64,000 bases of DNA from Calditrichota bacterium (GTDB taxonomy: Bacteria > Electryoneota > B3-LCP): contig JAGVQJ010000141.1 in assembly GCA_020051775.1 (NCBI GenBank), forward strand, positions 853-64,852, written 5' to 3'. A program made the translations under genes and the position numbers. The notes beneath the pieces were generated by a model, which saw only the letters and a program-made list of their open reading frames with translations, made no database searches and had not been told where the DNA came from. Every line of letters begins with the position of its first letter. Within the stretch, counting starts at the first letter, position 1. Shown piece by piece: positions 1-64,000 of this stretch.

Positions 1-585
1 CCCTTCGATTAGAACTGGAATCGAACGATCCTGATGGAAACGCAATGTCATGGTGACAACCGCTTTAAGAGCATCGGAAAAGATCCCCACTTTACCGAGA
101 CCGGGGACTTCGGCGTAACTGCCATTATAGAATTGCCCCCCTGTAGCGTCACGGTTGACTCTGTCCCCCTCACCGTTATTTCCTTGCGCGGTGGATTTTT
201 CCTCGGGTGAGGCCAGGTTCACTTTCGCGGACATGCGCACCAAGGATTCGGCCAGTTCCTCGACATCTAAAGGTTTGCGCAGCAGGTCGCTTACTCCCAG
301 GCGGAGGGCTTCGATGGCGGTTTTAACATCGGCGTAAGGCGTAAAGAGTATGACGGCGCTCCGTCGGCCCTGAGGCATTTCGCGGAGATTCTTCAGTAGA
401 TCCAATCCGCTCATGCCGGGCATGCGGATGCTGGAAAGAACTAGGGGAAACGGTTCGGCAATGAATAAATTTAGCGCTTCCTGAGCAGAATTGCATTGAG
501 TCACCTGATGCCCCAATTGCTCACTTAAAAAATCGGCCACAGCCTCACGACTCAAGGCTTCGTCGTCAATCAGCAGGATTCTCAT
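1..585 (-). CDS. Response regulator with N-terminal receiver domain. It is partial: the C-terminal part runs off the window start.
   Basis: Reverse-complement translation from the ATG at 585-583 reads MRILLIDDEALSREAVADF...LVLSSIRMPGMSGLDLL...LGVSDLLRKPLD, a CheY-like receiver. There is no stop before position 1, so it is absent from the ORF track. Its first 20 nt overlap the upstream gene end at 566. Confidence 0.75.
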   Translation of the reverse strand, partial: MRILLIDDEALSREAVADFLSEQLGHQVTQCNSAQEALNLFIAEPFPLVLSSIRMPGMSGLDLLKNLREMPQGRRSAVILFTPYADVKTAIEALRLGVSDLLRKPLDVEELAESLVRMSAKVNLASPEEKSTAQGNNGEGDRVNRDATGGQFYNGSYAEVPGLGKVGIFSDALKAVVTMTLRFHQDRSIPVLIEG

Positions 586-2146
586 CCAGTTTCTCGGGTT
601 TTCTTTCCATTAAGGGGAATCGAACTGTATAGGTGGTGCCGTCAGGTGAACCACCAGCGACCTCAATTTGACCTTTTAATTCTTCCACAAACATTTTACT
701 AATAGCCAGTTTCAGTCCGTAGCCTTCATCGGTTTTCTGCTCGGTGAAGTAGGGGTTAAATACTTTGTCCAGAATGGCCTCGTCAACCGGCGGTCCGTTG
801 TCCTGAATTTCCAAACACGCCTGACCCTTCCGGCGTCGAGTGATAAGTCGCATCCATTTATCAGTTTGTTGGGCTCGGTCAAGCGAAGTGATAGCATTTG
901 TGATGAGATTGATGATCACCTGTTCCAGACGAATGGAGCTGCCCCGAATAGCCAAAGGTTCACGGTCAAATTCATGGATGAACCTGATACCGCGAGTTTG
1001 AATTTTACGGTCGAAGTGGGTCAGAGCGTTCCGTACCGCTTCATTCAAATCCACCACTTCGGATTCGTCTTGATCCGGAGCCAGCCAAAAACTATGGAGA
1101 TGGCGCACGATCTGATCAATCCGACCGGCATAGTCGGCGATATCATTAATCTTTTTAATGAATGTTTCGGGTAACACTCCCTGGTTGCGCTTGTGCCAGA
1201 ATAAGACGCTATTGGCGCTGACCAGAATGGCATGCAGCGGTTGATTGATTTCATGTGAAATGCCGGCCGCCATCACGCCCAGTGAGGCTAATTGTGCAGC
1301 TTGGGTAGCCAGTTGCTGAGGCTCGTGGAAAACTTCCACCCCATCCTTTTTACCCCGCTTTTTACCAGTCGTCACTCCGCCCAAGGCGTTTTCCCGGAAA
1401 ATCAGCACCGCCCCCGCGATATGCCCGGTTTCATCGCGAATCGGGGCTGCGCTGTTATCCACGAATCTTTCCTGCCCCTCGCGATCCACAAGAATCTTGT
1501 GTTCCACCGTGACGACCAGGCCCTTCTTGATCACTGTCAGGGCTATATTCCCCAGTGGCTGGCGTTTCTTTTCATGCAGCAGCCGTAAGATGCGTTCCAG
1601 ATCCTGCCCGGTGGCTTGTGTTGATGACCATTTAGTTAAACCTTCCGCGGTGGGATTCATGTAAATAATCTGGCCGCGAATGTCCGTTACCACCACGGCA
1701 TCGCCCATAGATTTCATGGTCGTGGAGAACCAGCGTTCGCTTTTGCGCAGCTTGGTCTCCAGATTGTGCCGATTTAGGGCGATTTCGATGGTGGGGCGTA
1801 GTTCTTTTTCGTCAAAAGGTTTAATGAGATAACCATAAGGAGCGGTCAATTTCGCACGCTCCAGAGTGTTTTCATCGGCGTAGGCGGTTAGATAGACAAC
1901 GGGGATATCGAAGCGCTCGTAGATCTGTTCTGCGGTATTAATGCCATCCATTTCACCGCGAATACGAATATCCATGAGCACCAGGTCGGGGCGCGTTCTC
2001 TCCGCTTCCTTCAGTGCCTGGGCCCTCGTATCCACGACCGCCGCAACTCTATAGCCCAGGCTCAGAAGGCTATTGCGAAGGTGCAATGCCAGGATGCCTT
2101 CATCTTCGACGATTAATACCAAGGGTGACGACATCGCAAGGCTCAC
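566..2146 (-). CDS. Hybrid response regulator / PAS sensor histidine kinase (REC-PAS-HisKA-HATPase)
   Basis: The N-terminus has a receiver (LVLIVEDEGILAL...DLVLMDIRIRG...KPFDEKEL). It continues into a PAS region, an H-box SHEINQPL and an HATPase_c with a G-box (DNGPPVD...GYGLKLA). Confidence 0.85.
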   Translation of the reverse strand: MSLAMSSPLVLIVEDEGILALHLRNSLLSLGYRVAAVVDTRAQALKEAERTRPDLVLMDIRIRGEMDGINTAEQIYERFDIPVVYLTAYADENTLERAKLTAPYGYLIKPFDEKELRPTIEIALNRHNLETKLRKSERWFSTTMKSMGDAVVVTDIRGQIIYMNPTAEGLTKWSSTQATGQDLERILRLLHEKKRQPLGNIALTVIKKGLVVTVEHKILVDREGQERFVDNSAAPIRDETGHIAGAVLIFRENALGGVTTGKKRGKKDGVEVFHEPQQLATQAAQLASLGVMAAGISHEINQPLHAILVSANSVLFWHKRNQGVLPETFIKKINDIADYAGRIDQIVRHLHSFWLAPDQDESEVVDLNEAVRNALTHFDRKIQTRGIRFIHEFDREPLAIRGSSIRLEQVIINLITNAITSLDRAQQTDKWMRLITRRRKGQACLEIQDNGPPVDEAILDKVFNPYFTEQKTDEGYGLKLAISKMFVEELKGQIEVAGGSPDGTTYTVRFPLMERKPEKLDENPAD

Positions 2147-2190
2147 TGATTGATTATCATTTGAAAAGTGTATACAAATCGTGGGAAAAT

Positions 2191-3225
2191 CTAATCTTTT
2201 AACAATCGGACACGGGGAAAAGTCAAGATGAAATGCGTGCCTTGCTCCTTATTGATTTCCAGATTGCCGCCGAGTTGTCCGGATAGCGCCTGTACCAATT
2301 GCAGACCCAGCGATTCGGTTTTTAGAACGTCGAAATTATGCGGAATGCCCACTCCGTTGTCGCTGACCATTAACATGATCTTATCATCATTTTCCGAACG
2401 CATTTCAATGTGTAAAGTGCCTGGCCGGTTGTTGGGGAAGGCGTGACGCAAGGCATTAGACACCAGTTCGTTGATAATAAGGCCGCAGGGCAAGGCGGAA
2501 TCAATGTCCAAATGCACATTACCCACCTCTACTGTCAAATTGATCTTTTCAGGATCAGCGCCGAAGGAGTAAAACAGATTGCCAGTCAGCAGTTGCAGGT
2601 ATTCCGCCAGATTGATATTGGCCAAATCAGGGGATCTATACAGGCGTTCATGCATCAGGGCGATCGAACGGATGCGGTTCTGGCTTTCGCGCAATAAACC
2701 GGCGGCCTTTCCACTCTTGACCCTCTGGGATTGCAACGCCAGAAGAGAATTGATCATCTGCAGGTTGTTCTTCACCCGATGGTGAACTTCCTTGATCAGA
2801 ACTTCCTTTTCGCGAATGGCGGTCTTGAGCTTTTCCTCCCCCTGTTTTCGCTCGATGGCGTAGCGAATGGATCTGACCAGCAGATTGCTTTCGTACTGCC
2901 CTTTGACCAGGTAATCCTGAGCGCCGCTACTGACTGTTTTCAGTCCCAGTTCCTCATCAGTGGTACCGGTCAAAACGATAATCGCCAGTCTGGGATCCGC
3001 CTGGCGAGCCATATCGAAGGTTTCAAAGCCGCTGCTGTCGGGCAGGGCTAAATCAAGAAGGAGAATGTCCAGACTGCCCTGTCGCAACCGTTCCAAACCC
3101 TCTTTCAAGTTCTCACGCCACTCAACCTTGATGGAAGAAAGCCCGCCTCTCTCGGTTAAAATCTCCCGGATGAGCCGCGCATCTCCCGGGTTATCTTCGA
3201 TGAGGAGAAGCCGGATGGAACCCAT
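2191..3225 (-). CDS. Hybrid response regulator-histidine kinase with a HisKA_2-type H-box
   Basis: The receiver reads IRLLLIEDNPGDARLI...ILLLDLALPD. The HisKA_2 motif is EVHHRVKNNLQMINSLLALQ, and the ATPase region is LIINELVSNALRHAF...DNGVGIP. Confidence 0.8.
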   Translation of the reverse strand: MGSIRLLLIEDNPGDARLIREILTERGGLSSIKVEWRENLKEGLERLRQGSLDILLLDLALPDSSGFETFDMARQADPRLAIIVLTGTTDEELGLKTVSSGAQDYLVKGQYESNLLVRSIRYAIERKQGEEKLKTAIREKEVLIKEVHHRVKNNLQMINSLLALQSQRVKSGKAAGLLRESQNRIRSIALMHERLYRSPDLANINLAEYLQLLTGNLFYSFGADPEKINLTVEVGNVHLDIDSALPCGLIINELVSNALRHAFPNNRPGTLHIEMRSENDDKIMLMVSDNGVGIPHNFDVLKTESLGLQLVQALSGQLGGNLEINKEQGTHFILTFPRVRLLKD

Positions 3226-3239
3226 AGTTTTACCCTAAG

Positions 3240-3686
3240 TCAATGTTCCGGAACTTTAACGACCGTTAACCAAAAATTACCTATGGATTTAATAACCGCC
3301 ATGAATTGATCCAAATCCAGCGGTTTATTTACATAGCTGTCGGCATGCAGCGTGAAGGTTTCCACAATATCGCGCTCTTCTTTGGAACCAGTGACAATGA
3401 CGACGGGGATGAACGACAATTCGGGATCGGCTTTAATCTCGGCCAAGACCTCCCGACCATCCTTGTTAGGCAGATTCAAATCCAAGAGGATCAAATCCGG
3501 CATGGGATCTTTGCTGATCTTCTTGTGATGCAGAGTCGCCATGGCTTCTTCACCGTCGCGGGCGATGCTGATATTGTTGTATAGTCTCAGATCGCGTAAT
3601 ATCTCAATCAAAAGGCGAATATCGCCGGGATTATCCTCTACGACTAAAATGTCAATGGCCTTGGCTGATTTACTCACTTTACCCAT
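3240..3686 (-). CDS. Single-domain response regulator, Rcp1/CheY-like
   Basis: Sequence IDILVVEDNPGDIRLL...[37 protein letters not shown]...[29 protein letters not shown]. The ORF-track start at 3749 is probably too long; the internal ATG at 3686 (MGKVSKS) fits the paralogs. Confidence 0.8.
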   Translation of the reverse strand: MGKVSKSAKAIDILVVEDNPGDIRLLIEILRDLRLYNNISIARDGEEAMATLHHKKISKDPMPDLILLDLNLPNKDGREVLAEIKADPELSFIPVVIVTGSKEERDIVETFTLHADSYVNKPLDLDQFMAVIKSIGNFWLTVVKVPEH

Positions 3687-3862
3687 TAAAATCATCCTTT
3701 CTCCCCACCGGAAGCAGCGCTTCCGACGGAATAATCCATCAAATATCACATTAATCTAACAAAAGTCACTTCACTATAGAATATAACCCTTCAGGGCATG
3801 AAATGATCCGAGAGCGGTGATATTGTTTCAAAATAGAACCCCGGCTTGACATCACCCGGTTC

Positions 3863-4303
3863 TTACGGCAATTTCACGACGGTCAACCAGAATTCCTCGA
3901 TGGATTTTATGACAGCCATGAATTGATCCAGATCCACGGGTTTGGTGATGTAGCAGTTGGCGTGCAGATTGTAAGATTTGAGAATGTCCTGCTCGGCCTG
4001 AGAGCTGGTGAGAATGACAACGGGGATATTGCATAGATCAGCATCAGCCTTTATCTCCGCCAACACTTCACGCCCATCTTTCCGGGGTAAATTTAAATCA
4101 AGCAAAATCAAGTCCGGTCGTGGCACAGCAGTAAAGCGGCCCCTTTTATACAGATAGTCGGTAGCCTCTTCCCCATCTTCGACGGAATGAAGCCGATTGG
4201 CGACCTTGAATTCGCGCAAGGCCTCAATAATCAAGCGCACGTCTCCAGGATTGTCTTCTACAATCAGGATATTAATAGGATTTCCCTTGCTTGGATCTAA
4301 CAT
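3863..4303 (-). CDS. Single-domain response regulator, Rcp1-like paralog
   Basis: Sequence [16 protein letters not shown]...[37 protein letters not shown]...[30 protein letters not shown]. It is near-identical in motif content to the genes at 3240 and 7342. Confidence 0.85.
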
Positions 4304-4317
4304 GTTTTCTGCTCCTT

Positions 4318-5880
4318 TCAGTTTGTCGGTAGAGTAAAATAAAAAGTCGCGCCTCGGCCCAATTCGGATTCCACCCAGATTCTGCCGCCATGTCGTTCCA
4401 CGATCCGCTTGCAGATGGACAGTCCGATGCCGGTCCCGGCATTCTTTCGGGATCGGTGAACCTGCTGGAAAATACCGAAAATGCGGGTAAAATGTTTGGA
4501 GTCAAGACCCAGGCCGTTATCGGCAATTGAAAAAACCCATTCGCCATCTTTGCGGCTCACGCCAATCAGAATCCGCGGCGGTTCGAGATGGTGGTATTTT
4601 ATGGCGTTATCTATCAAGTTCTGGAAGAGATGGACAAACTGACTCTCATCACCCACCACCTGCGGCAAAGCTCCGTATGTGATCTGGGTCTGGGTTTCAT
4701 GAATTTTTAAGGTTAAATTGGACAGCGCCTGATCCAGGGCTTCCTGTGCGCTGAATTGCGCGAACAGTTTCCCCTTGGTCTGAATCCGGGACAGTTCCAA
4801 CAGATCTTGGACCATCTGTTGCATGCGGGTAGCGCCATCCACGGCGTAGTGGATGAATTCATCGGCATCCTGATCCAGTTTCCCCTTATATCGTCTGGCC
4901 AACAGCGTGACGTAACTGGAGACCATGCGCAAAGGCTCCTGCAGATCGTGCGAGGCCACATAAGCAAATTGCTCCAGTTCCGCGTTGGAGCGCGTTAAAT
5001 TATTTACCGCCTCAAACAATTTCTCTTCGGCCACTTTGCGTTCGGTAATATCGTGCACCATGCCGATGGATCGAATAATACGGCCGGATTCATCACGGAT
5101 ATGCTCGCATTTTTCATGAACAAAACGGATTTCACCAGTAGATTTGCGCATCACCCGATGTTCAACCTCATAGGAATCCAACTTCTGGTGTATAGATCCT
5201 GAGTAAGCTTCATTCACAATCCGCCGATCATCGGGATGAACCGCCTCAAGGAAAGCTTCATAGGTGGCGTCGAATTCCTGTGGCGCCAATCCGAAAATCC
5301 GATAGACTTCATCTGACCATGTCAGGCGATTGTTCGTTAGATCCAGTTCCCAACTGCCCAAATGAGCGATCTCCTGAGCGCGATTCAGACGATTTTCGCT
5401 ATCGCGCAACGCAGCTTCAATGCGTTTGGATTCCGTGACGTTTTGGCCATAAACATTTATATAGTTTTGTTCTAAAATAGGCGTAAAGAGCAATTTAAAA
5501 GTCTGCTCATGGCAAACAAGCTCGGTTTCATACACTGACCCGCTACTGAATGCTTTTACAATCGCTCGGCGCCAAAATTCTGTGGCGGTCGTCCCTAAGC
5601 CGCCGATACAACCTGCCAGTTGGATTGTGCTGGTTGTATTGGCATAGAGAACCTTGCCTTCCCGAGAAAAGCGGATAATGGGGTTGGGATTTTCACCCGG
5701 AAAGCGGGCGATACTCCTAATCTCCTCTTCGGAACCCCGCAACTCTTCCACCGCCACCGAGAGATCCTCGGTTACCTGCTTTAAAGCTTGGTTCACTTCC
5801 AGTTTGCCGGTCAACAGATCTTCTTGAAGCCGGTCGAGTCTCAGAAGAAACTTCTCTATCCGAGTGTCTAAGTCTTTCAT
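4318..5880 (-). CDS. PAS/PAC sensor histidine kinase (cytoplasmic)
   Basis: It has coiled-coil and PAS regions, the H-box [19 protein letters not shown], and HATPase motifs [22 protein letters not shown]. Confidence 0.85.
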
Positions 5881-5914
5881 GTTCCAGAGATTAATTGGAA
5901 TATGAGCGCATCAT

Positions 5915-7345
5915 CTATCTTGGTAGCGTAAATTGGAATCGGGATCCCATGCCTGGTTCGGTTTCCACCCAGATCTTTCCGCCGTGTCTTTCTATGATTT
6001 TTTTACATATTGCCAGGCCGATGCCGGTGCCGGGATATTTTGCTTTGCTGTGAAGACGCTGAAAGACCAGAAAAATGCGGTCGAAATATTTGGGATCAAT
6101 ACCAATGCCATTATCTTGAACGGAAATCAACCAGTAATTGAGCTTATTCTGTGCGGAAACGTGAATGCAGGGCTGCCGATCTTTTCGAAACTTTAGGGCA
6201 TTATCCAGAAGATTTTGGAAAACCTGGACGAGTTGGCTTTCATCCCCATTCACTTGCGGTAATGCCTCGAAAGTTATAACGGCGTTGTTTTCGCGGATGG
6301 CCAGTTGGAGATTGTCGAGAGCCAGATTCAGGACGATGGCCAGATCCAGCGCCTTAAAGGCCTGCACCTGGGTTCCCACGCGGGAGAAGGTCAGCAGGTC
6401 TTCAATCAGCAGCTGCATACGCCTGGCGCCGTCGGTGGCATAGTTAATGAATTCGTCGGCTTCTTTATCCAGCTTACTCTGATAACGTTTTTGCAATAGT
6501 TGAACATAACTGGCGATCATCCTAAGGGGCTCTTGCAAATCGTGAGAGGCCACATAGGCGAATTGTTCCAACTCAGCGTTGCTGCGGGTGAGACTTTCCA
6601 CTGCCTTATTAAGCTCCTCTTCAGTTTGCTTGCGTTTCGTTATATCCCGCAAAAGTCCTGTGAACATGCGCTGATTGTTGAGGTTTACTTCGCTGACGGC
6701 CAGATCCAAAGGGAAAACCGAACCGTCCTTGCGTTTCCCCATCACCTCGCGACCAATCCCGATAATCTTCTTCTCGTTGGTTTCAAGATAATGGCGTAAA
6801 TACTGATCATGTTCATCGTGAAATGGTCCCGGCATGAGCATATTCACGTTTTGGTTGATCATCTCCTCCGGAGGGTAACCGAAGATGCGCGTGACAGCCG
6901 GATTAACAGACTGTATTATACCACGCTCATCAATAGTGATAATGCCGTCAACCGCAGCATCGAGAATGGCGCGCAGGCTTTCTTTCTGGTCATGCAGAAC
7001 TTCACTTTCATGCCGTCGTTGAATCAAGATAATGGTCAATATCCAGAGGACCAGAATTATAGCCAAACGATTGACAAACGCCATTTGAACGCTTACTCCC
7101 AATGGAGCATTGAATAAATCCACGACGGCGAGGAAAGTTACGATTCCCGCGTACAGAAAAATATACCCCGGACGAAAGACCCTGGCTACGAATACCAGCG
7201 CAAATAAAAATAATATCCAAACAATATAACCTGGCGGTAAGACCAGGTGTAATATGAAAGCGCCGCTAATATACAGCGCGGCAACCAATAGAATGACCTT
7301 TTTGGAAATAGGCGAAGATCTCATTTTCACCGGCGGGGTTTTCAT
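5915..7345 (-). CDS. Membrane-anchored PAS sensor histidine kinase
   Basis: The N-terminal about 120 aa are hydrophobic and multi-TM. A PAS region follows, then the H-box [19 protein letters not shown] and HATPase motifs. The start is placed at the ATG at 7345, which forms an ATGA overlap with the upstream response-regulator stop. Confidence 0.85.
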
Positions 7346-7803
7346 GGCAATACGACAATGGTGAACCAAAAATCTTCGATGGATTTGACCACGGCCATAA
7401 ATTGATCCAAGTCAACAGGTTTGGTAATGTAACAGTTGGCATGCAACTTGTAAGTATTAAGGACGTCCTGTTCGGCTGTGGAGCTGGTGAGTATGATCAC
7501 CGGGATCGTCCGCAGTTGGGGATCGGATTTAATTTCCGCCAAGACTTCCCGACCATCCTTGCGAGGCAGATTCAAGTCCAGCAATACCAAATCGGGGCGC
7601 GGTTTATCACTATAGCCACCGCTTTTAGTTAGGAATAGCATTGCCTCCTCGCCGTCCTCCGCAACGTTGACGGCATTTTTTATTTTACCCTGCTTCAATG
7701 CTTCCAGGATCAGCCGCACATCGCCCGGATTATCCTCCACCAACAATATCTCGAGAGGTTGGCCTATTATCTTTCGGTTCATCCTTATTTCCCCTAGTAT
7801 CAT
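7342..7803 (-). CDS. Single-domain response regulator, Rcp1-like paralog
   Basis: Sequence [14 protein letters not shown]...[37 protein letters not shown]...[30 protein letters not shown]. Confidence 0.85.
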
Positions 7804-7820
7804 CCCTTAATACTATATTA

Positions 7821-9863
7821 TTATACGACAGTAAAGTGGAAAATTGTGCCTTTACCCGAACCTGGCTGTACCCAAATTCGACCACCATGCCGCTCTACAA
7901 TTTTTTTACAGATGGCCAATCCGATGCCTGTGCCGGGGTATTTCCGGGCTCCATGCAGCCGCTGGAAAATCAAGAAGATGCGATTGTACTGCTTGGGATC
8001 AATGCCGATGCCGTTATCAGCAACCGAAATAACCCAGGAATTGTCTTTCCAGGAAGCGGAGATATGGATATGAGGAGGTTGGGAGTCTCGAAATTTTAAG
8101 GCATTATCTATCAGATTCTGAAAAAGTTGCACGAATTGGGACTCGTCGCCGTTGATGACCGGCAGGGTGTCGCTGGTGACACGCGCACCGGTTTCTTCGA
8201 TAATCACCTTGAGATTGGCCTGTGCCAAATCCAAAGCGCTCTGAATGCTAAACGGTTGGAGGGGCCGGCCCCCCATGCCCACCCGTGAAAAGTCCAACAG
8301 GTCGCGGATCAACCGTTGCATGCGATGGGCTCCGTCCACCGCATAACCGATAAATTCGTCGGCATCCGCATCCAGTTTTTGACCGTAGCGCTTGCTCAGC
8401 AGGGTTACATAACTGGCGACCATGCGCAGCGGTTCCTGCAAGTCGTGCGAGGCGACGTAGGCGAATTGTTCCAGCTCCTGATTAGAGCGGGAGAGCTCGA
8501 TGACGGCGGCCTTCAATTTTTCTTCCGTCTGTTTGCGCTCCGCAATCTCAGCTTGAAGCTCCTGATTCAGTTGTTTTAATTCTACGCTACGTTCCTCGAC
8601 CATTTCTTCCAAGTGATGGCGATGATGGTGAAGCTCCTCTTCGATCTTGAAAAGATGAAGAGCTTCTCCGATCAACAAAGCGATGGCTTCCATGAATTCC
8701 ATCATTCGCGGCGTTATCTTGCCGGACTGGACATCCGCTAAATGAATGGCGCCAATCGTCTTGTTCTGGTATTTAACCGGCACGATGGCCAATGAGGCGA
8801 AGCCGATGCTCATGCACTCGCCCCGGTAATGGCATTTCTCAGATTCGGTCAGATTCTTATGGAATCCGAGAGAATCGTTAGTGTTAAAAGAGCCGGCGGA
8901 TGACATTGCCCCGATCTCCTGGGGATCGGCCGATCCCAGGACAACGCGAATGCAGACGCATTTATCCGTATTGATGGATAACTGACTTTCTTTCTTGAGA
9001 AACTCCTCGCTAAAACCCACCGAAGCCTCGTAGGGGATCAATCCCTGATCGTTCAGTACCCGAATACCCACATTGTGGCATTCACTCCAGTTGGCCAACA
9101 ACTGAACAGCGCTGGCCAGGTATTCCTGACGGGTGGATTTCTCCATGAATAACCGCAACAGCGCATTGGTCGCGGTAGCGCGACTTTCGGCTTCCTGAAG
9201 CAGCAGATTGGCGGCAATCAGTTCCGCAGTGCGCTCCTGGACGCGAGTTTCCAGGGCGCTATGTGCTTTACGCAAAGCCTCTTCGGCAGTGCGCCGCGCA
9301 GTGATATCCGACCCGTACAGATTCGCGTATCCATGTTCGGGGAGAGGCACTACCACGAAATGAAAAGTTCGACTTCCAATAGAAGCGTCGCAACTGGTGC
9401 TCTGACGATTGACAAAAGTATCGTCCACGCATTGCCGCCAAAATTCAGGCGCCATTTCACCTACTCGACATTTCCACTCATGCAGAATCGTTTCGCTGGC
9501 ATCATTGGCGTAGAGGATATTACCGGAAGTATCAATGCGAAGCACGGGGTGAATGTTTTCGGCGGGAAATCTAGCAAGGCTTTCGATATGGTTTCGAATT
9601 TTTTCGCGTTGCTTGATAATTCTGGAGACGATAAAACTGAAACCGAGAACGCAAAATATGAAGATAATCCGCATTCCGATTTCATGTAGCGGCGGAGTAA
9701 AAATTAAGGCAAGGAGATTTTGCTGGGGATCATCCCAAAGACAGAAAACGACATCAAGGATCCATCCCAAAGTACTGATGGCAACAGCGATGAGGAAAAT
9801 TCTTCTCTCGATTTTCACGGCTATCCCGAACCTCCAAAATCCCCGTTTGTAACTGCCTCTCAA
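7821..9863 (-). CDS. Membrane PAS-GAF sensor histidine kinase
   Basis: It has N-terminal TM helices, a PAS-like region, a coiled coil, a GAF-like segment with conserved Cys, the H-box [19 protein letters not shown], and HATPase motifs [22 protein letters not shown]. Confidence 0.85.
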   Translation of the reverse strand: MRGSYKRGFWRFGIAVKIERRIFLIAVAISTLGWILDVVFCLWDDPQQNLLALIFTPPLHEIGMRIIFIFCVLGFSFIVSRIIKQREKIRNHIESLARFPAENIHPVLRIDTSGNILYANDASETILHEWKCRVGEMAPEFWRQCVDDTFVNRQSTSCDASIGSRTFHFVVVPLPEHGYANLYGSDITARRTAEEALRKAHSALETRVQERTAELIAANLLLQEAESRATATNALLRLFMEKSTRQEYLASAVQLLANWSECHNVGIRVLNDQGLIPYEASVGFSEEFLKKESQLSINTDKCVCIRVVLGSADPQEIGAMSSAGSFNTNDSLGFHKNLTESEKCHYRGECMSIGFASLAIVPVKYQNKTIGAIHLADVQSGKITPRMMEFMEAIALLIGEALHLFKIEEELHHHRHHLEEMVEERSVELKQLNQELQAEIAERKQTEEKLKAAVIELSRSNQELEQFAYVASHDLQEPLRMVASYVTLLSKRYGQKLDADADEFIGYAVDGAHRMQRLIRDLLDFSRVGMGGRPLQPFSIQSALDLAQANLKVIIEETGARVTSDTLPVINGDESQFVQLFQNLIDNALKFRDSQPPHIHISASWKDNSWVISVADNGIGIDPKQYNRIFLIFQRLHGARKYPGTGIGLAICKKIVERHGGRIWVQPGSGKGTIFHFTVV

Positions 9864-9928
9864 TACCCTTGCTAAGTTTTACGGGATACGTAAATCCACG
9901 GAGATTGTTGGCCGAAATTTCGGCTGAC

Positions 9929-11752
9929 TCATTTGTTACTGGCTCGCGAGGCCTGTTTGACAGCTTCAAAATTCAGCAAGCGCTTTCGCAAGCGGATGGC
10001 CCGGGGAGTGATCTCTACCAATTCGTCGTCGGCGATGAATTCCAACGCTTGTTCCAAGGATAATATTCGCGGCGGGTGCAAATGATAGCCCTCTTCAGAG
10101 TTGGAGGCACGCATATTGGTCAATTTCTTCTCTTTGGTGGGATTGACCCAAATGTCTACTGACCGTGAATTCTCTCCCACGACCATGCCGGAATAAACCT
10201 CATCACCGGGTGCAATGAACATCAGACCGCGCTCCTGAAGATTTTCGAGGGCATAGGCAGTGGTTCTCCCCGCCCGATCGGCTACCAGTGACCCGGATTG
10301 TCGGTCGCCGATTTCCCCCAGGTAGGGCAGCCAATCCAGAAAAATATGATTCAGGATGGCGGTGCCGCGGGTTTCTACCATGAGGAGAGAGCGCAACCCG
10401 ATCAGGCCGCGCATGGGGATGTCGGCTTCCAGCCGGATCCAGCCGGAGGAGTGGTTGACCATGCGGGTCATGCGACCTTTACGCATGCCCAGCGCCTGCG
10501 TAACCGCGCCGATGAAGGATTCCGGACAGTCAATCACCAGATGTTCGAAAGGTTCTAAGGTCTGATCGGCTTCCCGACGGGTTCGGACGGTGGGTTTGCT
10601 CACGGAGAGCTCGTAACCTTCGCGGCGCATGGTCTCGATCAGAATGGCGAACTGCAGTTCCCCTCTGCCCACAACTTTGAAAGCATCGAATGAATTTGTC
10701 TCTTCCACTTGGAAAGCAGGATTTCCCTGAATCTCGCGTTGCAGACGGTCGCGCAATTGGCGAGTCGTCAGGTAAGTTCCGTCTTTTCCAGAAAAAGGAG
10801 AGGTGTTAATGGAGAAAATCATCTCAAGTGAAGGTTCATCAATCTTCAAGGGCGGTAAGGGGCGGGGATCTTCCGGGTCGGTCAAGGTATCACCCAGGTG
10901 GATGCCTTCAATACCGGCAATGGCCACGATGTTTCCCGCCGCCGCTATATCAATGGGTACACGTTTCAAGCCGGAGAAGCCGTAGAGTTGGCTGATACGC
11001 GCGGATCGGGAGTTGTCAGAGCCGGCCATACGCACGGTCTGGCCTACGCGAAGGGTACCATTGGTGACGCGTCCGATGCCGATGCGCCCCAGGTAATCGC
11101 TGTAATCCAAGGTCGTGATTTGAAGTTGCAAGGGGTGCCCCTCGTCAAAGGAGGGCGGTGGAATCCTTTCCAGAATAAGGTCAAAAAGCGGCCGCAAGTC
11201 GGTTCCTGGCTGGGAAAGGTCGAGGGTGGCAGTTCCACGGCGCGCGTCCGTGAAGACAGTGGCGAAATTACACTGATCCTCACTGGCATCCAAATCCAAG
11301 AATAGCTCCAAGACCTCGTCGGCGACTTCGTCAATACGGGCATCCGGGCGGTCAATCTTATTGATGACGACGAGCGGTGACAGATGATGCGCCAAAGCGT
11401 TGGACAACACGTAGCGCGTCTGTGGCAGGGGACCCTCAGAGGCATCCACCAGCAGCAAGCAACCGTCCACCATCTTCAGGATGCGCTGCACTTCACCGCC
11501 GAAATCAGCGTGACCGGGAGTATCCACGATATTGATGGTCACGTCCTGATACTGCAGAGCGGTGTTTTTAGCCATAATGGTGATGCCCTTTTCACGTTCC
11601 AGATCGAGGCGATCCATGACGCGTTCGGCAACTTGTTCGTTTTCGCGAAAGATGCCCGTCTGCCGCAACATGGCATCCAATAGGGTAGTCTTGCCGTGGT
11701 CTACGTGCGCGATGATGGCTACGTTGCGGATATGAGGACAGGTCTGTTTCAT
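9929..11752 (-). CDS. typA: Translational GTPase TypA/BipA
   Basis: The N-terminus reads [24 protein letters not shown]; it has the [13 protein letters not shown]-domain motifs and is 607 aa with EF-G-like domains. Confidence 0.95.
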
Positions 11753-11892
11753 GAGTTTGTACTGGTTGTTAGTGATGGCTTTATTTTGGAAGGGGATAAA
11801 GAAAAGCGCCGGGTCGAATTTCCGGCGCCCTGCTAATCTTATTATAATTTAATACTTGAAATGCGTGAAGTCAAGTGATTTTTGATTCCATA

Positions 11893-11932
11893 CGCAAAAT
11901 TAAAGGGCGGCTTGCAGTGAGCAGGCCGCCCT
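11893..11932 (-). terminator. Rho-independent terminator of the beta-helix gene
   Basis: On the minus strand the sequence is AGGGCGGCCTGCTCACTGCAAGCCGCCCT, an 8-bp GC stem, followed by TTAATTTTG. Confidence 0.55.
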
Positions 11933-11979
11933 ATCTTCTTAGGCTTGACCGATTGGGTTGGTTAAAAGTCCCGCAAGGC

Positions 11980-13809
11980 CTATTTCGTCAGCACCATCTT
12001 CTGAGACTGAACCACGTTTCCAGCTTCCAGACGATAGAGATAGACGCCTGAAACCAGATTGGAGCCGTCGAACGTCACTTCATGCGCGCCGGCGTTCTGA
12101 TAGCCATTAACCAGAGTATTGACCAACTGCCCGGTAATGGTATAAACCGTCAATTTCACCATGCCGTCATGGGATAGATGGAAACGGATGGAGGTCGCTG
12201 GATTGAATGGATTAGGGCTGTTCTGCTCCAGGGTAACCAGACCTGGTAGAACTTTACTGGGCACCGCGCCATTGTTGGGATTGAAAGTCAACACATCGGT
12301 GGCAGGATCAACGGTCAAGTCCAACTCATCAGAGCCGACACCACTCAGACACAACACTGCCCCACTGTGTTCAAAGAGACCGCCCAGCGGATCACCGATA
12401 TTGGCCGTGCTGGAGCCGAATTCGTAAGCGCCGATATCCGGAGCCTGACCTACGTAGGGGAATCCCACCTGAGTGCCGGCATCAATGGCGGGACTGTTGG
12501 GTAGAAGTTGGAAGTTGGAATCCGGTGCCGAGACGAAGCCCGGACTCACATAGATGCTATTGTTTTCGGCGCTGGGCCAAGTGGCCTGCACTTCAGCCAG
12601 AGTTTTGTATGTGCCACCCGGACCAGGAGCTCCATACAACTTAAAGGGCTTATTATCGGGGAACGGCTGGCTGGAATTGGGGCACCAGTACAGGTTGTTG
12701 CTCCAAGTCTGGCTGGTGTAAGCCTGATACACTTCCGAGATGATCGCCCAGTGGTGGTCTTCCTGGCTGAGCATGTTGCAGATGATATTGTTGCGGAACA
12801 CACTGCTGGGATCATAGCTATCATAGAAGATGATCGTTGATTGATAGGGCGATCCGGGTACGGCAGTGTAGAAGACGTCCTTGTAGAGCGTGTTATTGTA
12901 GTAGTAGCATTGATCGCCCAACGGCGCGAGTTCCATGCCGCCACTCGATTTGATGATGTTGAAGGCAAAGGTCGTGTGGGAGCAGATCCCCTTCGCCATT
13001 ACGCCTTTATCGCCCCATTCACCAGATTCGGTATCGCGCTGGCCGTTGCGCGAGATGTAGTTATGACGCACGAAGGAGTTATCCGGGGAGAAATCCAGGC
13101 CGGACTCGTAATTGTTGATGATCATGTTGGAGTCAATCTGGGAGTTATCGCCGTCATACTGCGTCACATCGGATCCGTAGGCGATTCCCTTGTGCCAGTT
13201 GTTGGCGATCAGATTGTTTTTTACGACGAGCTGGCCGGAACTTCCGTAGATCACAATCCCGTGACCTTCTTCGTTCTGCGGCACGCCGTTCACTTCGCCA
13301 TTGAATTGGATTTCACAGTACCGAATTTGAATGCCACCGAAACCGCCACTCAAGTATATCCCGTCTTGCTCGTTGTGCGAGAAGGTGCACTTCATGACGG
13401 TCAGGAAATTGGCGGCATGGGTACCCGTTACTTCGAGGCCGCTGGAGCCGGAGTGCATAAATTTCAGCCCCCAGATTTTCCAGTGGTTGATTCCGCTCTC
13501 AAACCTAATTTTACCAGGGTCAATGGAAACTGATTCTTCTTTCAGCCTACGAATAACGATGGGTTGGGTAGGAGTTCCGCTGACCTCGGGAAAAATCTGT
13601 TCGGGGTAGTTACCCTGGCGGACGATGATGGTATCGCCCGCTTGAGCGCCACTGGAACTACTGACTGCGAAGCTGATGGTTCTCCAGGGCTGGGAGATGG
13701 TACCGGGGTTGTTGTTGTTACCGTTAAAGGCTACGTAGAGGTTGCGCGCGTCGGTTTGGGCAACCCATACCAACATAGCGCAGAGGAATGCTGACATTAT
13801 TGAGCGCAT
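11980..13809 (-). CDS. Secreted right-handed beta-helix (pectate-lyase-like fold) protein with a T9SS-type C-terminal sorting domain
   Basis: It has a signal peptide (FLCAMLVWVAQTDA) and repeated NNxxxG / beta-helix turns. The C-terminal tail is NPFNPATSIRF...VYTITGQLVNTL...GVYLYRLEA...KMVLTK. The start is set at the ATG at 13809 by alignment with the paralog at 29994. Confidence 0.8.
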   Translation of the reverse strand: MRSIMSAFLCAMLVWVAQTDARNLYVAFNGNNNNPGTISQPWRTISFAVSSSSGAQAGDTIIVRQGNYPEQIFPEVSGTPTQPIVIRRLKEESVSIDPGKIRFESGINHWKIWGLKFMHSGSSGLEVTGTHAANFLTVMKCTFSHNEQDGIYLSGGFGGIQIRYCEIQFNGEVNGVPQNEEGHGIVIYGSSGQLVVKNNLIANNWHKGIAYGSDVTQYDGDNSQIDSNMIINNYESGLDFSPDNSFVRHNYISRNGQRDTESGEWGDKGVMAKGICSHTTFAFNIIKSSGGMELAPLGDQCYYYNNTLYKDVFYTAVPGSPYQSTIIFYDSYDPSSVFRNNIICNMLSQEDHHWAIISEVYQAYTSQTWSNNLYWCPNSSQPFPDNKPFKLYGAPGPGGTYKTLAEVQATWPSAENNSIYVSPGFVSAPDSNFQLLPNSPAIDAGTQVGFPYVGQAPDIGAYEFGSSTANIGDPLGGLFEHSGAVLCLSGVGSDELDLTVDPATDVLTFNPNNGAVPSKVLPGLVTLEQNSPNPFNPATSIRFHLSHDGMVKLTVYTITGQLVNTLVNGYQNAGAHEVTFDGSNLVSGVYLYRLEAGNVVQSQKMVLTK

Positions 13810-14572
13810 ACTGACTCCGATTTGATTCATGTGTCGTTCTTGGCTTACTGTTTAAATGAGTATCAAGATGATCGGAAGTCAGTCTCCTTTTCGCTCAAGG
13901 TTTGAATTTTCGAGTTTTCTACAAAGGTCCAACCAATACCCTTCAGTTGATGGCCGGCGGCCAATGTTTGCCAGACTACGCTCCAGCGCCGACGGTGAAG
14001 ATCTGAAGTTCGAGGCGGCTCAGGTGGCCAAGGAAGACCGGGAAGCTTTATCAGTAGATGCCAATAACCCGGTCGGTAGCTGAATCAGAAGCAATCATAT
14101 CCATGTAATTGTAATCACATACTCAATTTAATTGGTTCATTCCGTTAAAGAAAGTATTGTTTTCATTATTTTCTGTGGTCGCTTTTCATATTAATGATAA
14201 TAATAAGGTTAACTATACTAACATTATCACATGTAATACTATAAGAAATATCCGCCATAATTACCTTTGATATAAATTTCGCTTTCATGTGCTGAAGATC
14301 ACACTGGTAAATTTGGCGCAGAAGTATTTTGGGAATTGCTGAGATTTTCTTTTTCATTTCCGACTTTCCACCTTCCAGATTTCGCGGCGCGCATGAGTTG
14401 TTTTTAAAAATTAATTTCAAATTATAATCATATATTAATTGTGAACAATATAATATAACGGACAGTTTATTACAAATGGATTTATTGATAAAAATACCCC
14501 TCCCCCAAGGGTATCTTCACTATAGGTCTACAAGGGGCAATTTTTGCTGCTTTAGGGGTTGGAGATCGCTTT

Positions 14573-15532
14573 TCAAGCACGCCGAGCAACGTCCAACTCC
14601 GCGTGGGCTGTGTCTCCTCGCAGGTGCTTTAAAGCATGAGGCAGAGCCGGCAGGATTACGCGCAGGTTTTCGACTGCGCCCTTTTCGCTGCCGGGAAGGT
14701 TGATGATGAGGGTGGATAAATAGAGGCCGCAGATTCCTCTCTGGAGCAAGGCGTGGGGCGTGTGGAGTGCAGATTCGCGGCGCATGGCTTCCGCCAGTCC
14801 AGGCACTTCCCTGGTGATTAGAGCCCGGGTGGCTTCCGGAGTTACGTCGCGCAGTGCGCAACCCGTGCCGCCGACTGTCACCACCAGATCCAAACCGCGC
14901 TCGGATAGATCCTTCAAGGTGGAGGTGATTTGATCGGCTTCATCGGGTACAATCGCCATCCCCGCGATGCGGGCTTCAAGCTCTTCCGTCAACAATCGTG
15001 CAGTCGCCGGACCGGCAGTATCCTGTGTCAAGCCGGCTGCACAGCGATCAGAAACGGTCAGTACCGCCGCCTGCAAAGTCGTTCGCGGTACGAGCACCAT
15101 TACTTCGATGCTCACACCAAGCTCGATCCGACCGCCTTGGCGCACTCGGGCAAACACACCAGCACGCGGCATAATGCAGTCGCCGCTCTGTTGATAAATT
15201 GCGCAACGTGCATGGCACACCTTGCCGATCTGGGTGAGTTCCAGTCGCGCCCGTCCTATTTGCAAGACCGTACCGATCCCCAATTCGCTGAGAGACAGCC
15301 CTTGGACGACCAGGTTTTCACCGAATGCGCCCGGCTTCAAATCCAGACCTTTGGAACTCATGAAAGCGATATCATCTGCGTCCAACAGACTGACCTGCCG
15401 GTGACCCGGACCGGCATGAGCGTCGTTCAACAACCCATAGTGTTCCCGCAACTCGGCTGACGGAACAGGATGCTTGACCGTCCCTTTCTGCTGAGATACG
15501 CAGACAGCTGTAATGATGCCGGATTTATTCAT
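14573..15532 (-). CDS. Fusion protein: MOSC domain (YiiM-like) + MogA/MoaB molybdopterin adenylyltransferase domain
   Basis: The N-terminal about 150 aa carry MOSC-like motifs (GLLNDAHAGPGHRQVSLL, GENLVVQGL). The C-terminal about 170 aa are MogA-like (DLVVTVGGTG, INLPGSEKGAVENL). The start at 15532 makes an ATGA overlap with the moaC stop. Confidence 0.75.
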   Translation of the reverse strand: MNKSGIITAVCVSQQKGTVKHPVPSAELREHYGLLNDAHAGPGHRQVSLLDADDIAFMSSKGLDLKPGAFGENLVVQGLSLSELGIGTVLQIGRARLELTQIGKVCHARCAIYQQSGDCIMPRAGVFARVRQGGRIELGVSIEVMVLVPRTTLQAAVLTVSDRCAAGLTQDTAGPATARLLTEELEARIAGMAIVPDEADQITSTLKDLSERGLDLVVTVGGTGCALRDVTPEATRALITREVPGLAEAMRRESALHTPHALLQRGICGLYLSTLIINLPGSEKGAVENLRVILPALPHALKHLRGDTAHAELDVARRA

Positions 15533-16017
15533 AGTTCCCGTTCCTGTCTTTGCCATTGACCGGAGCGACCACCTTCCTTGAAAATCAGGCGCACCTGTTC
15601 GATGGTTATCTCGTGCGACACGGCTTTGAGCATATCATACACAGTCAAGGCCGCAGCAGCGACGGCGGTGAGCGCTTCCATCTCCACTCCCGTAGAACCC
15701 ATTGCAGTCGTTTCCGCTGTTATCAGCAATTTGAGGTCGTCTTGCGAGAATTCAACCGTAACGCAGCTTAAGGTCACCGGATGGCACAGTGGAATCAGAT
15801 CGGAGGTTTTCTTGGCTGCCATGATACCCGCCAGACGCGCTGCCTCGAAGACGTTGCCTTTGGGTGTTCGGCCATCACGCAGGGCATGTGCTGCTTCGGC
15901 ACCCAGAGCAACTCGGCATTGTGCGATGGCTCGGCGCCTGGTCGGCGGCTTATCGCTGACGTCAACCATGCGCAGACGGCCGTCAGCATCCAAATGAGTC
16001 AGTTCATCATCAGGCAT
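15529..16017 (-). CDS. moaC: Cyclic pyranopterin monophosphate synthase MoaC
   Basis: MoaC-family motifs (THLDADGRLRMVDVSDK, KGNVFEAARLAGIMAAKKTSDLIPLCHP). Confidence 0.9.
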   Translation of the reverse strand: MPDDELTHLDADGRLRMVDVSDKPPTRRRAIAQCRVALGAEAAHALRDGRTPKGNVFEAARLAGIMAAKKTSDLIPLCHPVTLSCVTVEFSQDDLKLLITAETTAMGSTGVEMEALTAVAAAALTVYDMLKAVSHEITIEQVRLIFKEGGRSGQWQRQEREL

Positions 16018-16018
16018 A

Positions 16019-17020
16019 TTATCCTCCTACGGCGGCCATCGCCTCCGGCGTGATCATGCCTGACGGTGGCAGCTTCCTCTCAATATAAAGGCGCACCAGT
16101 TGGGTCGCTGAGGCAGGTGACAATTTTTTCAGGCAATCGGTCAGAGGAAAATAGAGAGGGTCCATCAGGCAGCGGCGCAGCCGGCCTCGAGCATCCAGAC
16201 GCAACCGGTCGCATCCTGCGCAAAAGCGTTGAGATTGAGGCGAAATCCATCCTACCACGATTCGTTCGCCCTGCCAATGCACAGCGGTTCTTCGTGCCGG
16301 TTCATTTCCTAATCTTGGAAGCGATTCAACAAGACTTTGTGTTTCCAACCAGGATCTCACCTCGCTATTTGAAATGTACTCGTTACGCGCCCAATCTGCC
16401 GCTACCCCCGTCTCCATCAATTCGATGAAGCGCAGCTCGAAACCCTTGCGGGCGGCATAATCCAAGAGTTGAGGCACATCTTCCCGCCAGCAGCTTCGAC
16501 GCAGCACTGCATTTAACTTGATTGGATTTAATCCGGCTGCGACAGCCGCGTCTATTCCCTCTAAAGTATCCTGCAAGCACCCGCCTGTCAATTCGCGGAA
16601 GCGGAGGGGATGCAACGAATCCAACGATACATTAACTCGACGAAGCCCCGCATCACACAATGCTTCTGCCGCCTTAGCCAGTCGAGATCCATTGGTGGTC
16701 ATGGAGAGGTCTTTCAGACCGGGAAGCGCGATAAGTTCTTGAACCAAGTTGGTGAGACCCTTGCGCAGCAGTGGTTCACCACCGGTTAGTTTGACCTTGA
16801 CCAACGGGAAAAGATTGTTCAACCAAGCGACGGTTTCGGCCAGTTCTTCCAGCGAGGGCATTTGCGAGGCCGATACGGGATTGTTCAGGCCCTGGGGCAT
16901 ACAATAATGGCAGCGTAGGTTGCAACGATCGGTGACGGACAGCCGCAAAACTGAGGGGATTGGGATTGTTCCGGGCTTGAAGGGTTCAGGGGAGAACACG
17001 GCGCGGTTTGTCCTCGTCAT
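16019..17020 (-). CDS. moaA: GTP 3',8-cyclase MoaA (radical SAM)
   Basis: The radical-SAM CxxxCxxC motif is CNLRCHYCMP; the C-terminal second-cluster motif is CAGCDRLRLDARGRLRRC. Confidence 0.9.
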   Translation of the reverse strand: MTRTNRAVFSPEPFKPGTIPIPSVLRLSVTDRCNLRCHYCMPQGLNNPVSASQMPSLEELAETVAWLNNLFPLVKVKLTGGEPLLRKGLTNLVQELIALPGLKDLSMTTNGSRLAKAAEALCDAGLRRVNVSLDSLHPLRFRELTGGCLQDTLEGIDAAVAAGLNPIKLNAVLRRSCWREDVPQLLDYAARKGFELRFIELMETGVAADWARNEYISNSEVRSWLETQSLVESLPRLGNEPARRTAVHWQGERIVVGWISPQSQRFCAGCDRLRLDARGRLRRCLMDPLYFPLTDCLKKLSPASATQLVRLYIERKLPPSGMITPEAMAAVGG

Positions 17021-18246
17021 AAACCCTCTAAGTAAAGCGGATAATAATCGGCTGTGTCACCGGCCATTGCGTATGTTTCGGCTCCAAGCCTTATCAAGGC
17101 GTTGGCACTGGCTGCCCCGGCGAGGTCGTGGGACCCCTTCCAGGGCAGTGGAATGATCTCGGATTCTCCTGATAAATTTAATACTCCCGGATGCAGCAGG
17201 GCGCGTTTTTCCCGATTCTCCAAAGGCGCGGTCAGAACGGCGCGATGAGGCGCTTCTCGCAATAGAGAGGCATTCCCCGCCAATGCCAGACCCAGTGGCA
17301 GTGCGAACATCCGCCAGCCAGTCAGCACAGACACGGGATTTCCCGGAAGGCCCAACAGCCAGGTTTCGCCAAGGCGAGCCGCCAGCACTGGTTTCCCCGG
17401 TTTGATGGCCACGCGGTGAAAAAGTATATTCCCGCCGATCTGGCGCACGGCTTCAGGTACGAAATCAAAATCTCCCACCGATACCCCGCCGCTGGTCACC
17501 ACTAAATCAGAAACCGAGGCGGCCTGCTCCAAAACGCGACAGGTTTGATCCAGGTCGTCGGTACAAGATAATTGCTGCACAAAGGTGAACCGCGCCTGAT
17601 TAACACAGGCTTCCAACAGAGGGCCATTGCTGTCACGGATGAAGCCCTTGGGAGGTTGTTGATCCGGGTTCACTAGTTCAGCTCCGGTCATGACCACGGC
17701 GATGCGCGGTTGGGGAATTACCGGAACCTCGCCGACTCCGGCTGCGGCCAGTAATGCAATTCGACCCGGCGTAAGAAGATCCCCCTTTATTCCGATTCGG
17801 ACGCCTTCGGTCAGCACTTCACCTTGGCGGCGGACGTGGCTGCCTTGGGGGAGCCATTCCAATCGGAACCGGCCATTGGGGTGAACCACCGTCTGTTCCT
17901 GAGGAATGACGGTGTCGGCGCCAGGTGGGACTAAAGCACCGGTGAAAATACGGCAGATTGAACCAGCCGGCAGCGGACCCGGATCGTCCCCGGCGCGCAC
18001 TTCAAACGCTACCGGCAGGGAATCCATCCCGATCAATTCGTTCCATCGAACAGCATAGCCATCCATCGCCGAGACATCGCCGGAGGGTAGGTTCGCGCGA
18101 GAGAAAATATCAGCGGCCAATCGCAACCCGCTTGCATTCCTAACCGAGACTCTTTGGGTCGTAAGTTCACCCACGGTCTCCGCCAAAATTTGCCGAGCGG
18201 CGTCCAAACTCAATAACGGGGCAGGTTTTTCAGGTATGGGTATCAT
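17017..18246 (-). CDS. moeA: Molybdopterin molybdenumtransferase MoeA
   Basis: MoeA-family motifs (DVSAMDGYAV, VVTSGGVSVGDFDFV). It has a 4-nt overlap with moaA. Confidence 0.9.
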   Translation of the reverse strand: MIPIPEKPAPLLSLDAARQILAETVGELTTQRVSVRNASGLRLAADIFSRANLPSGDVSAMDGYAVRWNELIGMDSLPVAFEVRAGDDPGPLPAGSICRIFTGALVPPGADTVIPQEQTVVHPNGRFRLEWLPQGSHVRRQGEVLTEGVRIGIKGDLLTPGRIALLAAAGVGEVPVIPQPRIAVVMTGAELVNPDQQPPKGFIRDSNGPLLEACVNQARFTFVQQLSCTDDLDQTCRVLEQAASVSDLVVTSGGVSVGDFDFVPEAVRQIGGNILFHRVAIKPGKPVLAARLGETWLLGLPGNPVSVLTGWRMFALPLGLALAGNASLLREAPHRAVLTAPLENREKRALLHPGVLNLSGESEIIPLPWKGSHDLAGAASANALIRLGAETYAMAGDTADYYPLYLEGL

Positions 18247-18456
18247 TAAGGAACCATTGGAAAGGTAATGCCCAAGCGTAATGATAATAAATTATGCCAA
18301 CCGGAAGACAGGAAAGCAAGGATTATTCTCCTTATTTTCCTTGAAGGTTACTTCCTTGTAAAGCCTACCGCATCAGAGGAAAATGGGGAAATTGCTTGAT
18401 TTAAGGCTTGTCCGGGTATAAGTTTTTACTGGGACTTTCATAAGTATTATAGAAAG

Positions 18457-19029
18457 ATGGACGACAGCATCACCGGGTATATCTTAGCGGGCGGCAGCAG
18501 CCGACGCATGGGACGCGATAAACGGCTGATCCGCTTCAATGGAAAGACACTGTTGGAAGGCGCTATCAGTCTTCTCGAGGCAGTTTGTCCTGGCTCGCCG
18601 ATCCTGGCGGGAAACAACCTTACCCGTATCGCTCCGAGCGGATATCGTATCCTACCCGACGCCCAGGCGGGATGCGGCCCGCTGGGGGGATTGGTCGCGG
18701 CGTTGGGAGATTGCCCTACTCCCTGGGCCTTGGTCATTGGGGTGGATATGCCGCTATTGACACCGAAGGTATTGAAATCCTTGATTCAGGCGCCGCGGAT
18801 GGGATTTCAAGGCGTATGTCTTTCATGCGGTGACATTTTGGAGCCACTCGCGGCGATCTATGCCAGGGAGGGATTGGAATACTGGCGTAAACGCTTGGAA
18901 GCTGGTGAGTTCAGTTTAACAAGCGGAATCGAAGAATTATGCTGGAAAAGTGTACTGATTCCTAATGGAAACCGAGCGATGTTAAACGTGAATCAGCAAC
19001 AGGATCTTGCTTCCCTTTTCGGGGAATAA
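18457..19029 (+). CDS. mobA: Molybdenum cofactor guanylyltransferase MobA
   Basis: MobA-family motifs (GYILAGGSSRRMGRDKRLIRFNGKTLLE, GCGPLGGL). It is divergent from the moa operon. Confidence 0.85.
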   Translation: MDDSITGYILAGGSSRRMGRDKRLIRFNGKTLLEGAISLLEAVCPGSPILAGNNLTRIAPSGYRILPDAQAGCGPLGGLVAALGDCPTPWALVIGVDMPLLTPKVLKSLIQAPRMGFQGVCLSCGDILEPLAAIYAREGLEYWRKRLEAGEFSLTSGIEELCWKSVLIPNGNRAMLNVNQQQDLASLFGE

Positions 19030-19087
19030 AAGAGCGCAGATCGTGCGATCTGCGCTGGTGATTCGGCGATATTAGCCGGGTGTTAGC

Positions 19088-19735
19088 TCAAGCATTGCTT
19101 TTGCGGTTTCGAGCGCGGTTGATTTTTGGGATCAAAAACAGCCTGGTGAGCAACCCAACGCGCACTTGTTTCATCCGCAGAGTAATTTCCATGTTATCGG
19201 GATCCATCGTATAAGCGGCCAGAAGGCGACGCCGCGCGCGACTACGGTGACCGGCCTGATGATGCATCTCGCCTAAGATCATGTTCGCCTTGGCGCGATG
19301 CTGCCGAGAGTTAGAGCCTCCATGCGCTTCGGCGGCATAACGAAGCACCTCTACCGCCTCGTCATGACGACCCGCCGCCACTAACGCCTCGCCGTAACCA
19401 CAGTAATACTTGGCGTTGGTGTTCTCAAAATCGCAGGCTGCCTTGAGATGCCGGAGAGCTTTTTCCGCCCGATTGTTCTTCAGCAATGCCATGCCCAACT
19501 TGTACTTCTGATCCGCACGTTTCAAGAGGTCATCGGGGCGAATATCCAGTTGTGTACCGGTTTCCTCCTGACCCACCAGCAGTTCCAGTAAGGGCTCGAA
19601 GTAAGCTGGGTCTTCCTCCAGGGACTGGCGAAATTCCTGCTCTGCTTCCAGCAGTGATCCGCTGTTCTTTAGTTCCATGCCGCGCTGATAATGTTCGTCA
19701 GCATTAGCGCGGCGTTCAAAAATTGTTTCAGCCAT
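19088..19735 (-). CDS. Tetratricopeptide-repeat protein
   Basis: It has repeated TPR-like helices (YQRGMELKNSGSLLEAEQEFRQSLEEDP, KYKLGMALLKNNRAEKALRHLKAA, YGEALVAAGRHDEAVEVLRYA). Confidence 0.7.
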   Translation of the reverse strand: MAETIFERRANADEHYQRGMELKNSGSLLEAEQEFRQSLEEDPAYFEPLLELLVGQEETGTQLDIRPDDLLKRADQKYKLGMALLKNNRAEKALRHLKAACDFENTNAKYYCGYGEALVAAGRHDEAVEVLRYAAEAHGGSNSRQHRAKANMILGEMHHQAGHRSRARRRLLAAYTMDPDNMEITLRMKQVRVGLLTRLFLIPKINRARNRKSNA

Positions 19736-20123
19736 TTCTTCTAGGTCTCCGGAGCCAATTATTTAGTATTTCGTGTAGCCCCTGTGCAATTTAAATGCCG
19801 AAGTTACTTTATCGAAAAATAAATAATTTAAGTATATTATTATCAGATATTAAGATATTTTTCTCACAAACGACGCACGTGCTACTGGCTCTTTTTTTTG
19901 CCGCCGCGGGGTTGGATTTTCCGGGGAAAGCGGCGAAATGTAGCCACCCCATAGCCGGTTGAGGATAAGCCAGCCCGATGATACGGCTAACGATACCTGT
20001 GAACCGGGAATGATAATGGAGAATCAATCGCGAACGAACCGGAATGATAGAAGTCCGTAAAAACGATTGACTTTTTTTATTTCTGTTATTATCTTAATTA
20101 GTTCTGGGTTTTTGATTGTTGCA

Positions 20124-20133
20124 TGGTATAAAT
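20124..20133 (+). promoter_or_regulatory. Possible extended -10 promoter element upstream of tRNA-Ala
   Basis: TGGTATAAAT lies about 75 nt upstream of the tRNA 5' end. No convincing -35 element is present, and promoter rules for this lineage are unknown. Confidence 0.25.
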
Positions 20134-20207
20134 TCCAGCATTGAAGTGATCCCTCCCCATGATTGAGGTTGCTTCGTTTCGATCATAATCGCCAATACCA
20201 TCCGCCT

Positions 20208-20280
20208 GGGGCTGTAGCTCAACTGGGAGAGCGATACGTTCGCAACGTATAGGTCGGCGGTTCGAGCCCGCTCAGCTCCA
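20208..20280 (+). tRNA. tRNA-Ala (anticodon CGC), CCA not encoded
   Basis: The sequence forms a manual cloverleaf: acceptor GGGGCTG/CAGCTCC with a G3:U70 pair, D-arm GCTC-AACTGGGA-GAGC, anticodon stem ATACG/CGTAT with loop TTCGCAA, T-arm GGCGG-TTCGAGC-CCGCT. Confidence 0.85.
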
Positions 20281-20381
20281 CAATCGGTACTTGCGAGTGA
20301 AGCGAAATAATCTGATCATTGGGTAGAGATTGCTTCGGAACTTTGTCCCTCGCAATGACACTTTCATGATTCATTGCAAGA

Positions 20382-20653
20382 GGCTGTGCTAGGCGGGGAG
20401 TCAGCGGTGCCCTGTAGCCCGAAATCCGCTATAGCGGGGCCGAAAACCCACCCAATAGAGGTTACCTTAACGCCCGGATCCTGTAAGCACGTGATGCTGA
20501 AGGCCAAGTCCCACGCAATGGGACCTCGCCCAACCCCGTCAGGCCTGGAAGGGAGCAGCGGTTAGCGAACGTTTCATGTGCCGTGGGGGAGCTTGACTGG
20601 AATCGGCGACTTTCGGGTGAACCGGCGCGGGTAATCGAAGGTGGGGCACAGCC
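20382..20653 (+). ncRNA. ffs: Signal recognition particle RNA, large (Bacillus-type, Alu-domain-containing) form
   Basis: The 5' end GGCTGTGCTAGGCGGGGAG...GTGCCCTGTAGCC matches the Alu-domain consensus. The domain IV motif GTCAGGCCTGGAAGGGAGCAGC is present. The 5'/3' ends pair (GGCTGTGCT / GGCACAGCC) and are followed by TTTTT. It sits upstream of dnaX, as in the scr-dnaX-ybaB-recR arrangement of Firmicutes. Confidence 0.8.
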
Positions 20654-20699
20654 TTTTTAAGTCGTTGATCGTAAGTCGTTACTCATTGGTCATTGGAAA

Positions 20700-22349
20700 T
20701 TGTCCTTCTTAGTTACAGCTCGGAAGTGGCGGCCACAGACCTTTGAACAGGTCGTCGGCCAGGAGGGCGCGGCACGCACTCTGCAGAACGCATTGCGAGC
20801 GGGCCGGATTGCTCACGCCTTCATTTTTGCGGGTCCGCGTGGAGTCGGCAAAACCACTACGGCGCGGCTGCTGGCCAAGGCCATCAATTGCATAAAAGGC
20901 CCTACTCCGGAACCCTGCAATCAATGCGTTTCCTGCCAGGAGATCGCAGAAGGCCGATCTCTGGATGTTCTGGAGATTGACGGAGCTTCCAATCGCGGCG
21001 TCGGCGAAATCCGCAATCTGCGCGAGAACATCCGCTTCAATCCGGTAGGATCGCGCAAGCGGATCTACATCATTGATGAAGTTCACATGCTCACTATCGA
21101 AGCCTTCAACGCATTATTGAAGACTTTGGAAGAGCCGCCTGAACACGCCATTTTCATCTTCGCCACCACGGAGATGAACCGCGTGCCGGCCACCATTCTG
21201 TCGCGCTGCCAACGTTTCGATTTCCGCCGCTTGACCGCGCCGGAGATTGCCGGGCAATTGCGGCATATTGCCGACCATGAAGGTCTCAAGGCCGATGACG
21301 AAGCCCTGGGATTGCTGGCTCGCCGCGCCGATGGCGCCATGCGCGACGGCCAAAGTTTATTAGATCAAATGGCTACTTTCGCACCTGAGGGCATCACCGC
21401 CGAACAGGTGCGCACCGCGCTGGGCATCGTGCCCGAAGATTTATATTTTCGCGCTTCCGACCTGGTATTTGGCCGGGATATGGCGGTTGTTTTCGAGATC
21501 GTGGACGAGATTGACACTCGCGGCCACAGCCCGCGCGAATTCCTGCGCGGTCTGTGCGATCATTTTATTAATTTCTTAAAAGCCCGAGATGCGAAATCCG
21601 CCGCTTTCATCGAAGCGCCGTTAGATGTTGCCAAACGGTATCAAGAGGTCGCCCGGAAGCTTGAGCTAAATGACCTGTTGCGGGTGCTGGCCATCTTACA
21701 AGAGGCCTTCACCGACATTCGCCGCCACCCCAATCCTCGGCTGAAGTTGGAGCTTACCTTACTACGTCTAGCCTCGCTGGAACACACCGAGCAAATCGAA
21801 GAGTTGTTGGCGAATCTGAGGGGGGAGAATCCACAGCCATCGCGAGGCTTTCAGGGGAATCAAACCCCGCCGCGCAGCGGAATCAAACCCAAGCCTGCGG
21901 CTGAGTCAACCCCCAAACCGCTGGAACCAGAATCGAAAACCACTGCTGCGACAGCGCCTACACCCAGACCTGCAGTAGCAATCTCAACCGCAACCTGGGA
22001 TTTAGATTACATTCGGCAGTATTGGCACCAGATCGTGGATCAAGTATGTGAAGGTCGCGGAGTGTTGGCTTGCCAATTGAAGTTGGGACGGCCGGAACGC
22101 TTGGAAGAGGGCTTTATCGTGACCAGTTTCGGGTCCGATCTGCACGACCTGCAACTGGAACGGTTGCAAAAGGTGGCGGTATCGGGGGGATTCGACCAGG
22201 GATTACAAACCGCCTTTGGTTCGCCGGTGCGGTTGCGCTTCGAACGCCATGCCGCCTTCAGTCCCCAGGAAACGACTGCCAGCACTCAGGAAGCCGATCC
22301 ACTGGATCAAGAGGTGATGCGCCGCTTGGGCGCTCGGCCTATCGGTTGA
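20700..22349 (+). CDS. dnaX: DNA polymerase III subunit gamma/tau
   Basis: It has the AAA+ clamp-loader Walker A (GPRGVGKTT), SRC motif (LSRCQRF) and a Zn module (CNQCVSCQEI). The start appears to be TTG. Confidence 0.95.
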   Translation: MSFLVTARKWRPQTFEQVVGQEGAARTLQNALRAGRIAHAFIFAGPRGVGKTTTARLLAKAINCIKGPTPEPCNQCVSCQEIAEGRSLDVLEIDGASNRGVGEIRNLRENIRFNPVGSRKRIYIIDEVHMLTIEAFNALLKTLEEPPEHAIFIFATTEMNRVPATILSRCQRFDFRRLTAPEIAGQLRHIADHEGLKADDEALGLLARRADGAMRDGQSLLDQMATFAPEGITAEQVRTALGIVPEDLYFRASDLVFGRDMAVVFEIVDEIDTRGHSPREFLRGLCDHFINFLKARDAKSAAFIEAPLDVAKRYQEVARKLELNDLLRVLAILQEAFTDIRRHPNPRLKLELTLLRLASLEHTEQIEELLANLRGENPQPSRGFQGNQTPPRSGIKPKPAAESTPKPLEPESKTTAATAPTPRPAVAISTATWDLDYIRQYWHQIVDQVCEGRGVLACQLKLGRPERLEEGFIVTSFGSDLHDLQLERLQKVAVSGGFDQGLQTAFGSPVRLRFERHAAFSPQETTASTQEADPLDQEVMRRLGARPIG

Positions 22350-22400
22350 AACATGATTGATGTAGTATAGTTTAATCAAGGGGTTTAGAGGTCTTAAACC

Positions 22401-22739
22401 ATGAAGAAATCCGGAATGGCCGGGCTGCTGAAACAAGCCCAAAAGCTGCAAGATGATATGGCCAGAATCCAAGCCGAATTGGAGACGCTGACGGTCGAAG
22501 CCAGTTCGGGCGGAGGCGTCGTCACCGCCAGGGCTACGGGCAAGCAGGAGATCATCGAAATCAAGATGGACCCCGATGTAGTGGATCCCAAGGACACCGA
22601 GATGCTGGAAGACCTCGTGGTAGCCGCCGTTAATCAAGCTCTGAAAAAGTCGCGAGAATTGGCTGACGAGAAGATGTCTCAAGCGGCCGGCGGATTGATG
22701 GGCGGCCTGCCGGGTGGGTTCAAGTTGCCGGGGTTCTAA
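22401..22739 (+). CDS. ybaB: Nucleoid-associated protein YbaB/EbfC
   Basis: YbaB/EbfC-family motifs (MAGLLKQAQKLQDDMARIQAELE, GGGVVTARATG) in a 112-aa ORF. Confidence 0.9.
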   Translation: MKKSGMAGLLKQAQKLQDDMARIQAELETLTVEASSGGGVVTARATGKQEIIEIKMDPDVVDPKDTEMLEDLVVAAVNQALKKSRELADEKMSQAAGGLMGGLPGGFKLPGF

Positions 22740-22909
22740 GCAGATAGCCTCCCGACGCCCGCCCCTAAAGGAACGGGCTACGGCAAACACAAAGCCCTGT
22801 AAACAGGGCTCGACCGAAGAGAATAGCCCCCTTCAGGGGGGTTGAAATAGATGTAGCCCACTGCTTTAGCGGTGGGTGGACGCGAGTGGTATTATCCAGC
22901 GTTGTTAAC

Positions 22910-23509
22910 ATGACCTCCCTCCCTTCCACTTTGCAATCGCTTATTGACGAGCTGGCTCGCCTACCCGGCGTCGGCAAGAAGTCGGCGCAGCGCATGGCTC
23001 TCTATATATTGAAAGCTCCGCGCGAGAAAGCTCAGAATCTGGCTGATGCGGTCATGGGGGTGAAGGATCGCCTGTCTCTGTGCCGTACCTGTCATAACAT
23101 CGCAGAAGGAGAGCAATGCCCCATCTGCGCCGATCCCAAACGCGACGCGAGCATCATCTGTGTGGTGGAGCAGCCCGCTGACATCCTGACACTGGAAAAA
23201 TCCGGCGCGTTTCGAGGCTTGTATCATGTACTGGGCGGGGTCCTGTCGCCTTTAGATCATCAAAATAGCGGCGATCTGAACCTGAACGACCTGGTGCGGC
23301 GCGTGAAAGACGGCAACGTGCGAGAAGTTATTCTGGCCACGAACCCCACTACCGAAGGCGAAACTACAGCGCTCTTGGTGGCGCAGATGCTGAAGACTAC
23401 CGTCGTGAAGGTCACGCGCATTGCGCGCGGGGTGCCGGTGGGATCGGATCTTGAGTTCGCCGACGAGGCCACGCTGGCGAGAGCGCTAGAAGGGCGAGGG
23501 GAGTTGTAA
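22910..23509 (+). CDS. recR: Recombination protein RecR
   Basis: It has a helix-hairpin-helix (LPGVGKKSAQRMALY), a C4 zinc finger (CRTCHNIAEGEQCPICAD) and a Toprim domain. The internal ATG at 22910 is the likely start. Confidence 0.9.
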   Translation: MTSLPSTLQSLIDELARLPGVGKKSAQRMALYILKAPREKAQNLADAVMGVKDRLSLCRTCHNIAEGEQCPICADPKRDASIICVVEQPADILTLEKSGAFRGLYHVLGGVLSPLDHQNSGDLNLNDLVRRVKDGNVREVILATNPTTEGETTALLVAQMLKTTVVKVTRIARGVPVGSDLEFADEATLARALEGRGEL

Positions 23510-23521
23510 TCTCCGTCGTAA

Positions 23522-23547
23522 TGTCATTCCCGCGTAAACGGGAATCC
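23522..23547. repeat. REP-like palindromic element, copy E1, reverse orientation
   Basis: The sequence is TGTCATTCCCG-cgtaaa-CGGGAATCC. It is the reverse complement of the family consensus GGATTCCSGG...CCSGGAATGACA and lies 12 nt after the recR stop. Confidence 0.6.
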
Positions 23548-23587
23548 AGACGGTAGAGCGGCAGCTTGCTGCCGCCAGGATAACGAT

Positions 23588-24784
23588 ATGAATGGCTTTG
23601 ACAGAATTACCTTCGACCCAAACGTAATGGGCGGGCAAGCTTGTATACGGACGACGGGAATTCCAGTGTCGGCGATATTGAATTTGCTGGCGAATTGTAA
23701 AAATAAAGATGAGATACTAGCTGAGTATCCAGATCTCGAAATGGTAGATATTCAGCAGGCGTTGGGGTGGGCAGCGAGGGCCACTATTGACAAGCACCAA
23801 ATAGAAATGCGACTTAGCGCAGATTATTTGTTTCATTACACCAAACGACTTGATGTTATCAAAAATATCCTTAGAATTGGATTTCGATATTATCTCATTC
23901 AGGAAAAGATCCCTTACAAGGAAACCTATCAGGAAAATTTCGCAATATGTTTCTGTGATCTAAGAATCGAGGATACTGTTGTTCATAGAAAACGATATGG
24001 TAATAATTCTATAGTCCTATCGAAAGAATGGGGTATCAAAAATTGCATTCAACCAGTTAACTATATTCATGAAAACTCATCAGTGGTTTCAACCAAATAT
24101 ATCGCAATGCGAAGCAGATTCCGAGAGATTCACCAAAATCATCCACATAAAGATGATGTACTACAGGCAATGATGGATTATTTAATTTTCTCCAGGCTAC
24201 TAGATAAAGAGAAGTTAAATCATGAGATGATAAAAATTGACATTGATGAGAATCCGAATTTGCCAAATGAATTTGCAATTCATGAACAGGAATTCTTGGA
24301 ATTTATGGGGGATTTAGAAAGGATTAACCGAAAAGTTCTTTGCTGTGAATATATTTTTTCAATGTTTAAAAGAATCAATGACCTACATTTAGAGTTGGAA
24401 AAAAGGGATGCCTTTGCGAGAATATATTTTGACAATTATTCCCATAAAATTCTCTATGACGAGAGAGAGTGGCGAGCGATAAAATTCACGGATGATGCTT
24501 TCAACGTGGAAGAAAACGCGGCACGACAAATTACACTTTATGAGTATTTTAATACAAAAGCAGACGAAAACAAGGATATTGCGCCAACAACTAGAAATGA
24601 GCATTTACCTGATTCTGAAAATCTGATATTTTCCGATGACGATATCGTCGCCATCCTCGTCCAAGACGAAAAATCCGTAGATGAAATAAAGGAATTCCTC
24701 AGCAAACCAGAAAATCAGAAATTATTGAACTACGAAGCCGTTAAAGATAAAATTCGTTCGATGGATAGTTTTTCAGAAGGATAA
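23588..24784 (+). CDS. Hypothetical protein: N-terminal DUF433 (antitoxin-like) domain fused to a roughly 330-aa uncharacterised AT-rich domain
   Basis: The N-terminus (FDPNVMGGQACIRTTGIPVSAILNLLANCKNKDEILAEYPDLEMVDIQQALGWAA) matches the DUF433 consensus. The rest has no domain I recognise; it contains RFREIH (Rx4H). Its GC is visibly lower than the flanks. Confidence 0.7.
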   Translation: MNGFDRITFDPNVMGGQACIRTTGIPVSAILNLLANCKNKDEILAEYPDLEMVDIQQALGWAARATIDKHQIEMRLSADYLFHYTKRLDVIKNILRIGFRYYLIQEKIPYKETYQENFAICFCDLRIEDTVVHRKRYGNNSIVLSKEWGIKNCIQPVNYIHENSSVVSTKYIAMRSRFREIHQNHPHKDDVLQAMMDYLIFSRLLDKEKLNHEMIKIDIDENPNLPNEFAIHEQEFLEFMGDLERINRKVLCCEYIFSMFKRINDLHLELEKRDAFARIYFDNYSHKILYDEREWRAIKFTDDAFNVEENAARQITLYEYFNTKADENKDIAPTTRNEHLPDSENLIFSDDDIVAILVQDEKSVDEIKEFLSKPENQKLLNYEAVKDKIRSMDSFSEG

Positions 24785-24795
24785 ACACATTTTCT

Positions 24796-24930
24796 GGATT
24801 CCGGGTCAAACCCGGAATGACAAAGTGTCGGGGTCGGGGACGACCCCGACTACGGACGCGACGAAGCGCGTCCCTGCAGGATTCCCGCTTTCGCCCCGAA
24901 GGGGCGTCCCTTCGGGACGCGGGAATGACA
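24796..24930. repeat. Hairpin-dense block containing REP-like copies E2 and E3 plus two GC hairpins
   Basis: E2 at 24796-24822 is GGATTCCGGGT-caa-ACCCGGAATGACA. Two hairpins follow: GTCGGGGTCG-ggga-CGACCCCGAC and GGACGCG-acgaa-GCGCGTCC. E3 at 24879-24930 is GGATTCCCGC...GCGGGAATGACA with two nested hairpins. Confidence 0.65.
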
Positions 24931-25011
24931 CGACTGAATCCCGTATCCAGAATCCTGAATCCCATTATTCATAACCCGCTTATCACCCCCATACACATAA
25001 CTGAGGAACGC

Positions 25012-25593
25012 ATGAATACAGAAAAGCACATGCTGGAGATTCGCTGGCACGGGCGTGGAGGCCAGGGAGCGGTGACCGCTTCCAAAATGTTGGCCGAATC
25101 CGCCATGACGCTGGGGAAGTTCATCCAGGCTTTCCCTGAGTACGGCTCGGAGCGTCAGGGCGCTCCAGTTAAATCGTTCACCCGGATTTCCGACCAGAAA
25201 ATCAGGTATCATTCTCAGGTCAACACTCCGGATGTGGTGCTGGTCTTAGATCCCACGCTGCTGGGCGTAGTTGACGTTACTGAGGGCTTGGGAGAGGATG
25301 GCATCCTGATCATCAACACCCCGGCTCAGCCTGCTGAGATCCGCAAGCAGTTGAATCTGAAGGGTCGCAAGATCTTCACCGTAGACGCCACGGGGATCAG
25401 CCTGCGCCACCTGGGCAAATCCATTCCCAATACTCCCATGGTGGGAGCCATCGTGGGTATTACCAAAATGCTTTCAGCGCAAGCTGTGGCCGACGACTTC
25501 CGCGTCAAGTTCAAGGACAAGTTCCGGCCTGAGATCGTGGAAGGCAACGTCAAGTGCATCATGGACGCCACTACGGAGGTAAAATCAGAATGA
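25012..25593 (+). CDS. porG: 2-oxoacid (pyruvate/ketoisovalerate):ferredoxin oxidoreductase, gamma subunit
   Basis: Sequence LEIRWHGRGGQGAVTASKMLAESA. The ATG at 25012 is preceded by GAGGAA. The ORF-track 5' extension translates the hairpin region and is rejected. Confidence 0.85.
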   Translation: MNTEKHMLEIRWHGRGGQGAVTASKMLAESAMTLGKFIQAFPEYGSERQGAPVKSFTRISDQKIRYHSQVNTPDVVLVLDPTLLGVVDVTEGLGEDGILIINTPAQPAEIRKQLNLKGRKIFTVDATGISLRHLGKSIPNTPMVGAIVGITKMLSAQAVADDFRVKFKDKFRPEIVEGNVKCIMDATTEVKSE

Positions 25594-25880
25594 AGAAATA
25601 TATCGAAGGGACCGTAAAATCACTTCCCCTGGCCGGTCTGATCGAAGAGGCGGGCACAGCGAAGAAATATAATACCGGCACCTGGGGAACGTTCAAGCCG
25701 GTTTTTCTGGAAGAACACTGCATCCAATGCTTTTTCTGCTGGGTCTACTGCCCGGATTCCGCCGTCACGGTGAACGAAGGCAAAGTCGTCGGTTTTGACT
25801 ACGACCACTGTAAGGGTTGTGCCATCTGCGCTTACGAATGCCCCACCAAACCGAAATCCATCGTCATGGAAAAGAAGTAA
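25590..25880 (+). CDS. porD: 2-oxoacid:ferredoxin oxidoreductase delta subunit (2x[4Fe-4S] ferredoxin)
   Basis: It has two Cys clusters, CIQCFFCWVYCP and CKGCAICAYECP. The start has an ATGA overlap with the porG stop. Confidence 0.85.
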   Translation: MKKYIEGTVKSLPLAGLIEEAGTAKKYNTGTWGTFKPVFLEEHCIQCFFCWVYCPDSAVTVNEGKVVGFDYDHCKGCAICAYECPTKPKSIVMEKK

Positions 25881-25905
25881 ACAATAATGACCCGAGGATA
25901 AAATA

Positions 25906-27117
25906 ATGCCTGAACTATTAGCTTTAACGGGCAACGACGCTGTGGCCTACGCCATGAAACAGATCAATCCCGACGTCGTGGCCGCCTACCCCATCACACC
26001 GCAGACTTCGCTGATGCAGAAGTTCGCCGATTATGTGGCGGATGGCGAAGTGGATACCGAGCTGGTCTTGGTGGAATCCGAGCATTCCGCCATGTCGGCT
26101 ACATTGGGATCCCAGGCCGCCGGCGCCCGTTCCATGACCGCGACTTCGGCCTGTGGGTTGGCTCTGATGTGGGAGATACTGGGGATCACCTCCGCCTACC
26201 GGTTGCCCGTCGTCATGCCGGTCGTCAACCGGGCCCTGTCCGGTCCCATCAACATCCAGGGCGACCATTCCGATACCATGGGCGCCCGCGATTGTGGGTG
26301 GATCCAGATCTTCAGCGAAAACGCTCAAGAAGCCTATGAGAACACATTGCAGGCCATCCGCATCGCCGAACACCCGGACGTGCTGACCCCCATCATGGTC
26401 ACCTTAGATGGTTTTATCATCAGCCACGGTCTGGAAACCGTGAAGGTCTATGATGACGCGCCGGTGAAGAAATTCCTGCGCGATTACCAGGCGCGCTACA
26501 CGCTCTTGGATCCCAGCAAGCCGCTCACGTTAGGCGCTCTGGATTTCTCCGACTACTACTTCGAGCATAAAGTGTCGCAACTCCAGGGTATGCTCAAGTC
26601 ACCCCAGGTGATTCTCGACGTGGGCAAGGAGTTTTACAAGACCTTTGACGGCGATTGCTGCTACGGTTTCTATGAAGCTCATGAAATGAAGGACGCCGAG
26701 ATGGCGGTGATCGTTCTGGGATCAACCGCCGGAGCCACTCGCATGGTGGTGGATGACCTGCGTTCGCGCGGCGTGGCCGCCGGGATGATTAAAATCCGCA
26801 GTTACCGGCCCTTCCCGTACGACGAGATCGCCCGCGAACTGGCAAACGTCAAGGCGGTGGCGGTATTGGATCGTTCCATTGCTTACGGCGCCGACGGCGG
26901 GCCGGTGCACGGCGATGTGCGCGCCGCATTATACGGCAAACATCCAGTGCCGGTCATGAGCAACTACATCTACGGCCTGGGCGGCAAACCCATTGACATG
27001 GAACACATCATGGGCGTCTTCGACGACTTGAAGGAATCCATTGTCAAGGGCCACCCCAAGCGCCGGGTTGGTTACATAAACCTGAAGGAAGGCAATACCC
27101 CCAGCCTCGTCGGCTAA
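25906..27117 (+). CDS. porA: 2-oxoacid:ferredoxin oxidoreductase alpha subunit
   Basis: The N-terminus LTGNDAVAYAMKQINPDVVAAYPITPQT is typical of PorA/VorA. Confidence 0.9.
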   Translation: MPELLALTGNDAVAYAMKQINPDVVAAYPITPQTSLMQKFADYVADGEVDTELVLVESEHSAMSATLGSQAAGARSMTATSACGLALMWEILGITSAYRLPVVMPVVNRALSGPINIQGDHSDTMGARDCGWIQIFSENAQEAYENTLQAIRIAEHPDVLTPIMVTLDGFIISHGLETVKVYDDAPVKKFLRDYQARYTLLDPSKPLTLGALDFSDYYFEHKVSQLQGMLKSPQVILDVGKEFYKTFDGDCCYGFYEAHEMKDAEMAVIVLGSTAGATRMVVDDLRSRGVAAGMIKIRSYRPFPYDEIARELANVKAVAVLDRSIAYGADGGPVHGDVRAALYGKHPVPVMSNYIYGLGGKPIDMEHIMGVFDDLKESIVKGHPKRRVGYINLKEGNTPSLVG

Positions 27118-27160
27118 CCATTAGGGGATCGTACACAAGATTATTCCGATTGGAGATACA

Positions 27161-28093
27161 ATGGCGAAATTAAAAGACCTGGTCATGGAACCGGAGCACC
27201 TGTCTCCCGGCCATCGCCTCTGTCCCGGCTGCGGCGTGCCCGCCTTTATGCGGTTGGCATTGCACATGGCTGGCAAGAACAATGTGGTGGTTTGCGGCGC
27301 GACCGGCTGTCTGGAAGTATCCAGCACCATCTTTCCCTACACTGCCTGGAACTGCAGTTTCATTCACAATGCCTTCGAAAACGCCGCGGCTACCATGTCG
27401 GGGGTGGAAACGGCTTACCGGGCGTTATCCAAACGCGGCAAGGTGAAGGCTCCGTACAAATTCTTGGCCTTTGGCGGCGACGGCGGCACCTATGACATCG
27501 GCTTGCAGTCACTTTCCGGTGCTATGGAACGCGGCCACAACATGGTTTACGTCTGCTACGACAATGAAGCCTATCAGAACACCGGAAACCAGCGCTCTTC
27601 TTCCACGCCGATGGGTAGTAATACGACAACGACTCCGGTGGGCAAGAACAGCTATGGCCGCAAGGGGTTTCGCAAGGATCTAACCGGCATCCTGATCGCT
27701 CACCATATTCCTTATGTTGCGCAAGCGACCGTGGACAACTGGAAAGACATGATGCGCAAATTCGAGCGCGCCTTCGAAGTCGAAGGGCCTGCCTTCATTA
27801 ACGTGCTGGCGCCCTGCGTACCCGGTTGGAAATACGACGAAAAGCTGACCATCGAAATTTCCCGCCTGGCCGCCAAAACCTGCTTCTGGCCCGCCTTCGA
27901 GGTGGACAACGGCAAGTGGAAGTTGAATTACAAACCCAAAGAGAAGTTGCCGGTGGAAGAGTTCCTGAAACCGCAGGGACGTTTTCGCCACCTGTTCCGT
28001 CCCGAAAACCGCCATGTTATTGACATGCTTCAGGCGGAAGTTGACGAGCGGTGGGCGGATATCGTCGCGCGGTGCGAAACCTCACCGTCGTAA
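27161..28093 (+). CDS. porB: 2-oxoacid:ferredoxin oxidoreductase beta subunit (TPP-binding)
   Basis: It has the Cys motif CPGCG...C and the TPP fold motif GGDGGTYDIG...YDNEAYQNTG. Confidence 0.9.
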   Translation: MAKLKDLVMEPEHLSPGHRLCPGCGVPAFMRLALHMAGKNNVVVCGATGCLEVSSTIFPYTAWNCSFIHNAFENAAATMSGVETAYRALSKRGKVKAPYKFLAFGGDGGTYDIGLQSLSGAMERGHNMVYVCYDNEAYQNTGNQRSSSTPMGSNTTTTPVGKNSYGRKGFRKDLTGILIAHHIPYVAQATVDNWKDMMRKFERAFEVEGPAFINVLAPCVPGWKYDEKLTIEISRLAAKTCFWPAFEVDNGKWKLNYKPKEKLPVEEFLKPQGRFRHLFRPENRHVIDMLQAEVDERWADIVARCETSPS

Positions 28094-28105
28094 CGGCACA
28101 ATATT

Positions 28106-28744
28106 ATGACCGAATCCCAGCAAAAGGAAAGTTGGTTGAACCTACCCAACTTCCTGACCGTGTTGCGGTTTCTGTTCGTTCCCTTGATCTTGATGATACT
28201 CTATCGGCAAGGGATCATGTGGCAGATGCTGGGGACGGCTCTGTTCATCTTGGCGGCGTTGACGGATACGCTCGATGGGGCGATTGCCCGTCGGCGCCGC
28301 CAGATTACTGAGTTTGGCAAATTTGCCGATCCATTGGCCGATAAACTGCTCACCCTCTCCATCTTCACGGCCATCGCCTTGCGAAGCGAATTCGCTTCGG
28401 TATCGGTGTACCTTTTTATCTGGATTGCCATTATCGCCCTGCGCGAATTGGGAATCACGGTGATGCGGGTCTGGGCAATCAATCGGGGCACTCCCGTGAT
28501 AACCAGCTTCTGGGGCAAGGCCAAGACTACGATTCAATTGATCACCATCATCTCGACCCTGGCGCTGCTGAATTTCCGTGAAGTCGTCCAACACTGGAGT
28601 GCGGTGCGAGAATATTATCCTGGCGATCAATTCGTCGTGTACGTCGTACACACGCTGATCTTCCTGTGCATGCTTATAACGGTGATTTCCGGGATCTTAT
28701 ATTTTAACGAAAGCCGGTTGGAAAAAGCCGGGGAGACTGTTTGA
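28106..28744 (+). CDS. pgsA: CDP-diacylglycerol--glycerol-3-phosphate 3-phosphatidyltransferase (CDP-alcohol phosphatidyltransferase family)
   Basis: It has the CDP-OH_P_transf motif DTLDGAIARRRRQITEFGKFADPLADKLL and multiple TM helices. Confidence 0.8.
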   Translation: MTESQQKESWLNLPNFLTVLRFLFVPLILMILYRQGIMWQMLGTALFILAALTDTLDGAIARRRRQITEFGKFADPLADKLLTLSIFTAIALRSEFASVSVYLFIWIAIIALRELGITVMRVWAINRGTPVITSFWGKAKTTIQLITIISTLALLNFREVVQHWSAVREYYPGDQFVVYVVHTLIFLCMLITVISGILYFNESRLEKAGETV

Positions 28745-29184
28745 GATTTTTACTGAGGTTAGTCGGCAGTGGACTGGGTTCCGGTTATGCACCAGTCGCC
28801 TCAGGTACGGTGGGCAGCGCTATTGGGTTGTTGATTTGGATTCTGCTACCGTCTCTGACTGCGTATCAACAGATCGCGTTTGTAGGTGTCACTTTCCTGA
28901 TAGGCGTGCCCATCTGCACGCAGATGGAAAAGACCTACGGGTACGATCCATCACAAGCCACGTTCGATGAATTTGTAGGCCAGTGGACTGCACTGATTCT
29001 CCTGCCCAAAACACTGCCCTACCTGGCTGCCTCCTTTCTCATCTTCCGCGCTTTGGACGTATGGAAGCCGTTCCCGGCGCGAGGATCGCAAAAGCTGCCG
29101 GGCGGCTGGGGGATTATGATTGACGATTTGATCGTGGGAGTTTATACGTGTCTGTTGCTGCACGGGGTTAAGATGTTAATCTAA
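28741..29184 (+). CDS. pgpA: Phosphatidylglycerophosphatase A
   Basis: PgpA-family motifs (GLGSGYAPVASGTVGSAIG, FDEFVGQW). It has a 4-nt overlap with pgsA. Confidence 0.85.
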   Translation: MRFLLRLVGSGLGSGYAPVASGTVGSAIGLLIWILLPSLTAYQQIAFVGVTFLIGVPICTQMEKTYGYDPSQATFDEFVGQWTALILLPKTLPYLAASFLIFRALDVWKPFPARGSQKLPGGWGIMIDDLIVGVYTCLLLHGVKMLI

Positions 29185-29210
29185 ATTCAGAATGGAGAAT
29201 GAAGAAGGGA

Positions 29211-29238
29211 AGCGATCCGCGGAGATCGCTTTTGTGTC
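29211..29238 (+). terminator. Rho-independent terminator after pgpA
   Basis: AGCGATC-cgcgga-GATCGCT is followed by TTTGTGTC; the REP-like fragment TGTCATTCCGG at 29247-29257 sits just downstream. Confidence 0.6.
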
Positions 29239-29993
29239 TCTATCCATGTCATTCCGGCAAGGGTTTTCCCAGAGGGACTACATTGTGGTAGCCCGCGCTC
29301 CGGAAACAGACTACGGCTGTTTAATCCCCTTAGGGATCCGATTGAATCAAACCCAACCGCAGCTCCTGAAACCATGCCTTCAACCCCCACTAAGCTTCAA
29401 TAATTAACATTTTACCAGGTTACCCCCGAAGCCCAGGTCAAGGTTTTTTTACTCGCCACTGAGGAAGGTTCCACAAAGAATGGCATAAAAAGGAAAAATT
29501 TCTTAATAGAAATTATATCTATGATCGCGATCGCAAAGAATTCCATTTATATCATCTGCCAATATCGCGACTATTTCTATTTGTATGACATGTGAACATG
29601 ATAGCATGGTTAACTTCATTATTATCATTAATATGAAAGAGTTCATAAAAAATAGTTCAATCAATGCTTTCATTATGGGATCCAACTTAGTACATTGAAC
29701 GTAGAATCACAAGAGCAAGAGCAAGTGAATACGGTACAAGCATTTAAACTGATGACCGGGCTATTTGAGAACCTAGACCTTCCCCGGTCTTCTTTGGCCA
29801 CCTTAAGCCACAATGCAATTCAGAGCGAACTTCCTGAGCATGGAAACAGCGATTTGAAAGATCTATCTGGCCAATTCCCAATCCGTATGAATATCTAACC
29901 GAACACACTTCTAGTAGCTGACTTCCGATCGTCTTGATAACTGTCTAAAAACAGTAAGCCAAAGAACGATAGTTGAATTAAATCGGAGTCAGC

Positions 29994-31823
29994 ATGAGAA
30001 TCACATTGACATCCCTCCTCTGCGCTCTCCTGGTCTGGGCTATCCAGGCCGACGCGCGCAATCTCTACGTAGCGATAAACGGCAACAACAACAATCCGGG
30101 TACCATTACTCAGCCTTGGAGAACGATCGGCTATGCCGTCAGCAGTGCCAGCGGTGTCCACTCGGGCGATACCATCGTCGTCCGTCAGGGCAATTACCCC
30201 GAAGAAGTTTTTCCCGAGGTCAGCGGAACTGCCACTCAGCCGATCATCCTGCGCCGGCTGAAGAACGAAACGGTCTCTCTCGACCCAGGTAAAATCCGCT
30301 TCGAAAGCGGTGTCAACCACTGGAAAATCTACGGCATGGTGATCAAGCACTCCAGCTCCAGCGGACTGGAAATTAACGGTACCCATGCTGCCAATTTCCT
30401 GACTGTCTTGAAGTGCACCTTCTCGCACAATGAGCAGGATGGGATTTACCTGAGCGGCAGCTTCGGTGGCATTCAAATTCGCAGCTGCGACATCCAATTC
30501 AATGGAGAAGTGAACGGCGTACCGCAGAACGAAGAAGGTCACGGGATTGTGATTTACGGGAGTTCCGGCCAGCTCATCGTTAAAAACAGCCTGATCGCCA
30601 ACAACTGGCACAAGGGAATTGCCTACGGATCCGACGTGACTCAGTATGATGGAGACAATTCCCAGATTGATTCCAACATGATCATCAACAATTACGAATC
30701 CGGCCTGGACTTCTCCCCGGACAACTCCTTCGTGCGTCACAACTACATCTCGCGCAACGGACAGCGCGATATCGAATCAGGCGAATGGGGAGATAAAGGC
30801 GTTATGGCAAAAGGCATCTGCTCCCACACCACCTTTGCCTTCAACGTCATCAAGTCCAGCGGCGGCATGGAACTCGCGCCTTTGGGGGACCAGTGCTACT
30901 ACTACAACAACACGCTCTACAAGGACATCTTCTACACTGCCGTACCTGGATCGCCCTATCAGTCAACGATTATGTTCTACGACAGCTATGATCCCAGCAG
31001 CGTGTTCCGCAACAATATCATTTGCAACATGCTGAGCCAGGAAGATCACCACTGGGCGATCATCGCTGAAGTCTACCAAGCGTATACCAGCCAAACCTGG
31101 AGTAATAACTTGTACTGGGCGCCTAATTCCAGCCAGCAGTCCCCCGACAACAAACCTTTTAAATTGTATGGCGCCCCGGGTCCCGGTGGTAATATGAAAA
31201 CCCTGGCCGAAGTGCAGGCTACCTGGCCCAACGCAGAGAACAACAGCATTTATGTAAATCCGAGCTTCATTTCCTCGCCGGATTCCAACTTCCAACTGCT
31301 GCCCAACAGCCCTGCCATTGATGCTGGTTACAACGTGGGATTCCCCTACGTAGGCCAGGCCCCGGACATCGGAGCCTACGAATTCAGCACCAGATCTGCC
31401 AATGTCGGCCATCCTTATGGAGGCCTCTTTGAAAATAGCGGGGCGGTGTTGAGATTGAGTGGTGTCGGCGCGGACGAGATGGACCTGTCCGTTGATCCCG
31501 CCACGGATGAGTTGACTTTCGACGCCGATAATGGCTCCGTGCCAAGTGACGCTCTGCCGGGAATGGTTACCCTTGCGCAGAACAATCCCAATCCCTTCAA
31601 TCCGACCACCAGCATCATCTTCAACCTTCCCAATGATGGTATGGTGAAACTAACCGTTTACTCGATCACCGGCCAATTTGTCAAGACCTTGGTCAACAGC
31701 CATCAAACTGCCGGCGCACATGAGGTGACATTCGACGGTTCCAACCTGGCCTCTGGCGTCTACCTCTACCGTTTGGAAGCCGACGGCTTATCACAAACCC
31801 AGAAGATGATGCTGACCAAGTAG
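29994..31823 (+). CDS. Secreted beta-helix protein with T9SS-type C-terminal sorting domain; paralog of 11980-13809
   Basis: It shares about 85% protein identity with the inverted copy. It has a signal peptide (ALLVWAIQADA) and the tail NPFNPTTSIIFNLPNDGMVKLTVYSITGQFVKTL...GVYLYRLEADG...KMMLTK. Confidence 0.8.
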   Translation: MRITLTSLLCALLVWAIQADARNLYVAINGNNNNPGTITQPWRTIGYAVSSASGVHSGDTIVVRQGNYPEEVFPEVSGTATQPIILRRLKNETVSLDPGKIRFESGVNHWKIYGMVIKHSSSSGLEINGTHAANFLTVLKCTFSHNEQDGIYLSGSFGGIQIRSCDIQFNGEVNGVPQNEEGHGIVIYGSSGQLIVKNSLIANNWHKGIAYGSDVTQYDGDNSQIDSNMIINNYESGLDFSPDNSFVRHNYISRNGQRDIESGEWGDKGVMAKGICSHTTFAFNVIKSSGGMELAPLGDQCYYYNNTLYKDIFYTAVPGSPYQSTIMFYDSYDPSSVFRNNIICNMLSQEDHHWAIIAEVYQAYTSQTWSNNLYWAPNSSQQSPDNKPFKLYGAPGPGGNMKTLAEVQATWPNAENNSIYVNPSFISSPDSNFQLLPNSPAIDAGYNVGFPYVGQAPDIGAYEFSTRSANVGHPYGGLFENSGAVLRLSGVGADEMDLSVDPATDELTFDADNGSVPSDALPGMVTLAQNNPNPFNPTTSIIFNLPNDGMVKLTVYSITGQFVKTLVNSHQTAGAHEVTFDGSNLASGVYLYRLEADGLSQTQKMMLTK

Positions 31824-31864
31824 ACATCCATTTACTGAAACCAGTAACCAGTACGCCAAAGCAT

Positions 31865-31898
31865 AGCGGGGCGGTCCAAGAGGCCGCCCCGCTTTATT
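31865..31898 (+). terminator. Rho-independent terminator of the beta-helix paralog
   Basis: AGCGGGGCGG-tccaagag-CCGCCCCGCT is followed by TTATTAAG. Confidence 0.6.
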
Positions 31899-31994
31899 AA
31901 GTAAAACTGACAATAATGGAATTATTGTTAAACCGCTATTAATCCCAGTCGTTTGGTTGCGCGCCATTTATTTTCAGCGGCCATGATTCTCAGT

Positions 31995-32345
31995 TTACGG
32001 ATTATCCGGCGGGCGGAAGCCGTACTCGCGGTTGTCCTGATGCAAACCTTCCAGTTTAATCTCGCCGAAGCGGTCTTCATAGAGCTTCACGTTCTCCTGA
32101 ATTGCCTTGGCGAAGCCTTTTAGGTGCTGGGGTGTCATGATGATGCGCGACTGCACTTTGGCCTTGGGCACGCCGGGCATCACGCGCGCGAAGTCCATGA
32201 CGAATTCGGCGGCGGTGTGAGCGATCAGCACCAGGTTGGCGTAGATGCCTTCGCCCACGGTTTCATCAATGGAAATGTTCAACTGTTGCGGCCCCATGGG
32301 CGGCATGGGACGGGGTGGTTGGGGGGATGTTTTCTGGTCTGCCAT
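31995..32345 (-). CDS. DUF3467-family protein
   Basis: Sequence QQLNISIDETVGEGIYANLVLIAHTAAEFVMDFARVMPGVPKAKVQSRIIMTPQHLKGF. Matches the DUF3467 family as I recall its consensus, which begins with a Q-rich low-complexity N-terminus. Confidence 0.6.
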   Translation of the reverse strand: MADQKTSPQPPRPMPPMGPQQLNISIDETVGEGIYANLVLIAHTAAEFVMDFARVMPGVPKAKVQSRIIMTPQHLKGFAKAIQENVKLYEDRFGEIKLEGLHQDNREYGFRPPDNP

Positions 32346-32520
32346 CGGATCCTCAGGATTTTTCCAAGAATAATACTCAAAATTGCCCGCAATTGCAAGG
32401 AAATTCGCTAAAAGCTGCGATTCCCGCTTGCGTTTGGCGGGATTTTTTCATATCTTTTCAGCCACAGGCTGATTCTGCAAGCTTAGTCTGAATCAGTGCC
32501 ATTTAAACGTTGAGATTACT

Positions 32521-34200
32521 TTGAGACCAAGAATAATTTTTGTGGCGGCCTTTCTCGCGGCTATAGCTTGCTTTCAGCCGGTTTGGGGATCGGGCCGCAC
32601 CTGGGTCATCTTCCGGGATCGGGGATACACCGGTGCTGATCAGATCCGCCAGGCAGTTGACCGGGAAATCGCGACCTTGCTACCCGCCACCCGACAACGG
32701 CTGTTGAAAGTGCGCGCGCCGCAGGATTTGTTGTCCGAGGCCGACTTACCAATATCTCCCGGATATTTACAGGAGATCGAACGAATTACCGGATTGAAAC
32801 CGCATGCGCTGTCCCGCGCCCTCAACGGAGCCAGTTACGCGTTTACTGCGGAACAGATCGTCCAAGCGCGGTCACTCCCCTTCGTAAAAGAGACGAGACC
32901 GGTGCGGGGGTTCCAGTATGATCCTGAAATTCAACGGGAACCAATTTCGCCCCTAAAGCAGGGATATCGGTCAGTTCAGGATTCCGCCGAATATGGGAAT
33001 TCGTGGTTGCAGAATGCCTTAGAGAATTTCATCCCAGCGCATGAAGCGGGATACTCGGGGGCCGGGGTGTTCGTAGGCCAGTTGGATAACGGCTGGAATA
33101 ATCTGGGTCATCGCTGCTTTAATACCTTGGAAGTGGTGGCGCAATGGGATTTCGTGCACGGCGATTCCATCGCCTCGGGCGATCCGGGCGGAGGCACACA
33201 CGGGACGCGAACGCTCTCGTGCTTTGCCGGGTATGACCCTGGATATTTTATTGGTACCGCTCATGGAGTTCACGTCGCGCTGGCCGAGACGGAATCCGAC
33301 CAATACGAACTCCCCATCGAAGAGGACAACTGGGCGGCGGGTATCGAATGGCTGGATTCGTTGGGAGTAGTCATAGCCACCAGTTCCGTGTCCTACGGGA
33401 CGCTACACTCCTACTGGGAGCTTGACGGCAACACGACGGTCATTACCATCGCTGCTGACAATGCGGTGGCTCGGGGGATAGTGGTGCTGAACTCCGCCGG
33501 AAATCACGGCGGTTGGGGTTACCCCGGTGAAAAGATGAGCCCGCCGGCGGACGGCGACAGCGTGTTGGCTATCGGTGCCGTGCAGGGGGATTCAACTCGC
33601 GCGAGCTTCTCCTCCATCGGGCCCACCTATGATGGTCGTATCAAGCCGGATCTGATGGCTCTGGGCACGAGTGTTTTGGTGGCGTCGCCGGGGGATACCA
33701 TCAATTACACCTACGGGAGCGGCACCTCGTTTTCCACGCCGCTGACTGCCGGAGCATGCGCCTTGTTATTGGAAGCCAACCCCAGCTTGACACCCATGCA
33801 GGTGCATGAGTTGCTGAAAGCCAGCGCCACTCAAGCGACTAATCCGGATACACTGAACGGTTGGGGGATCTACAATGTCTGGCAAGCGATCCAGGTGGCG
33901 GGGATCGCGCCTCAGCCTCCGGGTTCGTTGGTTCCATCAGATTTCCAGTTGATCGGAGTGCACCCGAATCCGTTCAATGCCATGACGACCATCAGCTATC
34001 AGATCTCAGCTTTCAGCCAGGTGAAGTTGACAGTTTGGGATGCTGGTGGGAGATTCCTCACGACCTTGGCGAACGAGTATCAGGCCGCCGGGAAGCACTC
34101 CGTAATGTTCCATAGATCAGATTTAGCTTCGGGAATATACTTGGTGAAACTGGAAGTTGATGATGGAGAAACTTCACAGAAACTGGTATTGCTGAAATAG
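32521..34200 (+). CDS. Subtilisin-like serine protease (peptidase S8) with T9SS-type C-terminal sorting domain
   Basis: Catalytic-triad context matches (VGQLDNGWN, GGTHGTRT, GSGTSFSTPLTAGACALL). It has a signal peptide and the tail NPFNAMTTISYQI...GIYLVKLEV...KLVLLK. Confidence 0.85.
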   Translation: MRPRIIFVAAFLAAIACFQPVWGSGRTWVIFRDRGYTGADQIRQAVDREIATLLPATRQRLLKVRAPQDLLSEADLPISPGYLQEIERITGLKPHALSRALNGASYAFTAEQIVQARSLPFVKETRPVRGFQYDPEIQREPISPLKQGYRSVQDSAEYGNSWLQNALENFIPAHEAGYSGAGVFVGQLDNGWNNLGHRCFNTLEVVAQWDFVHGDSIASGDPGGGTHGTRTLSCFAGYDPGYFIGTAHGVHVALAETESDQYELPIEEDNWAAGIEWLDSLGVVIATSSVSYGTLHSYWELDGNTTVITIAADNAVARGIVVLNSAGNHGGWGYPGEKMSPPADGDSVLAIGAVQGDSTRASFSSIGPTYDGRIKPDLMALGTSVLVASPGDTINYTYGSGTSFSTPLTAGACALLLEANPSLTPMQVHELLKASATQATNPDTLNGWGIYNVWQAIQVAGIAPQPPGSLVPSDFQLIGVHPNPFNAMTTISYQISAFSQVKLTVWDAGGRFLTTLANEYQAAGKHSVMFHRSDLASGIYLVKLEVDDGETSQKLVLLK

Positions 34201-34243
34201 CAATTCGCATTGCCAGCAATTAATAGCCTATGCAGGAGCTACT

Positions 34244-36655
34244 ATGCGAACCCTATGCCTGATCACCCTGATGCTCATTTTGGCCGCCACTCTATTCGCT
34301 GCCGAAAGTGAGCGCCACCCAGCCAGCCAATCTCTCGCTTCAGGTTCAGCGGTGACGGCTTCTCGCACCGCCAATCCGATAGTGCCTGCGGGGATAGACG
34401 AGACCGACACCACGTTGTTCAGCGAGAATTTCGAGTCCGGCGGGACCGGCTGGACGTCTCAGGATCTGACCGACATCGGACCGCAATGGCATCCCAGCCC
34501 ATTTAACGGGTACTCGGGCAATTCCTGGTGGTGTGGAGATTCCACGGACGCTTTTGTCGGCTATTATAATTGCTGGCTGCAATACCTGGTCACGCCGACG
34601 ATTGACTTGCAGGGGATATCCAACCCGCAGCTCACCTTTCGCGTGCGCTGGGCGGTGGAAAATCCAGGCGTTTCCGGGCAATACAATGGCTACGATGGTT
34701 GCAATGTGTGGATTTCCACAGACAATGGCTCAAACTGGCAGGTGCTGAATCCGCTGTCGCCGGCTTATAACGCCAGCAGCTTGAAATCCTTCGGCGCGGT
34801 GTTCGGCATGGGCCCCAACATCCCCGGTTGGGTGGATTCGACCTCCGGGCTGAATTGGCAGACGGCGACGTTCAATCTGTCGGCCTTCCCTTCGCGAAAC
34901 GTGAAGATTCGCTGGGCGCTCTGTTCTGATGGAGCGGTCTGTTCCTTTCTGCATCCCGGGATGACCGGCTACTTCGTGGATAACATCCTGGTTTCTTCGG
35001 GGGCGGACACGCTGCTCTTCAACGATGCCGACGGGAACCAAATTGGAGGACCACTCACAACCGCCGCCGGGCCGGGCATGGGCGATTACTGGGCTTTAAG
35101 CACCCTCAGCTCTCACTCTCCGACTCACAGCGAGCGCGTGGACAATGACCATTATTACTTGAGCGACATGCTGATTTCCCCGCCCATTCCCATTCCTGTT
35201 GGATACACAACCAAGTTTCGCTATTGGGTGTTATGCGATCTACCCGATTCCACCCACCCCAGTTCGACCAATCCCAACATGTTGCGGGACTTCTATGTAG
35301 TCTGGGCGCGCCCGATCGGCGGTGAATGGGACACACTGTTCTTCGATTACGCTCGCGGTGGAGCCGGCTATCCGGGCTGGTCTCAGATGGTTCCCGGCAT
35401 TCCCTACAACGGCAATATAGACATGGATCTGAGCGCTTTTGCCGGCCTGAATATTCAACTCGGTTGGCAAGTGGTTCTGGATGGTGATGACCTCAATGGC
35501 CACGGGCAGGGGCTCTTCATTGACGATGTGGAAGTCTACGCCACGGGCGGGCTGCCGAACGACGTCGGCATTAAAAGCCTCCACATACCATTTCCCACGA
35601 CGCTTTATGACACCTTGCAGGGGACGGCGACTATCAGTAATTTCGGCGGCAATAGCAATGCTTTTTATGCGTTCTGGCGAACCGATCTATTAGTTCATAC
35701 TTTCGGTCTAGGCCCCAGTTGGTACCTACCCGGTCTGACCGATTCCAGCGTCAGCTTTGCCTACTTGCCAACGGAGACGGGTGCGATATTTATGGACGCT
35801 TACACCGTTTTTGCCGGAGATCAGAATCACGCCAATGACACCAGTTGGGCCGGTGCGGTAGAAATTTTCCCTATTGGCGAGTGGTTGAGCGAACTGGGGT
35901 ACGACGCTCGTGGATACTCTTACGAAGACACACTGCTATCCCTGCATTATAACCAGGGACATGGTCCCATGGTGCACTTCCTCCAAAATCCCCATACGGG
36001 CTGGAGCTGGGTGCGGGTATTTTTCTGGCAGACAGGCAGTTTCACGGCACATTTCTACAATGGCGACTTCACACAAACTGTCGGATCTGAAATGGGCAGC
36101 ATGACCATTGACATTGGCGCTGATGAAATCTATCCCAACTGGAAAGTGATCACCATTGATCCCTCGGCCGTACCCGGCATGGAATATCGCATGATGCCCT
36201 TCTGGATCTGGTTCGAGATGACGCAGCCCGGCGGAGGCCCCAATATTGTAGGCGATGTGGAGCATTTCGGACAAGGCCATTACTTCGATTATACCAGCAG
36301 TGCTCTCACTGCCATCCCCTACGAAGTATATATGCGCGCCCTTCAGAACGACGCCATAGGCGTGTTGCCTGGAAACGATCCTACGCAGCCATCAAGTTTC
36401 CGTCTGGAAACGCCGCACCCCAATCCGTTCAATCCAACTATGCGTATCGCTTTCACCTTGCCGGGATCAGGTGACATAACGCTGTCGGTTTATGATCTTT
36501 CCGGCCGCCAGGTAGCGGTAATCTCACAGGGGCAATACACATCTGGCCATCATGAGGAAACCTGGGAGGCCGGGACACTCAGTTCGGGGATCTACTTGAT
36601 AAAATTGGAATCGCCCTTTGGTGCGCAAATTCAAAAAGCGGTGCTGGTAAAATGA
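34244..36655 (+). CDS. Large secreted protein of unknown function with T9SS-type C-terminal sorting domain (possible MAM / choice-of-anchor-J-like N-terminal domain)
   Basis: It has a signal peptide (LITLMLILAATLFA) and a Trp/Asn-rich N-terminal region (GWTSQDL...WWCGDS...NVWISTDNGSNWQ). The tail is NPFNPTMRIAFTLPGSGDITLSVYDLSGRQV...GIYLIKLES...KAVLVK. Confidence 0.7.
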   Translation: MRTLCLITLMLILAATLFAAESERHPASQSLASGSAVTASRTANPIVPAGIDETDTTLFSENFESGGTGWTSQDLTDIGPQWHPSPFNGYSGNSWWCGDSTDAFVGYYNCWLQYLVTPTIDLQGISNPQLTFRVRWAVENPGVSGQYNGYDGCNVWISTDNGSNWQVLNPLSPAYNASSLKSFGAVFGMGPNIPGWVDSTSGLNWQTATFNLSAFPSRNVKIRWALCSDGAVCSFLHPGMTGYFVDNILVSSGADTLLFNDADGNQIGGPLTTAAGPGMGDYWALSTLSSHSPTHSERVDNDHYYLSDMLISPPIPIPVGYTTKFRYWVLCDLPDSTHPSSTNPNMLRDFYVVWARPIGGEWDTLFFDYARGGAGYPGWSQMVPGIPYNGNIDMDLSAFAGLNIQLGWQVVLDGDDLNGHGQGLFIDDVEVYATGGLPNDVGIKSLHIPFPTTLYDTLQGTATISNFGGNSNAFYAFWRTDLLVHTFGLGPSWYLPGLTDSSVSFAYLPTETGAIFMDAYTVFAGDQNHANDTSWAGAVEIFPIGEWLSELGYDARGYSYEDTLLSLHYNQGHGPMVHFLQNPHTGWSWVRVFFWQTGSFTAHFYNGDFTQTVGSEMGSMTIDIGADEIYPNWKVITIDPSAVPGMEYRMMPFWIWFEMTQPGGGPNIVGDVEHFGQGHYFDYTSSALTAIPYEVYMRALQNDAIGVLPGNDPTQPSSFRLETPHPNPFNPTMRIAFTLPGSGDITLSVYDLSGRQVAVISQGQYTSGHHEETWEAGTLSSGIYLIKLESPFGAQIQKAVLVK

Positions 36656-37083
36656 CCCGGGAAGAATTCTTCAACCTGCAGCCCCTGGCCATTTTCGGAG
36701 TATCCTCACGCGGGACTGGATTTGGCGTAGCGGCCTTTAAGGACTTGACCAAGCTGGGGATTAAAAGCTACCCCATCAATCCGAAGAATGGTAAGCTGGG
36801 CGACCAAACAATTTACTCCTCGCTGAGCGACCTGCCCGAAAAGCCCAAAGCGGCGGTCATTCTAACCAAAGGCGAGGGTGCTTTAGCCGCCGTGGAGGAA
36901 TGTTCCCGCCACGCCATTGACTGGGTCTGGTTACAGGGCGGTTCCGACGTGCCGGAAGTACAGCGGCTCTGTTCAGAATTAGGCATCAATGCTCTGCGCG
37001 GCCAGTGCATCATGATGCGCCGCGGCATGTTTCCCCATAGCCTGCACAGGTTCTTCCACGACCTTTTCGGCGGAAAATCATAA
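36652..37083 (+). CDS. CoA-binding domain protein (YccU-like)
   Basis: Sequence LAIFGVSSRGTGFGVAAFKDLTKLGIKSYPINPK...AVILTK. It has an ATGA overlap with the upstream gene. Confidence 0.7.
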   Translation: MTREEFFNLQPLAIFGVSSRGTGFGVAAFKDLTKLGIKSYPINPKNGKLGDQTIYSSLSDLPEKPKAAVILTKGEGALAAVEECSRHAIDWVWLQGGSDVPEVQRLCSELGINALRGQCIMMRRGMFPHSLHRFFHDLFGGKS

Positions 37084-37194
37084 TAAAGTTTGGGTGTGGC
37101 GCGAAGTTCAGCACCGAAACAATTCATACGTTAGCAAGGGGTTGAAACCCCTTGTTGCTTCACTTCGTTCGCATTAATTTGCGAAGGAGAGCCC

Positions 37195-37545
37195 ATGACC
37201 GGCATGACGCTGGAAATCCGCGAGAGAAACGGCGGCGCTATCTTTGAAGTAGGCGGCCGCCTGATGTACGAGAACGATTCGCAGGTCTTCCATGAGAAAA
37301 TGGACGAGCAGATTCAGAGCGGTCGTAAGTGGATCATCCTTGACCTCTCGCGGGTCATCGGCATGTCCTCCACCGGCTTAGGAATCCTGATCTGGGCGCA
37401 CCGAACCGCCAAGGAAAAAGGAGTGCTCTTGAAAATCGCTCATCTGTCGGAAAAAGTGCGGTCGGTTTTACAGATCACTCGACTTAACAGTGTGTTCGAG
37501 ATATACGACAGTGTTGAGGCAGCGATTCAAACCACTAAAGGATAA
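37195..37545 (+). CDS. STAS-domain protein (anti-sigma-factor antagonist, SpoIIAA-like)
   Basis: Sequence WIILDLSRVIGMSSTGLGILIWAHRTAKEKGVLLKIAHLSEKVRSVLQITRLNSVFEIY. It is preceded by the RBS AAGGAGAG. Confidence 0.8.
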   Translation: MTGMTLEIRERNGGAIFEVGGRLMYENDSQVFHEKMDEQIQSGRKWIILDLSRVIGMSSTGLGILIWAHRTAKEKGVLLKIAHLSEKVRSVLQITRLNSVFEIYDSVEAAIQTTKG

Positions 37546-37548
37546 GCC

Positions 37549-38886
37549 ATGAAAGCCTATTTGTTATTTATCGGAGTGATTGTTATGGCAACCACCGCCG
37601 TCAGCCAGGTGACCATCACCGTCTATAATCAGAACCTGGGATTGGTCAAGGAAACTCGCACCGTGGAAGTTAAAAAGGGCGCTTTCACCTACGAAGCCGC
37701 CGATGTGGCGGCTTTGATAGACCCCACTTCCGTGCATTTAAAATTGAACGGCGCGGCGGTATTCGAGCAGGATTTCGAGTACGATTTGGTATCCCGCGAC
37801 AGGTTGCTGGAACGCTACCTGGATCAAACCATTCAGGTTTTCACTGACAAGGGCGACATGTTCGAAGGCACGCTGCTGTCGGCCTCAAGTTCCGAACTGA
37901 TACTGCGCTCGGCGGAGGGCCGTGTGCAGGCCGTGGCGCCTACTTTTGTGCGCGACGTGCGTTTCGGCGACCTTCCGGGAGGACTGCGCACCCGTCCCAC
38001 TTTGGTTTGGTCGCTGTTCGGCGATAAAGCGGGAAAGCAGTCGGCGGAACTGAGCTATCTGACGAGCGGCATGAACTGGCACGCCGAATACGTGGCGATC
38101 ATCGCCGAAAAATCACCCAAGCTGGAATTGTCCTCGTGGGTGTCCATTGACAATCGCTGCGGGACTTCGTATGAGAACGCCAAGCTCAAGCTCATGGCAG
38201 GGGACGTGCAAATCGTTCAACCAGTTTATAGCGCTGACAGGCTAAGAAATGCACCTATGGCGGAGATGCAGCTTTCCACCGGCGCGCCTAAATTCGAGGA
38301 AAAGGCATTTTTCGAATATCACCTGTATACCCTCGACAGACCGGTCACGTTGAAAGACCGCCAGACCAAACAGATCAGCCTCTTTTCCCCGGCCACGGTA
38401 AATTCCCACCGCGAGTACGTTTACGACCCCACCCGCAACGCGGAGAAGGTCAGCGCCAAAGTGGTCTTCAAAAATGAGGAGAAAGAGGGACTGGGGATTC
38501 CGTTACCCTCCGGCAAGGTGCGGCTATACCAGCGCGATGACGACGGCGGTCTGGAGTTCGTGGGTGAAGACATGCTGGATCACACGCCTACAGCCAAAGA
38601 GGTGCGCCTGACTGCGGGTATGGCCTTCGATATCTCCGCCAAGTATGAGGTGACCGACCACCAGCGCATCTCTGATCGAATTTACGAGGAGTCTTTCAAA
38701 GTGACGTTGCATAACAGCAAGAAAGATGACGTGACGGTGATCGTCGTGGCCCGCCAGTATGGGGATTGGACTGTTTTGGAACCATCCCTGCCCTACGAGA
38801 AAAAAGACGCCTACACCATGGAATTCAAAGTATCGGTCCCGGCTGACAAGGAAATCGTCCTCACCTACCGTGTGCGCAGACAATAA
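37549..38886 (+). CDS. DUF4139 / DUF4140-family secreted protein (mucoidy-inhibitor MuiA-like)
   Basis: It has a signal peptide, and VTITVYNQNLGLVKETRTVEVKKGAFTYEAADVAALIDPTSVHL matches the family N-terminus. Confidence 0.75.
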   Translation: MKAYLLFIGVIVMATTAVSQVTITVYNQNLGLVKETRTVEVKKGAFTYEAADVAALIDPTSVHLKLNGAAVFEQDFEYDLVSRDRLLERYLDQTIQVFTDKGDMFEGTLLSASSSELILRSAEGRVQAVAPTFVRDVRFGDLPGGLRTRPTLVWSLFGDKAGKQSAELSYLTSGMNWHAEYVAIIAEKSPKLELSSWVSIDNRCGTSYENAKLKLMAGDVQIVQPVYSADRLRNAPMAEMQLSTGAPKFEEKAFFEYHLYTLDRPVTLKDRQTKQISLFSPATVNSHREYVYDPTRNAEKVSAKVVFKNEEKEGLGIPLPSGKVRLYQRDDDGGLEFVGEDMLDHTPTAKEVRLTAGMAFDISAKYEVTDHQRISDRIYEESFKVTLHNSKKDDVTVIVVARQYGDWTVLEPSLPYEKKDAYTMEFKVSVPADKEIVLTYRVRRQ

Positions 38887-38947
38887 GACTGTACCGCAAT
38901 CCCAAGCACCGCCGCCTCGAAAAGAAATCTACGCCCCCAAGGGAGCC

Positions 38948-41035
38948 TTGGAGACCCAGGCGCAGTACATCCCCGGAGTGGGGCCGCGCCGCGCCCGCGA
39001 ACTGGAGAAGGTCGGCGTCTTCACTCTGGAAGGTCTGCTTTACTACCTGCCTCGGCGTTATCTGGATCGTTCGTTGGTCGTGCCCATCGCCGACCTCGAA
39101 CTGACCGAACGCGAAGTAACAGTGGTGGGGAAGGTGACCAGTTTCCAGGTCATCGGTGGAGGACCCAACAGCCGCCGGTTCGAATTGAATGTTTCCGATG
39201 GGACCGGCGTCTTGTGCGCGGTCTGGTTCGGCGGTGTGCCCTTCTGGAGCAAGGCGTTTGAGCGCGGACAGACGGTGGCTTTCAGCGGCAAAGTTCGCTT
39301 GTTTCGAGACAGGGTGCAGATGACGCACCCGGCCGTGGATTTCCTGACGGAGGACGAACGCCGCGATCTTAAAGGCAAAACCGGCCGCATCATCTCGCTG
39401 TATTCTTCCGGCGATCCTTTAACGCGTGTAGGCTTGGATAGCGCCGGGTTCCGCCGGCTGATCGCTGATTCCATCCTGCTGGCCAAGGGGAAGATTCCGG
39501 AAACACTCCCTCCGGAATTGATCCGTAAACACGACCTCGTCAGGCGCGAACAAGCGCTGTTCCAGGTGCATTTCCCGGAAGACTTCGATCAAGTCGCCAA
39601 GGCGCTGCGGCGGTTGAAGTTCGAGGAGATCTTTCTCCTACAACTCTCTCTGGCGCTGCGCGAACATCGGCGCAAGACCCGCGACAAGGGAATCGCCTTT
39701 CCTCACCCCGGGACGTTGACACGGCAGGCTTTAAAGCAGTTCCCCTTCGAACTGACTAAGGGGCAGCTTCAGGTCTTGACCGATATTCGGCAGGATATGG
39801 AAGCCGAATATCCCATGAACCGGTTACTGCAAGGGGACGTGGGTGCAGGCAAAACCGCCGTAGTGATGATCGCTCTGGCGATAGCCGTGGAAGGCGGCTA
39901 CCAGGGCGCCGTCATGGCGCCGACGGAAGTCCTGGCGGAGCAGCACTTCCGCACCATGGAGACGTTCTTTGACAAGTTAGGCATACGCACGACACTCCTG
40001 TTGGGAGGGTTGACGGCCGCCGTGCGCCGTTCCCGCCTGGAGGAGATTGCTTCCGGGAAAGCTCAGGTGGTCATCGGCACACATGCCTTGATCCAGGAGG
40101 GCGTTGAATTCCACAAGCTGGGTTTGGTGGTCATTGACGAGCAGCACCGTTTTGGAGTAGCGCAGAGGCTGGGATTGCGCCGCAAGGGCAAAACTCCCGA
40201 CGTGCTGGTGCTGACCGCCACGCCCATCCCCCGATCGCTGGCGCTGACCATGTACGGCGATCTGGACGTTTCACTGTTAAAAGAACGACCGCACAACCGC
40301 AAACCGATCCAGACCAAAATCTATGGCGGTAAAAGGCGCGAGGAGCTCTTTGAAAAAATCCGACTGGAAATGAGCAAGGGGCGGCAGGCGTTCATCGTCT
40401 ACCCGTTGGTGGAAGAATCGGAGAAATTGGACTTGCAGGCGGCGGTGAAAGCTCACGGCGAACTGAGTGCCGGGCCGTTTAAGAATTTCAAGTTGGGATT
40501 GCTGCACGGGCGCATGACCACCGAAGAAAAAGACCGGGTGATGAAGGCCTTCATCGCGCACGAGTATGATCTGCTGGTATCCACGACGGTCATCGAACTG
40601 GGTATTGACGTGCCCAACGCCACGGTGATGGCGGTCATGGGAGCGCAACGCTTCGGGCTGTCAGCGCTGCACCAACTGCGGGGCCGAGTGGGGCGCGGCG
40701 AACATCGCGGCGTCTGCGTCCTGGTGGTGGACCCGCCCATGACCAATGAAGCTCGCGACCGCCTGTCCGTGCTGGAACGCACCGAAGACGGCTTCATCAT
40801 CGCGGATGAGGATCTGCGCATTCGCGGCGGCGGGGAATTCTTCGGCACGCGGCAGTCCGGCGCGCCGGACTTCAAGATCGCCGATCCGGTGGAAGACCGC
40901 GAACTCTTAGAGGTCGCCCGATTCGAGGCCTTTGCCTGGGTCGCCCACGACCCGGATCTAAAAGCCTATCTGCCTCTGCAAGCCTTCTTCGAGCGAGCCT
41001 ATGGGCCGAAGATGGAGCTGATGGACGTGGGGTGA
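38948..41035 (+). CDS. recG: ATP-dependent DNA helicase RecG
   Basis: It has a wedge/OB N-terminus (LPRRYLDRS), helicase motifs (GDVGAGKTAV, VVIDEQHRFGV, LTATPIPRSL, LHGRM, QLRGRVGRG) and a RecG C-terminus. There is no in-frame ATG downstream of the preceding gene's stop. The start is provisionally the TTG at 38948; the ORF-track start at 38759 would overlap the previous gene by 128 nt. Confidence 0.85.
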   Translation: METQAQYIPGVGPRRARELEKVGVFTLEGLLYYLPRRYLDRSLVVPIADLELTEREVTVVGKVTSFQVIGGGPNSRRFELNVSDGTGVLCAVWFGGVPFWSKAFERGQTVAFSGKVRLFRDRVQMTHPAVDFLTEDERRDLKGKTGRIISLYSSGDPLTRVGLDSAGFRRLIADSILLAKGKIPETLPPELIRKHDLVRREQALFQVHFPEDFDQVAKALRRLKFEEIFLLQLSLALREHRRKTRDKGIAFPHPGTLTRQALKQFPFELTKGQLQVLTDIRQDMEAEYPMNRLLQGDVGAGKTAVVMIALAIAVEGGYQGAVMAPTEVLAEQHFRTMETFFDKLGIRTTLLLGGLTAAVRRSRLEEIASGKAQVVIGTHALIQEGVEFHKLGLVVIDEQHRFGVAQRLGLRRKGKTPDVLVLTATPIPRSLALTMYGDLDVSLLKERPHNRKPIQTKIYGGKRREELFEKIRLEMSKGRQAFIVYPLVEESEKLDLQAAVKAHGELSAGPFKNFKLGLLHGRMTTEEKDRVMKAFIAHEYDLLVSTTVIELGIDVPNATVMAVMGAQRFGLSALHQLRGRVGRGEHRGVCVLVVDPPMTNEARDRLSVLERTEDGFIIADEDLRIRGGGEFFGTRQSGAPDFKIADPVEDRELLEVARFEAFAWVAHDPDLKAYLPLQAFFERAYGPKMELMDVG

Positions 41036-41041
41036 AAGAAG

Positions 41042-41069
41042 TTATGAATTATGAGTTATGAGTTATGAA
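41042..41069. repeat. Left copy of a perfect 28-bp terminal inverted repeat (TTATGAATTATGAGTTATGAGTTATGAA)
   Basis: It is exactly the reverse complement of 42953-42980. It consists of four tandem heptamers, TTATGAA/TTATGAG, and starts 6 bp after the recG stop. Confidence 0.9.
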
Positions 41070-41346
41070 AACAATTGTCATCGCTGCACTATTCGGCACG
41101 TAGGGGTCGGGTTTGCCCCGAACCATTGATCCCCCCCTTCCCCCCTTGACAAGGGGGGTGACTGCAGGGTGAGGAAATCGTTGGATTACGCTTCGCTAAT
41201 CCAACCTACTTTACTGAATCACGCAGATTTCACTGATTACGCTGATTATTTACTCTTGTCTGAATCACAGATTCACGCAGATTAAGCAGATTGCGCGGAT
41301 TTTCATCTCCGAAGGGGATGAAAATCGAGCGCTACCGGCACGGATT

Positions 41347-42450
41347 GTGGGACAATTGAATTCAATCAATAGAATGAAGGAGAAGAAGATGCCAACTCCG
41401 CAAGAAAAGCAAATTCTAATCAATATTCAGAAAGATCTCGAGACTCTCGCATTGTATGACGATGGAAAAATGACTCGAAAGGATTTGGCACCTGAGTTAG
41501 AATTTTCATATGTTTCAATTTATATCCAACGATCCTTGGCAATATACAGAAAATTAAAAGATGCACCTCTTGAGTGCTTAGTTGAACAATCATTAAAGCA
41601 AGTTCAACAAAGAGTAGCTCAAGCGGCTGGTAGATATAAGGAGCTAGCAGAGTTTTCAATCGCTAAATATCCCGACAATGTAATGCAAAAGAGAAATAAC
41701 ATAATTCAAGCAATTGTGTCTGAATATTTTGAAGACATAAAGATTCTGCAACCTATAATTGATCTTCTTGTACCAATTGATTCCGAAATAATCAAAATCA
41801 CTAAGGAACAAAAAAAATCTTTGAAATCAATTGAAACAGAGAGATTAAATATTAAGAGTAAATCAGAAGAATTACAGAAAGAAATTGAATTGACTCTGAG
41901 TAACCTACAAAAGGAGAGTAACGAAGCATTGATGGCGGTACGCAGTATTGCTGGTGAGGCTGGAGTTTCTCACCATGCACAAATTTTTGCTCAACAAGCG
42001 AATCAGCATAAAAAGTACGCAAATATTTGGTTGAGTATTTCAGTGGCGGTACTTGTCCTTGCCGTATTTGCAATATCTTGGATTACGAAAACATACATAG
42101 AGGAAATAAAAGATCTAGATGAAATAATTAAGGTACTTCCAATCACAATATCTAGATTAGTCATGGTGACGATTTCTCTATATGCAGTATTGTGGAGCAC
42201 AAAGAATTATAATGCGCATCGACACAATGAAGTGATTAATCGCCATAGGCAAAATGCCTTAAGTACGTTTAAATCATTCGTAGAGGCGGCGAAAGATGAC
42301 CCAGCAACAAAGAATACAATTTTAATACAAGCTACTCAGTGTATTTTTTCTGTGCAAAGGTGTGGTTATTTAAAAGGCGATAGTGATTCAATGATGCCAA
42401 ATAATCTAATTAATATTCCATTGCCTGCATCTCCAAAATTAAAAGACTAA
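41347..42450 (+). CDS. Hypothetical protein: long coiled-coil N-terminal region followed by a two-TM helical hairpin and a short C-terminal domain (SLATT-like architecture)
   Basis: The ORF is AT-rich. Residues 1 to about 215 are K/E/Q-rich helical. The TM helices are IWLSISVAVLVLAVFAISWI and LVMVTISLYAVLWSTKNY. The C-terminus NAHRHNEVINRHRQNALSTFKSFVEAAKDD matches no known family that I recognise. Confidence 0.6.
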   Translation: MGQLNSINRMKEKKMPTPQEKQILINIQKDLETLALYDDGKMTRKDLAPELEFSYVSIYIQRSLAIYRKLKDAPLECLVEQSLKQVQQRVAQAAGRYKELAEFSIAKYPDNVMQKRNNIIQAIVSEYFEDIKILQPIIDLLVPIDSEIIKITKEQKKSLKSIETERLNIKSKSEELQKEIELTLSNLQKESNEALMAVRSIAGEAGVSHHAQIFAQQANQHKKYANIWLSISVAVLVLAVFAISWITKTYIEEIKDLDEIIKVLPITISRLVMVTISLYAVLWSTKNYNAHRHNEVINRHRQNALSTFKSFVEAAKDDPATKNTILIQATQCIFSVQRCGYLKGDSDSMMPNNLINIPLPASPKLKD

Positions 42451-42511
42451 ATACTGTGATTTTTCTTGTCTTTCAATCCGTCTCCGCGGTCGTGCAGGTT
42501 GGCGGGGATCT

Positions 42512-42536
42512 CATTCCGGGGGTTTGATACCCCCGG
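42512..42536. repeat. REP-like palindromic element copy E5
   Basis: CATTCCGGGGG-tttgata-CCCCCGG is followed by CCATTC. Confidence 0.5.
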
Positions 42537-42600
42537 CCATTCAAGCTCATCCACTGCGGGGTTGATGAAGCGTCCACTTTAGTGGACTGAAAGAAGGTAG

Positions 42601-42620
42601 CCCGGGAATTCATTCCCGGG
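42601..42620. repeat. REP-like palindromic element copy E6
   Basis: CCCGGGAAT-tc-ATTCCCGGG is a 9-bp palindrome sharing the GGAAT/ATTCC core. Confidence 0.5.
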
Positions 42621-42642
42621 ATTCGGTTGCGGTCATATTCCC

Positions 42643-42858
42643 ATGCAAGTCTTCAAAACTTTTCTCATCCTCGGGAGCGTGTTCGGCGCCATCGGCGCGG
42701 CGATGGCGTATGTCATCATGTATCATGAGTATCTGGATCATTATCCGGACAAAAAGCAACCGCGCAAGATTGCCTTGGAGGCGGCGATCATCACCTTCTT
42801 GATCTTCTTTGGTTTGTCCGCCGGGTTTGGATATTTCCTGGCGCGGCTGCAAGGATAG
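42643..42858 (+). CDS. Small hypothetical membrane protein (two TM helices, 71 aa)
   Basis: The helices are FLILGSVFGAIGAAMAYVIM and AAIITFLIFFGLSAGFGYFLA. Its codon usage is GC-rich, unlike the neighbouring AT-rich gene. There is no obvious RBS. Confidence 0.4.
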   Translation: MQVFKTFLILGSVFGAIGAAMAYVIMYHEYLDHYPDKKQPRKIALEAAIITFLIFFGLSAGFGYFLARLQG

Positions 42859-42952
42859 GAAGTGAAATTTAATTGGAACATGCGGCAAGCAGTGACGCTT
42901 GCTCTACTAAATTGGGTCGGGGCATGCCCGAACCCTACGAGATGTTTTTTGA

Positions 42953-42980
42953 TTCATAACTCATAACTCATAATTCATAA
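42953..42980. repeat. Right copy of the perfect 28-bp terminal inverted repeat
   Basis: TTCATAACTCATAACTCATAATTCATAA is the reverse complement of 41042-41069. It ends 6 bp before the parA start codon. Confidence 0.9.
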
Positions 42981-42986
42981 TTCCTA

Positions 42987-43751
42987 ATGTCTCGCATCAT
43001 CGCCATAGCCAACCAAAAGGGCGGGGTGGGCAAAACCACCACGGCCGTCAACCTGGCCTGCTTTTTAGCCGCCGCCGAGAAGAAGACTCTGCTGGTGGAT
43101 ATTGACCCGCAGGCCAACGCCACTTCCGGCATGGGTTTAGGCTCGGAGAAACGCGGCAAGACCATCTATGAGGTGCTGATCCAGGAGATGGACCCGCGTG
43201 AAGCCGTCCAGGACACCGATCTGGAATTCCTGAAGATCCTGCCGTCCGACGTCAAGTTGGTGGGCGCGGAGATCGAACTGGTGCCCATGATGAGCCGCGA
43301 GCAGATCTTGCGGCGCGCTCTGACGCCCCTGAAAGCGGAATACGATTACCTGATCATGGACTGCCCGCCGTCTTTGGGGCTGTTGACTCTGAACGCTCTG
43401 ACCTCCGCCGATTCCGTGTTGATCCCCATCCAGTGCGAATACTACGCGCTGGAAGGCATCACCCAGCTTCTGGGCACAGTGCGACTCGTGCAGAAGCATT
43501 TAAACAACGCCCTGGAGATTGAGGGCGTCCTGCTAACCATGTACGACAACCGTCTGAAACTATCCAAACAGGTGCGGACGGATGTGCAGGAATTTTTCCG
43601 CGAAAAAGTCTTTCGCAGCGTCATCACCCGCAACGTCAAACTTTCGGAGGCGCCGTCCTTCGGTCAACCCATCATCTTTTACGATATTGCCTCGCGCGGG
43701 GCGCAAAATTATCTTTCTTTGGCGCAGGAGATCATCAACAATGAACGGTAA
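42987..43751 (+). CDS. parA: Chromosome partitioning ATPase ParA/Soj
   Basis: It has the deviant Walker [22 protein letters not shown] and ParA motifs ([17 protein letters not shown]). Confidence 0.9.
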
Positions 43752-44646
43752 GGAAACCGGAAAAGAGAGCAAAGAGCTTCGCAAAGAGAGCCGCCTGGGA
43801 CGGGGTCTGGCAGCTCTACTACCCGAAGGGGCCGATTTGGGCGGACGTTCGCCCAAATACGCCGAAATCGAGGTGGATCTGGTGCATGCCAATCCGCAGC
43901 AGCCTCGAACCACGTTTGACGAGGAGGCCTTAAAAGACCTGTCCGATTCCATCCGCGCCAAGGGGGTGGTACAGCCCATCATCGTGCGGCGCGTAAACGG
44001 GGAGTACGAGCTGATCGCGGGAGAACGACGGCTGCGGGCTTCGCGCATGGCCGGATTAACCCGCATCCCCGCTTACATCGCCGACGTGGCCGACGGATCG
44101 GAGGCTCTGGAACTGGCCTTGATCGAAAACCTGCAACGTGAAGATCTGAACGCGCTGGAAATGGCTGAAGGCTTTCTGAAACTGGCACAGAACTACGGCT
44201 TGACGCAGGAGGAGATTTCCCACCGTGTGGGCAAGAGCCGCGCGGCTGTGGCCAACACCCTGCGCCTGCTGAACCTGGCTCCGCAGGTGCAGGAATCATT
44301 GCGCTCCGGACAGATTACCGCCGGGCATGCGCGAGCCATTTTGTCTTTCGATGACCGCGATCGCCAGACCACGCTTTGGAAACGTATCCTGAAGGACGGA
44401 CTGTCGGTGCGCAAGGCTGAGAGCCTGGCCCGGAAGATGACCGAACCCACGGCCAAGACGCACCACGTTCGCAAACGATCACCGCACGTCAGCCATGTAG
44501 AAGACCGCTTGCGCAACCTGCTGGGTACTCACGTGCGTCTGCACCACAAGCCCGGCAAGGGCGGCAGCATCGAAATCGAGTACTACACCGACGAGGATTT
44601 GGAGCGGATCTTAGAGCTGTTCGAGCTCATGGAGGGGAGCGGGTGA
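43741..44646 (+). CDS. parB: Chromosome partitioning protein ParB/Spo0J
   Basis: It has the ParB box [12 protein letters not shown] and an HTH ([22 protein letters not shown]). The start is the ATG at 43741, an 11-nt overlap with parA; the ORF-track 5' extension is rejected. Confidence 0.9.
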
Positions 44647-45566
44647 GCGGGGGGTTAAAACGTGCCTTTGGCAGAATAATCTTCTCCCGCCCGATCTTCG
44701 AGATCTTCCAGAAGGCCGGAATTCACATTACCCGGAGGCACTTTTACAGCCCCATTCCGGATACGAGGGATCTGGCGATACGGCGGGATTTGTGGGAAGG
44801 CGAATACGACCTACCGGGAGTGGATTTAAATCCAGCCCGGCAACTGGAGATACTGGAATCCGTCATCCCAAAATATATAACCGAGTGTAATTTCCCCGAA
44901 GAGAAAACGGCCAATACTCACGAATATTACGTCAACAATGGATCATTCGGGCTGGTGTCGGCGGTGACGCTTCACGGCATGATCCGGCACTTTCAGCCTC
45001 GCACGATTATCGAAGTGGGGTCGGGATTTTCCACGCTGGTGTCGGCTCGTGCGGCGCTGATGAACAAAGCGGAAAGCCACCCGGTGAACCTTATCGCCGT
45101 CGAGCCATTTCCTTCAGCACAGCATAAAGCGGGGTTTCCGGGTTTAACCGAGCTGATTCCCCGTCGCGTCGAGGATTTGGGCGTTGGTTTCTTCGAGCGG
45201 TTGCAGAGCGGCGATATCCTGTTCATTGATTCCAGCCACGTCTTGAGGATCGGCGGGGACGTTGCGTTTCTATATCTTGAAGTCCTGCCACGCTTAAAAT
45301 CCGGCGTGGTGGTGCATATTCACGACATCCTCTGGCCGAGGCATTATGCGCGAGACATGGTCATCAACCAGCGAATGTTCTGGAACGAGCAGTATCTCCT
45401 GCAGGCGTTCCTGGCGTTCAATCATGATTTCGAAGTGCTCATGAGCGCCTCCTGGCTGCACGCGAAACACCCGGAAAAAGTGAAGGCAGTCATCCCTCCA
45501 CCGAAATCCAAACCGAAGCTTGAGAATTACGTCTCCAGCAGTTTTTGGATGAGGAGGGTAGGATGA
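44643..45566 (+). CDS. Class I SAM-dependent methyltransferase (TylF/MycF-like O-methyltransferase fold)
   Basis: Motif I is IIEVGSGFST and the post-motif is ILFIDSSH. The GTG start overlaps the parB stop. Confidence 0.7.
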   Translation: MSGGLKRAFGRIIFSRPIFEIFQKAGIHITRRHFYSPIPDTRDLAIRRDLWEGEYDLPGVDLNPARQLEILESVIPKYITECNFPEEKTANTHEYYVNNGSFGLVSAVTLHGMIRHFQPRTIIEVGSGFSTLVSARAALMNKAESHPVNLIAVEPFPSAQHKAGFPGLTELIPRRVEDLGVGFFERLQSGDILFIDSSHVLRIGGDVAFLYLEVLPRLKSGVVVHIHDILWPRHYARDMVINQRMFWNEQYLLQAFLAFNHDFEVLMSASWLHAKHPEKVKAVIPPPKSKPKLENYVSSSFWMRRVG

Positions 45567-45710
45567 CGATTATCTTTAAGTTGAGCACCCGATTAAAATC
45601 GGATGCTCGCCAAAATTAAAGTCGTTAAAACGACTGAAACTAATAGTGGTTTCAACCACTTTACTATGAGCGAGCACTGGAATTTATTCCGGTGTGAAAC
45701 AGGAGATTCC

Positions 45711-47186
45711 ATGAAGCGGATTCAACACTGGCTGCCAGTCACACTTCTCATTATTCTCACTGTCTCATGGCTCGCAGCCCCCTCCTCCGCCTGCTACACT
45801 GTCGTCGTAGGCAAGGACGCTTCGACCCAGGGGTGCGTGATCGTGGGGCACAACGAGGACGACGCCGCTCCGCAGGTGGTCAACCATCACAAGATCGGTC
45901 GGGTGAAACATCCGCCCGGCGCGAAGGTTAAACTCCTTGGCGGGGGCGAAGTGGATCAAGTCCCCGAAACCTGGGCATACTTCTGGGAAGAGATGCCCGG
46001 GATGCTCTTTTCCGACAGTTTCCTGAATGAATGGGGCGTCTGCGTGACTTCGGATAATTGCCCTTCGCGCGAAGACAAACCAGTGCTGACCGATGGCGGC
46101 ATTAGCAAGGATCTGCGCTTTTTAATCGCGCAGCGCGCCACTACCGCTCGCGAAGGCGTAGCCCTCGCCGCCCAACTGGTGGAACGCTTCGGCTACGACC
46201 ACCCCGGCCGCACGTACATCATCGCCGACCCGAAGGAAGGGTGGCTTTTCTGCGCCGTCAACGGCAAACATTGGCTGGCGCAGCGCGTTCCAGACGACCA
46301 GGTGGCCATGGTGGCCAACACATATAGCATCCGCCAGGTAGATCTTAAGGACACTGCCAACGTCAAAGCCAGCACCGACATCGTCCGGTATGCGAAAAAG
46401 CGCGGCTGGTATAATCCCAAGAAGGAAGCCTTCGACTTTGCCGCCGCTTACGCAGATCCAGAAGTGGCAACAGACTCCTCCAACGTCTGCCGGCAGTGGG
46501 CGGGATTGAATTACCTCACGACCAAGCCTCGTTCGCCGCACCAGGAACTGCCTTTCTCCCTGGTCCCCAAGGGTAAACTGGGTGTAGCCGAGGTGACCAA
46601 CATCCTGCGTGATCACTATACCGGGACTGATTTTTATCAACCCGGCCAGGATGCCAATCCGCATAGTGGCAGCATTGGAACGATTTGCAACGAAACGACG
46701 CAAACCAGCTTCGTGGCAGAGTTACGAGGTGATGGCAGTAAGGTCCCGGTTGAGATGGGGCTGGTGTACTGGGTTACTCTGGGGCCGCCCTGCACTTCGG
46801 TTTACTTGCCTTTCCACTTCGGCATGGAGGATTTCCCGTCGTGCTATGTTACAGCGACTGAATCCCCAACGATTTCCAATTGGCAAGCGCGAGTCAGCAC
46901 GCCCTTCGAGGCTGATGCCAGACAGGCATACTGGACCTTCAGCGGCTTTCATCATTGGGTGTTTGAAGATTACACCAATCTCAGAAAGCCGATGGGAGAA
47001 TTCGTAAGACAGTTTCAGAATCGCGCCTTCATTATGCGCGACAATCTGGAGGCGACGTGGTTGCGACCGAATCACGCGCCCGGCTTAACTCAACCGGCCT
47101 TGTTTCAGGCGATGGTGACCAATTATAATTACGGCTTGTACCTGCAGGCCATCGAAGGTATGAGGGAAGTTTTACCAGAGAAATAA
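45711..47186 (+). CDS. Secreted Ntn-hydrolase, peptidase C69 (dipeptidase)-like
   Basis: It has a signal peptide ending AAPSSA, then the nucleophile Cys in CYTVVVGKDASTQGCVIVGHNEDD. The start is the ATG at 45711 with SD AGGAGA. Confidence 0.75.
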   Translation: MKRIQHWLPVTLLIILTVSWLAAPSSACYTVVVGKDASTQGCVIVGHNEDDAAPQVVNHHKIGRVKHPPGAKVKLLGGGEVDQVPETWAYFWEEMPGMLFSDSFLNEWGVCVTSDNCPSREDKPVLTDGGISKDLRFLIAQRATTAREGVALAAQLVERFGYDHPGRTYIIADPKEGWLFCAVNGKHWLAQRVPDDQVAMVANTYSIRQVDLKDTANVKASTDIVRYAKKRGWYNPKKEAFDFAAAYADPEVATDSSNVCRQWAGLNYLTTKPRSPHQELPFSLVPKGKLGVAEVTNILRDHYTGTDFYQPGQDANPHSGSIGTICNETTQTSFVAELRGDGSKVPVEMGLVYWVTLGPPCTSVYLPFHFGMEDFPSCYVTATESPTISNWQARVSTPFEADARQAYWTFSGFHHWVFEDYTNLRKPMGEFVRQFQNRAFIMRDNLEATWLRPNHAPGLTQPALFQAMVTNYNYGLYLQAIEGMREVLPEK

Positions 47187-47267
47187 ACGTCGGGATATGG
47201 GACGATCCCGATTATCAAAATTGATCTAATTACCATACTATCAAATTCATCTAATCAGGAGAGTATC

Positions 47268-47768
47268 ATGAAGAAATTCTTACCCTTACTGCTGATCTTA
47301 TCCCTGATCGTGTTGGGATGTGGCGGCAAGAAGCAGACGGACCAATCCGGAACGGATGCCGGAAAAGCTGAGGGCCAGACGGAGGAACGCGCCAAATCAC
47401 CCGATATGCCGACGGAATCATCGGCTCCAGTCGTCACCACAGAGGGTGGCGTGCAGGTCCAGGACATCAAAGAAGGTACGGGTGACATGGCCGAAGCGGG
47501 CAAGTCGGTTTCCGTGCACTACACCGGCTGGCTGATTGACGGTAAAAAGTTTGACAGCTCCATTGACCGCAACTCGCCGTTCAGCTTCAAGCTGGGCACC
47601 GGCCAGGTCATCAAGGGATGGGACGAAGGTGTAGCCGGGATGAAGGTCGGCGGTATCCGCAAGCTGACCATTCCACCGGATATGGGTTATGGCGATAAAG
47701 GCGCCGGCGGTAGGATTCCACCGGGAGCCACGCTGATTTTCCAGGTGGACCTGCTGGAAGTAAAGTAA
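47268..47768 (+). CDS. FKBP-type peptidyl-prolyl cis-trans isomerase (lipoprotein)
   Basis: It has a lipobox (LIVLGCGG) and the FKBP domain [60 protein letters not shown]. Confidence 0.85.
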
Positions 47769-47784
47769 TCTGGAAATCGCCGTC

Positions 47785-47888
47785 GGGGTGGCATGCTTCT
47801 GGCCCCATGGGGGACGAAGCATGTTACTCATACGCTATTTAAGCATGCTTCGTCCAACAAAACCTGTCGGCCTGAAGCATGCCACCCC
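47785..47888. repeat. Nested palindromic element, about 104 nt, in the FKBP-aldolase intergenic region
   Basis: The outer 15-bp arms are GGGGTGGCATGCTTC (47785-47799) and GAAGCATGCCACCCC (47874-47888). The inner 12-bp arms are GGACGAAGCATG (47812-47823) and CATGCTTCGTCC (47844-47855). All share a GAAGCATGC core. Confidence 0.7.
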
Positions 47889-47929
47889 AATATCTTTGCT
47901 TAGTGCCGAAAGTGGAGAGCGATAATCCT

Positions 47930-48718
47930 ATGCCTTCTGATGCTGATTTGACCACTGACTTGTTGGACGTCTGCCATCGTCTTTATACTGCGGGTATGGT
48001 GGCGGCTAATGACGGAAACGTATCGGCTCGCACCGACTCCGGCAACCTGCTGACTTCGGTGACCAACGTCTCGAAAGGGGCCATGACCGCCAAGGACGTG
48101 GTGAAAGTCACCAGCGATGGGGCCTGCATGGAAGAGGGCAAAAAAGCCTCATCCGAACTGCCCATGCACCTGGCCATCTACCGCGACCGGCCCGACGTGC
48201 GCGCCGTCGTGCACGCTCACCCGCCCTACGCCACCGGATTTGCCGCCGCCGGTCTGGCCTTGGATCAGTGTGTGCTGCCGGAAATAGTCATGACCCTGGG
48301 CAGCGTGCCTCTGGCCGACTACGGAACACCTTCCACCCAGGAGGTTCCTGAGGCAGTGGCGCGCTGGATCGGCAAGGCTGACGCTCTGCTGCTGTCCAAC
48401 CACGGAGCGGTTACGGTGGGGTCTACGCTCATGGAGGCGTTCTATCGCATGGAACGCATCGAGCATTACGCCAAGATCTGTTTTATTGCCCAGCAGTTGG
48501 GAGGCGCCCGGCTGCTGACGCCGCAAGAAGTGAACAAACTTTACCAGTTGCGGGAAAAGGCCGGGATTCCCAATCGCAATCCCGGCTGCTGGTCCTGCGA
48601 TCAGTTGCTGGCGGGGTCCTGCCTGGGTGAATCCTGCGTGTACTTCCCACCCGGAGAATCGTTCGAGCAGGCGGTGCAGAGAATGGTGAAGGAAGCGGTA
48701 AAAAAGATAGAGGACTGA
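47930..48718 (+). CDS. Class II aldolase/adducin-family protein (L-fuculose-phosphate aldolase-like) with Cys-rich C-terminal extension
   Basis: Sequence HRLYTAGMVAANDGNVSAR...VHAHPPYATGFAA...SNHGAVTVGSTLMEAFYRMERIE. The C-terminus reads NPGCWSCDQLLAGSCLGESC. The ATG at 47930 is preferred because of SD GGAGAG, and the upstream ATG lies inside the palindrome. Confidence 0.75.
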   Translation: MPSDADLTTDLLDVCHRLYTAGMVAANDGNVSARTDSGNLLTSVTNVSKGAMTAKDVVKVTSDGACMEEGKKASSELPMHLAIYRDRPDVRAVVHAHPPYATGFAAAGLALDQCVLPEIVMTLGSVPLADYGTPSTQEVPEAVARWIGKADALLLSNHGAVTVGSTLMEAFYRMERIEHYAKICFIAQQLGGARLLTPQEVNKLYQLREKAGIPNRNPGCWSCDQLLAGSCLGESCVYFPPGESFEQAVQRMVKEAVKKIED

Positions 48719-48719
48719 G

Positions 48720-51443
48720 ATGAACGAAATCCTTCGATTCCCACAAGAAATCCAGAAAGAAATCGAAGATCAGATTTCCGTTGAGTCATGGAAGAATAAA
48801 CCTGTCAAGCCGCTTGAATCTCCGGTCATGGCACTGCCACATACTGCAATCTACAAAATGCACCGGTATTATGCCCGCAGACCCTATAATGTATTTGATG
48901 AAATTATTCAACGATACACAAATCCTGGCGATTTAATTCTTGATCCTTTCTGTGGAGGCGGAGTAACCGTTGTGGAGGCCATGAAACTCCGGCGGCGGGT
49001 TATTGGCGTTGACTTGAATCCTCTGGCCACATGGATTACTCAAGTTGAAGTTGAGTCGGTAGATCTGAACGAATTGGACCAAGCTTTTACAATCTGGTTG
49101 GAGGCCGTACAAAAACAAATCAATCCGCTCTTCGAGGCAACCTGCGGCGCTTGTGGAAAGATAGGATCGGCGGAGTGGTTTGAGTGGTCAAATGTTGTCC
49201 GCTGCCCAAGTTGCGGGAAATCCAATATCTTAGGCAAATGCCAAAAGATTAGAGGAGGCCATTACCTCTGTACCAATAAGCGTTGCCAATCACTGATTGA
49301 AGCAGACAAGTGTGAACGACAACCGGATGAAATGCTCACCGCGTTGGTGAACTGCCCGCATTGCGGCGAAAGAAATATCCGCGATATTAATGCTGATGAC
49401 GCGGATCGAGTTAAACAGATTAAATCAAATTTTAATAGAATCGTAAAACAAGAAAAATTGAGTATCCCCGACGACGACTTCCCTGATATGAATTCGGTGC
49501 GGGAAAACAATCTCTTTGGCAAAGGCTTTCTGAAATTTAGAGATTACTTCACAACGAGGCATCTTCTCGCCATAGCAAGAATGAAATCATCCCTGCGTGA
49601 GTTGAAATCCGATAAGAGAACCATCAATTCTCTATATAATATATTTTCTGCGACTCTAAGATTTACAAACAAAATGGTCATTAGGAGCGAAGCGTGGCGT
49701 GGTGATAATCCACTCGAATGGCCAGGGCACATTTATTGGCCTCCTTATACATATCTCGAAGCAAACCCGGTTAAACCGCTTCTAAAACGGTATAAAGCTC
49801 AAGTTGCCGGTAAATTGGAGCAAAAGGAGAAAATAGGGGATTTCTGCCGATTCCCCAAGATTTATCGGCCCTGGGAGGATATGCAGAGCAGCGCCACCTG
49901 CTGGATCATCAACCAGTCCAGTCATGATTTACCCATACCTGATAAATCGGTGGATGCTGTGATTACCGATCCACCCTTTGGCGGCAATGTCCAATATGCC
50001 GAATTATCAGATTTTTACCTGGTGTGGCTAAAGGACTTTTTGAAGTTGCCCGATGGCGCCGGCAAAGAACAGGAGGCTATAGAAACTCGCCATCAAGGTT
50101 TTGATGGCGCGAAGGATCGTGATTTTTACGAGAATATGCTCTTTAAAATTTTCAAGGAATGCCGACGAGTAATCAAACCTGACGGCTGGATGGCGCTAAC
50201 TTTCCACAATCGTGATATCGGTGTTTGGATGTCCATGAATCGCGCAGCGATTAGGGCCGGTTTCAGGTTACCACCTGCATCAGAGTCTCTAAATCGCGGG
50301 ATGATTTACCAGCCTCCCATCCAAAATTACACCCAGACAATTCATCAAAAGCGCACTGGCTCTATGCTCGGTGATTTTGTCCTATCATTCCGACCGGTAG
50401 ATGAACCGGTGTACCTGGGACCGGTTCTGCAAGAATTACCCACGGAAGAGGAAAAAGGCATATATGCTAAAGCAGATGAGATCATCCGGTTTCATGGCGG
50501 CGCCGATGAAACGACCCTGATGACCGGGTTGCTACCCTATTTACAAGAAAAAGGGTTGCTGGCGCGATTAGCCAGATTCGATCTGCGTTCTCTGTTGAGT
50601 GGCGGACAATTTGTATTCCGCAAAGACCAGAAGAAGTGGTATGCGGCTGACATGATCGAACCATCTGGCGGCATTAAACCCATTGACGTTATTCAGGCTG
50701 AACATCTCGTGCAGGAGCTGATCTTTGAGTACCTTTTGGAACACAAACATGCCAGTAATGATGATCTATTACGGTTGGTTTATACCGCACTGGTTAATGC
50801 TCATAGACCGCAGATTGATGCTATTGAGAAGGTTCTGGGCAAGTACTGCAAGAGAATCAATGTGAAAGGTCAGAAAAGAGAACAATATCAATGGACAACA
50901 GGGGTGCCATCCCCTTTGAAAGTACAACAAGAAAAACAAAAACAGACAGACTTGATGATGGGCGAGAGTGTCTCTCCGACACACAATGGCATTATTTTTA
51001 CCATCGCACAAGAAGCGATTACAAAAGGATATTTCGCGCATGTCGGCGCGACGGAACAACGAAAAAACGGATCTCTGGATCACGTCAGTCTCAAACTCAC
51101 TTATCATGAATTGGGAGTGCCTAAAAAGGCGTTTGATATCATTCGTCAAATTGACTTGCTGTTACTGAAGGAATATTCAGTAATTGCAGCCATTGAAGTT
51201 GTAACCAGCCTCAGTACGCTTAACAAGGCGGTTAATGACCGTTTCAGGAATCTACTTAGCGTAATTCCTAACTTAAATTTCAGGTTGTACATCGTCGTCA
51301 ACGATGAAGATTTCATGGCGGCACGCGCAGAAATACATTCACCGGTAAATCAACGTGAAGGTTTGGCAGACCGCATAAGACTCCTCAAGGTGTCTGAAGT
51401 AACCGAGGGAAAAATCACAACGTATTGGCCTTTCCAAGAGTAG
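48720..51443 (+). CDS. DUF1156/COG1743-family adenine-specific DNA methyltransferase with Zn-ribbon; solitary
   Basis: The N-terminal motif HRYYARRP matches the HxWWARRP signature. Motif I is DPFCGGGVTVVEA...VIGVDLNP. The Zn-ribbons are CGACGK...CPSCGK and CTNKRC...CPHCGE. Catalytic motif IV is ITDPPFGGNVQY. The protein is 907 aa. The gene is AT-richer than its flanks. Its ATG follows the upstream TGA by 1 nt. Confidence 0.8.
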   Translation: MNEILRFPQEIQKEIEDQISVESWKNKPVKPLESPVMALPHTAIYKMHRYYARRPYNVFDEIIQRYTNPGDLILDPFCGGGVTVVEAMKLRRRVIGVDLNPLATWITQVEVESVDLNELDQAFTIWLEAVQKQINPLFEATCGACGKIGSAEWFEWSNVVRCPSCGKSNILGKCQKIRGGHYLCTNKRCQSLIEADKCERQPDEMLTALVNCPHCGERNIRDINADDADRVKQIKSNFNRIVKQEKLSIPDDDFPDMNSVRENNLFGKGFLKFRDYFTTRHLLAIARMKSSLRELKSDKRTINSLYNIFSATLRFTNKMVIRSEAWRGDNPLEWPGHIYWPPYTYLEANPVKPLLKRYKAQVAGKLEQKEKIGDFCRFPKIYRPWEDMQSSATCWIINQSSHDLPIPDKSVDAVITDPPFGGNVQYAELSDFYLVWLKDFLKLPDGAGKEQEAIETRHQGFDGAKDRDFYENMLFKIFKECRRVIKPDGWMALTFHNRDIGVWMSMNRAAIRAGFRLPPASESLNRGMIYQPPIQNYTQTIHQKRTGSMLGDFVLSFRPVDEPVYLGPVLQELPTEEEKGIYAKADEIIRFHGGADETTLMTGLLPYLQEKGLLARLARFDLRSLLSGGQFVFRKDQKKWYAADMIEPSGGIKPIDVIQAEHLVQELIFEYLLEHKHASNDDLLRLVYTALVNAHRPQIDAIEKVLGKYCKRINVKGQKREQYQWTTGVPSPLKVQQEKQKQTDLMMGESVSPTHNGIIFTIAQEAITKGYFAHVGATEQRKNGSLDHVSLKLTYHELGVPKKAFDIIRQIDLLLLKEYSVIAAIEVVTSLSTLNKAVNDRFRNLLSVIPNLNFRLYIVVNDEDFMAARAEIHSPVNQREGLADRIRLLKVSEVTEGKITTYWPFQE

Positions 51444-51452
51444 TACATTCCC

Positions 51453-51851
51453 ATGACCTGGCGCAGAGTCTTTTTCGACAATTACAAAGCCAAGCTGGCG
51501 CTTTTTCTGATGGCCGCCTTCATGTGGTTTTTTGTGGTTTCCAGCCGAGATTATGTGGAAACTGTGAAAATCCCCGTGCGGGTCATCAACTTGCCCCAGA
51601 ACCGCGTGCTGCTGCAGCCCTTACCCACTCAAGCCCAGGTACGTTTCCGGGGTAAAGGCACCAGCTTGTTGCTCCTGGGGCTTTTCGGCGATCCGCACCT
51701 GGATGTAGACCTTTCACATCCCAACTATGTGTACTATTTCCGCCCGGGACTCGATCAGGTGGATTGGAGCCCGGCCATTGAAGTGCAGCCCTTGGACATT
51801 CTGTTGCCGGATACGATTTTTGTGCAGATGGAAGAACGACACAAGCCATAG
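51453..51851 (+). CDS. YbbR-like (CdaR-like) domain protein, short single-domain form
   Basis: It has an N-terminal TM helix (KLALFLMAAFMWFFVV) and then one YbbR-like beta-rich repeat. The call is weak. Confidence 0.45.
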   Translation: MTWRRVFFDNYKAKLALFLMAAFMWFFVVSSRDYVETVKIPVRVINLPQNRVLLQPLPTQAQVRFRGKGTSLLLLGLFGDPHLDVDLSHPNYVYYFRPGLDQVDWSPAIEVQPLDILLPDTIFVQMEERHKP

Positions 51852-51865
51852 GATACCAAACTCTT

Positions 51866-52876
51866 TTGATCGTTTTAAGCATAGAGACTTCGTGTGATGA
51901 AACCGCCGCCGCCATCCTGGATGAGGGCGCGGTGCTCTCTTCGGTCGTCGCCACTCACTGGATGCACGCCCGTTTCGGCGGCGTGGTCCCGGAGCTGGCT
52001 TCACGCGCGCACTTGAACCTGCTGTTGCCCATTCTTGATCAAGTGATGGCAGACTCAGCCGTAGCCTTGGAGAATGTCGAGGCCGTGGCCGTAACCCGAG
52101 GACCGGGCTTAATTGGATCACTGCTGGTGGGCATTTCGCTGGCCAAGAGCGTGGCGTTCGCCCGTAATATTCCGTTGATCGGGGTGAACCATTTGGAAGG
52201 CCACATGTGGAGCGCCGGTTTCGACAACCCGGACTTGGAGCCGCCATTCCTGGCTCTACTGGTCTCAGGAGGCCACACTCTGCTGGTGGGCGTCGAGGGT
52301 TTCGGCGATTACCGCCTGATCGGGCAGACTCGCGACGATGCCGCCGGCGAAGCATTTGATAAAGTGGCGGTGCTGTGCGGGTTGGGGTATCCGGGAGGCG
52401 CGGCTGTGGAGAAGCTGTCCGCCGAGGGCAACCGCGAATTCCACTCCTTTCCCGTGGGCATGAGCGGCCAACAAGGGTACGATTTCTCATTCTCCGGATT
52501 GAAGACCGCCGTCGCTAATTTCATGCGCCGTAATCCCACCGTGGTCAGCGATCATCTGTCCGACATATTGGCCGGTTTTCAAGAAGCTGCGGTAAATTCC
52601 CTCCTGGAACCAACACTGCGGGCCTTTGACGCCTTCGGATACCGCACTTTAACGCTTTCCGGGGGCGTGGCGGCCAACGGACGGCTTCGGCAACAGTTGA
52701 CACAGGCGGTTGAAGCTCGCGGCGGGAAATTCCTATTTCCTGGATTCGCTCTATGCACCGACAACGCCGCCATGACCGGTTGGGTGGGCTGGCGTCGTTT
52801 GGCCTTGGGTCAGCGCGACGACTTCGACTTGAGCGGCGAGGCTAATCTACCGCTGCCGGGATTGAGACATGTTTAA
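51866..52876 (+). CDS. tsaD: tRNA N6-adenosine threonylcarbamoyltransferase TsaD
   Basis: TsaD/Kae1-family motifs (LSIETSCDETAAAI, LIGVNHLEGH, SGGVAANGRLR). It has a TTG start. Confidence 0.9.
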   Translation: MIVLSIETSCDETAAAILDEGAVLSSVVATHWMHARFGGVVPELASRAHLNLLLPILDQVMADSAVALENVEAVAVTRGPGLIGSLLVGISLAKSVAFARNIPLIGVNHLEGHMWSAGFDNPDLEPPFLALLVSGGHTLLVGVEGFGDYRLIGQTRDDAAGEAFDKVAVLCGLGYPGGAAVEKLSAEGNREFHSFPVGMSGQQGYDFSFSGLKTAVANFMRRNPTVVSDHLSDILAGFQEAAVNSLLEPTLRAFDAFGYRTLTLSGGVAANGRLRQQLTQAVEARGGKFLFPGFALCTDNAAMTGWVGWRRLALGQRDDFDLSGEANLPLPGLRHV

Positions 52877-55052
52877 TTTCGCGTGTATTATCGCTGGAAC
52901 CGGCATATCTTTGGACTTCCACGGGTCCACCATTCTGCTAATATTATTAATTCTATTCGGGCTGGGTTGGACCGTTTTAGCTTACCGCCAAACAGTTCCG
53001 CCCACACGCTTGTCGCTGCGAATCCTTCTGGGCAGCCTGCGTGCTCTGGCGCTCCTGCTGGTCATCTTCCTGATTTTCGAACCATCCCTTTCCTTGCGCC
53101 GCGAGCGCCATTTGAAACCGCTGGTGGCAGTCATCTTCGATGACACTCAGTCTATGGCGTTGCCGGATGCTTCCGGGCCGCGCCAGGCCAAGCTGGAACG
53201 GTTGATGCGCGACCCCGCCTGGAAAGAACTCGGCCGGCAGTTCGATCTGAAGGCATTCGCCGCGGGGGATTCCCTGCGCGATATTGGCGGGGTGGTCTTT
53301 GATTCCATGCGCTTTAAAGCCATCGGCACGGACCTGGTTGCGAGTTGGGAGCAAGCGTTACGACAACAAGATGCGGATACCTTTGGAGCCATCATTCTGG
53401 TCAGCGACGGAGGGGATAACGCCGGTAGAAATCCGGTTAAGGCAGCACAAGAATTGTCCCTTCCCCTCTACGTCGTCGGCATAGGAGATACGGCGGCGAT
53501 TCAGGATGCTTCGATCGCTTCGGTCAGCAGCGGCCAGGTGGCTTACCGAGGCAAAGAGACTCAGATAGCGGTGCGCTTAAAAGCTCGGGGGATGGAAGGA
53601 CAAAATGCCGCGTTGGAACTGACCGAGACGAACGGCCGAGTATTAGCCCGAGAAGAAGTGCGACTGCCGATGGATGAGCTGGAAGCCGAAGTCTCGTTAA
53701 AATTTACGCCACAACAGGTGGGCACGCTTCCCTTAAACGTGCGAATGACATCTCCAGCTAATGAATGGTCAAGCGCCAACAATCAAAGGGGATTTCCGCT
53801 GGAGGTGCGAGAAAGCCGCATCCGAGCTCTCGTCATCAGCGCCACGCCTGGATTCGAAGCGATGTTTCTGGCGCGAACCATGGCCGGGCTACCCGACGTG
53901 GAAGTGAAAACTTTTAGTTTCCGTCAAGACGGCAATTTTTATGGGAGTGGAAACGAGCAACTGGTTAAGGATTTCGCCGAGGCAGACGTTTTGTTATTGA
54001 TCGGGTTGCTCGATCAGAACAATCCCACCGCAATCCGCGACCGAATGCGTCGTTTATTAGTGGAACGCACCTTGCCGATCTGGGTTTGGGCGGGATCGCA
54101 CCCCAGTTTGGAGGATTTGAAAGCGACAATGGGTGAAGCTCCTTTTCAGATGCTTCCCGGTAGCGCTCAGCGTACCGGAGCGTCCATTCCATTGCGATAT
54201 TACGCAGAACTTGATCCTGACGCCGAAAGCGCGGAGAGCAGTTTGTGGAACGATCTGCCACCCTTGAACTTACCTGGATTCAGGGTATTGGCGGGACTGG
54301 GCGCCCAATCTCTGATCGGCTTGCGAGATCCGACGACCGGCGCTGATTTGGGACCGGCGCTGCTTACTTGGGAAAGCGGTGGGAAACGATCAGCGATCTC
54401 GTTCGGGTCTGGTTATTGGAAGTGGAGTTTTCTGGCCGGAGGCCTTGAAGGCAGCGATAATCTCTATCGCAACTACCTGGGGCAAATGCTGCGCTGGCTG
54501 GCGGCCAGTTCCAGGTCGCGGCCTCTGAAGTTTATTTTGGATCGCAAATTGTACGCTTCAGGAGAGCCGGTCAGATTGGAAGCGCAAGTTATGGGGGGCG
54601 AAGGCCGGTTCATTTCCAGCGCTCAGGTGGAGGCAACCTTACAAGGGCCGGAGGGCGCGTCGCGGGTTATCCTGGAACCAGACGGCTCCGGACGGTACTC
54701 CGGCGTCTTCCATCCTGAAACTGTTGGACCCTATACCTATCGTGGTGTGGCGTCTATTAACAGCGATACACTCGGATCAGATTCCGGCAATTTTATGGTG
54801 GAAGCGTATAACATAGAGAAGGAGGCCTTGAATCAGAATCAGAAACTTCTGCAACAGATCGCACAGGTCAGTGGTGGGGATTATTTCGCAGCAGATTCTG
54901 TTTCAAGATTAAACAACCGAATCCAAGCGCCACCACGCGTGATGATGGCGGGCTGGACACGCCGATTTTTCCTGAATTGGGATATCTGGATGCTTTTAGT
55001 GGGAGCTTTATCGTTGGAATGGTTAATTCGCAAACGTAAAGGGATGCTGTAA
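52869..55052 (+). CDS. BatA-like membrane protein: N-terminal double-TM domain + VWA-like domain + C-terminal anchor
   Basis: It has two N-terminal TM helices, a MIDAS-like motif (VAVIFDDTQSM, ILVSDGGDNAG) and a C-terminal TM (IWMLLVGALSLEWLIRKRK). Confidence 0.6.
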   Translation: MFNFACIIAGTGISLDFHGSTILLILLILFGLGWTVLAYRQTVPPTRLSLRILLGSLRALALLLVIFLIFEPSLSLRRERHLKPLVAVIFDDTQSMALPDASGPRQAKLERLMRDPAWKELGRQFDLKAFAAGDSLRDIGGVVFDSMRFKAIGTDLVASWEQALRQQDADTFGAIILVSDGGDNAGRNPVKAAQELSLPLYVVGIGDTAAIQDASIASVSSGQVAYRGKETQIAVRLKARGMEGQNAALELTETNGRVLAREEVRLPMDELEAEVSLKFTPQQVGTLPLNVRMTSPANEWSSANNQRGFPLEVRESRIRALVISATPGFEAMFLARTMAGLPDVEVKTFSFRQDGNFYGSGNEQLVKDFAEADVLLLIGLLDQNNPTAIRDRMRRLLVERTLPIWVWAGSHPSLEDLKATMGEAPFQMLPGSAQRTGASIPLRYYAELDPDAESAESSLWNDLPPLNLPGFRVLAGLGAQSLIGLRDPTTGADLGPALLTWESGGKRSAISFGSGYWKWSFLAGGLEGSDNLYRNYLGQMLRWLAASSRSRPLKFILDRKLYASGEPVRLEAQVMGGEGRFISSAQVEATLQGPEGASRVILEPDGSGRYSGVFHPETVGPYTYRGVASINSDTLGSDSGNFMVEAYNIEKEALNQNQKLLQQIAQVSGGDYFAADSVSRLNNRIQAPPRVMMAGWTRRFFLNWDIWMLLVGALSLEWLIRKRKGML

Positions 55053-55066
55053 TTTTTAGGTGTATT

Positions 55067-56338
55067 ATGTCAGAATCAGAACACATTATGGCACGCGCCC
55101 GGGAGATCATACCGGGCGGCGTGAACTCGCCCGTACGGGCGTTTAAATCTGTAGGTGGAACACCGCCGGTCATGGCCTCGGCTGAAGGCTGCACCCTGAC
55201 CGATGTAGATGGTCGCCGTTTTGTGGACTACCTAGGATCCTGGGGGCCGATGATCGCCGGACACGCTCACCCCCGTGTGGTAGCGGCAATCGAAGAAACG
55301 GCTCGCAAGGGGACGAGTTTTGGCGCTCCGGCGTTGCTGGAGTTGGAACTGGCGGAAGAGATTGTGCGACGTGTGTCGTCGGTGGAGATGGTGCGGATGG
55401 TCAATTCCGGGACGGAAGCTACCATGAGCGCTATCCGATTGGCGCGCGCCGCGACGCATCGGGACGTCATCGTCAAATTTGCGGGGGCTTATCATGGCCA
55501 TGCCGATAGCTTCCTGATTCAGGCGGGATCGGGCGCCGCCACATTGGGATTGCCCGACAGCCCGGGCGTCACCCCGGGAGCGGCCAAGGATACGCGCGTC
55601 GCGCGTTACAACGACCTGGACGCGGTTGAAGGAATCTTCAAAAAAGAGGGCAAGAAGGTGGCGGCAGTGATTGTCGAGCCGGTGGCCGGTAACATGGGAG
55701 TCGTCCCCCCCGCTCCCGGGTTTTTGCAAGGGTTGTGCGTGATTTGCAAAAAACACGACGCCTTGTTGATATTCGATGAAGTAATGACTGGTTTTCGAGT
55801 GCATCCGGCTGGAGCTCAGGGATTATTTGGCATCAGACCCGATCTGACGACCTTCGGTAAAATCATCGGAGGTGGCTTGCCGGTAGGGGCTTATGGAGGC
55901 CGCAAGGACCTCATGAACATGATCGCGCCGGCAGGGCCGGTTTACCAGGCAGGAACACTATCCGGCAATCCGTTGGCTATGGCCGCGGGTTTAGCCACTT
56001 TATCGCTGCTGGACGACGCCGCTTACGGGCACTTGGAGAGAATTTCAGCGGCGTTGGTGCGCGGGTTGGCCCAGGCCTGCCACGAAGCGGGGATCAAGGC
56101 CGCTCTGCAGCGAGTGGGCTCGATGTTCACCCTCTTCTTCAGCGACAAACCGGTGATGAACATGGAGGACGCCAAAGCAGCCGACCACCAGCGCTTCACC
56201 AGCTTCTTTCAAGGTATGTTGGAACGAGGCGTGTATCTTCCGCCTTCGGGTTATGAGGCGTGGTTTGTCTCGCTGGCACACGATGATAGGGCCGTGGAAC
56301 ATACGCTGGAAGCGGCGAGGCAAGCGCTGCGCCTCTAA
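55067..56338 (+). CDS. hemL: Glutamate-1-semialdehyde 2,1-aminomutase
   Basis: Sequence IIPGGVNSPVRAFKSVGG...DYLGSWGPMIAGHAHP...FDEVMTGFRV...TFGKIIGGGLPVGAYGG. The ORF is 423 aa. Confidence 0.95.
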   Translation: MSESEHIMARAREIIPGGVNSPVRAFKSVGGTPPVMASAEGCTLTDVDGRRFVDYLGSWGPMIAGHAHPRVVAAIEETARKGTSFGAPALLELELAEEIVRRVSSVEMVRMVNSGTEATMSAIRLARAATHRDVIVKFAGAYHGHADSFLIQAGSGAATLGLPDSPGVTPGAAKDTRVARYNDLDAVEGIFKKEGKKVAAVIVEPVAGNMGVVPPAPGFLQGLCVICKKHDALLIFDEVMTGFRVHPAGAQGLFGIRPDLTTFGKIIGGGLPVGAYGGRKDLMNMIAPAGPVYQAGTLSGNPLAMAAGLATLSLLDDAAYGHLERISAALVRGLAQACHEAGIKAALQRVGSMFTLFFSDKPVMNMEDAKAADHQRFTSFFQGMLERGVYLPPSGYEAWFVSLAHDDRAVEHTLEAARQALRL

Positions 56339-56519
56339 CCAAACGAAACATTTCACTTAATCGTATATTTTAACACTTTCACAATCAAGCGATCATTCCT
56401 ACTCTCCTACCGATACGGGTCGCTACAATGAATCACATCTCGCTTGATACTTCCTAACCCTGGCGCTACCAACTTCATCATATTGTCCCATCTTTATCTG
56501 TCGCTGGCAGGAGGTTACC

Positions 56520-58760
56520 ATGCATCGGCATTGCCTTTTATCCTTGCTCACGGCCTTGGTGGCATGGTCCGTTGTCCACGCCGAAACCATTATCCCCGGT
56601 GGAAACGTGACCGGAACATGGACTGCGGATGGATCGCCGTTTATCATCACGGCTGATATAACGGTCCAGAACAATGATTCCCTTCTGATCGGGCCGGGAG
56701 TGCGCGTGCAGTTCGATTCCAACGTAACTCTGGGTGTCTTAGGACGACTAATTGCGGACGGATCAGTGCAACCCGGAGTGGGTGATACTATTTTCTTCAC
56801 TAGCAATGGCACCCCCAATTGGGGGGGAATTTTCACGCAAAATGCCGATGATACAATACGATTTACTTTCTGCGTATTGGAATACGGCGAAGGGTTCAGT
56901 TTCAGCAGCCACAATGATCCCTTGGTCATGCATGACTGCCGTTTATCCATGCCTTTTATTGGGGAAGGTGACTGCAGCATGTGGCTGAAGCGCTGTTTGG
57001 TCACAGGCGACCTTTATGCTCTCTCTTGGAGTGCCCATGTAAGCCCGTGCTATATCATGAACTGTACAATACTGGGAAATGTCAATTTCCCGGATTTTGC
57101 TTATAACACGCATATAGATTCAAGCTTGATCACCGGGAATTTCGGTTCAACCTACCTGGGCAATCTTTGGATCGAAGAGACGACGATTCAGGGAAATCTG
57201 CAAGCGACTCATAATGATGATATGCATCTATATGTGACGAATAGTGCTATTTATGGCGATATGCCCAGCGTTGGCAACCTCGAAATGGATCATTCCATCG
57301 TTTACGGGTCTGTGGTTGCTTATGGTATCCCCACAGACGTTACCAATCTCTATATCAGCAACAATAGCATAATTCATGGCCCCATTTGCTTAGGCACACA
57401 ATTGACGGTGAGCATCACCAATAGCGCTTTGTTGGGTCATATTAATTTGGATGATCTAAACAGGGAATGCACCTTCTGGCAAAATGTCATTTGTGATTCA
57501 GTCTGGGGTCAACCGAGTCCCGGGTTAGGTTATTTCCCCATCAATTTCACTGAGAATAAATTTTGGGGAGGCAGCATAAATTTAGCCGGCTATTTCTTCT
57601 ACGATTCACATTTTTCAGCCACTAATAATTGGATAATCAACAGCGAGGTCAATGGGATACAACTTACTGATTTAAGTGGTTTCGGTTCGGGTTCGATCGT
57701 CATTGGAAATAATACCATCAATAATTGCGCCGGGCATGGGATTTCGATTATTGACGCAAATCCATTTGCAACGGCTCAGGTTATGCTCGCCAATAATATC
57801 GTCACCTCCAACGGCGGTTACGGAATCAGTGTCTCACCAATGATTCCGACGCAGGCCACTTACAACGACATCTGGGACAACGAGTTGGGAAATTACTCCG
57901 GTGTGATTCCTGGCGAAGGAGCTCTCAGCGTAGATCCCACTTTCGTGGACACAATATGGAGCGATTGCCGCCTTGATTGGGGTTCGCCGTGTATTGACTC
58001 TGGTGATCCGGGGCATGTGCTGGATCCCGACAGTACGCAATCGGATCGGGGCGCGTTCTTTTTCGATCAGAGTCATCCTGTGCGAGTGTTGCTCACCGGG
58101 CACAGTCAGCCGATCCTGATTCTCGAAGGCGGCGGCAGTTTCGATTATACCATTCGATTGACCAACATCACTTCCAATATCCAGCAACATCAATTTTGGG
58201 TGGAAGGACTACTGCCGGACAGCGGAAATGCCAGAACGCTAATCGCACCGATCTGGTTGGCTGTGCCTCCGAATACAACTTTAAGCGCAATCCGTACCCA
58301 GAGCCTCGCAGCCGAGGGTCCGGCGGGTCTGTACCGAGCTATCGGCCGCATGTCAACTACAACGGATACTTCAGAAGACAGTTTCCCGGTGATCAAGCTG
58401 GGGTCAATCGGTGATCGGGCTCTACAGGCGGTAAATTGGTGGGATTTTGGTGACGTTTTCAACCCAGAAAATTCCCTTTCATTAGATACTCAAAATACCC
58501 CCATCATGCTATACCCGTCTCACCCCAATCCTTTCAACGCTTCTACCGTCATAAGATACCAGATACCAGGGGCCGGCCAGGTCAGTTTGAAAGTCTACGA
58601 TACTGCCGGAAGGCCGGTGGCTACGTTGGTGGAAGGCTGGCGGGACGCGGGAGTGCACGCGGTGACGTTTGAGGGATCAAAGTTGGCGTCGGGGGTGTAT
58701 TTTCTCAGGATGCAGACAAGTGATTATAAGGCCGTGCAGAAGATGATGTTGCTAAAATAG
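56520..58760 (+). CDS. Secreted beta-helix repeat protein with T9SS-type C-terminal sorting domain
   Basis: It has a signal peptide (LLTALVAWSVVHA) and many N/G/T-rich beta-helix turns (NNTINNCAGHGISII). The tail is NPFNASTVIRYQIPGAGQVSLKVYDTAGRPVATL...GVYFLRMQT...KMMLLK. Confidence 0.75.
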   Translation: MHRHCLLSLLTALVAWSVVHAETIIPGGNVTGTWTADGSPFIITADITVQNNDSLLIGPGVRVQFDSNVTLGVLGRLIADGSVQPGVGDTIFFTSNGTPNWGGIFTQNADDTIRFTFCVLEYGEGFSFSSHNDPLVMHDCRLSMPFIGEGDCSMWLKRCLVTGDLYALSWSAHVSPCYIMNCTILGNVNFPDFAYNTHIDSSLITGNFGSTYLGNLWIEETTIQGNLQATHNDDMHLYVTNSAIYGDMPSVGNLEMDHSIVYGSVVAYGIPTDVTNLYISNNSIIHGPICLGTQLTVSITNSALLGHINLDDLNRECTFWQNVICDSVWGQPSPGLGYFPINFTENKFWGGSINLAGYFFYDSHFSATNNWIINSEVNGIQLTDLSGFGSGSIVIGNNTINNCAGHGISIIDANPFATAQVMLANNIVTSNGGYGISVSPMIPTQATYNDIWDNELGNYSGVIPGEGALSVDPTFVDTIWSDCRLDWGSPCIDSGDPGHVLDPDSTQSDRGAFFFDQSHPVRVLLTGHSQPILILEGGGSFDYTIRLTNITSNIQQHQFWVEGLLPDSGNARTLIAPIWLAVPPNTTLSAIRTQSLAAEGPAGLYRAIGRMSTTTDTSEDSFPVIKLGSIGDRALQAVNWWDFGDVFNPENSLSLDTQNTPIMLYPSHPNPFNASTVIRYQIPGAGQVSLKVYDTAGRPVATLVEGWRDAGVHAVTFEGSKLASGVYFLRMQTSDYKAVQKMMLLK

Positions 58761-58796
58761 GACGGAAGTTCTCGTCTCGCAGCCCCAATAAAAAGA

Positions 58797-58855
58797 GCGA
58801 AACCAACCCTGTCCCGGAGGTCCGACCGAGAAACAGGGCTCTGGTTTCGCTTTTT
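58797..58855. terminator. Bidirectional terminator between convergent genes
   Basis: A 9-bp outer stem GCGAAACCA/TGGTTTCGC with an inner CTGT...ACAG stem is followed by TTTTTGCTT. Confidence 0.55.
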
Positions 58856-58874
58856 GCTTGGATCAATCCGACAA

Positions 58875-59369
58875 TCATCTCTTGGACGCCAAGGTAGCCA
58901 GGTAGTACACATTGGCCACGATGGCGATCTGAGATACAACTTGCACGACTGTGGAAAATATGTACCACATGGAACCTGAAACGAGGATAGTATCTTCCGG
59001 TTTCAGGTCTGGAATTAGGCTGCGTTCACCGGTCTTAAGATACTTTTTGATATTCACTTCGATAACCTCTTCCGTACCTTCACTGCCGACACGCACCACA
59101 CGCACGTTGTCAATGCGGCTCTTATCTGCCGGGCCGCCGGCTACCGAGATGAGCGTGATCAGATCGGTATCCGAAGGAACGAAATATTGCCCCGGCTTTT
59201 CCACTCGGCCCCAAATGTTGACTTTCATGATCAACTGGTTCTCGTCGCCGATATAGTACTGGGCGCCCCGTTCGATTTGCGCGGGCAGAGTCGGGGGCGT
59301 ACCCGCAGCCCATGCTGCACCGGTAGAAAGCTGCGCCAGGCACAGTAAAATTGCGATTTTCTTCGTCAT
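58875..59369 (-). CDS. Polysaccharide export (Wza-like, Poly_export/SLBB domain) periplasmic protein
   Basis: It has a signal peptide, then YYIGDENQLIMKVNIWGRVEKPGQYFVPSDTDLITLISVAGG, which matches Poly_export, and a C-terminal hydrophobic helix. Confidence 0.65.
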   Translation of the reverse strand: MTKKIAILLCLAQLSTGAAWAAGTPPTLPAQIERGAQYYIGDENQLIMKVNIWGRVEKPGQYFVPSDTDLITLISVAGGPADKSRIDNVRVVRVGSEGTEEVIEVNIKKYLKTGERSLIPDLKPEDTILVSGSMWYIFSTVVQVVSQIAIVANVYYLATLASKR

Positions 59370-59444
59370 GGTTCATCAACCTGATTTATACAGATTACAA
59401 CTGACTTCAGCTTACTGGTGTAAGCCCAGGAACTGACATCACTT

Positions 59445-60203
59445 TCAATTTACAGTAAACTCCACTGCTGCTTCGCTGCCGGAAGGGTCCGCCGACGATC
59501 CCACCACATCCACCTGATAGAGATAATTGCCCGCCGCCAAAGATATCGGACACACAACCTGCAAGGGATCGAACAGGGCATGTTGTTGCAGCCAGAAGGG
59601 GATCCATCCAGAACCGGTTAAGCTGTCCAACCGCACCACGAACATGTCCACCTGAAAAATGGACGCCAGCGAATAGCTCCAGGAGAGTAACAGCGAATCC
59701 CCTTGCGCCACCGGACTCGAAAGATTCGCCTTGGGCATGAGTTGGTAATAGGTCGGCGTAGACAGGAGGCTCTCATTGCCTGATTGATCGTAGGCGCTGA
59801 CCCAGTAGTAGTATCCGTGGGATATCCCTGTCAAGGGATCGGGAGCCAGGAGGGTGTCGGTGTCCAGGTAAAATGGTATCGCCAGGCCAGCCAAATCTTG
59901 CAAAGTTCTATCGGCAATCAACGCCGGAGGAAGGAAAGTCGAATCTTCGCGCTGGCGGTAGAGCCGATATCCGGCCAGGTCTTCATCGTTCACCGCCTGC
60001 CAGACGACACGAATAAAGTCGCCTTCCGGTACGGCGTCAATACCCTGTTCCACCAGCACGGTGTCATCGGTGCGAGGCACGAACTGCGGGGTGGTGGGAG
60101 GGGTAAGGTCTAAAGCGACCTCTTCTTTTCCACAGCCGAAAAAGAGGGTGCAAATTATCAGAATCAATCCCGCTGATGCTCGGCTTTTCATCTTAAAACT
60201 CAT
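59445..60203 (-). CDS. Lipoprotein of unknown function (possible FN3-like fold)
   Basis: It has a lipobox (LFFGCG). Sequences GYRLYRQ and YYWVSAYDQSGNES are FN3-like. Confidence 0.5.
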   Translation of the reverse strand: MSFKMKSRASAGLILIICTLFFGCGKEEVALDLTPPTTPQFVPRTDDTVLVEQGIDAVPEGDFIRVVWQAVNDEDLAGYRLYRQREDSTFLPPALIADRTLQDLAGLAIPFYLDTDTLLAPDPLTGISHGYYYWVSAYDQSGNESLLSTPTYYQLMPKANLSSPVAQGDSLLLSWSYSLASIFQVDMFVVRLDSLTGSGWIPFWLQQHALFDPLQVVCPISLAAGNYLYQVDVVGSSADPSGSEAAVEFTVN

Positions 60204-61254
60204 AATTTATAGATAAGCGGTGCACATTGCCCAATTCCATCTTCAGGAAGGCGTAATCGGTAGTCAGGTGTTTATAACGAAGCCCGGCGCCGGCCGTCCA
60301 GGCGGTGAAATCAACTTCGTGCCAGTGACCGGAAACGAAATTTCCCCAATCCAGCCGGGTGAATCCGAAGCGAAGGGAGAGCTTTTTATCCCATATATAT
60401 TCCAATCCCAACCGGCCGTCGTTGGGGTAACGGGTGTTGGACACGCGCTCGATATTGAGTTCACTCTTCCAACGAGTAATGGGTTGATGATAGCCTACTC
60501 CAACGCGCAGGTTTTGGGTGATGACATCCTTATTGCCGCTGTGCCAGTCCAACTCTGTCTTGGTGAAATCCTGATAGGTCACGCCGATGGCAACCTGACC
60601 GGCAAAAGGTTTGCCGAACATATCGAAAAGTGACCAGCGCACCTGAATACCGGCATCGGCCCCGATACCGAAGGATTCGCTGGTGTAAAGCTTCTGCCGG
60701 ATCATCTTCAGGTTAAGACCGATGGGAATTTCAATCGGCAATTCAAAGAAAGACCAACCCAAATCCAACACAACATTGTTCATGCGCGCCAGAGTGATGA
60801 ACAGAGCGTCTTCAGAATCGGTGAAGTAACCGTCGGGGATGCCGTTGATCTGGTTTTTACGATAATCGAACGAGGAGTCTGAGTAATCCGGAAAGAGCGG
60901 AATCTGATCCACCGCCAAACGCACCCAGTGAATGCCCAGCACGGATCCGGTGATGGGAATGGCAGCTCCTACCACGGAGTGTTGCGCCAGCGGGTCGCCC
61001 AGTTTGCCAAATTGGTTGGCGTACATTCCCCAAACGGTAATGGCGGGGACGCGACCCAAACCGGCGGGGTTCCAGTAAAAGGAGGCGGGATCTTCCGCGA
61101 GTGCGCACCAGGCTCCGCCCATTCCCAGGGGTCTCCCCCCTACGCCGATTTCCAAAAACTCTCCCGCATAGCGGGTCGCGCTTACCGGCAGAGATGACAG
61201 GATTATCACCAGCGCCGCCAGGGCCAAATTTGAACTTTTCGTTAATGAGGGCAC
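60193..61254 (-). CDS. Outer-membrane beta-barrel protein, PorV/PorQ (FadL-like) family candidate
   Basis: It has a signal peptide and the motif GGRPLGMGGAWCALAEDPASFYWNPAGL, typical of FadL-like/PorV barrels. It has alternating beta-strand periodicity to the C-terminal F. It lies adjacent to a PorU-like gene. Confidence 0.55.
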   Translation of the reverse strand: MPSLTKSSNLALAALVIILSSLPVSATRYAGEFLEIGVGGRPLGMGGAWCALAEDPASFYWNPAGLGRVPAITVWGMYANQFGKLGDPLAQHSVVGAAIPITGSVLGIHWVRLAVDQIPLFPDYSDSSFDYRKNQINGIPDGYFTDSEDALFITLARMNNVVLDLGWSFFELPIEIPIGLNLKMIRQKLYTSESFGIGADAGIQVRWSLFDMFGKPFAGQVAIGVTYQDFTKTELDWHSGNKDVITQNLRVGVGYHQPITRWKSELNIERVSNTRYPNDGRLGLEYIWDKKLSLRFGFTRLDWGNFVSGHWHEVDFTAWTAGAGLRYKHLTTDYAFLKMELGNVHRLSINYEF

Positions 61255-61264
61255 AGATTACATC

Positions 61265-64000
61265 CTATCGAAGTATAGCCAGCTTCATCGTGCGCTCGAT
61301 TTTTTCATCGCCGCGCCGCGCCGTAAATTTGTAAAAATATACCCCATTGGCGATCATGACGCCTTCCTCGTCGCGGCCATCCCAGTAAATTTCGCCATAG
61401 TTGATTTCTTCCGCAGACGAGCTGAACAAGGTCCGCACCAACCGTCCCGATACCGTGTATATGCGGATTTGTACCGGTTCGGTGGTCTGTTCGGTCAGGC
61501 TGTAGGCGAAATAGGTTTGATTCTTGACTGGATTGGGGTAATTGCCCAAGAATCCCAGATTGAACTGACCGGCCACCTGGAAAACGATGGAAGCCGATCC
61601 CATATTGCCGGATAGATCACGGGCATCCACACGGACGGAGTGTTGGCCGGTGGCAAATACGGGATTGATGGATAAGGTTAGGGTCTGACCGTTGCCGCCG
61701 GGATTAACGCTGATTAAACTGGAGTCCAGCGATTGGTTGTCCACCGACATCCAGTAACTCCCCGGGGTTAAGCTTACACCACCCTGATCCTGCACGATGG
61801 CTGAGATCTTAGGCTCAGTCGGAATAAAACCGCTATCCGTGTAAGTCTGACCCTCGACGGTAATTTCGATATTGGGCCCTTGATGGTCGCCATTTTGGAG
61901 TAAGCTATAGAACCCGGTTTGATGGGACTTAGTCCAGTAATTTTGTTGCGAAGAGTCCGTCAGGGTGGCCAGCTTGCGCCAGGTGTTTTGATCCGGCTCC
62001 ATCAAATGCAAGGATATATCGGGATCGAGAGGGAAGGAGGCCGCCATATACAGCGAGTCTCCGGCTACGGTGACACCGCCCAGGAAACCGATTTCCAGAC
62101 CATAGCCGCCAGAGGTGTCTTGCGCGGCAAAACTTAAGCCCTGTTGCGAAGGAATAACCAAATCATTCCTGGCGCGCAACGTGAGAACGCCGGTTGATCC
62201 GATGATCCCGCCAGGCGGGAGGTATACGCGGAAGCTGTCCGCAACGACCAGCGTATCCGCAGTTCCGGTCGCTGCCGAAACGCTGAAATGATCCACGATC
62301 AAGTTCCCTGCATACGCAATCTCGGGCGAAGCTTGATTGACCCAGGCGCTGTCGTTCTTGCGAATTTCAAATTCCGCGAATCCCGGTTGAAGGTCTGAAG
62401 GGATCCAAACTTCAGCCGTCGCGTCGGGCAGTAGATCCCTCAAGATCGTCGTGGCAAGTAGTTGCGGGTCAGGATCAAGCCGAAAGAAACTAACATCCAG
62501 GGAATCGGCAATGGCGTTGCCTTCATTGCGCAGTTCGATAATCAGGGCGGCTTGATTCGACCGCATCCCCAATTGCAGCGATCCTGAAACCCAGGCGACA
62601 TCGGCGCGACCGTCGTCAAAGACATAGGCAACGCTGAACTCGCTGGTGAACGTATCTCCGCCGGTGTCGGTCGCCTTGATCCAGAATAGGATGCGGTCGC
62701 TCACCGAGTAATGGTACAGAGCGCTGTCAATGGCGGCGGCGGTTTGATACCAGTGATCCTGCTGTGCAGGACTCATGGGCAAAGAGTCTTCTTCGACGAT
62801 GACAACACCTTCATCGGTCTCAATATGAAAATGCGCCCAGGCCGCAGCTATTCCCTCGACATCCAGAATGCGGGCCTGTACACCAAAAGGAACGTTGGCG
62901 TATAGTGGATAAGGGTAGGGAGTCAGAGAATCAACACTCGTGCTATCACCGTAGGCCGACAACAGGAAATACGCAGCGGCGCTGCGCTGGGTGCTTTCAC
63001 CGGCGGGATCCCATAGCGAGAGCCGGTATGTGCCTTCGGCGGGTTGAGTGGTATCGCCTAAGGTCGGCATCATGAAATCAACAGTAGCGCCCAGGGAAGT
63101 AGTCGTCAAGGGGATTTCATACGGCTCGGAGAATTGCAGGGCGGGATAGTCATGATCTTCATAGACGCGCAGGACGCCTTCGTAGCCGGAATAATTGCCG
63201 GGTAGGGTTACCTGGACGGAATCTCCCGATTGCACGAATTGGGGATTCGAGGCGGCGGGTTGAACTGAACTCGCGTGCGCCAAGGGCAGCGAAGGATCGC
63301 CTAACAAGTTCATCAGGTGAATGGTATCGAACGACTCAGCGCCCCAGAACCAGCTATAGTATGAATAATAGGTGATTTTAGAGGTGTTGACCAAGTCACC
63401 GAGTGTCAACTCTGGTTGGGTGTAGGTTTGGTGAACCAATTGTTCCTGCAGCAAACAACCGTTGATGAACCATCCCAAGCCCGTCGAACCAAGTACTGCA
63501 ATGGCGCCTTTTTCCGGCTCGAAGATAAAGCCTTCGCCAAGAATGGAGTTGGGTTGCGGAGTGTCAAAGGCGCCGATAAAACAGGTAAAGTTGGTGACAA
63601 AGGGATAGCGCCCCTGATTGGAAAGCTGGGGAAGATCTTCAATGCGGAATAGCGAATTATCCGACCAGACGGCGCCGGCACCGTGGCCGTTATAGTTGAC
63701 AATTAACGCACCGGCGTCGAAGAAGTCAACCAAGTCCGTAGTCCCGCCATAGAACGGATTGCTCAAGGGTTCGGTCGCCAGTCTTTCGATCATGATGTTG
63801 TCAGGAACCAGACCGATGATCTCCTGACTCTTTTCAAGAAAGGTGGTATTTTCGGCGCCGCCCGTACCGCTGACGAAGAGGTGCGTGCCGCACCACTGGC
63901 CACTCTGGGGAGTGGTTTCGTATTCTTCCAGTTTGCGGAGATAAGCGCCCAGCTCATCATTGTTACGGCAAGAAACCCTACCTACCGCCAGATCCGGGAT
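61265..64000 (-). CDS. PorU-like peptidase C25 (gingipain-fold) protein with T9SS C-terminal domain; partial, N-terminus beyond window end
   Basis: The ORF is open in-frame upstream to position 64000. A C25-like region (NYNGHGAGAVWSDN, FVTNFTCFIGAFD) is present. The C-terminal tail reads GVYFYKFTA...KLAILR. Confidence 0.65.
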   Translation of the reverse strand: MPDLAVGRVSCRNNDELGAYLRKLEEYETTPQSGQWCGTHLFVSGTGGAENTTFLEKSQEIIGLVPDNIMIERLATEPLSNPFYGGTTDLVDFFDAGALIVNYNGHGAGAVWSDNSLFRIEDLPQLSNQGRYPFVTNFTCFIGAFDTPQPNSILGEGFIFEPEKGAIAVLGSTGLGWFINGCLLQEQLVHQTYTQPELTLGDLVNTSKITYYSYYSWFWGAESFDTIHLMNLLGDPSLPLAHASSVQPAASNPQFVQSGDSVQVTLPGNYSGYEGVLRVYEDHDYPALQFSEPYEIPLTTTSLGATVDFMMPTLGDTTQPAEGTYRLSLWDPAGESTQRSAAAYFLLSAYGDSTSVDSLTPYPYPLYANVPFGVQARILDVEGIAAAWAHFHIETDEGVVIVEEDSLPMSPAQQDHWYQTAAAIDSALYHYSVSDRILFWIKATDTGGDTFTSEFSVAYVFDDGRADVAWVSGSLQLGMRSNQAALIIELRNEGNAIADSLDVSFFRLDPDPQLLATTILRDLLPDATAEVWIPSDLQPGFAEFEIRKNDSAWVNQASPEIAYAGNLIVDHFSVSAATGTADTLVVADSFRVYLPPGGIIGSTGVLTLRARNDLVIPSQQGLSFAAQDTSGGYGLEIGFLGGVTVAGDSLYMAASFPLDPDISLHLMEPDQNTWRKLATLTDSSQQNYWTKSHQTGFYSLLQNGDHQGPNIEITVEGQTYTDSGFIPTEPKISAIVQDQGGVSLTPGSYWMSVDNQSLDSSLISVNPGGNGQTLTLSINPVFATGQHSVRVDARDLSGNMGSASIVFQVAGQFNLGFLGNYPNPVKNQTYFAYSLTEQTTEPVQIRIYTVSGRLVRTLFSSSAEEINYGEIYWDGRDEEGVMIANGVYFYKFTARRGDEKIERTMKLAILR

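Follow-up and report, generated by a model that had tools for sequence, protein, structure and literature searches.

The window analysed here, a stretch of 64,000 nucleotides, carries between recR and porG a single gene that differs strongly in composition from its neighbours, and the question raised by the locus is what kind of protein this gene encodes. Here we describe it as a two-domain accessory protein of phage-defence type, in which a DNA-binding DUF433 domain would have been added to an AbiGi effector resembling ADP-ribosyltransferases (ART); as a reading of the sequence, we consider this to have about an even chance of being correct.

The gene (23588..24784, + strand) is an intact open reading frame of 398 amino acids with an ATG start and an AGGA Shine-Dalgarno-like motif, read directly from the sequence, 7 nt upstream of it (23577..23580, +). 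The ORF list, Pfam, PADLOC and an AF2 model (mean pLDDT 86) together describe its product as DUF433 followed by a long-form AbiGi-family domain. The variable spacer in which it lies is bounded on the left by recR (22886..23509, +; Pfam RecR_HhH, Toprim_4 and RecR_C) and on the right by porG, encoding the POR gamma subunit (25012..25593, +; PF01558, E 5.4e-42); the neighbours DnaX, YbaB, RecR and POR-gamma were verified by Pfam. The start of porG was set at the ATG at 25012, in agreement with the PorG starts in the related loci L001, L002 and L088; the mechanical ORF, from 24817, crosses the REP-like elements described below. GC content of the 398-aa ORF is 0.365 (GC3 0.358) versus 0.56-0.58 in the flanks (dnaX 0.570, ybaB 0.569, recR 0.579, porG 0.556, porA 0.582), which bears out the AT shift relative to recR and porG noted in the first-pass annotation. 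Within the ORF it amounts to 0.47 in the DUF433 part versus 0.34 in the remainder. A scan for sigma-70 promoters and terminators delivered counts near shuffle expectation, with the sole terminator-like match on the minus strand.

The N-terminal domain (aa 7-60; 23606..23767, +) is, as already recognized from the letters alone, a DUF433 (COG2442) domain, predicted to adopt a three-helix DNA-binding fold of antitoxin type. PF04255 matches with E 2.8e-18 and 65.9 bits (gathering threshold 23.6) over profile positions 1-54 of 56. In Foldseek the DUF433 structure 2ga1 is the best PDB match overall (probability 0.99, 31-33% identity, E only 0.24-0.36), with a target-normalized TM of 0.47 and low confidence for model residues 1-20. 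Many free-standing DUF433 proteins, 71-163 aa in length, share 50-67% identity with the domain. Makarova et al. (2009) predicted DUF433/COG2442 to be a DNA-binding antitoxin of PIN toxins, with PIN as its sole gene-neighbour association and fusions to wHTH domains only. No PIN gene adjoins ORF 23588-24784, the neighbours being recR and porG.

The C-terminal domain of about 330 aa, which the first-pass annotation could not place, belongs to the Pfam family AbiGi (PF10899; E 5.9e-14, 52.9 bits, gathering threshold 22.4) and also matches the PADLOC AbiGi model PDLC02331 (E 2.4e-21). With the GC content of 0.365, these matches agree with the earlier description of the gene as an AT-rich accessory candidate of an abortive-infection family between recR and porG. 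The score for the NCBIfam AbiGI equivalog NF042957, which describes the lactococcal type, is 32.9 bits and thus below its cut-off of 300; the window protein falls into a "long" AbiGi subfamily of about 310 aa that lacks the AbiGii partner. Pfam finds AbiGi in all 67 aligned relatives, an alignment with a mean column identity of only 21%.

The N-terminal half of the putative AbiGi/ART-like core (aa 75-165; 23810..24082, +), recognized from invariant or nearly invariant columns and from hhalign and hmmsearch matches to DarT over the LFHYT..IL..G motif, contains the motifs LFHYT (81-85), CFCD (121-124), H133, K146-x-W148-G149 and Y159. It is followed by an all-helical hypervariable insert (aa 166-275; 24083..24412, +), modelled by AF2 as helices over 169-274 and of low sequence identity. 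The motif YDEREWR (aa 290-296; 24455..24475, +), pointed out in the first-pass annotation, is present and invariant in all 67 sequences; it reads as ExE-type and lies where a beta-strand begins, the AF2 model having a helix at 289-292 and a strand at 294-299. Also invariant are F122, C123, D124, K146, W148 and Y159, while the motif-I histidine varies (LYTYT in some family members). A conserved alpha/beta module (aa 341-398, NLxFSDDDIVAILV...; 24608..24781, +) forms the C-terminus, with a mean identity among orthologues of 0.53 and many DNA columns invariant in comparison with L119. Among six orthologues of the locus the conserved parts average 0.52-0.59 identity, against 0.29 for the insert and 0.19 for the loop 301-340. 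Since the catalytic-looking residues are invariant at a mean column identity of 21%, the pattern suits an enzyme and not a passive binder.

The heptad's companion in the earlier description, RFREIH (aa 177-182; 24116..24133, +), had been read as an HEPN-like Rx4H motif. The motif exists, but it lies within the hypervariable helical insert and its histidine is not conserved, the counterparts being RWREIR (L088, L177), FKDAII (L001), FDDLIE (L002) and YSGLMG (L119). Pfam, PADLOC and NCBIfam delivered no HEPN match, and the HEPN reading is ruled out. Searches for PIN/Mut7-C and Abi_2, both proposed beforehand, gave no family match at E up to 1 in the same three collections. The proposed comparison with DUF2971 pointed in the right direction, since DUF2971, AbiGi and DarT count in the literature as related families of ART-like type, but it did not yield a Pfam DUF2971 match.

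AbiGi is listed among the known ART-like families, and a significant similarity of DUF2971 to both AbiGi and DarT has been reported. Tyrosine as motif II, ExE as motif III and large helical inserts are described for DUF2971, the ExE motif III also for the related AbiGi. In the window protein a [QE]-x-E acidic motif at a beta-strand start (E292-R-E294) and an aromatic motif II (Y159) are found, both invariant in 67 of 67 sequences, and these may correspond to the ART motifs. DarT is weakly indicated as the best solved relative by profile and fold searches: DarT1 (8baq) is the best PDB match in hmmsearch (E 0.25, over LFHYT..IL..G), Thermus DarT (7omv) the best Foldseek match in the PDB other than DUF433 (E 0.54). 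Alignment by hhalign to eight DarT domains, recovered from plasmids by tblastn, covered about 30 columns with a probability of 67-69%, P 4.5e-5 and a score of 40.7; the 81 controls, 80 of them column shuffles and one a reversal, had a mean score of 14.1 and a maximum of 23.7. All ART matches are below conventional significance, by structure (Foldseek E at least 0.5) as well as by profile. None of the 67 family members matches Pfam DarT or DUF2971, and a BFVD fold search gave nothing significant. A review of 2026 likewise reports no significant PDB match for lactococcal AbiGi and calls the mechanism of AbiG unknown. No ADP-ribosylhydrolase (DarG macrodomain or NADAR) lies near the ORF, the flanks being recR and porG. 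The AbiGi family is most plausibly interpreted as having a divergent ADP-ribosyltransferase fold, akin to DarT and DUF2971, and not as a family of antitoxins.

The recR-porG slot holds orthologues in five further Zixibacteria-like genomes, all of them AT-rich: three are DUF433 fusions, of which one carries a nonsense codon, one lacks DUF433 and one is truncated by a contig end. Without exception among the six genomes, the gene immediately precedes porG in the same orientation, and recR lies 5' of it in every case where the contig extends that far. RecR and PorG of the five other genomes are 74-85% identical, so that a recent one-off horizontal insertion, as the first-pass annotation had supposed, is unlikely. 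That annotation had named as evidence against its view a fusion with host-like GC that is kept at this site across the lineage; the position is conserved, whereas the GC content is not host-like. Two relatives, L004 and L005, lack the gene and have an intact por operon. L005 answers the earlier question whether recR abuts porG elsewhere, as the two genes are separated there by a spacer of 98 nt; the empty spacer of L004 holds no AbiGi remnants. L088, at 53% identity the closest homologue, lacks DUF433 and is intact. The L177 fusion overlaps a parE gene and has a nonsense codon at the invariant W148. Other mobile cargo occupies the spacer in relatives: a HicB-like protein, a methyltransferase and a 208-aa ORF in L002/L089, and a ParE toxin-antitoxin pair in L177. 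AT-richness is a trait of the gene family, with 19 of 22 loci exceeding their flanks in AT content. The DUF433 fusion is rare; two protein collections (about 15 billion predicted proteins) and one scan of metagenome contigs delivered four versions, which are 54-64% identical in DUF433 and all come from one lineage, where they occupy the recR-porG slot. The recR-porG gene is thus a rare lineage-specific variant of the known AbiGi family and no new kind of system.

Members of the long subfamily usually sit in restriction-modification or defence islands. The L085 homologue lies between type III mod and res, and the L114 homologue is flanked by the same Mod-like and Res-like neighbours. Other relatives adjoin an Eco57I/MmeI-type restriction-modification system, a DpnII endonuclease with a Piwi protein, GmrSD, a PD-(D/E)XK nuclease, an OLD nuclease, an integrase or IS110, and AbiGi relatives are also found on phage or prophage contigs. 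The only recurrent neighbours are type III mod/res and type IIG restriction-modification genes (two loci each), and no partner family is conserved across the neighbours of 40 long-form loci; about 40 long-form relatives stand alone. AbiGii is absent next to the window gene, in L001, L002, L003, L088, L089 and L177, and near most family members inspected. A partner-less subfamily of about 310 aa, its placement in restriction-modification and defence islands and its invariant, catalytic-looking motifs together favour an effector role for AbiGi-type proteins, probably as ART-like enzymes, over an antitoxin role.

The flanks of the gene contain several hairpins. The REP-like hairpin E1 (GTCATTCC-CGCGTAAACG-GGAATCCAG; 23523..23549, +) lies upstream, and E2 (24794..24821, - strand), which starts 10 nt past the stop codon, and the long form E3 with the same ends (GGATTCCCGC...GCGGGAATGAC; 24879..24929, -) lie downstream in the opposite orientation. 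Each of the three folds well, with z from -2.4 to -4.6. The bracketing of the gene by inverted REP-like elements reported earlier stands. They are the only hairpins with GTCATTCC/GGAATGAC ends in the 64 kb; a fourth regex match at 39494 lacks such ends. Two GC hairpins accompany them: GCGGCAGC-TT-GCTGCCGC (23558..23575), found also 3' of the L002/L089 orthologue, and GTCGGGGTCG-GGGA-CGACCCCGAC (24827..24850), with a related copy 5' of the fusion in L001.

These elements could mark a MITE-like or RAYT-mobilized cassette that was inserted recently with the gene as its cargo, given the inversion of E1 relative to E2/E3, the 14-nt arms (TGTCATTCCCGCGT / ACGCGGGAATGACA) that are 100% complementary, their uniqueness in 64 kb and the AT-rich composition. 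Such an origin is nevertheless extremely improbable: no transposase, RAYT gene or target-site duplication was seen in the window or in the loci inspected for such features, chance matches to the 12-mer core are not rare when one mismatch is tolerated (at least two matches in 9 of 100 shuffles), and the gene has kept its position across genomes about 22% diverged in RecR. The empty site of L004 holds REP debris in its spacer, and L001, L002, L088 and L177 carry the gene without E1-E3-type hairpins; on the strength of these four orthologous loci a REP-bounded mobile cassette was rejected. The position itself, immediately 5' of porG and co-oriented in six of six genomes, would also suit a functional link to porGDAB, with E2 between gene and porG identical over 26 nt at the equivalent place in L119. 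A lineage-specific regulator might then bind the por promoter region through DUF433, or ADP-ribosylate POR as DraT regulates nitrogenase. We hold this to be very unlikely, as the por operon is intact in the two related genomes that lack the gene, the gene is a pseudogene in one genome, family members elsewhere lie in restriction-modification and defence islands without por genes, the composition is strongly non-host and the spacer also gathers toxin-antitoxin and restriction-modification cargo.

Two further explanations concern the relation between the domains. Pfam and NCBI name the family 'AbiGi, antitoxin', so that both domains come from 'antitoxin' families, and no toxin gene lies beside the ORF; a non-enzymatic AbiGi could accordingly form with DUF433 an orphan anti-addiction factor or transcription factor that counters AbiGii-like or PIN toxins entering the cell. 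The label, however, goes back to an analogy with AbiE and to misannotation, streptococcal 'AbiG' genes being misannotated AbiE, and it has no experimental support. A strictly invariant set of charged and aromatic motifs is atypical for antitoxins, and with AbiGii missing near most inspected family members we judge an orphan antitoxin to be quite improbable. The reverse arrangement, a single-chain toxin-antitoxin in which the AbiGi-like domain is a constitutive toxin held by DUF433 as cis-antitoxin and autorepressor and set free by DUF433 cleavage or unfolding, would fit the predicted role of DUF433/COG2442, the fusion in four genomes and, in L177, the overlap with parE and the nonsense codon at W148, as possible for a costly toxin. 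It is unlikely, since in E. coli neither lactococcal abiGi nor abiGii was toxic and since the intact L088 without DUF433 and the roughly 40 solitary relatives without a conserved neighbour indicate that DUF433 is not needed for the domain to be tolerated. Of the alternatives named in the first-pass annotation, a single-chain toxin-antitoxin or an abortive-infection candidate, the abortive-infection family is therefore retained through AbiGi and the toxin-antitoxin part is weakened.

Under the preferred reading of an ART-like AbiGi effector with an added DUF433, the C-terminal core would comprise the NAD-site-like motif LFHYT in beta1, the conserved tyrosine and the invariant E-x-E within YDEREWR, interrupted by the hypervariable helical insert of 110 aa and followed by the conserved small alpha/beta module. 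DUF433, normally the antitoxin and autorepressor of PIN toxins, would have been joined to this AbiGi-type enzyme in the Zixibacteria-like lineage. The enzyme may be kept inactive or at low expression until the variable insert senses an infection cue; it would then use NAD+ to ADP-ribosylate nucleic acid or protein and stop phage or cell growth. DUF433 may bind DNA, whether to repress its own gene or to hold the enzyme there. Observed are the domain identities, the invariant motifs, the lack of an AbiGii or hydrolase partner, the restriction-modification and defence surroundings of relatives and the constant recR-porG position of a patchily distributed gene; enzyme activity, target, trigger, phage defence and the role of DUF433 are proposed for the window protein.

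A more specific version, in which long-form AbiGi proteins are single-gene immune enzymes that ADP-ribosylate nucleic acids without a cognate hydrolase, with the insert as phage sensor and an antitoxin-derived DUF433 captured in this Zixibacteria lineage for tethering or autoregulation on DNA, appears doubtful. If true, it would overturn the label of AbiGi as an antitoxin and give a first mechanistic handle on AbiG after 30 years. The AbiG system was first described in 1996. A connection with DNA is suggested by the rare DUF433 fusion, and the recR-porG spacer appears as a small chromosomal hotspot between housekeeping operons, in which a fast-evolving AT-rich gene of defence type is retained, lost or pseudogenized. 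Confirmed activity would make the protein a new DNA- or protein-modifying immune enzyme; otherwise it is an ordinary accessory gene, now correctly annotated.

Among known systems, the predicted type II toxin-antitoxin pairs of DUF433 and PIN (COG4634/Mut7-C) share a bona fide DUF433, which there stands alone beside the PIN gene, whereas here it is fused to an unrelated, enzyme-like domain between recR and porG. Type IV antitoxins of the AbiEi type resemble the window protein in having an N-terminal DNA-binding domain (wHTH in AbiEi) and a larger, Abi-named C-terminal domain; no sequence relationship was found, and AbiEi neutralizes the adjacent nucleotidyltransferase toxin AbiEii, a partner absent here. 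DUF2971 (PF11185) shares by literature description the poorly conserved motif-I histidine, the conserved tyrosine, the ExE motif and helical inserts in the core, a likeness of description, as neither the window protein nor its 66 relatives match the Pfam model. With DarT, the ADP-ribosyltransferase of DarTG that modifies thymidine or guanosine in single-stranded DNA, the window protein has in common the beta1-alpha1 motif 'hHFT..NL..IL..G' (over a non-significant similarity), a putative acidic catalytic motif where a late beta-strand begins and, in DarT, membership in a toxin family linked to defence and toxin-antitoxin systems; DarT lacks the large helical insert, its R51 and H119 cannot be mapped onto the window protein, and DarTG includes a DarG/NADAR hydrolase partner that the window gene is without. 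The two-gene AbiG of lactococci is, to our knowledge, the only form for which phage defence has been demonstrated; solo AbiGi is not known to confer it. Its AbiGi has about 250 aa, versus about 325 aa for the window domain with its 110-aa helical insert and extra C-terminal module, and the window gene differs further in lacking AbiGii, in the fusion to DUF433 and in its chromosomal location in a Zixibacteria-like genome. Both share the match to the AbiGi core HMM, the motifs LFHYT, CFCD, KxWG and YDEREWR, and the association with phage defence.

The DUF433-AbiGi fusion is encoded by the ORF 23588..24784 on the + strand, which appears in the six-frame ORF list with an ATG start, preceded at 7 nt by an AGGA motif, and a length of 398 aa. 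Its GC content is 0.365 (GC3 0.358), as compared with 0.570 for dnaX, 0.569 for ybaB, 0.579 for recR, 0.556 for porG and 0.582 for porA, which confirms the AT-rich gene reported in the first-pass annotation. In the GC profile the gene lies at 0.31-0.39 against 0.55-0.60 on either side; the shift is milder in codons 1-70 (GC 0.47) than in the remainder (0.34). The neighbouring products were identified by Pfam as DnaX, YbaB, RecR and POR gamma. The mechanical porG ORF starts at 24817 and thereby includes 65 extra residues translated from REP-like hairpins (24817-25011); judged by PorG of four relatives, a start at the ATG at 25012 is supported.

Further AT-rich regions were observed in the window. 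A second island (41000-43000, GC 0.40-0.43 versus approximately 0.58 nearby) is bordered by a recG-like helicase gene (38759-41035) on one side and a parA-like gene (42987-43751) on the other, with GC-rich palindromes at about 42550 and 42640. Its ORF 41347-42450 (+ strand, 367 aa) seems to have a hydrophobic, possibly membrane-spanning segment; the sole match was a sub-threshold DUF6161 (21.5 bits, cut-off 27), and PHROG delivered none. A short stretch at 29400-29900 (GC 0.33-0.38) is devoid of a convincing ORF and is flanked by a 147-aa ORF (28741-29184) and a large secreted-protein gene (29994-31823). GC is also low (0.40-0.42) at 19650-20100, beside the only tRNA gene of the window, tRNA-Ala(CGC) at 20208-20281, just 5' of dnaX.

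The proposed N-terminal DUF433 is clear from PF04255 (aa 7-60, E 2.8e-18, Pfam); the top Foldseek match of the fusion model is the solved DUF433 structure 2ga1. The following domain of about 330 aa had been considered unplaceable, but standard HMMs recognize it as AbiGi, namely Pfam PF10899 (E 5.9e-14; 52.9 bits, cut-off 22.4) and PADLOC AbiGi (E 2.4e-21); with the NCBIfam lactococcal AbiGI equivalog the fusion stays far under the threshold (32.9 versus 300). The first database search delivered 129 relatives, 120 of them listed, with PF10899 in all but one, the homologous protein P0059, which matches via its DUF433 part alone. Approximately 40 members of 300-320 aa form a 'long' subfamily that aligns over the entire C-terminal domain, whereas the alignment of classical AbiGi proteins, which have about 250 aa, is mainly limited to the core region aa 75-170.

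In a family alignment of 67 sequences (mean column identity 21%) F122, C123, D124, K146, W148, Y159 and Y290-D-E-R-E-W-R296 are invariant. YDEREWR, already singled out from the sequence, is therefore the signature of the AbiGi family. The RFREIH motif (aa 177-182), which had been read as HEPN-like, corresponds to RWREIR, FKDAII, FDDLIE and YSGLMG in the orthologues and is located in a variable helical insert, so a HEPN identity was rejected. The AlphaFold2 model is confident (mean pLDDT 86, pTM 0.78) and comprises an alpha/beta core (strands 77-85, 102-107, 114-125, 140-145 and 158-160), an all-helical insert (aa 169-274), a strand with an E-x-E motif (aa 294-299), a poorly modelled loop (aa 301-340) and a small alpha/beta module at the C-terminus.

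The RecR search gave as closest named genome a Candidatus Zixiibacteriota MAG (L004, 78% identity); RecR of an uncultured-bacterium MAG (L005) is equally close. In L005 recR abuts porG, the arrangement asked about in the first-pass annotation, with a spacer of 98 nt and no hairpins. The spacer of L004 is 670 nt long, REP-rich and non-coding, and no AbiGi remnant was found in it. Five further genomes of the same clade (pairwise identities 76-81% for RecR and 74-85% for PorG) contain an orthologue directly upstream of porG; where the contig includes the other flank, recR precedes the orthologue. The full fusion is present in L001 (37% identity to the window protein; fusion, porG) and, with 398 aa and 42% identity, in the loci L002, L003 and L089, with the gene order recR, HicB-like, N6/N4 MTase, 208-aa ORF, fusion, porG. 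L088 encodes AbiGi alone (313 aa, 53% identity), 30 nt after recR and followed by porG, and in L119 AbiGi precedes porG with its N-terminus beyond the contig end (37% identity over the 263 aa that the contig includes). In L177 (1036-2166; 55-56% identity) the order is recR, an 82-aa ORF and parE as a putative TA pair, fusion and porG, with the start of the fusion overlapping the stop of parE. Here an in-frame TAG replaces the codon of the invariant Trp-148 (KEWG to KT*G), through either a pseudogene mutation or a sequencing error, so that the gene was called as two fragments.

In L002 the public call for the fusion protein P0003 begins at an internal TTG, 43 codons late; the frame is open upstream to an ATG at L002:2623 (2623-2751; also L003 327-455), and the extension contains the missing half of DUF433. 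Late-start calls of this kind can conceal fusions from protein databases. In two protein collections, built from some 15 billion predicted proteins, and in a scan of metagenome contigs, the fusion was found only at the recR-porG locus of this lineage, in four distinct versions.

Conservation along the orthologues is mosaic, with mean pairwise identities of 0.59 for DUF433 (1-70), 0.57 for Core N (75-165), 0.29 for the helical insert (166-275), 0.52 for Core C (276-300), 0.19 for the loop (301-340) and 0.53 for the C-terminal module (341-398). A one-off horizontal insertion, as first suggested, does not agree with five other clade genomes carrying the orthologue beside porG. The position is thus conserved in the lineage, but host-like GC, named together with it as an argument against the suggestion, is not seen, all orthologues being AT-rich (0.34-0.39 versus flanks of about 0.57-0.62). 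The fusion gene emerges as an accessory gene that has long resided in a variable spacer and evolves fast; the spacer also gathers TA and R-M cargo, and the gene is occasionally lost (L004, L005), stripped of a domain (L088) or apparently pseudogenized (L177). TA modules are scattered through the por housekeeping region in the lineage; a minimal nucleotidyltransferase and HEPN pair lies inside the por operon, after porA (L003 3859-4553; L089 9056-9792).

The inverted REP-like elements described around the gene are indeed present, with E1 (23523-23549) oriented one way and E2 (24794-24821) and E3 (24879-24929) the other. Their 14-nt arms TGTCATTCCCGCGT / ACGCGGGAATGACA are perfectly complementary and all three fold stably. 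Within the 64 kb only these hairpins possess GTCATTCC/GGAATGAC ends, which are missing from the fourth match of the regex at 39494; the 12-mer core alone is statistically unremarkable (at least two matches in 9 of 100 shuffles). The 3' hairpin of L119 is identical to E2. Such flanks would suit a REP-bounded mobile cassette, but this explanation was rejected, as the hairpins are absent from four orthologous loci and no transposase is present in the window or the loci inspected for one. Two more families of GC-rich hairpins, GCGGCAGC..GCTGCCGC and GTCGGGGTCG..CGACCCCGAC, occur around the fusion gene (window 23558-23575 and 24827-24850; L002 3827; L001 6); because they recur in different genomes on differing sides of the gene, they suggest REP-type elements spread through intergenic regions across the lineage rather than the ends of a cassette.

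Restriction-modification and defence genes abound in the neighbourhoods of long-form relatives. In L085 (3414-10247) a stand-alone long-form AbiGi lies between type III Mod and Res, followed by DUF6998 and an OLD-family (AAA and TOPRIM) nuclease with an adjacent integrase, possibly a variant of R-M with three genes, and the homologue in L114 has the same Mod-like and Res-like neighbours. Other homologues adjoin Eco57I/MmeI-type enzymes (L100, L115), a DpnII/MboI-type REase and a Piwi-domain (prokaryotic Argonaute-like) protein (long form; L103, 4444-9028), GmrSD (L090), a PD-(D/E)XK nuclease (L123), a UvrD helicase (L095) and IS110 (L096). Relatives of the short type were found on 18 IMG/VR contigs and in phrog_13416. 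When 146 ORFs neighbouring the gene at 40 loci were compared all against all, the long subfamily showed no conserved partner and, beyond the flanks noted, no family recurred; AbiGii was seen at none of the loci inspected, including that of a classical 251-aa AbiGi. Long-form genes are AT-richer than their flanks at 19 of 22 loci (mean difference 6%); a low GC content therefore characterizes the family and is in itself no evidence of recent transfer.

Dy et al. (PMC3985639) observed toxicity in E. coli for neither abiGi nor abiGii and reported streptococcal 'AbiG' genes as misannotated AbiE; the 'antitoxin' label of AbiGi has no experimental basis. According to a 2026 review (PMC13064643) the AbiG system is activated by phage major tail protein, its mechanism is listed as unknown and AbiGi has no significant PDB match. 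A survey of ADP-ribosyltransferases (10.1101/2024.07.30.605764) counts AbiGi among the known ART-like families, finds DUF2971 significantly similar to AbiGi and DarT, and lists as features a motif-I His of weak conservation, a conserved Tyr, ExE as motif III and large helical inserts, a description that the window protein fits. Our profile and fold tests agree weakly with this relation. The family profile against all PDB sequences placed E. coli DarT1 (8baq) first (E 0.25, over LFHYT..L..IL..G), Foldseek against PDB gave Thermus DarT (7omv) next after the DUF433 structure (E 0.54), and in BFVD DarT and Tpt1 appeared only at E above 2. With hhalign the family profile matched eight plasmid-borne DarT domains with a probability of 67-69% (P 4.5e-5, score 40.7, about 30 columns), as compared with a mean score of 14.1 (sd 2.9, maximum 23.7) for 81 controls, 80 of them with shuffled columns and one reversed.

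The best-supported reading, to which we give an even chance, is that the fusion is a single-gene defence-type effector whose AbiGi-like domain has a predicted ART-like fold. This domain would be a DarT/DUF2971-like ADP-ribosyltransferase whose ExE motif is intact and whose hypervariable helical insert is the likely specificity or sensor surface; DUF433, a DNA-binding three-helix domain, would add autoregulation or DNA tethering. R-M genes as frequent neighbours and the fusion to a DNA-binding domain make a nucleic-acid target the favoured one. PIN toxins have DUF433 as their predicted antitoxin and autorepressor (PMC2701414), as the single-chain toxin-antitoxin first proposed would have it, but that proposal is weakened by the absence of DUF433 from the closest homologue and all other relatives. 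As for an orphan antitoxin or regulator, the antitoxin label has no support, and the invariant motifs argue for catalysis. The constant position speaks for regulation of the por operon, against which stand the patchy presence, the putative pseudogene, the foreign composition and the defence contexts of relatives elsewhere.

The chief use of the fusion is as evidence for AbiGi-type proteins as effectors, not antitoxins, and the predicted effector is a tractable candidate for biochemical testing. Because both families are known and the AbiGi domain is recognized by standard HMMs, the fusion does not amount to a system of a categorically new type. Three features appear to be undescribed in the literature searched, namely the combination of DUF433 with AbiGi in one protein, the long AbiGi subfamily that has no partner and lies in R-M/defence islands, and the conserved recR-porG residence of AbiGi in Zixibacteria.

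What the first reader, a model, noticed from the sequence alone, without database searches (positions are those of the whole stretch)
41042..42980. 1.94-kb AT-rich cassette bounded by perfect 28-bp inverted repeats, inserted exactly between recG and parA
Directly visible: 41042-41069 (TTATGAATTATGAGTTATGAGTTATGAA) and 42953-42980 are exact reverse complements, 28 of 28. The left copy starts 6 bp after the recG stop and the right copy ends 6 bp before the parA ATG. Each repeat is four tandem heptamers. Between them lie an AT-rich 367-aa gene, REP-like palindromes, a GC-rich 71-aa 2TM ORF, and similar subterminal hairpin sequences in direct orientation: GGGGTCGGGTTTGCCCCGAACC at 41103 and GGGTCGGGGCATGCCCGAACC at 42914. 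There is no transposase or integrase inside. The geometry is that of a non-autonomous mobile element or cassette delivered by a trans-acting recombinase, and its cargo is unrecognised. This is the strongest candidate in the window for an undescribed accessory module.
Basis: seen in the sequence. Interest (0 to 1): 0.75.

Follow-up and report, generated by a model that had tools for sequence, protein, structure and literature searches.

The report
Gene island inside split heptamer foldback
A small island of foreign genes fills a gap between two housekeeping genes that varies among related bacteria, and the perfect inverted repeats at its edges are copies of a common seven-base tandem repeat seen at gene borders in many bacteria and phages, not demonstrably the private ends of a new transposon.

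Summary
41042-41069 and 42953-42980 are exact reverse complements, each made of 4 TTATGAR heptamers. They lie 6 nt after the recG stop and 6 nt before the parA ATG.

The block is a genuine accessory island. Relatives with about 70% RecG identity keep DUF4139-recG and parAB, but the gap between them differs:
- 72 bp and empty in one relative;
- 1.25-3.3 kb with unrelated cargo in four others (HicAB, a methylase-Mrr enzyme, PDDEXK_3, and AT-rich unknown genes).

The 28-mer is not a private transposon end.
- TTATGAR arrays occur in about 130 viral contigs, against 36 for a shuffled control. The exact 28-mer occurs in more than 120 metagenome contigs.
- The arrays are always intergenic, and they hug stop codons.
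- Closely spaced pairs always have one polarity, (TTATGAR)n-loop-(YTCATAA)n: 24 cases against 0.
- One relative with different cargo has similar inverted arrays at the same two borders.
- There is no target duplication, no recombinase in 64 kb, and no other copy of the composite end.

Best reading: an intergenic foldback, plus GTAG-type REP hairpins, whose interior now holds 1.9 kb of accessory DNA. A REPIN-like element that carries cargo remains a live rival. The cargo is a 353-aa all-helical membrane protein of an unannotated family.

The parts
38948..41035 (+). recG, the conserved left border gene of the variable spot
   Evidence: Pfam RecG_wedge, DEAD, Helicase_C and RecG_dom3_C. P0081 is 100% identical over 695 aa. 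DUF4139-recG synteny holds in all relatives.
41036..41041 (+). AAGAAG, a degenerate outer unit of the left arm between the recG stop and the array
   Evidence: The inverted repeat extends through it, 33 nt at 94% (I1). Relatives have AGGAAA or AGGGGA followed by GGATGAA at the same place.
41042..41069 (+). Left arm: 4 TTATGAR heptamers (R pattern A-G-G-A), reading TTATGAR just after a stop codon
   Evidence: This is the typical position: arrays in this orientation lie a median of 7 nt after the upstream stop codon in other contigs.
41099..41125 (+). GTAG-tagged REP-like hairpin, left copy
   Evidence: Unpaired CGTAG followed by an imperfect stem, -7.3 kcal/mol. It is inverted relative to 42913-42939 (I5). 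A related copy lies at 24824-24866.
41129..41163 (+). C-run/G-run hairpin motif (ccccccttgacaagggggg), a dispersed intergenic motif
   Evidence: 94% identical over 35 nt to L330 8910-8943 in that relative's island. Weak match to the whalefall-1 RNA family, below its threshold.
41180..41205 (+). Hairpin gttggattacgcttcgctaatccaac
   Evidence: Read directly from the sequence.
41213..41301 (+). Two direct copies of a 9-mer-based repeat (CACGCAGATT / ACGCTGATT). The same family lies downstream of recG in all relatives.
   Evidence: (D1). Alignment with L328-L331. Complete foldbacks of this family separate the cargo genes in L329.
41298..41326 (+). 13-bp-stem hairpin just upstream of the AT-rich DNA
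   Evidence: I17.
41389..42450 (+). AT-rich cargo gene of 353 aa (367 aa if the GTG at 41347 is used). It is an all-helical protein with a transmembrane hairpin and belongs to an unannotated family.
   Evidence: GC 34.7%. 77 homologues, all at or below 35% identity and about 340 aa, with the invariant motif AHRHN..HRQNA. Pfam gives only DUF6161 at E=1.7e-4, below its cutoff. Nothing in PADLOC, NCBIfam or PHROGs. AlphaFold2 pLDDT 85, with no PDB fold match.
42496..42623 (+). Two related hairpin motifs of the cccgggaat...attcccggg type
   Evidence: D2. Weak Acido-Lenti-1 match at 42586-42620 (-), 25 bits against a gathering score of 37.
42643..42858 (+). 71-aa two-transmembrane protein gene with native-like GC
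   Evidence: 163 cluster representatives at E<=1e-3, mostly 65-80 aa with full-length matches. GC 52%. Absent from the relatives' islands.
42913..42939 (-). GTAG-tagged REP-like hairpin, right copy, inverted
   Evidence: (I5), (-7.3 kcal/mol, z = -2.4).
42953..42980 (-). Right arm: 4 heptamers reading YTCATAA towards parA. A fifth, degenerate unit reaches 42987.
42987..44646 (+). parA (42987-43751) and parB (43735-44646), the conserved right border genes
   Evidence: Pfam. 77-85% and 72-79% amino-acid identity in relatives.

Best explanation
The 1.94-kb block is the current filling of a variable spot between recG and parAB that recurs across this lineage. The organism is an uncultured bacterium whose closest RecG relatives are labelled candidate division LCP-89 or Zixibacteria.

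The two 28-bp repeats are two short tandem arrays of the heptamer TTATGAR (TAAYTCA on the other strand). This is a dispersed intergenic repeat of the STRR / TAACTGA / TTTTGAA kind. In other bacteria and phages, a pair of such arrays forms a foldback that fills the spacer and has fixed polarity: stop codon, (TTATGAR)n, loop, (YTCATAA)n, start codon.

Here the arms still sit 6 nt from the recG stop and 6 nt from the parA start. The interior of the foldback has grown to 1.9 kb. It holds REP-type hairpins, 9-mer repeats, a native-GC 71-aa membrane-protein gene, and a recently acquired gene at 35% GC.

Shown: the island status, the dispersed nature and positional rules of the arrays, and the recurrence of the geometry.

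Inferred: the accessory DNA entered, or was exchanged, inside a pre-existing foldback/REP cluster. This could have happened by recombination through the conserved flanking genes or by insertion into the palindromic spacer.

Also inferred: the arms persist because they act at the gene borders. Each arm carries a stop codon in all three frames. In a read-through transcript, the arms could pair into a 28-33-bp stem. That stem would bring the recG stop next to the parA start and could serve as an RNA processing or insulating site.
For: 1. Hotspot. Relatives with about 70% RecG and 77-85% ParA identity keep DUF4139-recG and parAB. The spacer between them is:
- 72 bp and empty in L333/L334;
- 1.25 kb with 267-aa and 59-aa genes in L331;
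- 1.26 kb with a 313-aa ORF at 37% GC in L371;
- 3.1 kb with PDDEXK_3, a 238-aa gene and a methylase-Mrr gene in L329;
- 3.3 kb with HicBA, a 255-aa gene and a weak Y1_Tnp gene in L330.
The cargoes are unrelated to one another.

2. Dispersed repeat. Since 10 of the 11 x6 arrays in the whole collection fall inside those 120, the total is about 130, against 36 for the shuffled TATTGAR x3. The exact 28-mer is in more than 120 metagenome contigs with GC from 0.27 to 0.69.

3. Positional rules.
- None of 328 unique arrays lies inside a gene.
- TTATGAR-sense arrays lie a median of 7 nt after a stop codon, and 40 of 67 are within 15 nt.
- Pairs less than 200 nt apart are (+,-) in 24 cases and (-,+) in 0 (p = 1e-7).
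- 15 of the 21 with called neighbours lie between co-directional genes, with arms 0-22 nt from the stop and the start.

4. Same borders, other cargo. L331 has AGGAAA-GGATGAA-TTATGAA-GGATGAA-TTATGAA right after the recG TGA, and TTCATAA-TTCATCC-TTCATCC-TTCATAA-TTCCCT just before the parA ATG. By my own hand alignment of the sequences shown, these are about 83% complementary over 35 nt. The empty junction and L329 keep a single AGGRRA-GGATGAA after the stop.

5. The inner left part of the 'cassette' (the 9-mer repeats and the C/G-run hairpin) is shared with relatives that carry other cargo.

6. The arrays are identical, but the adjacent hairpins are only 85% matched and the spacers between them (29 nt against 13 nt) do not align. 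The inverted structure is therefore older than the unameliorated 35%-GC gene.

7. The literature describes near-identical heptamer arrays next to start codons, with a proposed but unproven regulatory role (PMC4679880; bioRxiv 10.1101/2022.06.06.494920). It also describes GTAG-tagged REPs that occur in inverted pairs (PMC3733652).
Against: - The one empty junction has no array, only single heptamer-like units.
- L328, the closest relative of L331 at 82% identity, has a different sequence after recG. The arrays are therefore patchy, and the relatives are about equidistant at roughly 73%. Inheritance of the arms with the site is not shown.
- Degenerate units flank arrays everywhere. The similar 'linkers' in the window and in L331 are thus weak evidence of orthology.
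- Elsewhere, (+,-) pairs 0.25-5 kb apart enclose low-GC accessory genes. One pair brackets a Y1 transposase together with its REPs. That also fits arms that travel with their content.
- The RNA-level function is untested. Enrichment over a shuffled heptamer is only about 3.6-fold at x3 and absent at x6.
Confidence: 0.5

Rival explanations
1. Cargo-bearing REPIN/MITE-like element. The inverted arrays, together with the inverted GTAG REPs, are the ends of a non-autonomous unit. A Y1 (RAYT/IS200-like) enzyme encoded elsewhere mobilises it in trans. Short array-loop-array foldbacks are the empty form, and this locus is a form that carries genes.
For: - Short foldbacks have strict polarity, 24 against 0, as expected for elements with defined ends.
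- Five unrelated contigs (GC 0.40-0.69) share the same imperfect left arm opposite the exact 28-mer, which suggests common descent.
- The 28-mer is multi-copy in some metagenome populations, for example several Ga0193752 and Ga0209629 contigs.
- In L257 a Y1_Tnp gene (E = 5e-26) is bracketed by inverted GTAG-REP units and, outermost, by 42-nt TTATGAR arrays identical at 40 of 42 positions.
- (+,-) pairs 0.25-5 kb apart enclose DNA of lower GC than (-,+) pairs do (p = 0.001, or 0.009 with one value per contig). They hold Dam, 23S_rRNA_IVP and small phage ORFs.
- The empty junction lacks arrays.
- Y1 enzymes leave no target duplication (established knowledge of IS200/IS605).
Against: - No second copy of the composite end was found in the window or in about 370 fetched loci.
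- The window has no Y1 gene.
- At gene-scale distances the (+,-) arrangement is not over-represented: 13 against 17.
- The arms abut the stop and start codons and leave none of the 72-nt spacer.
- The subterminal parts have diverged.
- Only 1 of about 240 array loci carries a Y1 gene.
- REPINs that carry kilobase cargo are not known.
Confidence: 0.25
2. Two independent microsatellite-like arrays. Each arose by slippage at a gene border, and their identity and inverted orientation are coincidental.
For: - Heptamer repeats are the commonest long simple repeats in prokaryotes (Mrazek 2007, as summarised in PMC4679880).
- Copy number and the A/G pattern vary between near-identical contigs (L082 against L017, and L238).
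- A shuffled heptamer is as common as TTATGAR at x6.
- A random A/G pattern of 4 units would match with a probability of about 1 in 16. None of about 17 bystander 4-unit arrays, by my reading, was A-G-G-A.
Against: - These are the only two TTATGAR arrays in 64 kb. They are 1.9 kb apart, inverted and identical at 28 of 28 positions.
- Inverted REP hairpins lie just inside both arrays.
- The arms co-vary in L331, with GGATGAA opposite TTCATCC.
- Short pairs have fixed polarity, 24 against 0.
Confidence: 0.08
3. Integron-type cassette array without an integrase (CALIN). The palindromic repeats would act as attC sites.
For: - All 11 called cargo genes in four of the five loci with cargo (window, L329, L330, L331) are co-oriented with the flanking genes. 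The uncalled 313-aa ORF in the fifth (L371) is too.
- In L329, palindromes of about 90 bp with conserved ends (..GGAAC.. / ..GGTTC..) and variable centres separate the cargo units.
Against: - There is no intI in the window.
- GTTATGA does not fit the GTTRRRY core.
- The arms are tandem arrays, which attC sites are not.
- Here the repeats bracket the whole island in inverted orientation. They do not follow each cassette in direct orientation.
Confidence: 0.04
4. Assembly artefact. The segment between the two 28-mers would be mis-joined or inverted in a metagenome assembly.
For: The source is a 65-kb metagenome contig. Exact inverted repeats can cause inversion ambiguity.
Against: - The AT-rich DNA is not adjacent to the 28-mers. 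About 280 bp and 480 bp of native-like sequence lie between them.
- 28 bp is shorter than the usual final assembly k-mer.
- Independent assemblies of relatives show the same kind of filled spacer.
Confidence: 0.03
5. Protein operator sites for partition or replication: ParB/parS-like sites, iterons or DnaA boxes.
For: The position is directly upstream of parA, and the units are short repeats.
Against: - There is no parS-like site in the region. The best match in the window has 2 mismatches, lies at 18980, and is at chance level.
- The same arrays occur next to unrelated genes in phages and many bacteria.
- Relatives have parA without arrays.
Confidence: 0.02

Closest known systems
Intergenic heptanucleotide direct repeats: TAACTGA repeats of marine Beggiatoaceae, Cyanobacteria and Bacteroidetes (MacGregor 2015, PMC4679880); TTTTGAA/TTCAAAA repeats near start codons in Nostoc PCC 7120 (bioRxiv 10.1101/2022.06.06.494920); cyanobacterial STRR (my own knowledge)
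   Same: - Short tandem arrays of 2-6 units of a 7-nt unit.
- Strictly intergenic, often within a few nucleotides of a start codon, and scattered across distant phyla.
- The unit differs by one base: TAACTCA against TAACTGA, and TTATGAA against TTTTGAA.
- The right arm here sits 6 nt before the parA ATG, in the same 'forward' orientation that MacGregor describes.
   Different: - MacGregor reports essentially only direct repeats, with a single indirect one.
- Here, and in 24 other loci, two arrays form an inverted pair of fixed polarity.
- The commonest single-array position I found is just after a stop codon.
- The pair brackets genes.
GTAG-tagged REP elements, REPINs and their RAYT transposases (PMC3733652, PMC3116915, PMC3337134)
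   Same: - The subterminal hairpins are imperfect palindromes of about 20-25 bp with an unpaired GTAG at one end.
- They occur as an inverted pair, and a related copy lies elsewhere in the window.
- A relative's island (L330) holds a weak Y1_Tnp gene inside a REP cluster.
- L257 shows a Y1 gene flanked by inverted REPs and by the heptamer arrays.
   Different: - REPINs are about 100 bp and carry no genes. Here the inverted REPs are 1.8 kb apart.
- Only 3 REP copies are visible, so high copy number is not shown.
- No RAYT is present in the window.
Integration hotspots between core genes
   Same: Conserved flanking genes, an empty state, several unrelated small cargoes (toxin-antitoxin, restriction-modification, unknown genes) and deviant GC.
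   Different: The borders of the spot carry inverted copies of a dispersed repeat that abut the stop and start codons. I know of no such description for hotspots.
Integron gene cassettes / CALIN
   Same: Co-oriented small cargo genes, separated or bounded by imperfect palindromes, with no recombinase inside.
   Different: No integrase, no attC core sites, and repeats that are tandem arrays in inverted orientation around the whole block.
Intercistronic stem-loops that process or insulate polycistronic mRNA: phage T7 RNase III sites, and 23S rRNA intervening sequences whose terminal stem encloses an ORF. This analogy comes from my own knowledge and was not tested.
   Same: A long perfect stem whose two strands lie next to the end of one gene and the start of the next. 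Two of the (+,-) pairs found elsewhere enclose 23S_rRNA_IVP-family genes.
   Different: There is no evidence of transcription, pairing or cleavage here. A 1.9-kb loop is far larger than in the known sites.

Membership tests
TIR-bounded non-autonomous transposon (MITE-like, cargo-carrying) | Terminal inverted repeats | tested here: met
   28 of 28 positions, extending to 33 nt at 94%.
TIR-bounded non-autonomous transposon (MITE-like, cargo-carrying) | Target-site duplication flanking the repeats | tested here: not met
   The flanks are TGAAAGAAG and TTCCTAATG. They are part of the inverted repeat, not direct repeats. This is not decisive against HUH/Y1-type elements, which make no duplication.
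TIR-bounded non-autonomous transposon (MITE-like, cargo-carrying) | Further copies with the same ends at other sites | tested here: inconclusive
   No other copy of the 28-mer exists in the window. The composite end (array plus GTAG hairpin) is absent from about 370 fetched loci. The rest of the source genome could not be searched, because it is not among the genome-contig hits.
TIR-bounded non-autonomous transposon (MITE-like, cargo-carrying) | An empty site in relatives that lacks the repeats and is otherwise intact | tested here: inconclusive
   The 72-bp junction in L333 has no arrays but keeps AGGGGA-GGATGAA after the stop. L331 has arrays around a different cargo. The relatives are only about 73% identical in protein.
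Intergenic heptanucleotide tandem repeats (STRR / TAACTGA / TTTTGAA type) | At least 3 head-to-tail copies of a 7-nt unit | tested here: met
   Tandem Repeats Finder gives period 7, with 4.0 and 5.3 copies.
Intergenic heptanucleotide tandem repeats (STRR / TAACTGA / TTTTGAA type) | Intergenic position close to gene borders | tested here: met
   6 nt from the recG stop and 6 nt from the parA ATG. None of 328 arrays elsewhere lies inside a gene.
Intergenic heptanucleotide tandem repeats (STRR / TAACTGA / TTTTGAA type) | The same unit recurs at many loci and in distant organisms, more often than related heptamers | tested here: met
   About 130 viral contigs against 36 for a shuffled unit at x3. 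More than 120 metagenome contigs carry the exact 28-mer. At x6 there is no excess, 11 against 9.
GTAG-tagged REP / REPIN | An imperfect palindrome of 20-40 bp with an unpaired GTAG at one end | tested here: met
   Folds of 41095-41130, of 42908-42943 (-) and of 24824-24866 (-) leave CGTAG unpaired 5' of the stem. Energies are -7.3, -7.3 and -13.7 kcal/mol. The definition is taken from PMC3733652.
GTAG-tagged REP / REPIN | High copy number in the genome | tested here: inconclusive
   3 copies in 64 kb. The rest of the genome is not available.
GTAG-tagged REP / REPIN | A cognate RAYT (Y1 transposase) in the genome | not testable with these tools
   None in the window. A weak Y1_Tnp gene lies in relative L330.
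Integron cassette array / CALIN | attC sites with R'' (RYYYAAC) and R' (GTTRRRY) cores after each cassette | tested here: not met
   GTTATGA does not fit GTTRRRY. The repeats are inverted around the block rather than direct after each gene. The attC covariance model was not available.
Integron cassette array / CALIN | An integron integrase nearby (may be absent in a CALIN) | tested here: not met
   No Phage_integrase hit among about 50 ORFs of the window.
Genomic island in a hotspot between core genes | Conserved flanking genes with variable content, including an empty state, in relatives | tested here: met
   Six different states of the recG-parA spacer.
Genomic island in a hotspot between core genes | Composition that deviates from the host | tested here: met
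   34.7% GC in the cargo gene against 56-60% in the flanking genes.

The most novel reading that the evidence does not exclude
Inverted heptamer-array foldbacks, (TTATGAR)n-loop-(YTCATAA)n, would be a cross-phylum, REPIN-like scaffold whose interior accepts or carries genes. That would make them a recombinase-less gene-cassette system of bacteria and phages, mobilised in trans by Y1/RAYT-type enzymes or exchanged through the arms. The recG-parA island would be one loaded example. The others seen here carry Dam, 23S_rRNA_IVP genes, small phage ORFs and a RAYT.
Probability: 0.2. Interest if true: 0.8.

Novelty: new variant of a known kind. Interest (0 to 1): 0.45.

Why it matters
As it stands, this is a well-documented small accessory island in a hotspot next to the partition genes of an uncultured lineage. 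Its cargo is an unannotated membrane protein. That is useful but ordinary.

The part worth following is the border architecture. A dispersed heptamer repeat, so far described only as direct repeats near start codons, forms inverted pairs of strict polarity that fill intergenic spacers. In a dozen cases these pairs enclose low-GC accessory genes.

If the arms are functional RNA stems, they would be a simple and widespread way to insulate inserted genes from their neighbours' expression. If they are mobile ends, they would define a new class of gene-carrying REPIN-like elements.

Either outcome would give a function to heptamer repeats. Their role has been an open question since they were first described in cyanobacteria.

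Tried and rejected
- Exact look-ups of ParA and of the cargo protein (both the window translation and P0001) found no contig on record. The source contig and close strains therefore could not be retrieved.
- The genome-contig scan with RecG found nothing closer than 50% identity (candidate division KSB1), and none of the 80 loci had parA next to recG. The useful relatives came from the protein database instead.
- The cargo homologues P0012, P0034 and P0019 sit in other variable regions next to toxin-antitoxin and IS genes. No heptamer arrays lie nearby, so cargo and arrays are not linked.
- Cargo function stayed unresolved. PADLOC, NCBIfam and PHROGs gave nothing, Pfam gave only DUF6161 below its threshold, and the AlphaFold2 model matched only long-helix proteins at E > 0.3.
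- A larger nested palindrome was rejected. Beyond the array and the REP block, the left flank and the reverse-complemented right flank share only 8-mers. The ACGGATTG/CAATCCGT pair around the AT-rich DNA is at chance level by my own rough estimate.
- Rfam found no family at gathering score in the region.
- The promoter and terminator scan was at background level.
- No parS site was found.
- A crude test of start-codon proximity was uninformative, because random positions inside genes score high. It was replaced by greedy gene calls.
- A tblastn search for Y1 transposases in all loci found only L257 and one RecG locus.


Full report
**Observation**

The sequence is as described.
- TTATGAATTATGAGTTATGAGTTATGAA lies at 41042-41069 on the + strand and at 42953-42980 on the - strand. 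The two copies are identical at 28 of 28 positions. No match is expected in shuffles, and the 64-kb window has no third copy.
- Both copies are period-7 tandem arrays.
- The complementarity continues imperfectly through the 6-nt linkers, giving 33 nt at 94%.
- recG ends at 41035 and parA starts at 42987.
- GC content falls to about 35% only over the large gene. The rest of the block is 41-54% GC, and the flanking genes are 56-60%.

Two details need correcting.
- The subterminal hairpins are inverted rather than direct once their unpaired CGTAG tag is counted: 27 nt at 85% complementarity (I5).
- The large gene most probably starts at ATG 41389 and encodes 353 aa. An AAGGAG lies 8 nt upstream, and the public record gives the same length.

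**Is it an insertion?**

The nearest RecG proteins in the protein database are 65-75% identical. The few that carry a name are labelled Zixibacteria or candidate division LCP-89. Contigs for six of them keep DUF4139-recG on one side, and five of these also reach parA-parB on the other. The gap between recG and parA is different in each:

| Locus | Gap | Content |
|---|---|---|
| L333/L334 | 72 bp | empty |
| L331 | 1.25 kb | 267-aa and 59-aa genes |
| L371 | 1.26 kb | uncalled 313-aa ORF at 37% GC, between genes at 64-68% |
| L329 | 3.1 kb | PDDEXK_3, a 238-aa gene, a methylase-Mrr fusion |
| L330 | 3.3 kb | HicB, HicA, a 255-aa gene, a 253-aa weak Y1_Tnp gene inside a cluster of REP-like repeats |

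In the sixth, L328, the contig ends about 450 nt after recG, so its gap cannot be read.

None of these cargoes is related to the window's two genes or to the others. All are co-oriented with recG and parA. The recG-parA spacer is therefore a genuine variable spot, and the window's block is one of its fillings.

**What are the 28-bp repeats?**

They are not private to this block.
Ten of the 11 contigs in the whole collection that carry six or more units fall within those 120, so the total is about 130. A composition-matched shuffled heptamer gives 36.
- At six units there is no excess, 11 against 9. The enriched class is the short array of 3-5 units.
- The exact 28-mer hit more than 120 JGI metagenome contigs with GC from 0.27 to 0.69, mostly as a discrete four-unit array in unrelated contexts.

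The literature knows this kind of object.
- TAACTGA direct repeats, one base away from the TAACTCA read on the other strand here, lie just upstream of start codons in Beggiatoaceae, Cyanobacteria and Bacteroidetes (PMC4679880).
- TTTTGAA/TTCAAAA repeats lie near start codons in Nostoc (bioRxiv 10.1101/2022.06.06.494920).
- In both cases a regulatory role is proposed but not established.

**Rules the arrays follow elsewhere**

I worked with about 240 fetched loci and simple greedy gene calls.
- None of 328 unique arrays lies inside a gene.
- Arrays whose sense strand reads TTATGAR sit a median of 7 nt after the stop codon of the upstream gene. Between convergent genes, each array reads TTATGAR in the sense of the gene it adjoins.
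- When two arrays lie less than 200 nt apart, they are always arranged 5'-(TTATGAR)n-loop-(YTCATAA)n-3'. That is 24 cases against 0 for the opposite arrangement, p = 1e-7.
- 15 of the 21 pairs with called neighbours lie between co-directional genes, with their arms 0-22 nt from the stop and the start.

This is exactly the geometry at recG and parA, except that the 'loop' there is 1.88 kb.

At distances of 0.25-5 kb the (+,-) arrangement is not over-represented. Even so, the DNA it encloses has lower GC than its flanks in 9 of 11 cases, against 4 of 12 for (-,+) pairs. The Mann-Whitney p is 0.001, or 0.009 with one value per contig. The enclosed genes are:
- a Dam methylase;
- two 23S_rRNA_IVP four-helix genes;
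- small phage ORFs;
- in L257, a Y1 transposase with three GTAG-REP units on each side in inverted orientation, with the heptamer arrays outermost and identical at 40 of 42 positions.

**The borders in relatives**

L331 carries unrelated cargo but has inverted arrays at both borders.
- AGGAAA-GGATGAA-TTATGAA-GGATGAA-TTATGAA lies directly after the recG TGA.
- TTCATAA-TTCATCC-TTCATCC-TTCATAA-TTCCCT lies directly before the parA ATG.
- By my own hand alignment of those sequences, the arms are about 83% complementary over 35 nt. Its variant unit GGATGAA is matched by TTCATCC on the other arm, just as TTATGAG is matched by CTCATAA in the window.

The other relatives differ.
- The empty junction and L329 keep a single AGGRRA-GGATGAA after the stop.
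- L330 has other heptamers at both borders.
- L328 is the closest relative of L331, at 82% identity over the two shared proteins. It has a different sequence after recG.
- All relatives are roughly equidistant from the window, at about 73%.

The arrays are therefore patchy across the group. Inheritance with the site and independent gain cannot be told apart.

**What else is inside**

- The left inner part of the block consists of repeat families that the relatives also carry downstream of recG: 9-mer arrays of the CACGCAGATT type and a C-run/G-run hairpin.
- The subterminal hairpins fit the published definition of GTAG-tagged REPs, which often occur as inverted pairs (PMC3733652). A third copy lies in another intergenic region of the window, at 24824-24866.
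- The 71-aa ORF is a real small membrane-protein family, with 163 cluster representatives.
- The AT-rich gene belongs to an unannotated family of about 340-aa proteins. An N-terminal helical domain is followed by a long helix and a transmembrane hairpin (the latter read from the sequence, not run through a predictor), and then an invariant AHRHN..HRQNA motif. Its homologues sit in other variable regions next to toxin-antitoxin and IS genes. No database or fold search gives a function.

**Weighing the readings**

Against a young, specific transposon:
- There is no target duplication.
- No recombinase is present in 64 kb.
- The composite end has no second copy anywhere I could look.
- The arms touch the stop and start codons, so nothing of an older spacer remains.
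- The arrays are identical, while the hairpins next to them are 85% matched and the spacers between array and hairpin (29 nt against 13 nt) do not align. The inverted structure is therefore older than the unameliorated gene.

For arms that belong to a unit with its content:
- The empty site lacks them.
- Short foldbacks have fixed polarity.
- Five unrelated contigs share the same imperfect left arm.
- L257 shows a Y1 transposase bracketed by the arrays.

I therefore favour a split intergenic foldback in a hotspot, at about 0.5. A REPIN-like unit that carries cargo stays as the main rival, at about 0.25. Coincidence, an integron-type array, an assembly artefact and a partition operator are each unlikely, for the reasons given under the rival explanations.

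**Mechanism**

Shown: the island status, the dispersed nature of the repeat, and its positional and polarity rules.

Inferred:
- The accessory DNA entered or was swapped inside the palindromic spacer, either by recombination through the conserved flanking genes or by insertion into the foldback.
- The arms are kept because they work at the gene borders. Each arm has a stop codon in all three frames: TGA on one strand and TAA on the other. The TTATGAR strand also encodes overlapping AUGA start-stop motifs.
- In a read-through transcript, the arms could form a 28-33-bp stem that places the recG stop next to the parA start. Such a stem is long enough to be a double-strand RNase substrate.

None of this was testable here.

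**Verdict**

The block is an accessory island with unknown cargo. Its inverted repeats are members of a known but poorly understood class of intergenic heptamer repeats, arranged in a way that has not been described, and a transposon origin is not demonstrated.

Noticed in passing
window 44643-45566, compared with L330, L331, L333 and L371 downstream of parB: There is a second variable spot, between parB and the C69 peptidase gene. The window has a Methyltransf_24 gene there. L333 has nothing, L331 has a HicAB-like pair, L371 has FRG plus an AAA_15/21 ATPase plus a 180-aa gene, and L330 has an acetyltransferase.
   Followed up: partly
window 13703-14277 and 29545-30100: Two inverted repeat blocks, 139 nt at 77% and 94 nt at 79%, lie about 15-16 kb apart. 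They cover the 5' ends and upstream leaders of two paralogous beta-helix / Por_Secre_tail genes, 11980-13830 (-) and 29994-31823 (+). These long AT-rich leaders may hold a shared regulatory element.
   Followed up: partly
window 29189-29240: A heptamer array (GAATGGA GAATGAA GAAGGGA) lies directly after the pgpA stop. It is followed by a G+C-rich hairpin and a T run. A very similar array follows recG in relative L328.
   Followed up: no
window 24785-25012: The spacer after the DUF433-AbiGi gene (23588-24784) holds the same families of motifs as the recG-parA island. These are a cccggaat-type hairpin, a strong GTAG-tagged REP at 24824-24866 (-) (-13.7 kcal/mol, z = -3.8), and degenerate heptamers, including one TTCATAAC unit, before the por ATG at 25013.
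   Followed up: partly
L257 4329-5741 (termite-gut metagenome contig): A Y1_Tnp (RAYT-like) gene at 4713-5171 (-) has the same layers on each side in inverted order. From the inside out they are three GTAG-REP units with (GGGACGG)n-like runs, a cattgcgag...gcaatc hairpin, and 42-nt TTATGAR arrays identical at 40 of 42 positions. This is the best lead for an enzyme linked to these arrays.
   Followed up: partly
L242, L252, L259, L270, L277: Five unrelated contigs (GC 0.40-0.69) share the same imperfect left arm, TTATGAR TTATGAR TGATGAA TTATGAA TT, opposite the exact 28-mer. Their loops follow the host GC. Conserved mismatches of this kind suggest common descent or a constrained binding site.
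   Followed up: no
L040 3122-4149 and L228 1397-1888: Inverted TTATGAR arrays bracket single 23S_rRNA_IVP (four-helix bundle, Avd-like) genes of lower GC than their flanks.
   Followed up: partly
L329 8150-8250, 8675-8763 and 11125-11215: Foldbacks of about 90 bp are built from 9-mer units, (CACGGATnn)n-loop-(ATCCGTG)n, with conserved ends ..GGAACC / GGTTC.. and variable centres. They separate the cargo units of that relative's island in direct orientation, so the layout looks cassette-like.
   Followed up: partly
L330 10400-11380: A 253-aa gene with weak IS200-like Y1_Tnp similarity (E = 0.0017) is embedded in at least six copies of a REP-like repeat of about 25 nt (TGCAGGCAAGATGCCTGCACCACAA). 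It lies inside the recG-parA island of that relative.
   Followed up: no
window 48720-51851: A 907-aa N6_N4 DNA methylase gene and a 132-aa gene without a Pfam match lie between the aldolase and tsaD genes. Relative L333 has trkA directly after the aldolase gene. This is probably another small island.
   Followed up: no
window 20208-20651: A tRNA (20208-20280) and the large bacterial SRP RNA (20384-20651) lie upstream of dnaX. This is an ordinary arrangement.
   Followed up: yes

What the first reader, a model, noticed from the sequence alone, without database searches (positions are those of the whole stretch)
41347..42450. Cassette cargo: coiled-coil + two-TM-hairpin protein with SLATT-like architecture, a candidate membrane-disrupting effector
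The 367-aa product has about 215 aa of K/E/Q-rich helix, then two closely spaced TM helices and a short conserved-looking basic tail (NAHRHNEVINRHRQNALSTF). This layout resembles 2TM effector domains (SLATT-like) used by abortive-infection and conflict systems. The gene has strongly atypical AT-rich codon usage. It is followed by a second small 2TM ORF at 42643-42858 with host-like GC, which could be an immunity or partner protein, or could be unrelated. No sensor or NTase partner is present, so if it is defensive it works as a stand-alone module or in trans.
Basis: inference. Interest (0 to 1): 0.6.

Follow-up and report, generated by a model that had tools for sequence, protein, structure and literature searches.

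The report
Foreign two-pass membrane protein, likely anti-phage
A recently acquired, AT-rich gene between recG and parA encodes a two-pass membrane protein of a large, unnamed and unstudied family; relatives often sit among phage-defence genes, so it is a plausible but untested stand-alone anti-phage protein, and it is not a SLATT protein.

Summary
The ORF is real, but its true start is the ATG at 41389, giving 353 aa rather than 367. GC3 is 0.28 against 0.72-0.76 in the neighbouring genes, so the gene is foreign DNA. The predicted protein has a confident N-terminal four-helix bundle, an ~80-aa stalk helix, a two-TM hairpin, and a C-terminal cytoplasmic region. That C-terminal region is the best-conserved part of the family (HNxVINRHRQNAL...ATQCIF...TGY).

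The family is large, about 5,000 clusters at 50% identity, and spans many phyla. It has no Pfam or PADLOC model. Its closest known families are DUF6161 (below threshold) and the lactococcal abortive-infection protein AbiZ (weak HMM hits from some relatives only). No SLATT signal was found by sequence, and only non-significant structural matches.

In 82 homologous loci the gene has lower GC than its flanks and has no conserved partner gene. Relatives often lie beside restriction-modification systems, Gabija, toxin-antitoxin genes or ATPase genes. A Vibrio plasmid copy sits in an integron cassette array rich in defence genes.

The 71-aa ORF is a conserved host gene upstream of parA, not a partner. 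My best reading, at moderate confidence, is a stand-alone membrane-acting abortive-infection-type protein.

The parts
41389..42450 (+). CDS of the 353-aa two-pass membrane protein, with the corrected start; the stop codon is 42448-42450
   Evidence: ORF list. The database copy P0001 is 353 aa. Homologue N-termini align to this Met. The protein matches the family profile end to end, positions 7-339 of 342.
41377..41382 (+). Shine-Dalgarno-like AAGGAG, 6 nt upstream of the ATG at 41389
   Evidence: Read directly from the sequence.
41389..41769 (+). N-terminal cytoplasmic four-helix bundle (residues 1-127), the candidate sensor or interaction domain
   Evidence: AF2 model of the domain alone has pLDDT 94.7 and pTM 0.86. 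No significant PDB fold match; best E is 0.5. Conserved positions are R30, F39, F89 and R102. A Piscirickettsia plasmid relative has an unrelated N-terminus in its place.
41776..42024 (+). Long stalk helix (residues 130-212), K/E/Q-rich. Its membrane-proximal end carries the conserved GVxQHAxxF...W segment.
   Evidence: AF2 predicts one helix over 130-242. Conservation is from the alignment.
42025..42087 (+). TM helix 1 (residues 213-233, IWLSISVAVLVLAVFAISWIT)
   Evidence: Kyte-Doolittle maximum 2.4 and invariant W214.
42136..42198 (+). TM helix 2 (residues 250-270, LPITISRLVMVTISLYAVLWS), which follows a 16-aa acidic external loop
   Evidence: Kyte-Doolittle about 1.8-1.9. Loop charge is -2 and flanking charges are +2/+3, which fits N-in/C-in.
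42199..42384 (+). Conserved C-terminal cytoplasmic region (residues 271-332), with the motif Y..H(R)HN.VINRHRQNAL.TF..F...ATQCIF...GY. This is the family signature and the candidate effector or oligomerisation core.
   Evidence: Invariant H279, N284, L291, F320 and G326; at least 90% conservation at H286, R287, Q288 and N289. The 2TM + C-terminal module alone is shared with a Piscirickettsia plasmid protein at hhalign probability 97.7%.
41330..42498 (.). Approximate extent of the acquired low-GC DNA
   Evidence: GC profile. Homology to the related contig L216 resumes at window 42499. The left edge is judged from composition only.
42643..42858 (+). 71-aa two-TM ORF. It is a conserved host gene upstream of parA and is NOT part of the module.
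   Evidence: Homologues at 76-81% identity. It is always followed by parA-parB. GC3 is 0.71. It is absent beside the other 81 family members.
41037..41125 (.). Left composite repeat: (TTATGAG)n heptamers at 41037-41069 plus a GC-rich hairpin at 41099-41125. It is an inverted copy of the element upstream of parA.
   Evidence: Inverted repeats I1 (33 nt, 94%) and I5 (27 nt, 85%). The repeat is unique within the window.
42913..42985 (.). Right composite repeat: hairpin at 42913-42939 plus heptamers at 42953-42985, ending 1 nt before the parA ATG. This is an ancestral host feature, not a mobile-element end.
   Evidence: Related contigs L216 and L217 also carry heptamer arrays directly before the parA ATG, with different heptamers; L217 also has the hairpin.

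Best explanation
The gene encodes a horizontally acquired, stand-alone inner-membrane protein. It belongs to a large uncharacterised family that is related to DUF6161 and possibly, distantly, to AbiZ.

Shown or predicted from sequence:
- The N-terminal four-helix bundle and an ~80-aa stalk helix lie in the cytoplasm.
- A helical hairpin crosses the membrane twice.
- A conserved His/Arg/Asn/Gln-rich helix follows TM2. It probably packs back against the conserved segment that precedes TM1, just under the membrane.

Inferred mechanism:
- The protein is a single-gene abortive-infection-type defence protein.
- The 2TM + C-terminal module, which is conserved across the family, is the effector. The N-terminal domain, which differs in at least one distant relative, senses a phage-derived cue.
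- On triggering, the protein oligomerises or changes conformation and compromises the cytoplasmic membrane. This could mean loss of membrane potential, or premature lysis in cooperation with the phage holin, as proposed for AbiZ. Either way the infection aborts before progeny are complete.
- It needs no partner gene.
For: Foreign origin:
- GC is 35% against about 54% in the flanks, and GC3 is 0.28 against 0.72-0.76.
- In a related contig the same site holds a different AT-rich ORF plus the end of a transposase-like ORF (my reading of its C-terminal sequence), so the site is an insertion hotspot.

Real, large, patchily distributed family:
- 4,994 clusters at 50% identity reach E<=1e-3, and 2,322 reach E<=1e-30.
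- Homologous loci come from more than 15 phyla.

Accessory-gene signature across 82 loci:
- Gene GC is a median 9 points below the flanks. It is more than 5 points lower in 60 of 74 loci and never more than 5 points higher.
- No conserved neighbour exists.

Defence neighbourhoods:
- Type I R-M genes lie beside or around the gene in L016, L025, L026, L040, L048 and L073.
- Gabija plus a KAP NTPase.
- Type II R-M.
- An AAA_15/AAA_21 ATPase.
- Type III R-M.
- A PIN/Phd toxin-antitoxin pair.
- A Vibrio tubiashii plasmid integron cassette array carrying Hhe, HEPN-associated, AbiH, GIY-YIG and KAP genes.
- Immediate neighbours hit 376 PADLOC models, against 84 for genes at least 7 positions away.

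Links to known families:
- DUF6161 aligns over nearly its whole profile (13-214 of 216) at E 1e-4.
- A language-model study singled out a DUF6161 family as a predicted defence family (bioRxiv 10.1101/2025.01.08.631966).
- 6 of 39 relatives hit the PADLOC AbiZ model colinearly, at E down to 1.9e-5.
- AbiZ causes premature lysis together with the phage holin (PMC13064643, PMC6356687).

Modularity:
- The 2TM + C-terminal module is shared with a protein that has a different N-terminus.

Intactness:
- The gene is full length and all family-invariant residues are present.
Against: - No experiment exists for any member of this family.
- The window protein itself hits no PADLOC model.
- It is below the Pfam threshold for DUF6161: 21.5-22.3 bits against 27.
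- The AbiZ hits come mainly from one subclade. They stop at the end of TM2, so they miss the family's signature motif, and they could partly reflect helical/TM composition. I could not obtain the AbiZ sequence for a direct profile comparison.
- Several loci are lone insertions among housekeeping genes with no defence neighbour, as is the case here.
- The near-versus-far PADLOC comparison counts models, not proteins, and is dominated by methyltransferases.
- No pore-forming or lytic fold was recognised.
- Membrane disruption is inferred from architecture and analogy only.
Confidence: 0.45

Rival explanations
1. It is a SLATT-family 2TM effector. It would be a pore-forming domain normally driven by nucleotide signals from a SMODS/CD-NTase, SLOG or TIR partner, here working alone or in trans.
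For: Both have two closely spaced TM helices with flanking cytoplasmic helices. A few giant-virus SLATT proteins appear among weak structural matches, with TM-scores of 0.2-0.4 over 130-170 columns.
Against: No SLATT_1-6 or DUF4231 hit appeared even at E<=10 for this protein. None appeared among 39 relatives at E<=0.01. The structural matches have E 0.46-2.4, which is noise for helical hairpins. No nucleotide-signal-generating partner recurs in 82 loci. The family's own signature motif has no SLATT counterpart in any search.
Confidence: 0.04
2. It is a two-gene toxin/immunity or effector/partner pair with the downstream 71-aa 2TM ORF.
For: The two are adjacent on the same strand and both are membrane proteins.
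Against: The 71-aa ORF has host-like codon usage, with GC3 0.71 against 0.28. Its homologues at 76-81% identity always sit upstream of parA-parB. One such related contig, L216, lacks the big gene; the other is truncated just upstream. No similar small ORF accompanies any of the other 81 family members.
Confidence: 0.02
3. It is an accessory membrane protein with a non-defence role, carried by mobile DNA. Possible roles are membrane remodelling or stress protection (PspA- or dynamin-stalk-like), entry or superinfection exclusion for a mobile element, or a selfish addiction-type gene.
For: 10 of 39 relatives give weak hits to the helical/TM region of the dynamin-like LeoBC model, with best E 2.7e-7. 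Two hit LeoA, and one hits PspA_IM30 at E 0.004. Many loci have no defence neighbour. A few copies are in viral contigs, and one structural homologue is in a siphovirus metagenome. Copies occur on IS-rich plasmids.
Against: There is no GTPase domain and no sequence or fold match to solved dynamin-like proteins or PspA. The LeoA/LeoBC hits fall in coiled-coil stalk regions, where spurious similarity is common; JetC coiled coils also appear at E about 1e-3. Only 4 loci turned up in 2.9 million viral contigs, so the gene is not mainly a phage or prophage gene. Enrichment of R-M and defence neighbours fits defence better.
Confidence: 0.3
4. It is a housekeeping coiled-coil membrane protein, such as a chemoreceptor, a cell-division protein or a sensor-kinase fragment, that merely looks atypical.
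For: It lies between core genes, recG and parA-parB. It is all-helical with a long stalk.
Against: Codon usage is extremely foreign. No chemoreceptor, HAMP, histidine-kinase or division-family hit appeared. A related contig holds different foreign DNA at this site. Homologues occupy unrelated sites in every genome.
Confidence: 0.03

Closest known systems
Pfam DUF6161 (PF19658), a family of unknown function
   Same: The best and only consistent Pfam match. It aligns almost end to end with the profile (positions 13-214 of 216), covering the stalk end, both TM helices and the conserved C-terminal region. A 2025 language-model study flagged a DUF6161 family as a predicted antiphage family with no homology to known defence proteins.
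   Different: Scores are 21.5-23.8 bits against a gathering threshold of 27. Only 3 of 39 relatives reach E<=0.01. It is therefore at best a sister family. DUF6161 itself has no known function, and the N-terminal four-helix bundle lies outside the profile.
AbiZ, the Lactococcus lactis pTR2030 abortive-infection protein (PADLOC model PDLC02354)
   Same: AbiZ is a single-gene defence protein of about 400 aa. As I recall from the Durmaz & Klaenhammer 2007 abstract, which I could not access here, it has two predicted TM helices. 6 of 39 relatives hit the AbiZ model colinearly, profile positions 133-337 of 398, at E 1.9e-5 to 6e-3. The AbiZ structure also has no PDB fold match (PMC13064643). AbiZ acts at the membrane with the phage holin to cause premature lysis.
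   Different: The window protein itself does not hit the model. The hits end at TM2 and omit the HNxVINRHRQNAL signature. tblastn found no lactococcal plasmid match. Homology is unverified.
SLATT 2TM effector domains (Pfam SLATT_1-6, DUF4231) of CBASS and other conflict systems
   Same: Both have a two-TM hairpin with cytoplasmic helical flanks, and both are suspected to act on the membrane.
   Different: No sequence signal at all. Structural matches are non-significant. There is no associated nucleotide-signalling partner. This protein has a large N-terminal domain and a family-specific C-terminal motif.
Integron gene cassettes encoding phage defence (for example 'Mobile Integrons Encode Phage Defense Systems', bioRxiv 10.1101/2024.07.02.601719)
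   Same: A homologue on Vibrio tubiashii plasmid pFP31 lies in an array of attC-type repeats about 125-138 nt long. The array also carries Hhe, AbiH, HEPN-associated, GIY-YIG and KAP genes.
   Different: The window copy has no attC-like repeats. Its flanking inverted repeat is host intergenic sequence. I did not search the window for an integrase.

Membership tests
SLATT (Pfam SLATT_1-6 / DUF4231) | Significant match to a SLATT or DUF4231 profile | tested here: not met
   No such family was listed at E<=10 for the protein. None appeared among 39 relatives at E<=0.01.
SLATT (Pfam SLATT_1-6 / DUF4231) | Genomic association with a SMODS/CD-NTase, SLOG, TIR or similar signalling partner | tested here: not met
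   No neighbour family recurs in more than 4 of 82 loci. No such domain is among the 25 commonest neighbour families that the scan lists. None lies within about 6 kb in the window.
SLATT (Pfam SLATT_1-6 / DUF4231) | Structural similarity of the 2TM region | tested here: inconclusive
DUF6161 (PF19658) | Score at or above the Pfam gathering threshold of 27 bits | tested here: not met
   Scores are 21.5 and 22.3 bits for the window protein and 23.8 bits for the Vibrio homologue. Alignment covers profile positions 13-214 of 216. The family is related but sub-threshold.
AbiZ (PADLOC PDLC02354) | Significant match to the AbiZ profile | tested here: inconclusive
   The window protein has no hit. 6 of 39 relatives hit at E 1.9e-5 to 6e-3 over profile positions 133-337 of 398. 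The AbiZ sequence was not obtainable for profile-profile comparison.
AbiZ (PADLOC PDLC02354) | Phage-dependent premature lysis, with enhanced permeability in the presence of holin | not testable with these tools
   This is an experimental phenotype, described.
Bacterial dynamin-like proteins (LeoA / LeoBC) | Dynamin-type GTPase domain | tested here: not met
   No GTPase or dynamin family appeared in the Pfam or NCBIfam scans. There is no sequence match to solved dynamin-like proteins. Only the helical/TM region of the PADLOC LeoBC and LeoA models is hit, by 10 and 2 relatives respectively.
Integron gene cassette | The gene is bounded by attC recombination sites in direct orientation, in an array | tested here: not met
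   In the window, only inverted host repeats flank the region. The feature is met for the Vibrio plasmid homologue, which has 7-10 attC-like repeats with TAAC...GTTA ends.
Toxin-immunity pair with the 71-aa ORF | Conserved adjacency of the two genes | tested here: not met
   The 71-aa ORF is conserved with parA-parB. One related contig shows it without the big gene. It is absent from the other 81 loci.
This unnamed family (alignment A1) | Full-length match, including 2 TM helices and the invariant residues F200, W214, H279, N284, L291, F320 and G326 | tested here: met
   E 5e-100 to the family profile over positions 7-339 of 342. All invariant columns are present.

The most novel reading that the evidence does not exclude
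The gene represents a widespread, so far unrecognised class of single-gene membrane defence proteins, with about 5,000 sequence clusters across most bacterial phyla. The class would be built from a conserved '2TM + HNxVINRHRQNAL' juxtamembrane effector module and exchangeable N-terminal sensor domains. AbiZ and DUF6161 would be distant cousins. If so, an AbiZ-like 'lysis-clock' or membrane-collapse mechanism would be common well beyond Lactococcus, and this module would be a new effector type alongside SLATT and other 2TM effectors.
Probability: 0.3. Interest if true: 0.65.

Novelty: new variant of a known kind. Interest (0 to 1): 0.45.

Why it matters
Single-gene membrane-acting abortive-infection proteins are poorly understood. 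AbiZ has had no recognised relatives or domains for almost 20 years.

If this family is confirmed as defensive, it would be a large new set of stand-alone membrane effectors found across phyla. Its clear, mutable signature motif and a compact candidate sensor domain make mechanism studies tractable. It would also give function to a large block of 'hypothetical proteins' that no current Pfam or PADLOC model covers.

If it is not defensive, it is still a marker of recent horizontal insertion at a chromosomal hotspot next to parAB.

Tried and rejected
1. SLATT, DUF4231 or other Abi Pfam families: no hits.
2. PADLOC, NCBIfam and PHROGs on the window protein: nothing meaningful.
3. Foldseek against PDB, with the full model and with the N-terminal domain alone: nothing below E 0.2. 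The top hits are axonemal coiled coils and generic four-helix bundles. The NRG1 CC-R and MLKL hits at E 0.5-2 are not significant and I do not rely on them.
5. PDB sequence search with the family profile: only coiled-coil noise.
6. Attempts to obtain the AbiZ sequence for a direct comparison all failed. The original paper is not held. tblastn of the best AbiZ-hitting relative against plasmids found only the Vibrio homologue. No supplements are held.
7. A profile search for named or Pfam-annotated relatives returned only unnamed proteins without Pfam domains.
8. The idea that the 33-nt inverted repeats are terminal repeats of a mobile cassette: rejected. The heptamer repeat is common in metagenomes, and related contigs have heptamer arrays, and in one case the hairpin, in front of parA.
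9. Rfam and promoter/terminator scans of the flanks: nothing above chance or threshold.
10. The exact-protein contig lookup for P0001 failed, so the source organism remains unidentified.
Full report
**1. Observation**

The ORF at 41347-42450 (+) exists. GC drops to 34-36% across it, in a window that runs at about 52-60%. Its GC3 is 0.28, against 0.72 for recG, 0.76 for parA and 0.71 for the 71-aa ORF.

The ATG at 41389 is preceded by AAGGAG at 41377-41382. The public copy of the protein (P0001) is 353 aa. All homologues align from that methionine.

Kyte-Doolittle analysis finds exactly two hydrophobic segments, at residues 213-233 and 250-270. The 16-aa loop between them is acidic and both outer flanks are basic, which fits an N-in/C-in hairpin.

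It is the most conserved part of the protein: H279 and N284 are invariant, and H286, R287, Q288 and N289 are conserved in at least 90% of sequences.

**2. Anatomy**

AlphaFold2 with the 39-sequence alignment gives mean pLDDT 86.9. The predicted parts are:
- a compact N-terminal bundle, residues 1-127;
- one very long helix, residues 130-242, that runs from the cytoplasm through TM1;
- a tight turn;
- a second long helix, residues 246-300, that contains TM2 and the conserved motif;
- a short helix, residues 305-320;
- a disordered tail.

Modelled alone, the N-terminal domain is a confident four-helix bundle (pLDDT 94.7, pTM 0.86).

So the '215 aa of K/E/Q helix' is really a globular domain plus an ~80-residue stalk. 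The 'short tail' is a conserved cytoplasmic region of 60-80 aa. That region probably packs against the conserved pre-TM1 segment (GVxQHAxxF...W) just under the membrane. The packing is my inference from the helical hairpin.

**3. Family**

- A word-indexed search found 39 homologues of about 340 aa at 23-34% identity. All are unnamed and none has a Pfam domain.
- An exhaustive HMM search with their alignment found 4,994 clusters at 50% identity with E<=1e-3, and 2,322 with E<=1e-30.
- A pattern-limited scan of one genome per species returned 109 loci. They come from Acidobacteriota, Bacteroidota, Planctomycetota, Nitrospirota, Verrucomicrobiota, all proteobacterial classes, Clostridia, Acidimicrobiia, Leptospira, Elusimicrobia, Poribacteria, a Paceibacterota MAG and others.
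- Only 4 loci were found in 2.9 million viral contigs. No phage GenBank record matched. One siphovirus metagenome protein is a structural and sequence homologue, at Foldseek E 7.6e-9.

This is a large, patchily distributed, mainly cellular family.

**4. Known families**

*Pfam.* The only consistent match is DUF6161. It covers profile positions 13-214 of 216 but scores 21.5-23.8 bits against a threshold of 27. Only 3 of 39 relatives reach E<=0.01.

*SLATT.* No SLATT or DUF4231 hit appeared at any threshold.

*PADLOC.* The window protein has no hit. However:
- 6 of 39 relatives match AbiZ colinearly, over profile positions 133-337 of 398, with best E 1.9e-5;
- 10 of 39 match LeoBC, with best E 2.7e-7;
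- 2 match LeoA.

The Leo hits lie in helical stalk regions. JetC coiled coils also appear at E about 1e-3, so I treat the Leo hits as probably compositional. There is no GTPase domain and no match to solved dynamin-like proteins.

The AbiZ hits are more interesting for three reasons. AbiZ is a single-gene Abi protein of about 400 aa. As I recall from the abstract of Durmaz & Klaenhammer 2007, which I could not access here, it has two predicted TM helices. [quoted passage not shown] On the other side, the hits come mostly from one subclade and stop at TM2, and I could not obtain the AbiZ sequence to test the link.

*Structure and PDB sequence searches.* Nothing significant was found. SLATT proteins of giant viruses appear only at E 0.46-2.4.

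*Literature.* A 2025 preprint lists a DUF6161 family as a language-model-predicted defence family without homology to known systems.

**5. Genomic context of the family**

Across 82 loci, the gene's GC is a median 9 points below its flanks. It is more than 5 points lower in 60 of 74 loci longer than 6 kb, and in no locus is it more than 5 points higher.

All-against-all clustering of neighbouring ORFs shows no conserved partner. The commonest neighbouring cluster occurs in 4 of 82 loci.

The recurring neighbours are type I R-M subunits. hsdM, hsdS and hsdR lie beside or around the gene in L016, L025, L026, L040, L048 and L073. N6_Mtase and HsdM_N are among the most frequent Pfam families in immediate neighbours, alongside integrases, IS200 transposases and HTH proteins. 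Many housekeeping genes are there too.

Immediate neighbours hit 376 PADLOC models at E<=1e-5, against 84 for an equal-sized sample of genes at least 7 positions away. This is a rough measure and is dominated by methyltransferases.

Eight loci were examined with annotation:

| Locus | Neighbours |
|---|---|
| L203 | Endonuclease_NS, then the gene, then Gabija (GajA/GajB) and a KAP NTPase |
| L204 | Type II R-M |
| L205 / L206 | Divergent AAA_15/AAA_21 ATPase, in two contigs |
| L209 | 5'-nucleotidase plus type III R-M, on the same strand |
| L210 | PIN/Phd toxin-antitoxin pair |
| L207 | Lone insertion among housekeeping genes |
| L211 | Lone insertion among housekeeping genes |
| L001 (Vibrio tubiashii plasmid pFP31) | Integron cassette array, see below |

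In the Vibrio plasmid, the homologue (23.5% identity, E 8e-17) lies in an array of attC-type repeats 125-138 nt long. The same array holds Hhe, a HEPN-associated protein, AbiH, a GIY-YIG nuclease and P-loop/KAP genes. Integron cassettes are documented carriers of phage defence (bioRxiv 10.1101/2024.07.02.601719).

A Piscirickettsia plasmid protein, flanked by IS elements, shares only the 2TM + C-terminal module (hhalign probability 97.7%) and has a different N-terminus. This suggests a conserved effector module with exchangeable N-terminal domains.

**6. This locus**

Upstream is recG, with DEAD, Helicase_C and RecG_wedge domains. Downstream are parA and parB, then a methyltransferase, a C69 peptidase, an FKBP and an aldolase. 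There is no NTase, no sensor and no recognised defence gene within about 6 kb. A low-GC 907-aa DNA-methylase fusion lies at 48720-51443.

The 71-aa ORF has homologues at 76-81% identity in related metagenomic contigs, where it directly precedes parA-parB. In contig L216 the position upstream of it holds a different AT-rich 122-aa ORF and the C-terminal end of what reads as a transposase gene. Nucleotide homology to the window resumes at 42499.

The site is therefore an insertion hotspot. The acquired DNA spans roughly 41330-42498, and the 71-aa ORF is a host gene, not a partner.

The 33-nt (94%) and 27-nt (85%) inverted repeats at 41037-41125 and 42913-42985 are real and unique in the window. 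They are not ends of a mobile cassette, for two reasons:
- Heptamer arrays directly precede the parA ATG in both related contigs, with different heptamers, and L217 also has the GC-rich hairpin.
- The heptamer itself is common in metagenomes.

Rfam and promoter/terminator scans of the flanks gave nothing above threshold or chance.

**7. Interpretation**

Shown:
- The gene is foreign, intact and stand-alone.
- It encodes a two-pass membrane protein.
- It belongs to a large mobile family with no functional annotation.

Well supported:
- The family behaves like an accessory, defence-island-associated gene family.

Inferred:
- It is a single-gene abortive-infection-type protein. Its 2TM + juxtamembrane module damages membrane integrity when the cytoplasmic N-terminal domain or stalk detects a phage cue, possibly in cooperation with holins as proposed for AbiZ.

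I put about 0.45 on this. I put about 0.3 on a non-defence accessory membrane role, and very little on SLATT membership, a pair with the 71-aa ORF, or a housekeeping role.

**8. Novelty and score**

The gene is a new, divergent member of an uncharacterised family; its closest known relative is 34% identical. At best the family is a remote cousin of AbiZ and DUF6161. The kind of system, a single-gene membrane Abi, is known. The family, its signature motif and its breadth are not described, to my knowledge and in the literature I could search. Interest is moderate, at 0.45: there is a solid candidate and clear experiments, but no functional evidence yet.

Noticed in passing
window 41037-41125 and 42913-42985; L216:1090-1136; L217:395-440: A composite element, made of a tandem heptamer array plus a GC-rich hairpin, sits directly before the parA start codon in this genome and in related contigs. 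The heptamer sequence differs in each: ACTCATA here, CTAACGA in L216 and AACTCGA in L217. A second, inverted copy follows the recG stop codon here. Its function is unknown; it could be a leader, an operator or a repeat element.
   Followed up: partly
window 42569-42620; L217:301-352: A 52-nt module of two hairpins (GTCCACTTTAGTGGAC ... CCCGGGAATTCATTCCCGGG) is 92% identical in a related contig but sits on the other side of the 71-aa gene. This suggests a small mobile hairpin element. It overlaps a sub-threshold Rfam hit to Acido-Lenti-1 (25 bits against 37, E 0.005).
   Followed up: partly
window 48720-51443: A second low-GC stretch (40-48% GC) encodes a 907-aa protein with an N-terminal N6_N4 DNA-methylase domain. 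Distantly similar methylase fusions (24-33% identity) lie immediately downstream of family members in L018 and L034.
   Followed up: partly
L216:1-520: In a related organism, the site upstream of the 71-aa gene carries the end of a transposase-like ORF and a different AT-rich 122-aa ORF. The region upstream of the 71-aa gene and parA therefore looks like a recurrent insertion hotspot.
   Followed up: partly
L001:9566-11928 (Vibrio tubiashii pFP31): The integron cassette holding the homologue appears to carry three ORFs between intact attC sites: a 99-aa ORF, the homologue and a GIY-YIG nuclease. A degenerate attC-like piece lies at 9888-9927. A 5'-nucleotidase gene lies two cassettes upstream, and a 5'-nucleotidase also directly follows the family member in L209.
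   Followed up: no
P0034, P0036, P0037 (alignment A1 columns 1-140): Three relatives of 446-472 aa carry an extra N-terminal region of about 100 aa with no detected family, which further suggests that N-terminal domains are exchangeable.
   Followed up: no
window 41126-41330: The stretch between recG and the foreign gene is packed with short repeats typical of some environmental genomes. It has a C-rich palindrome (CCCCCCTTGACAAGGGGGG), a GTTGGATTACGCTTCGCTAATCCAAC hairpin that is also present, inverted, in L216, and two 35-nt copies of a CACGCAGATT-type repeat.
   Followed up: no
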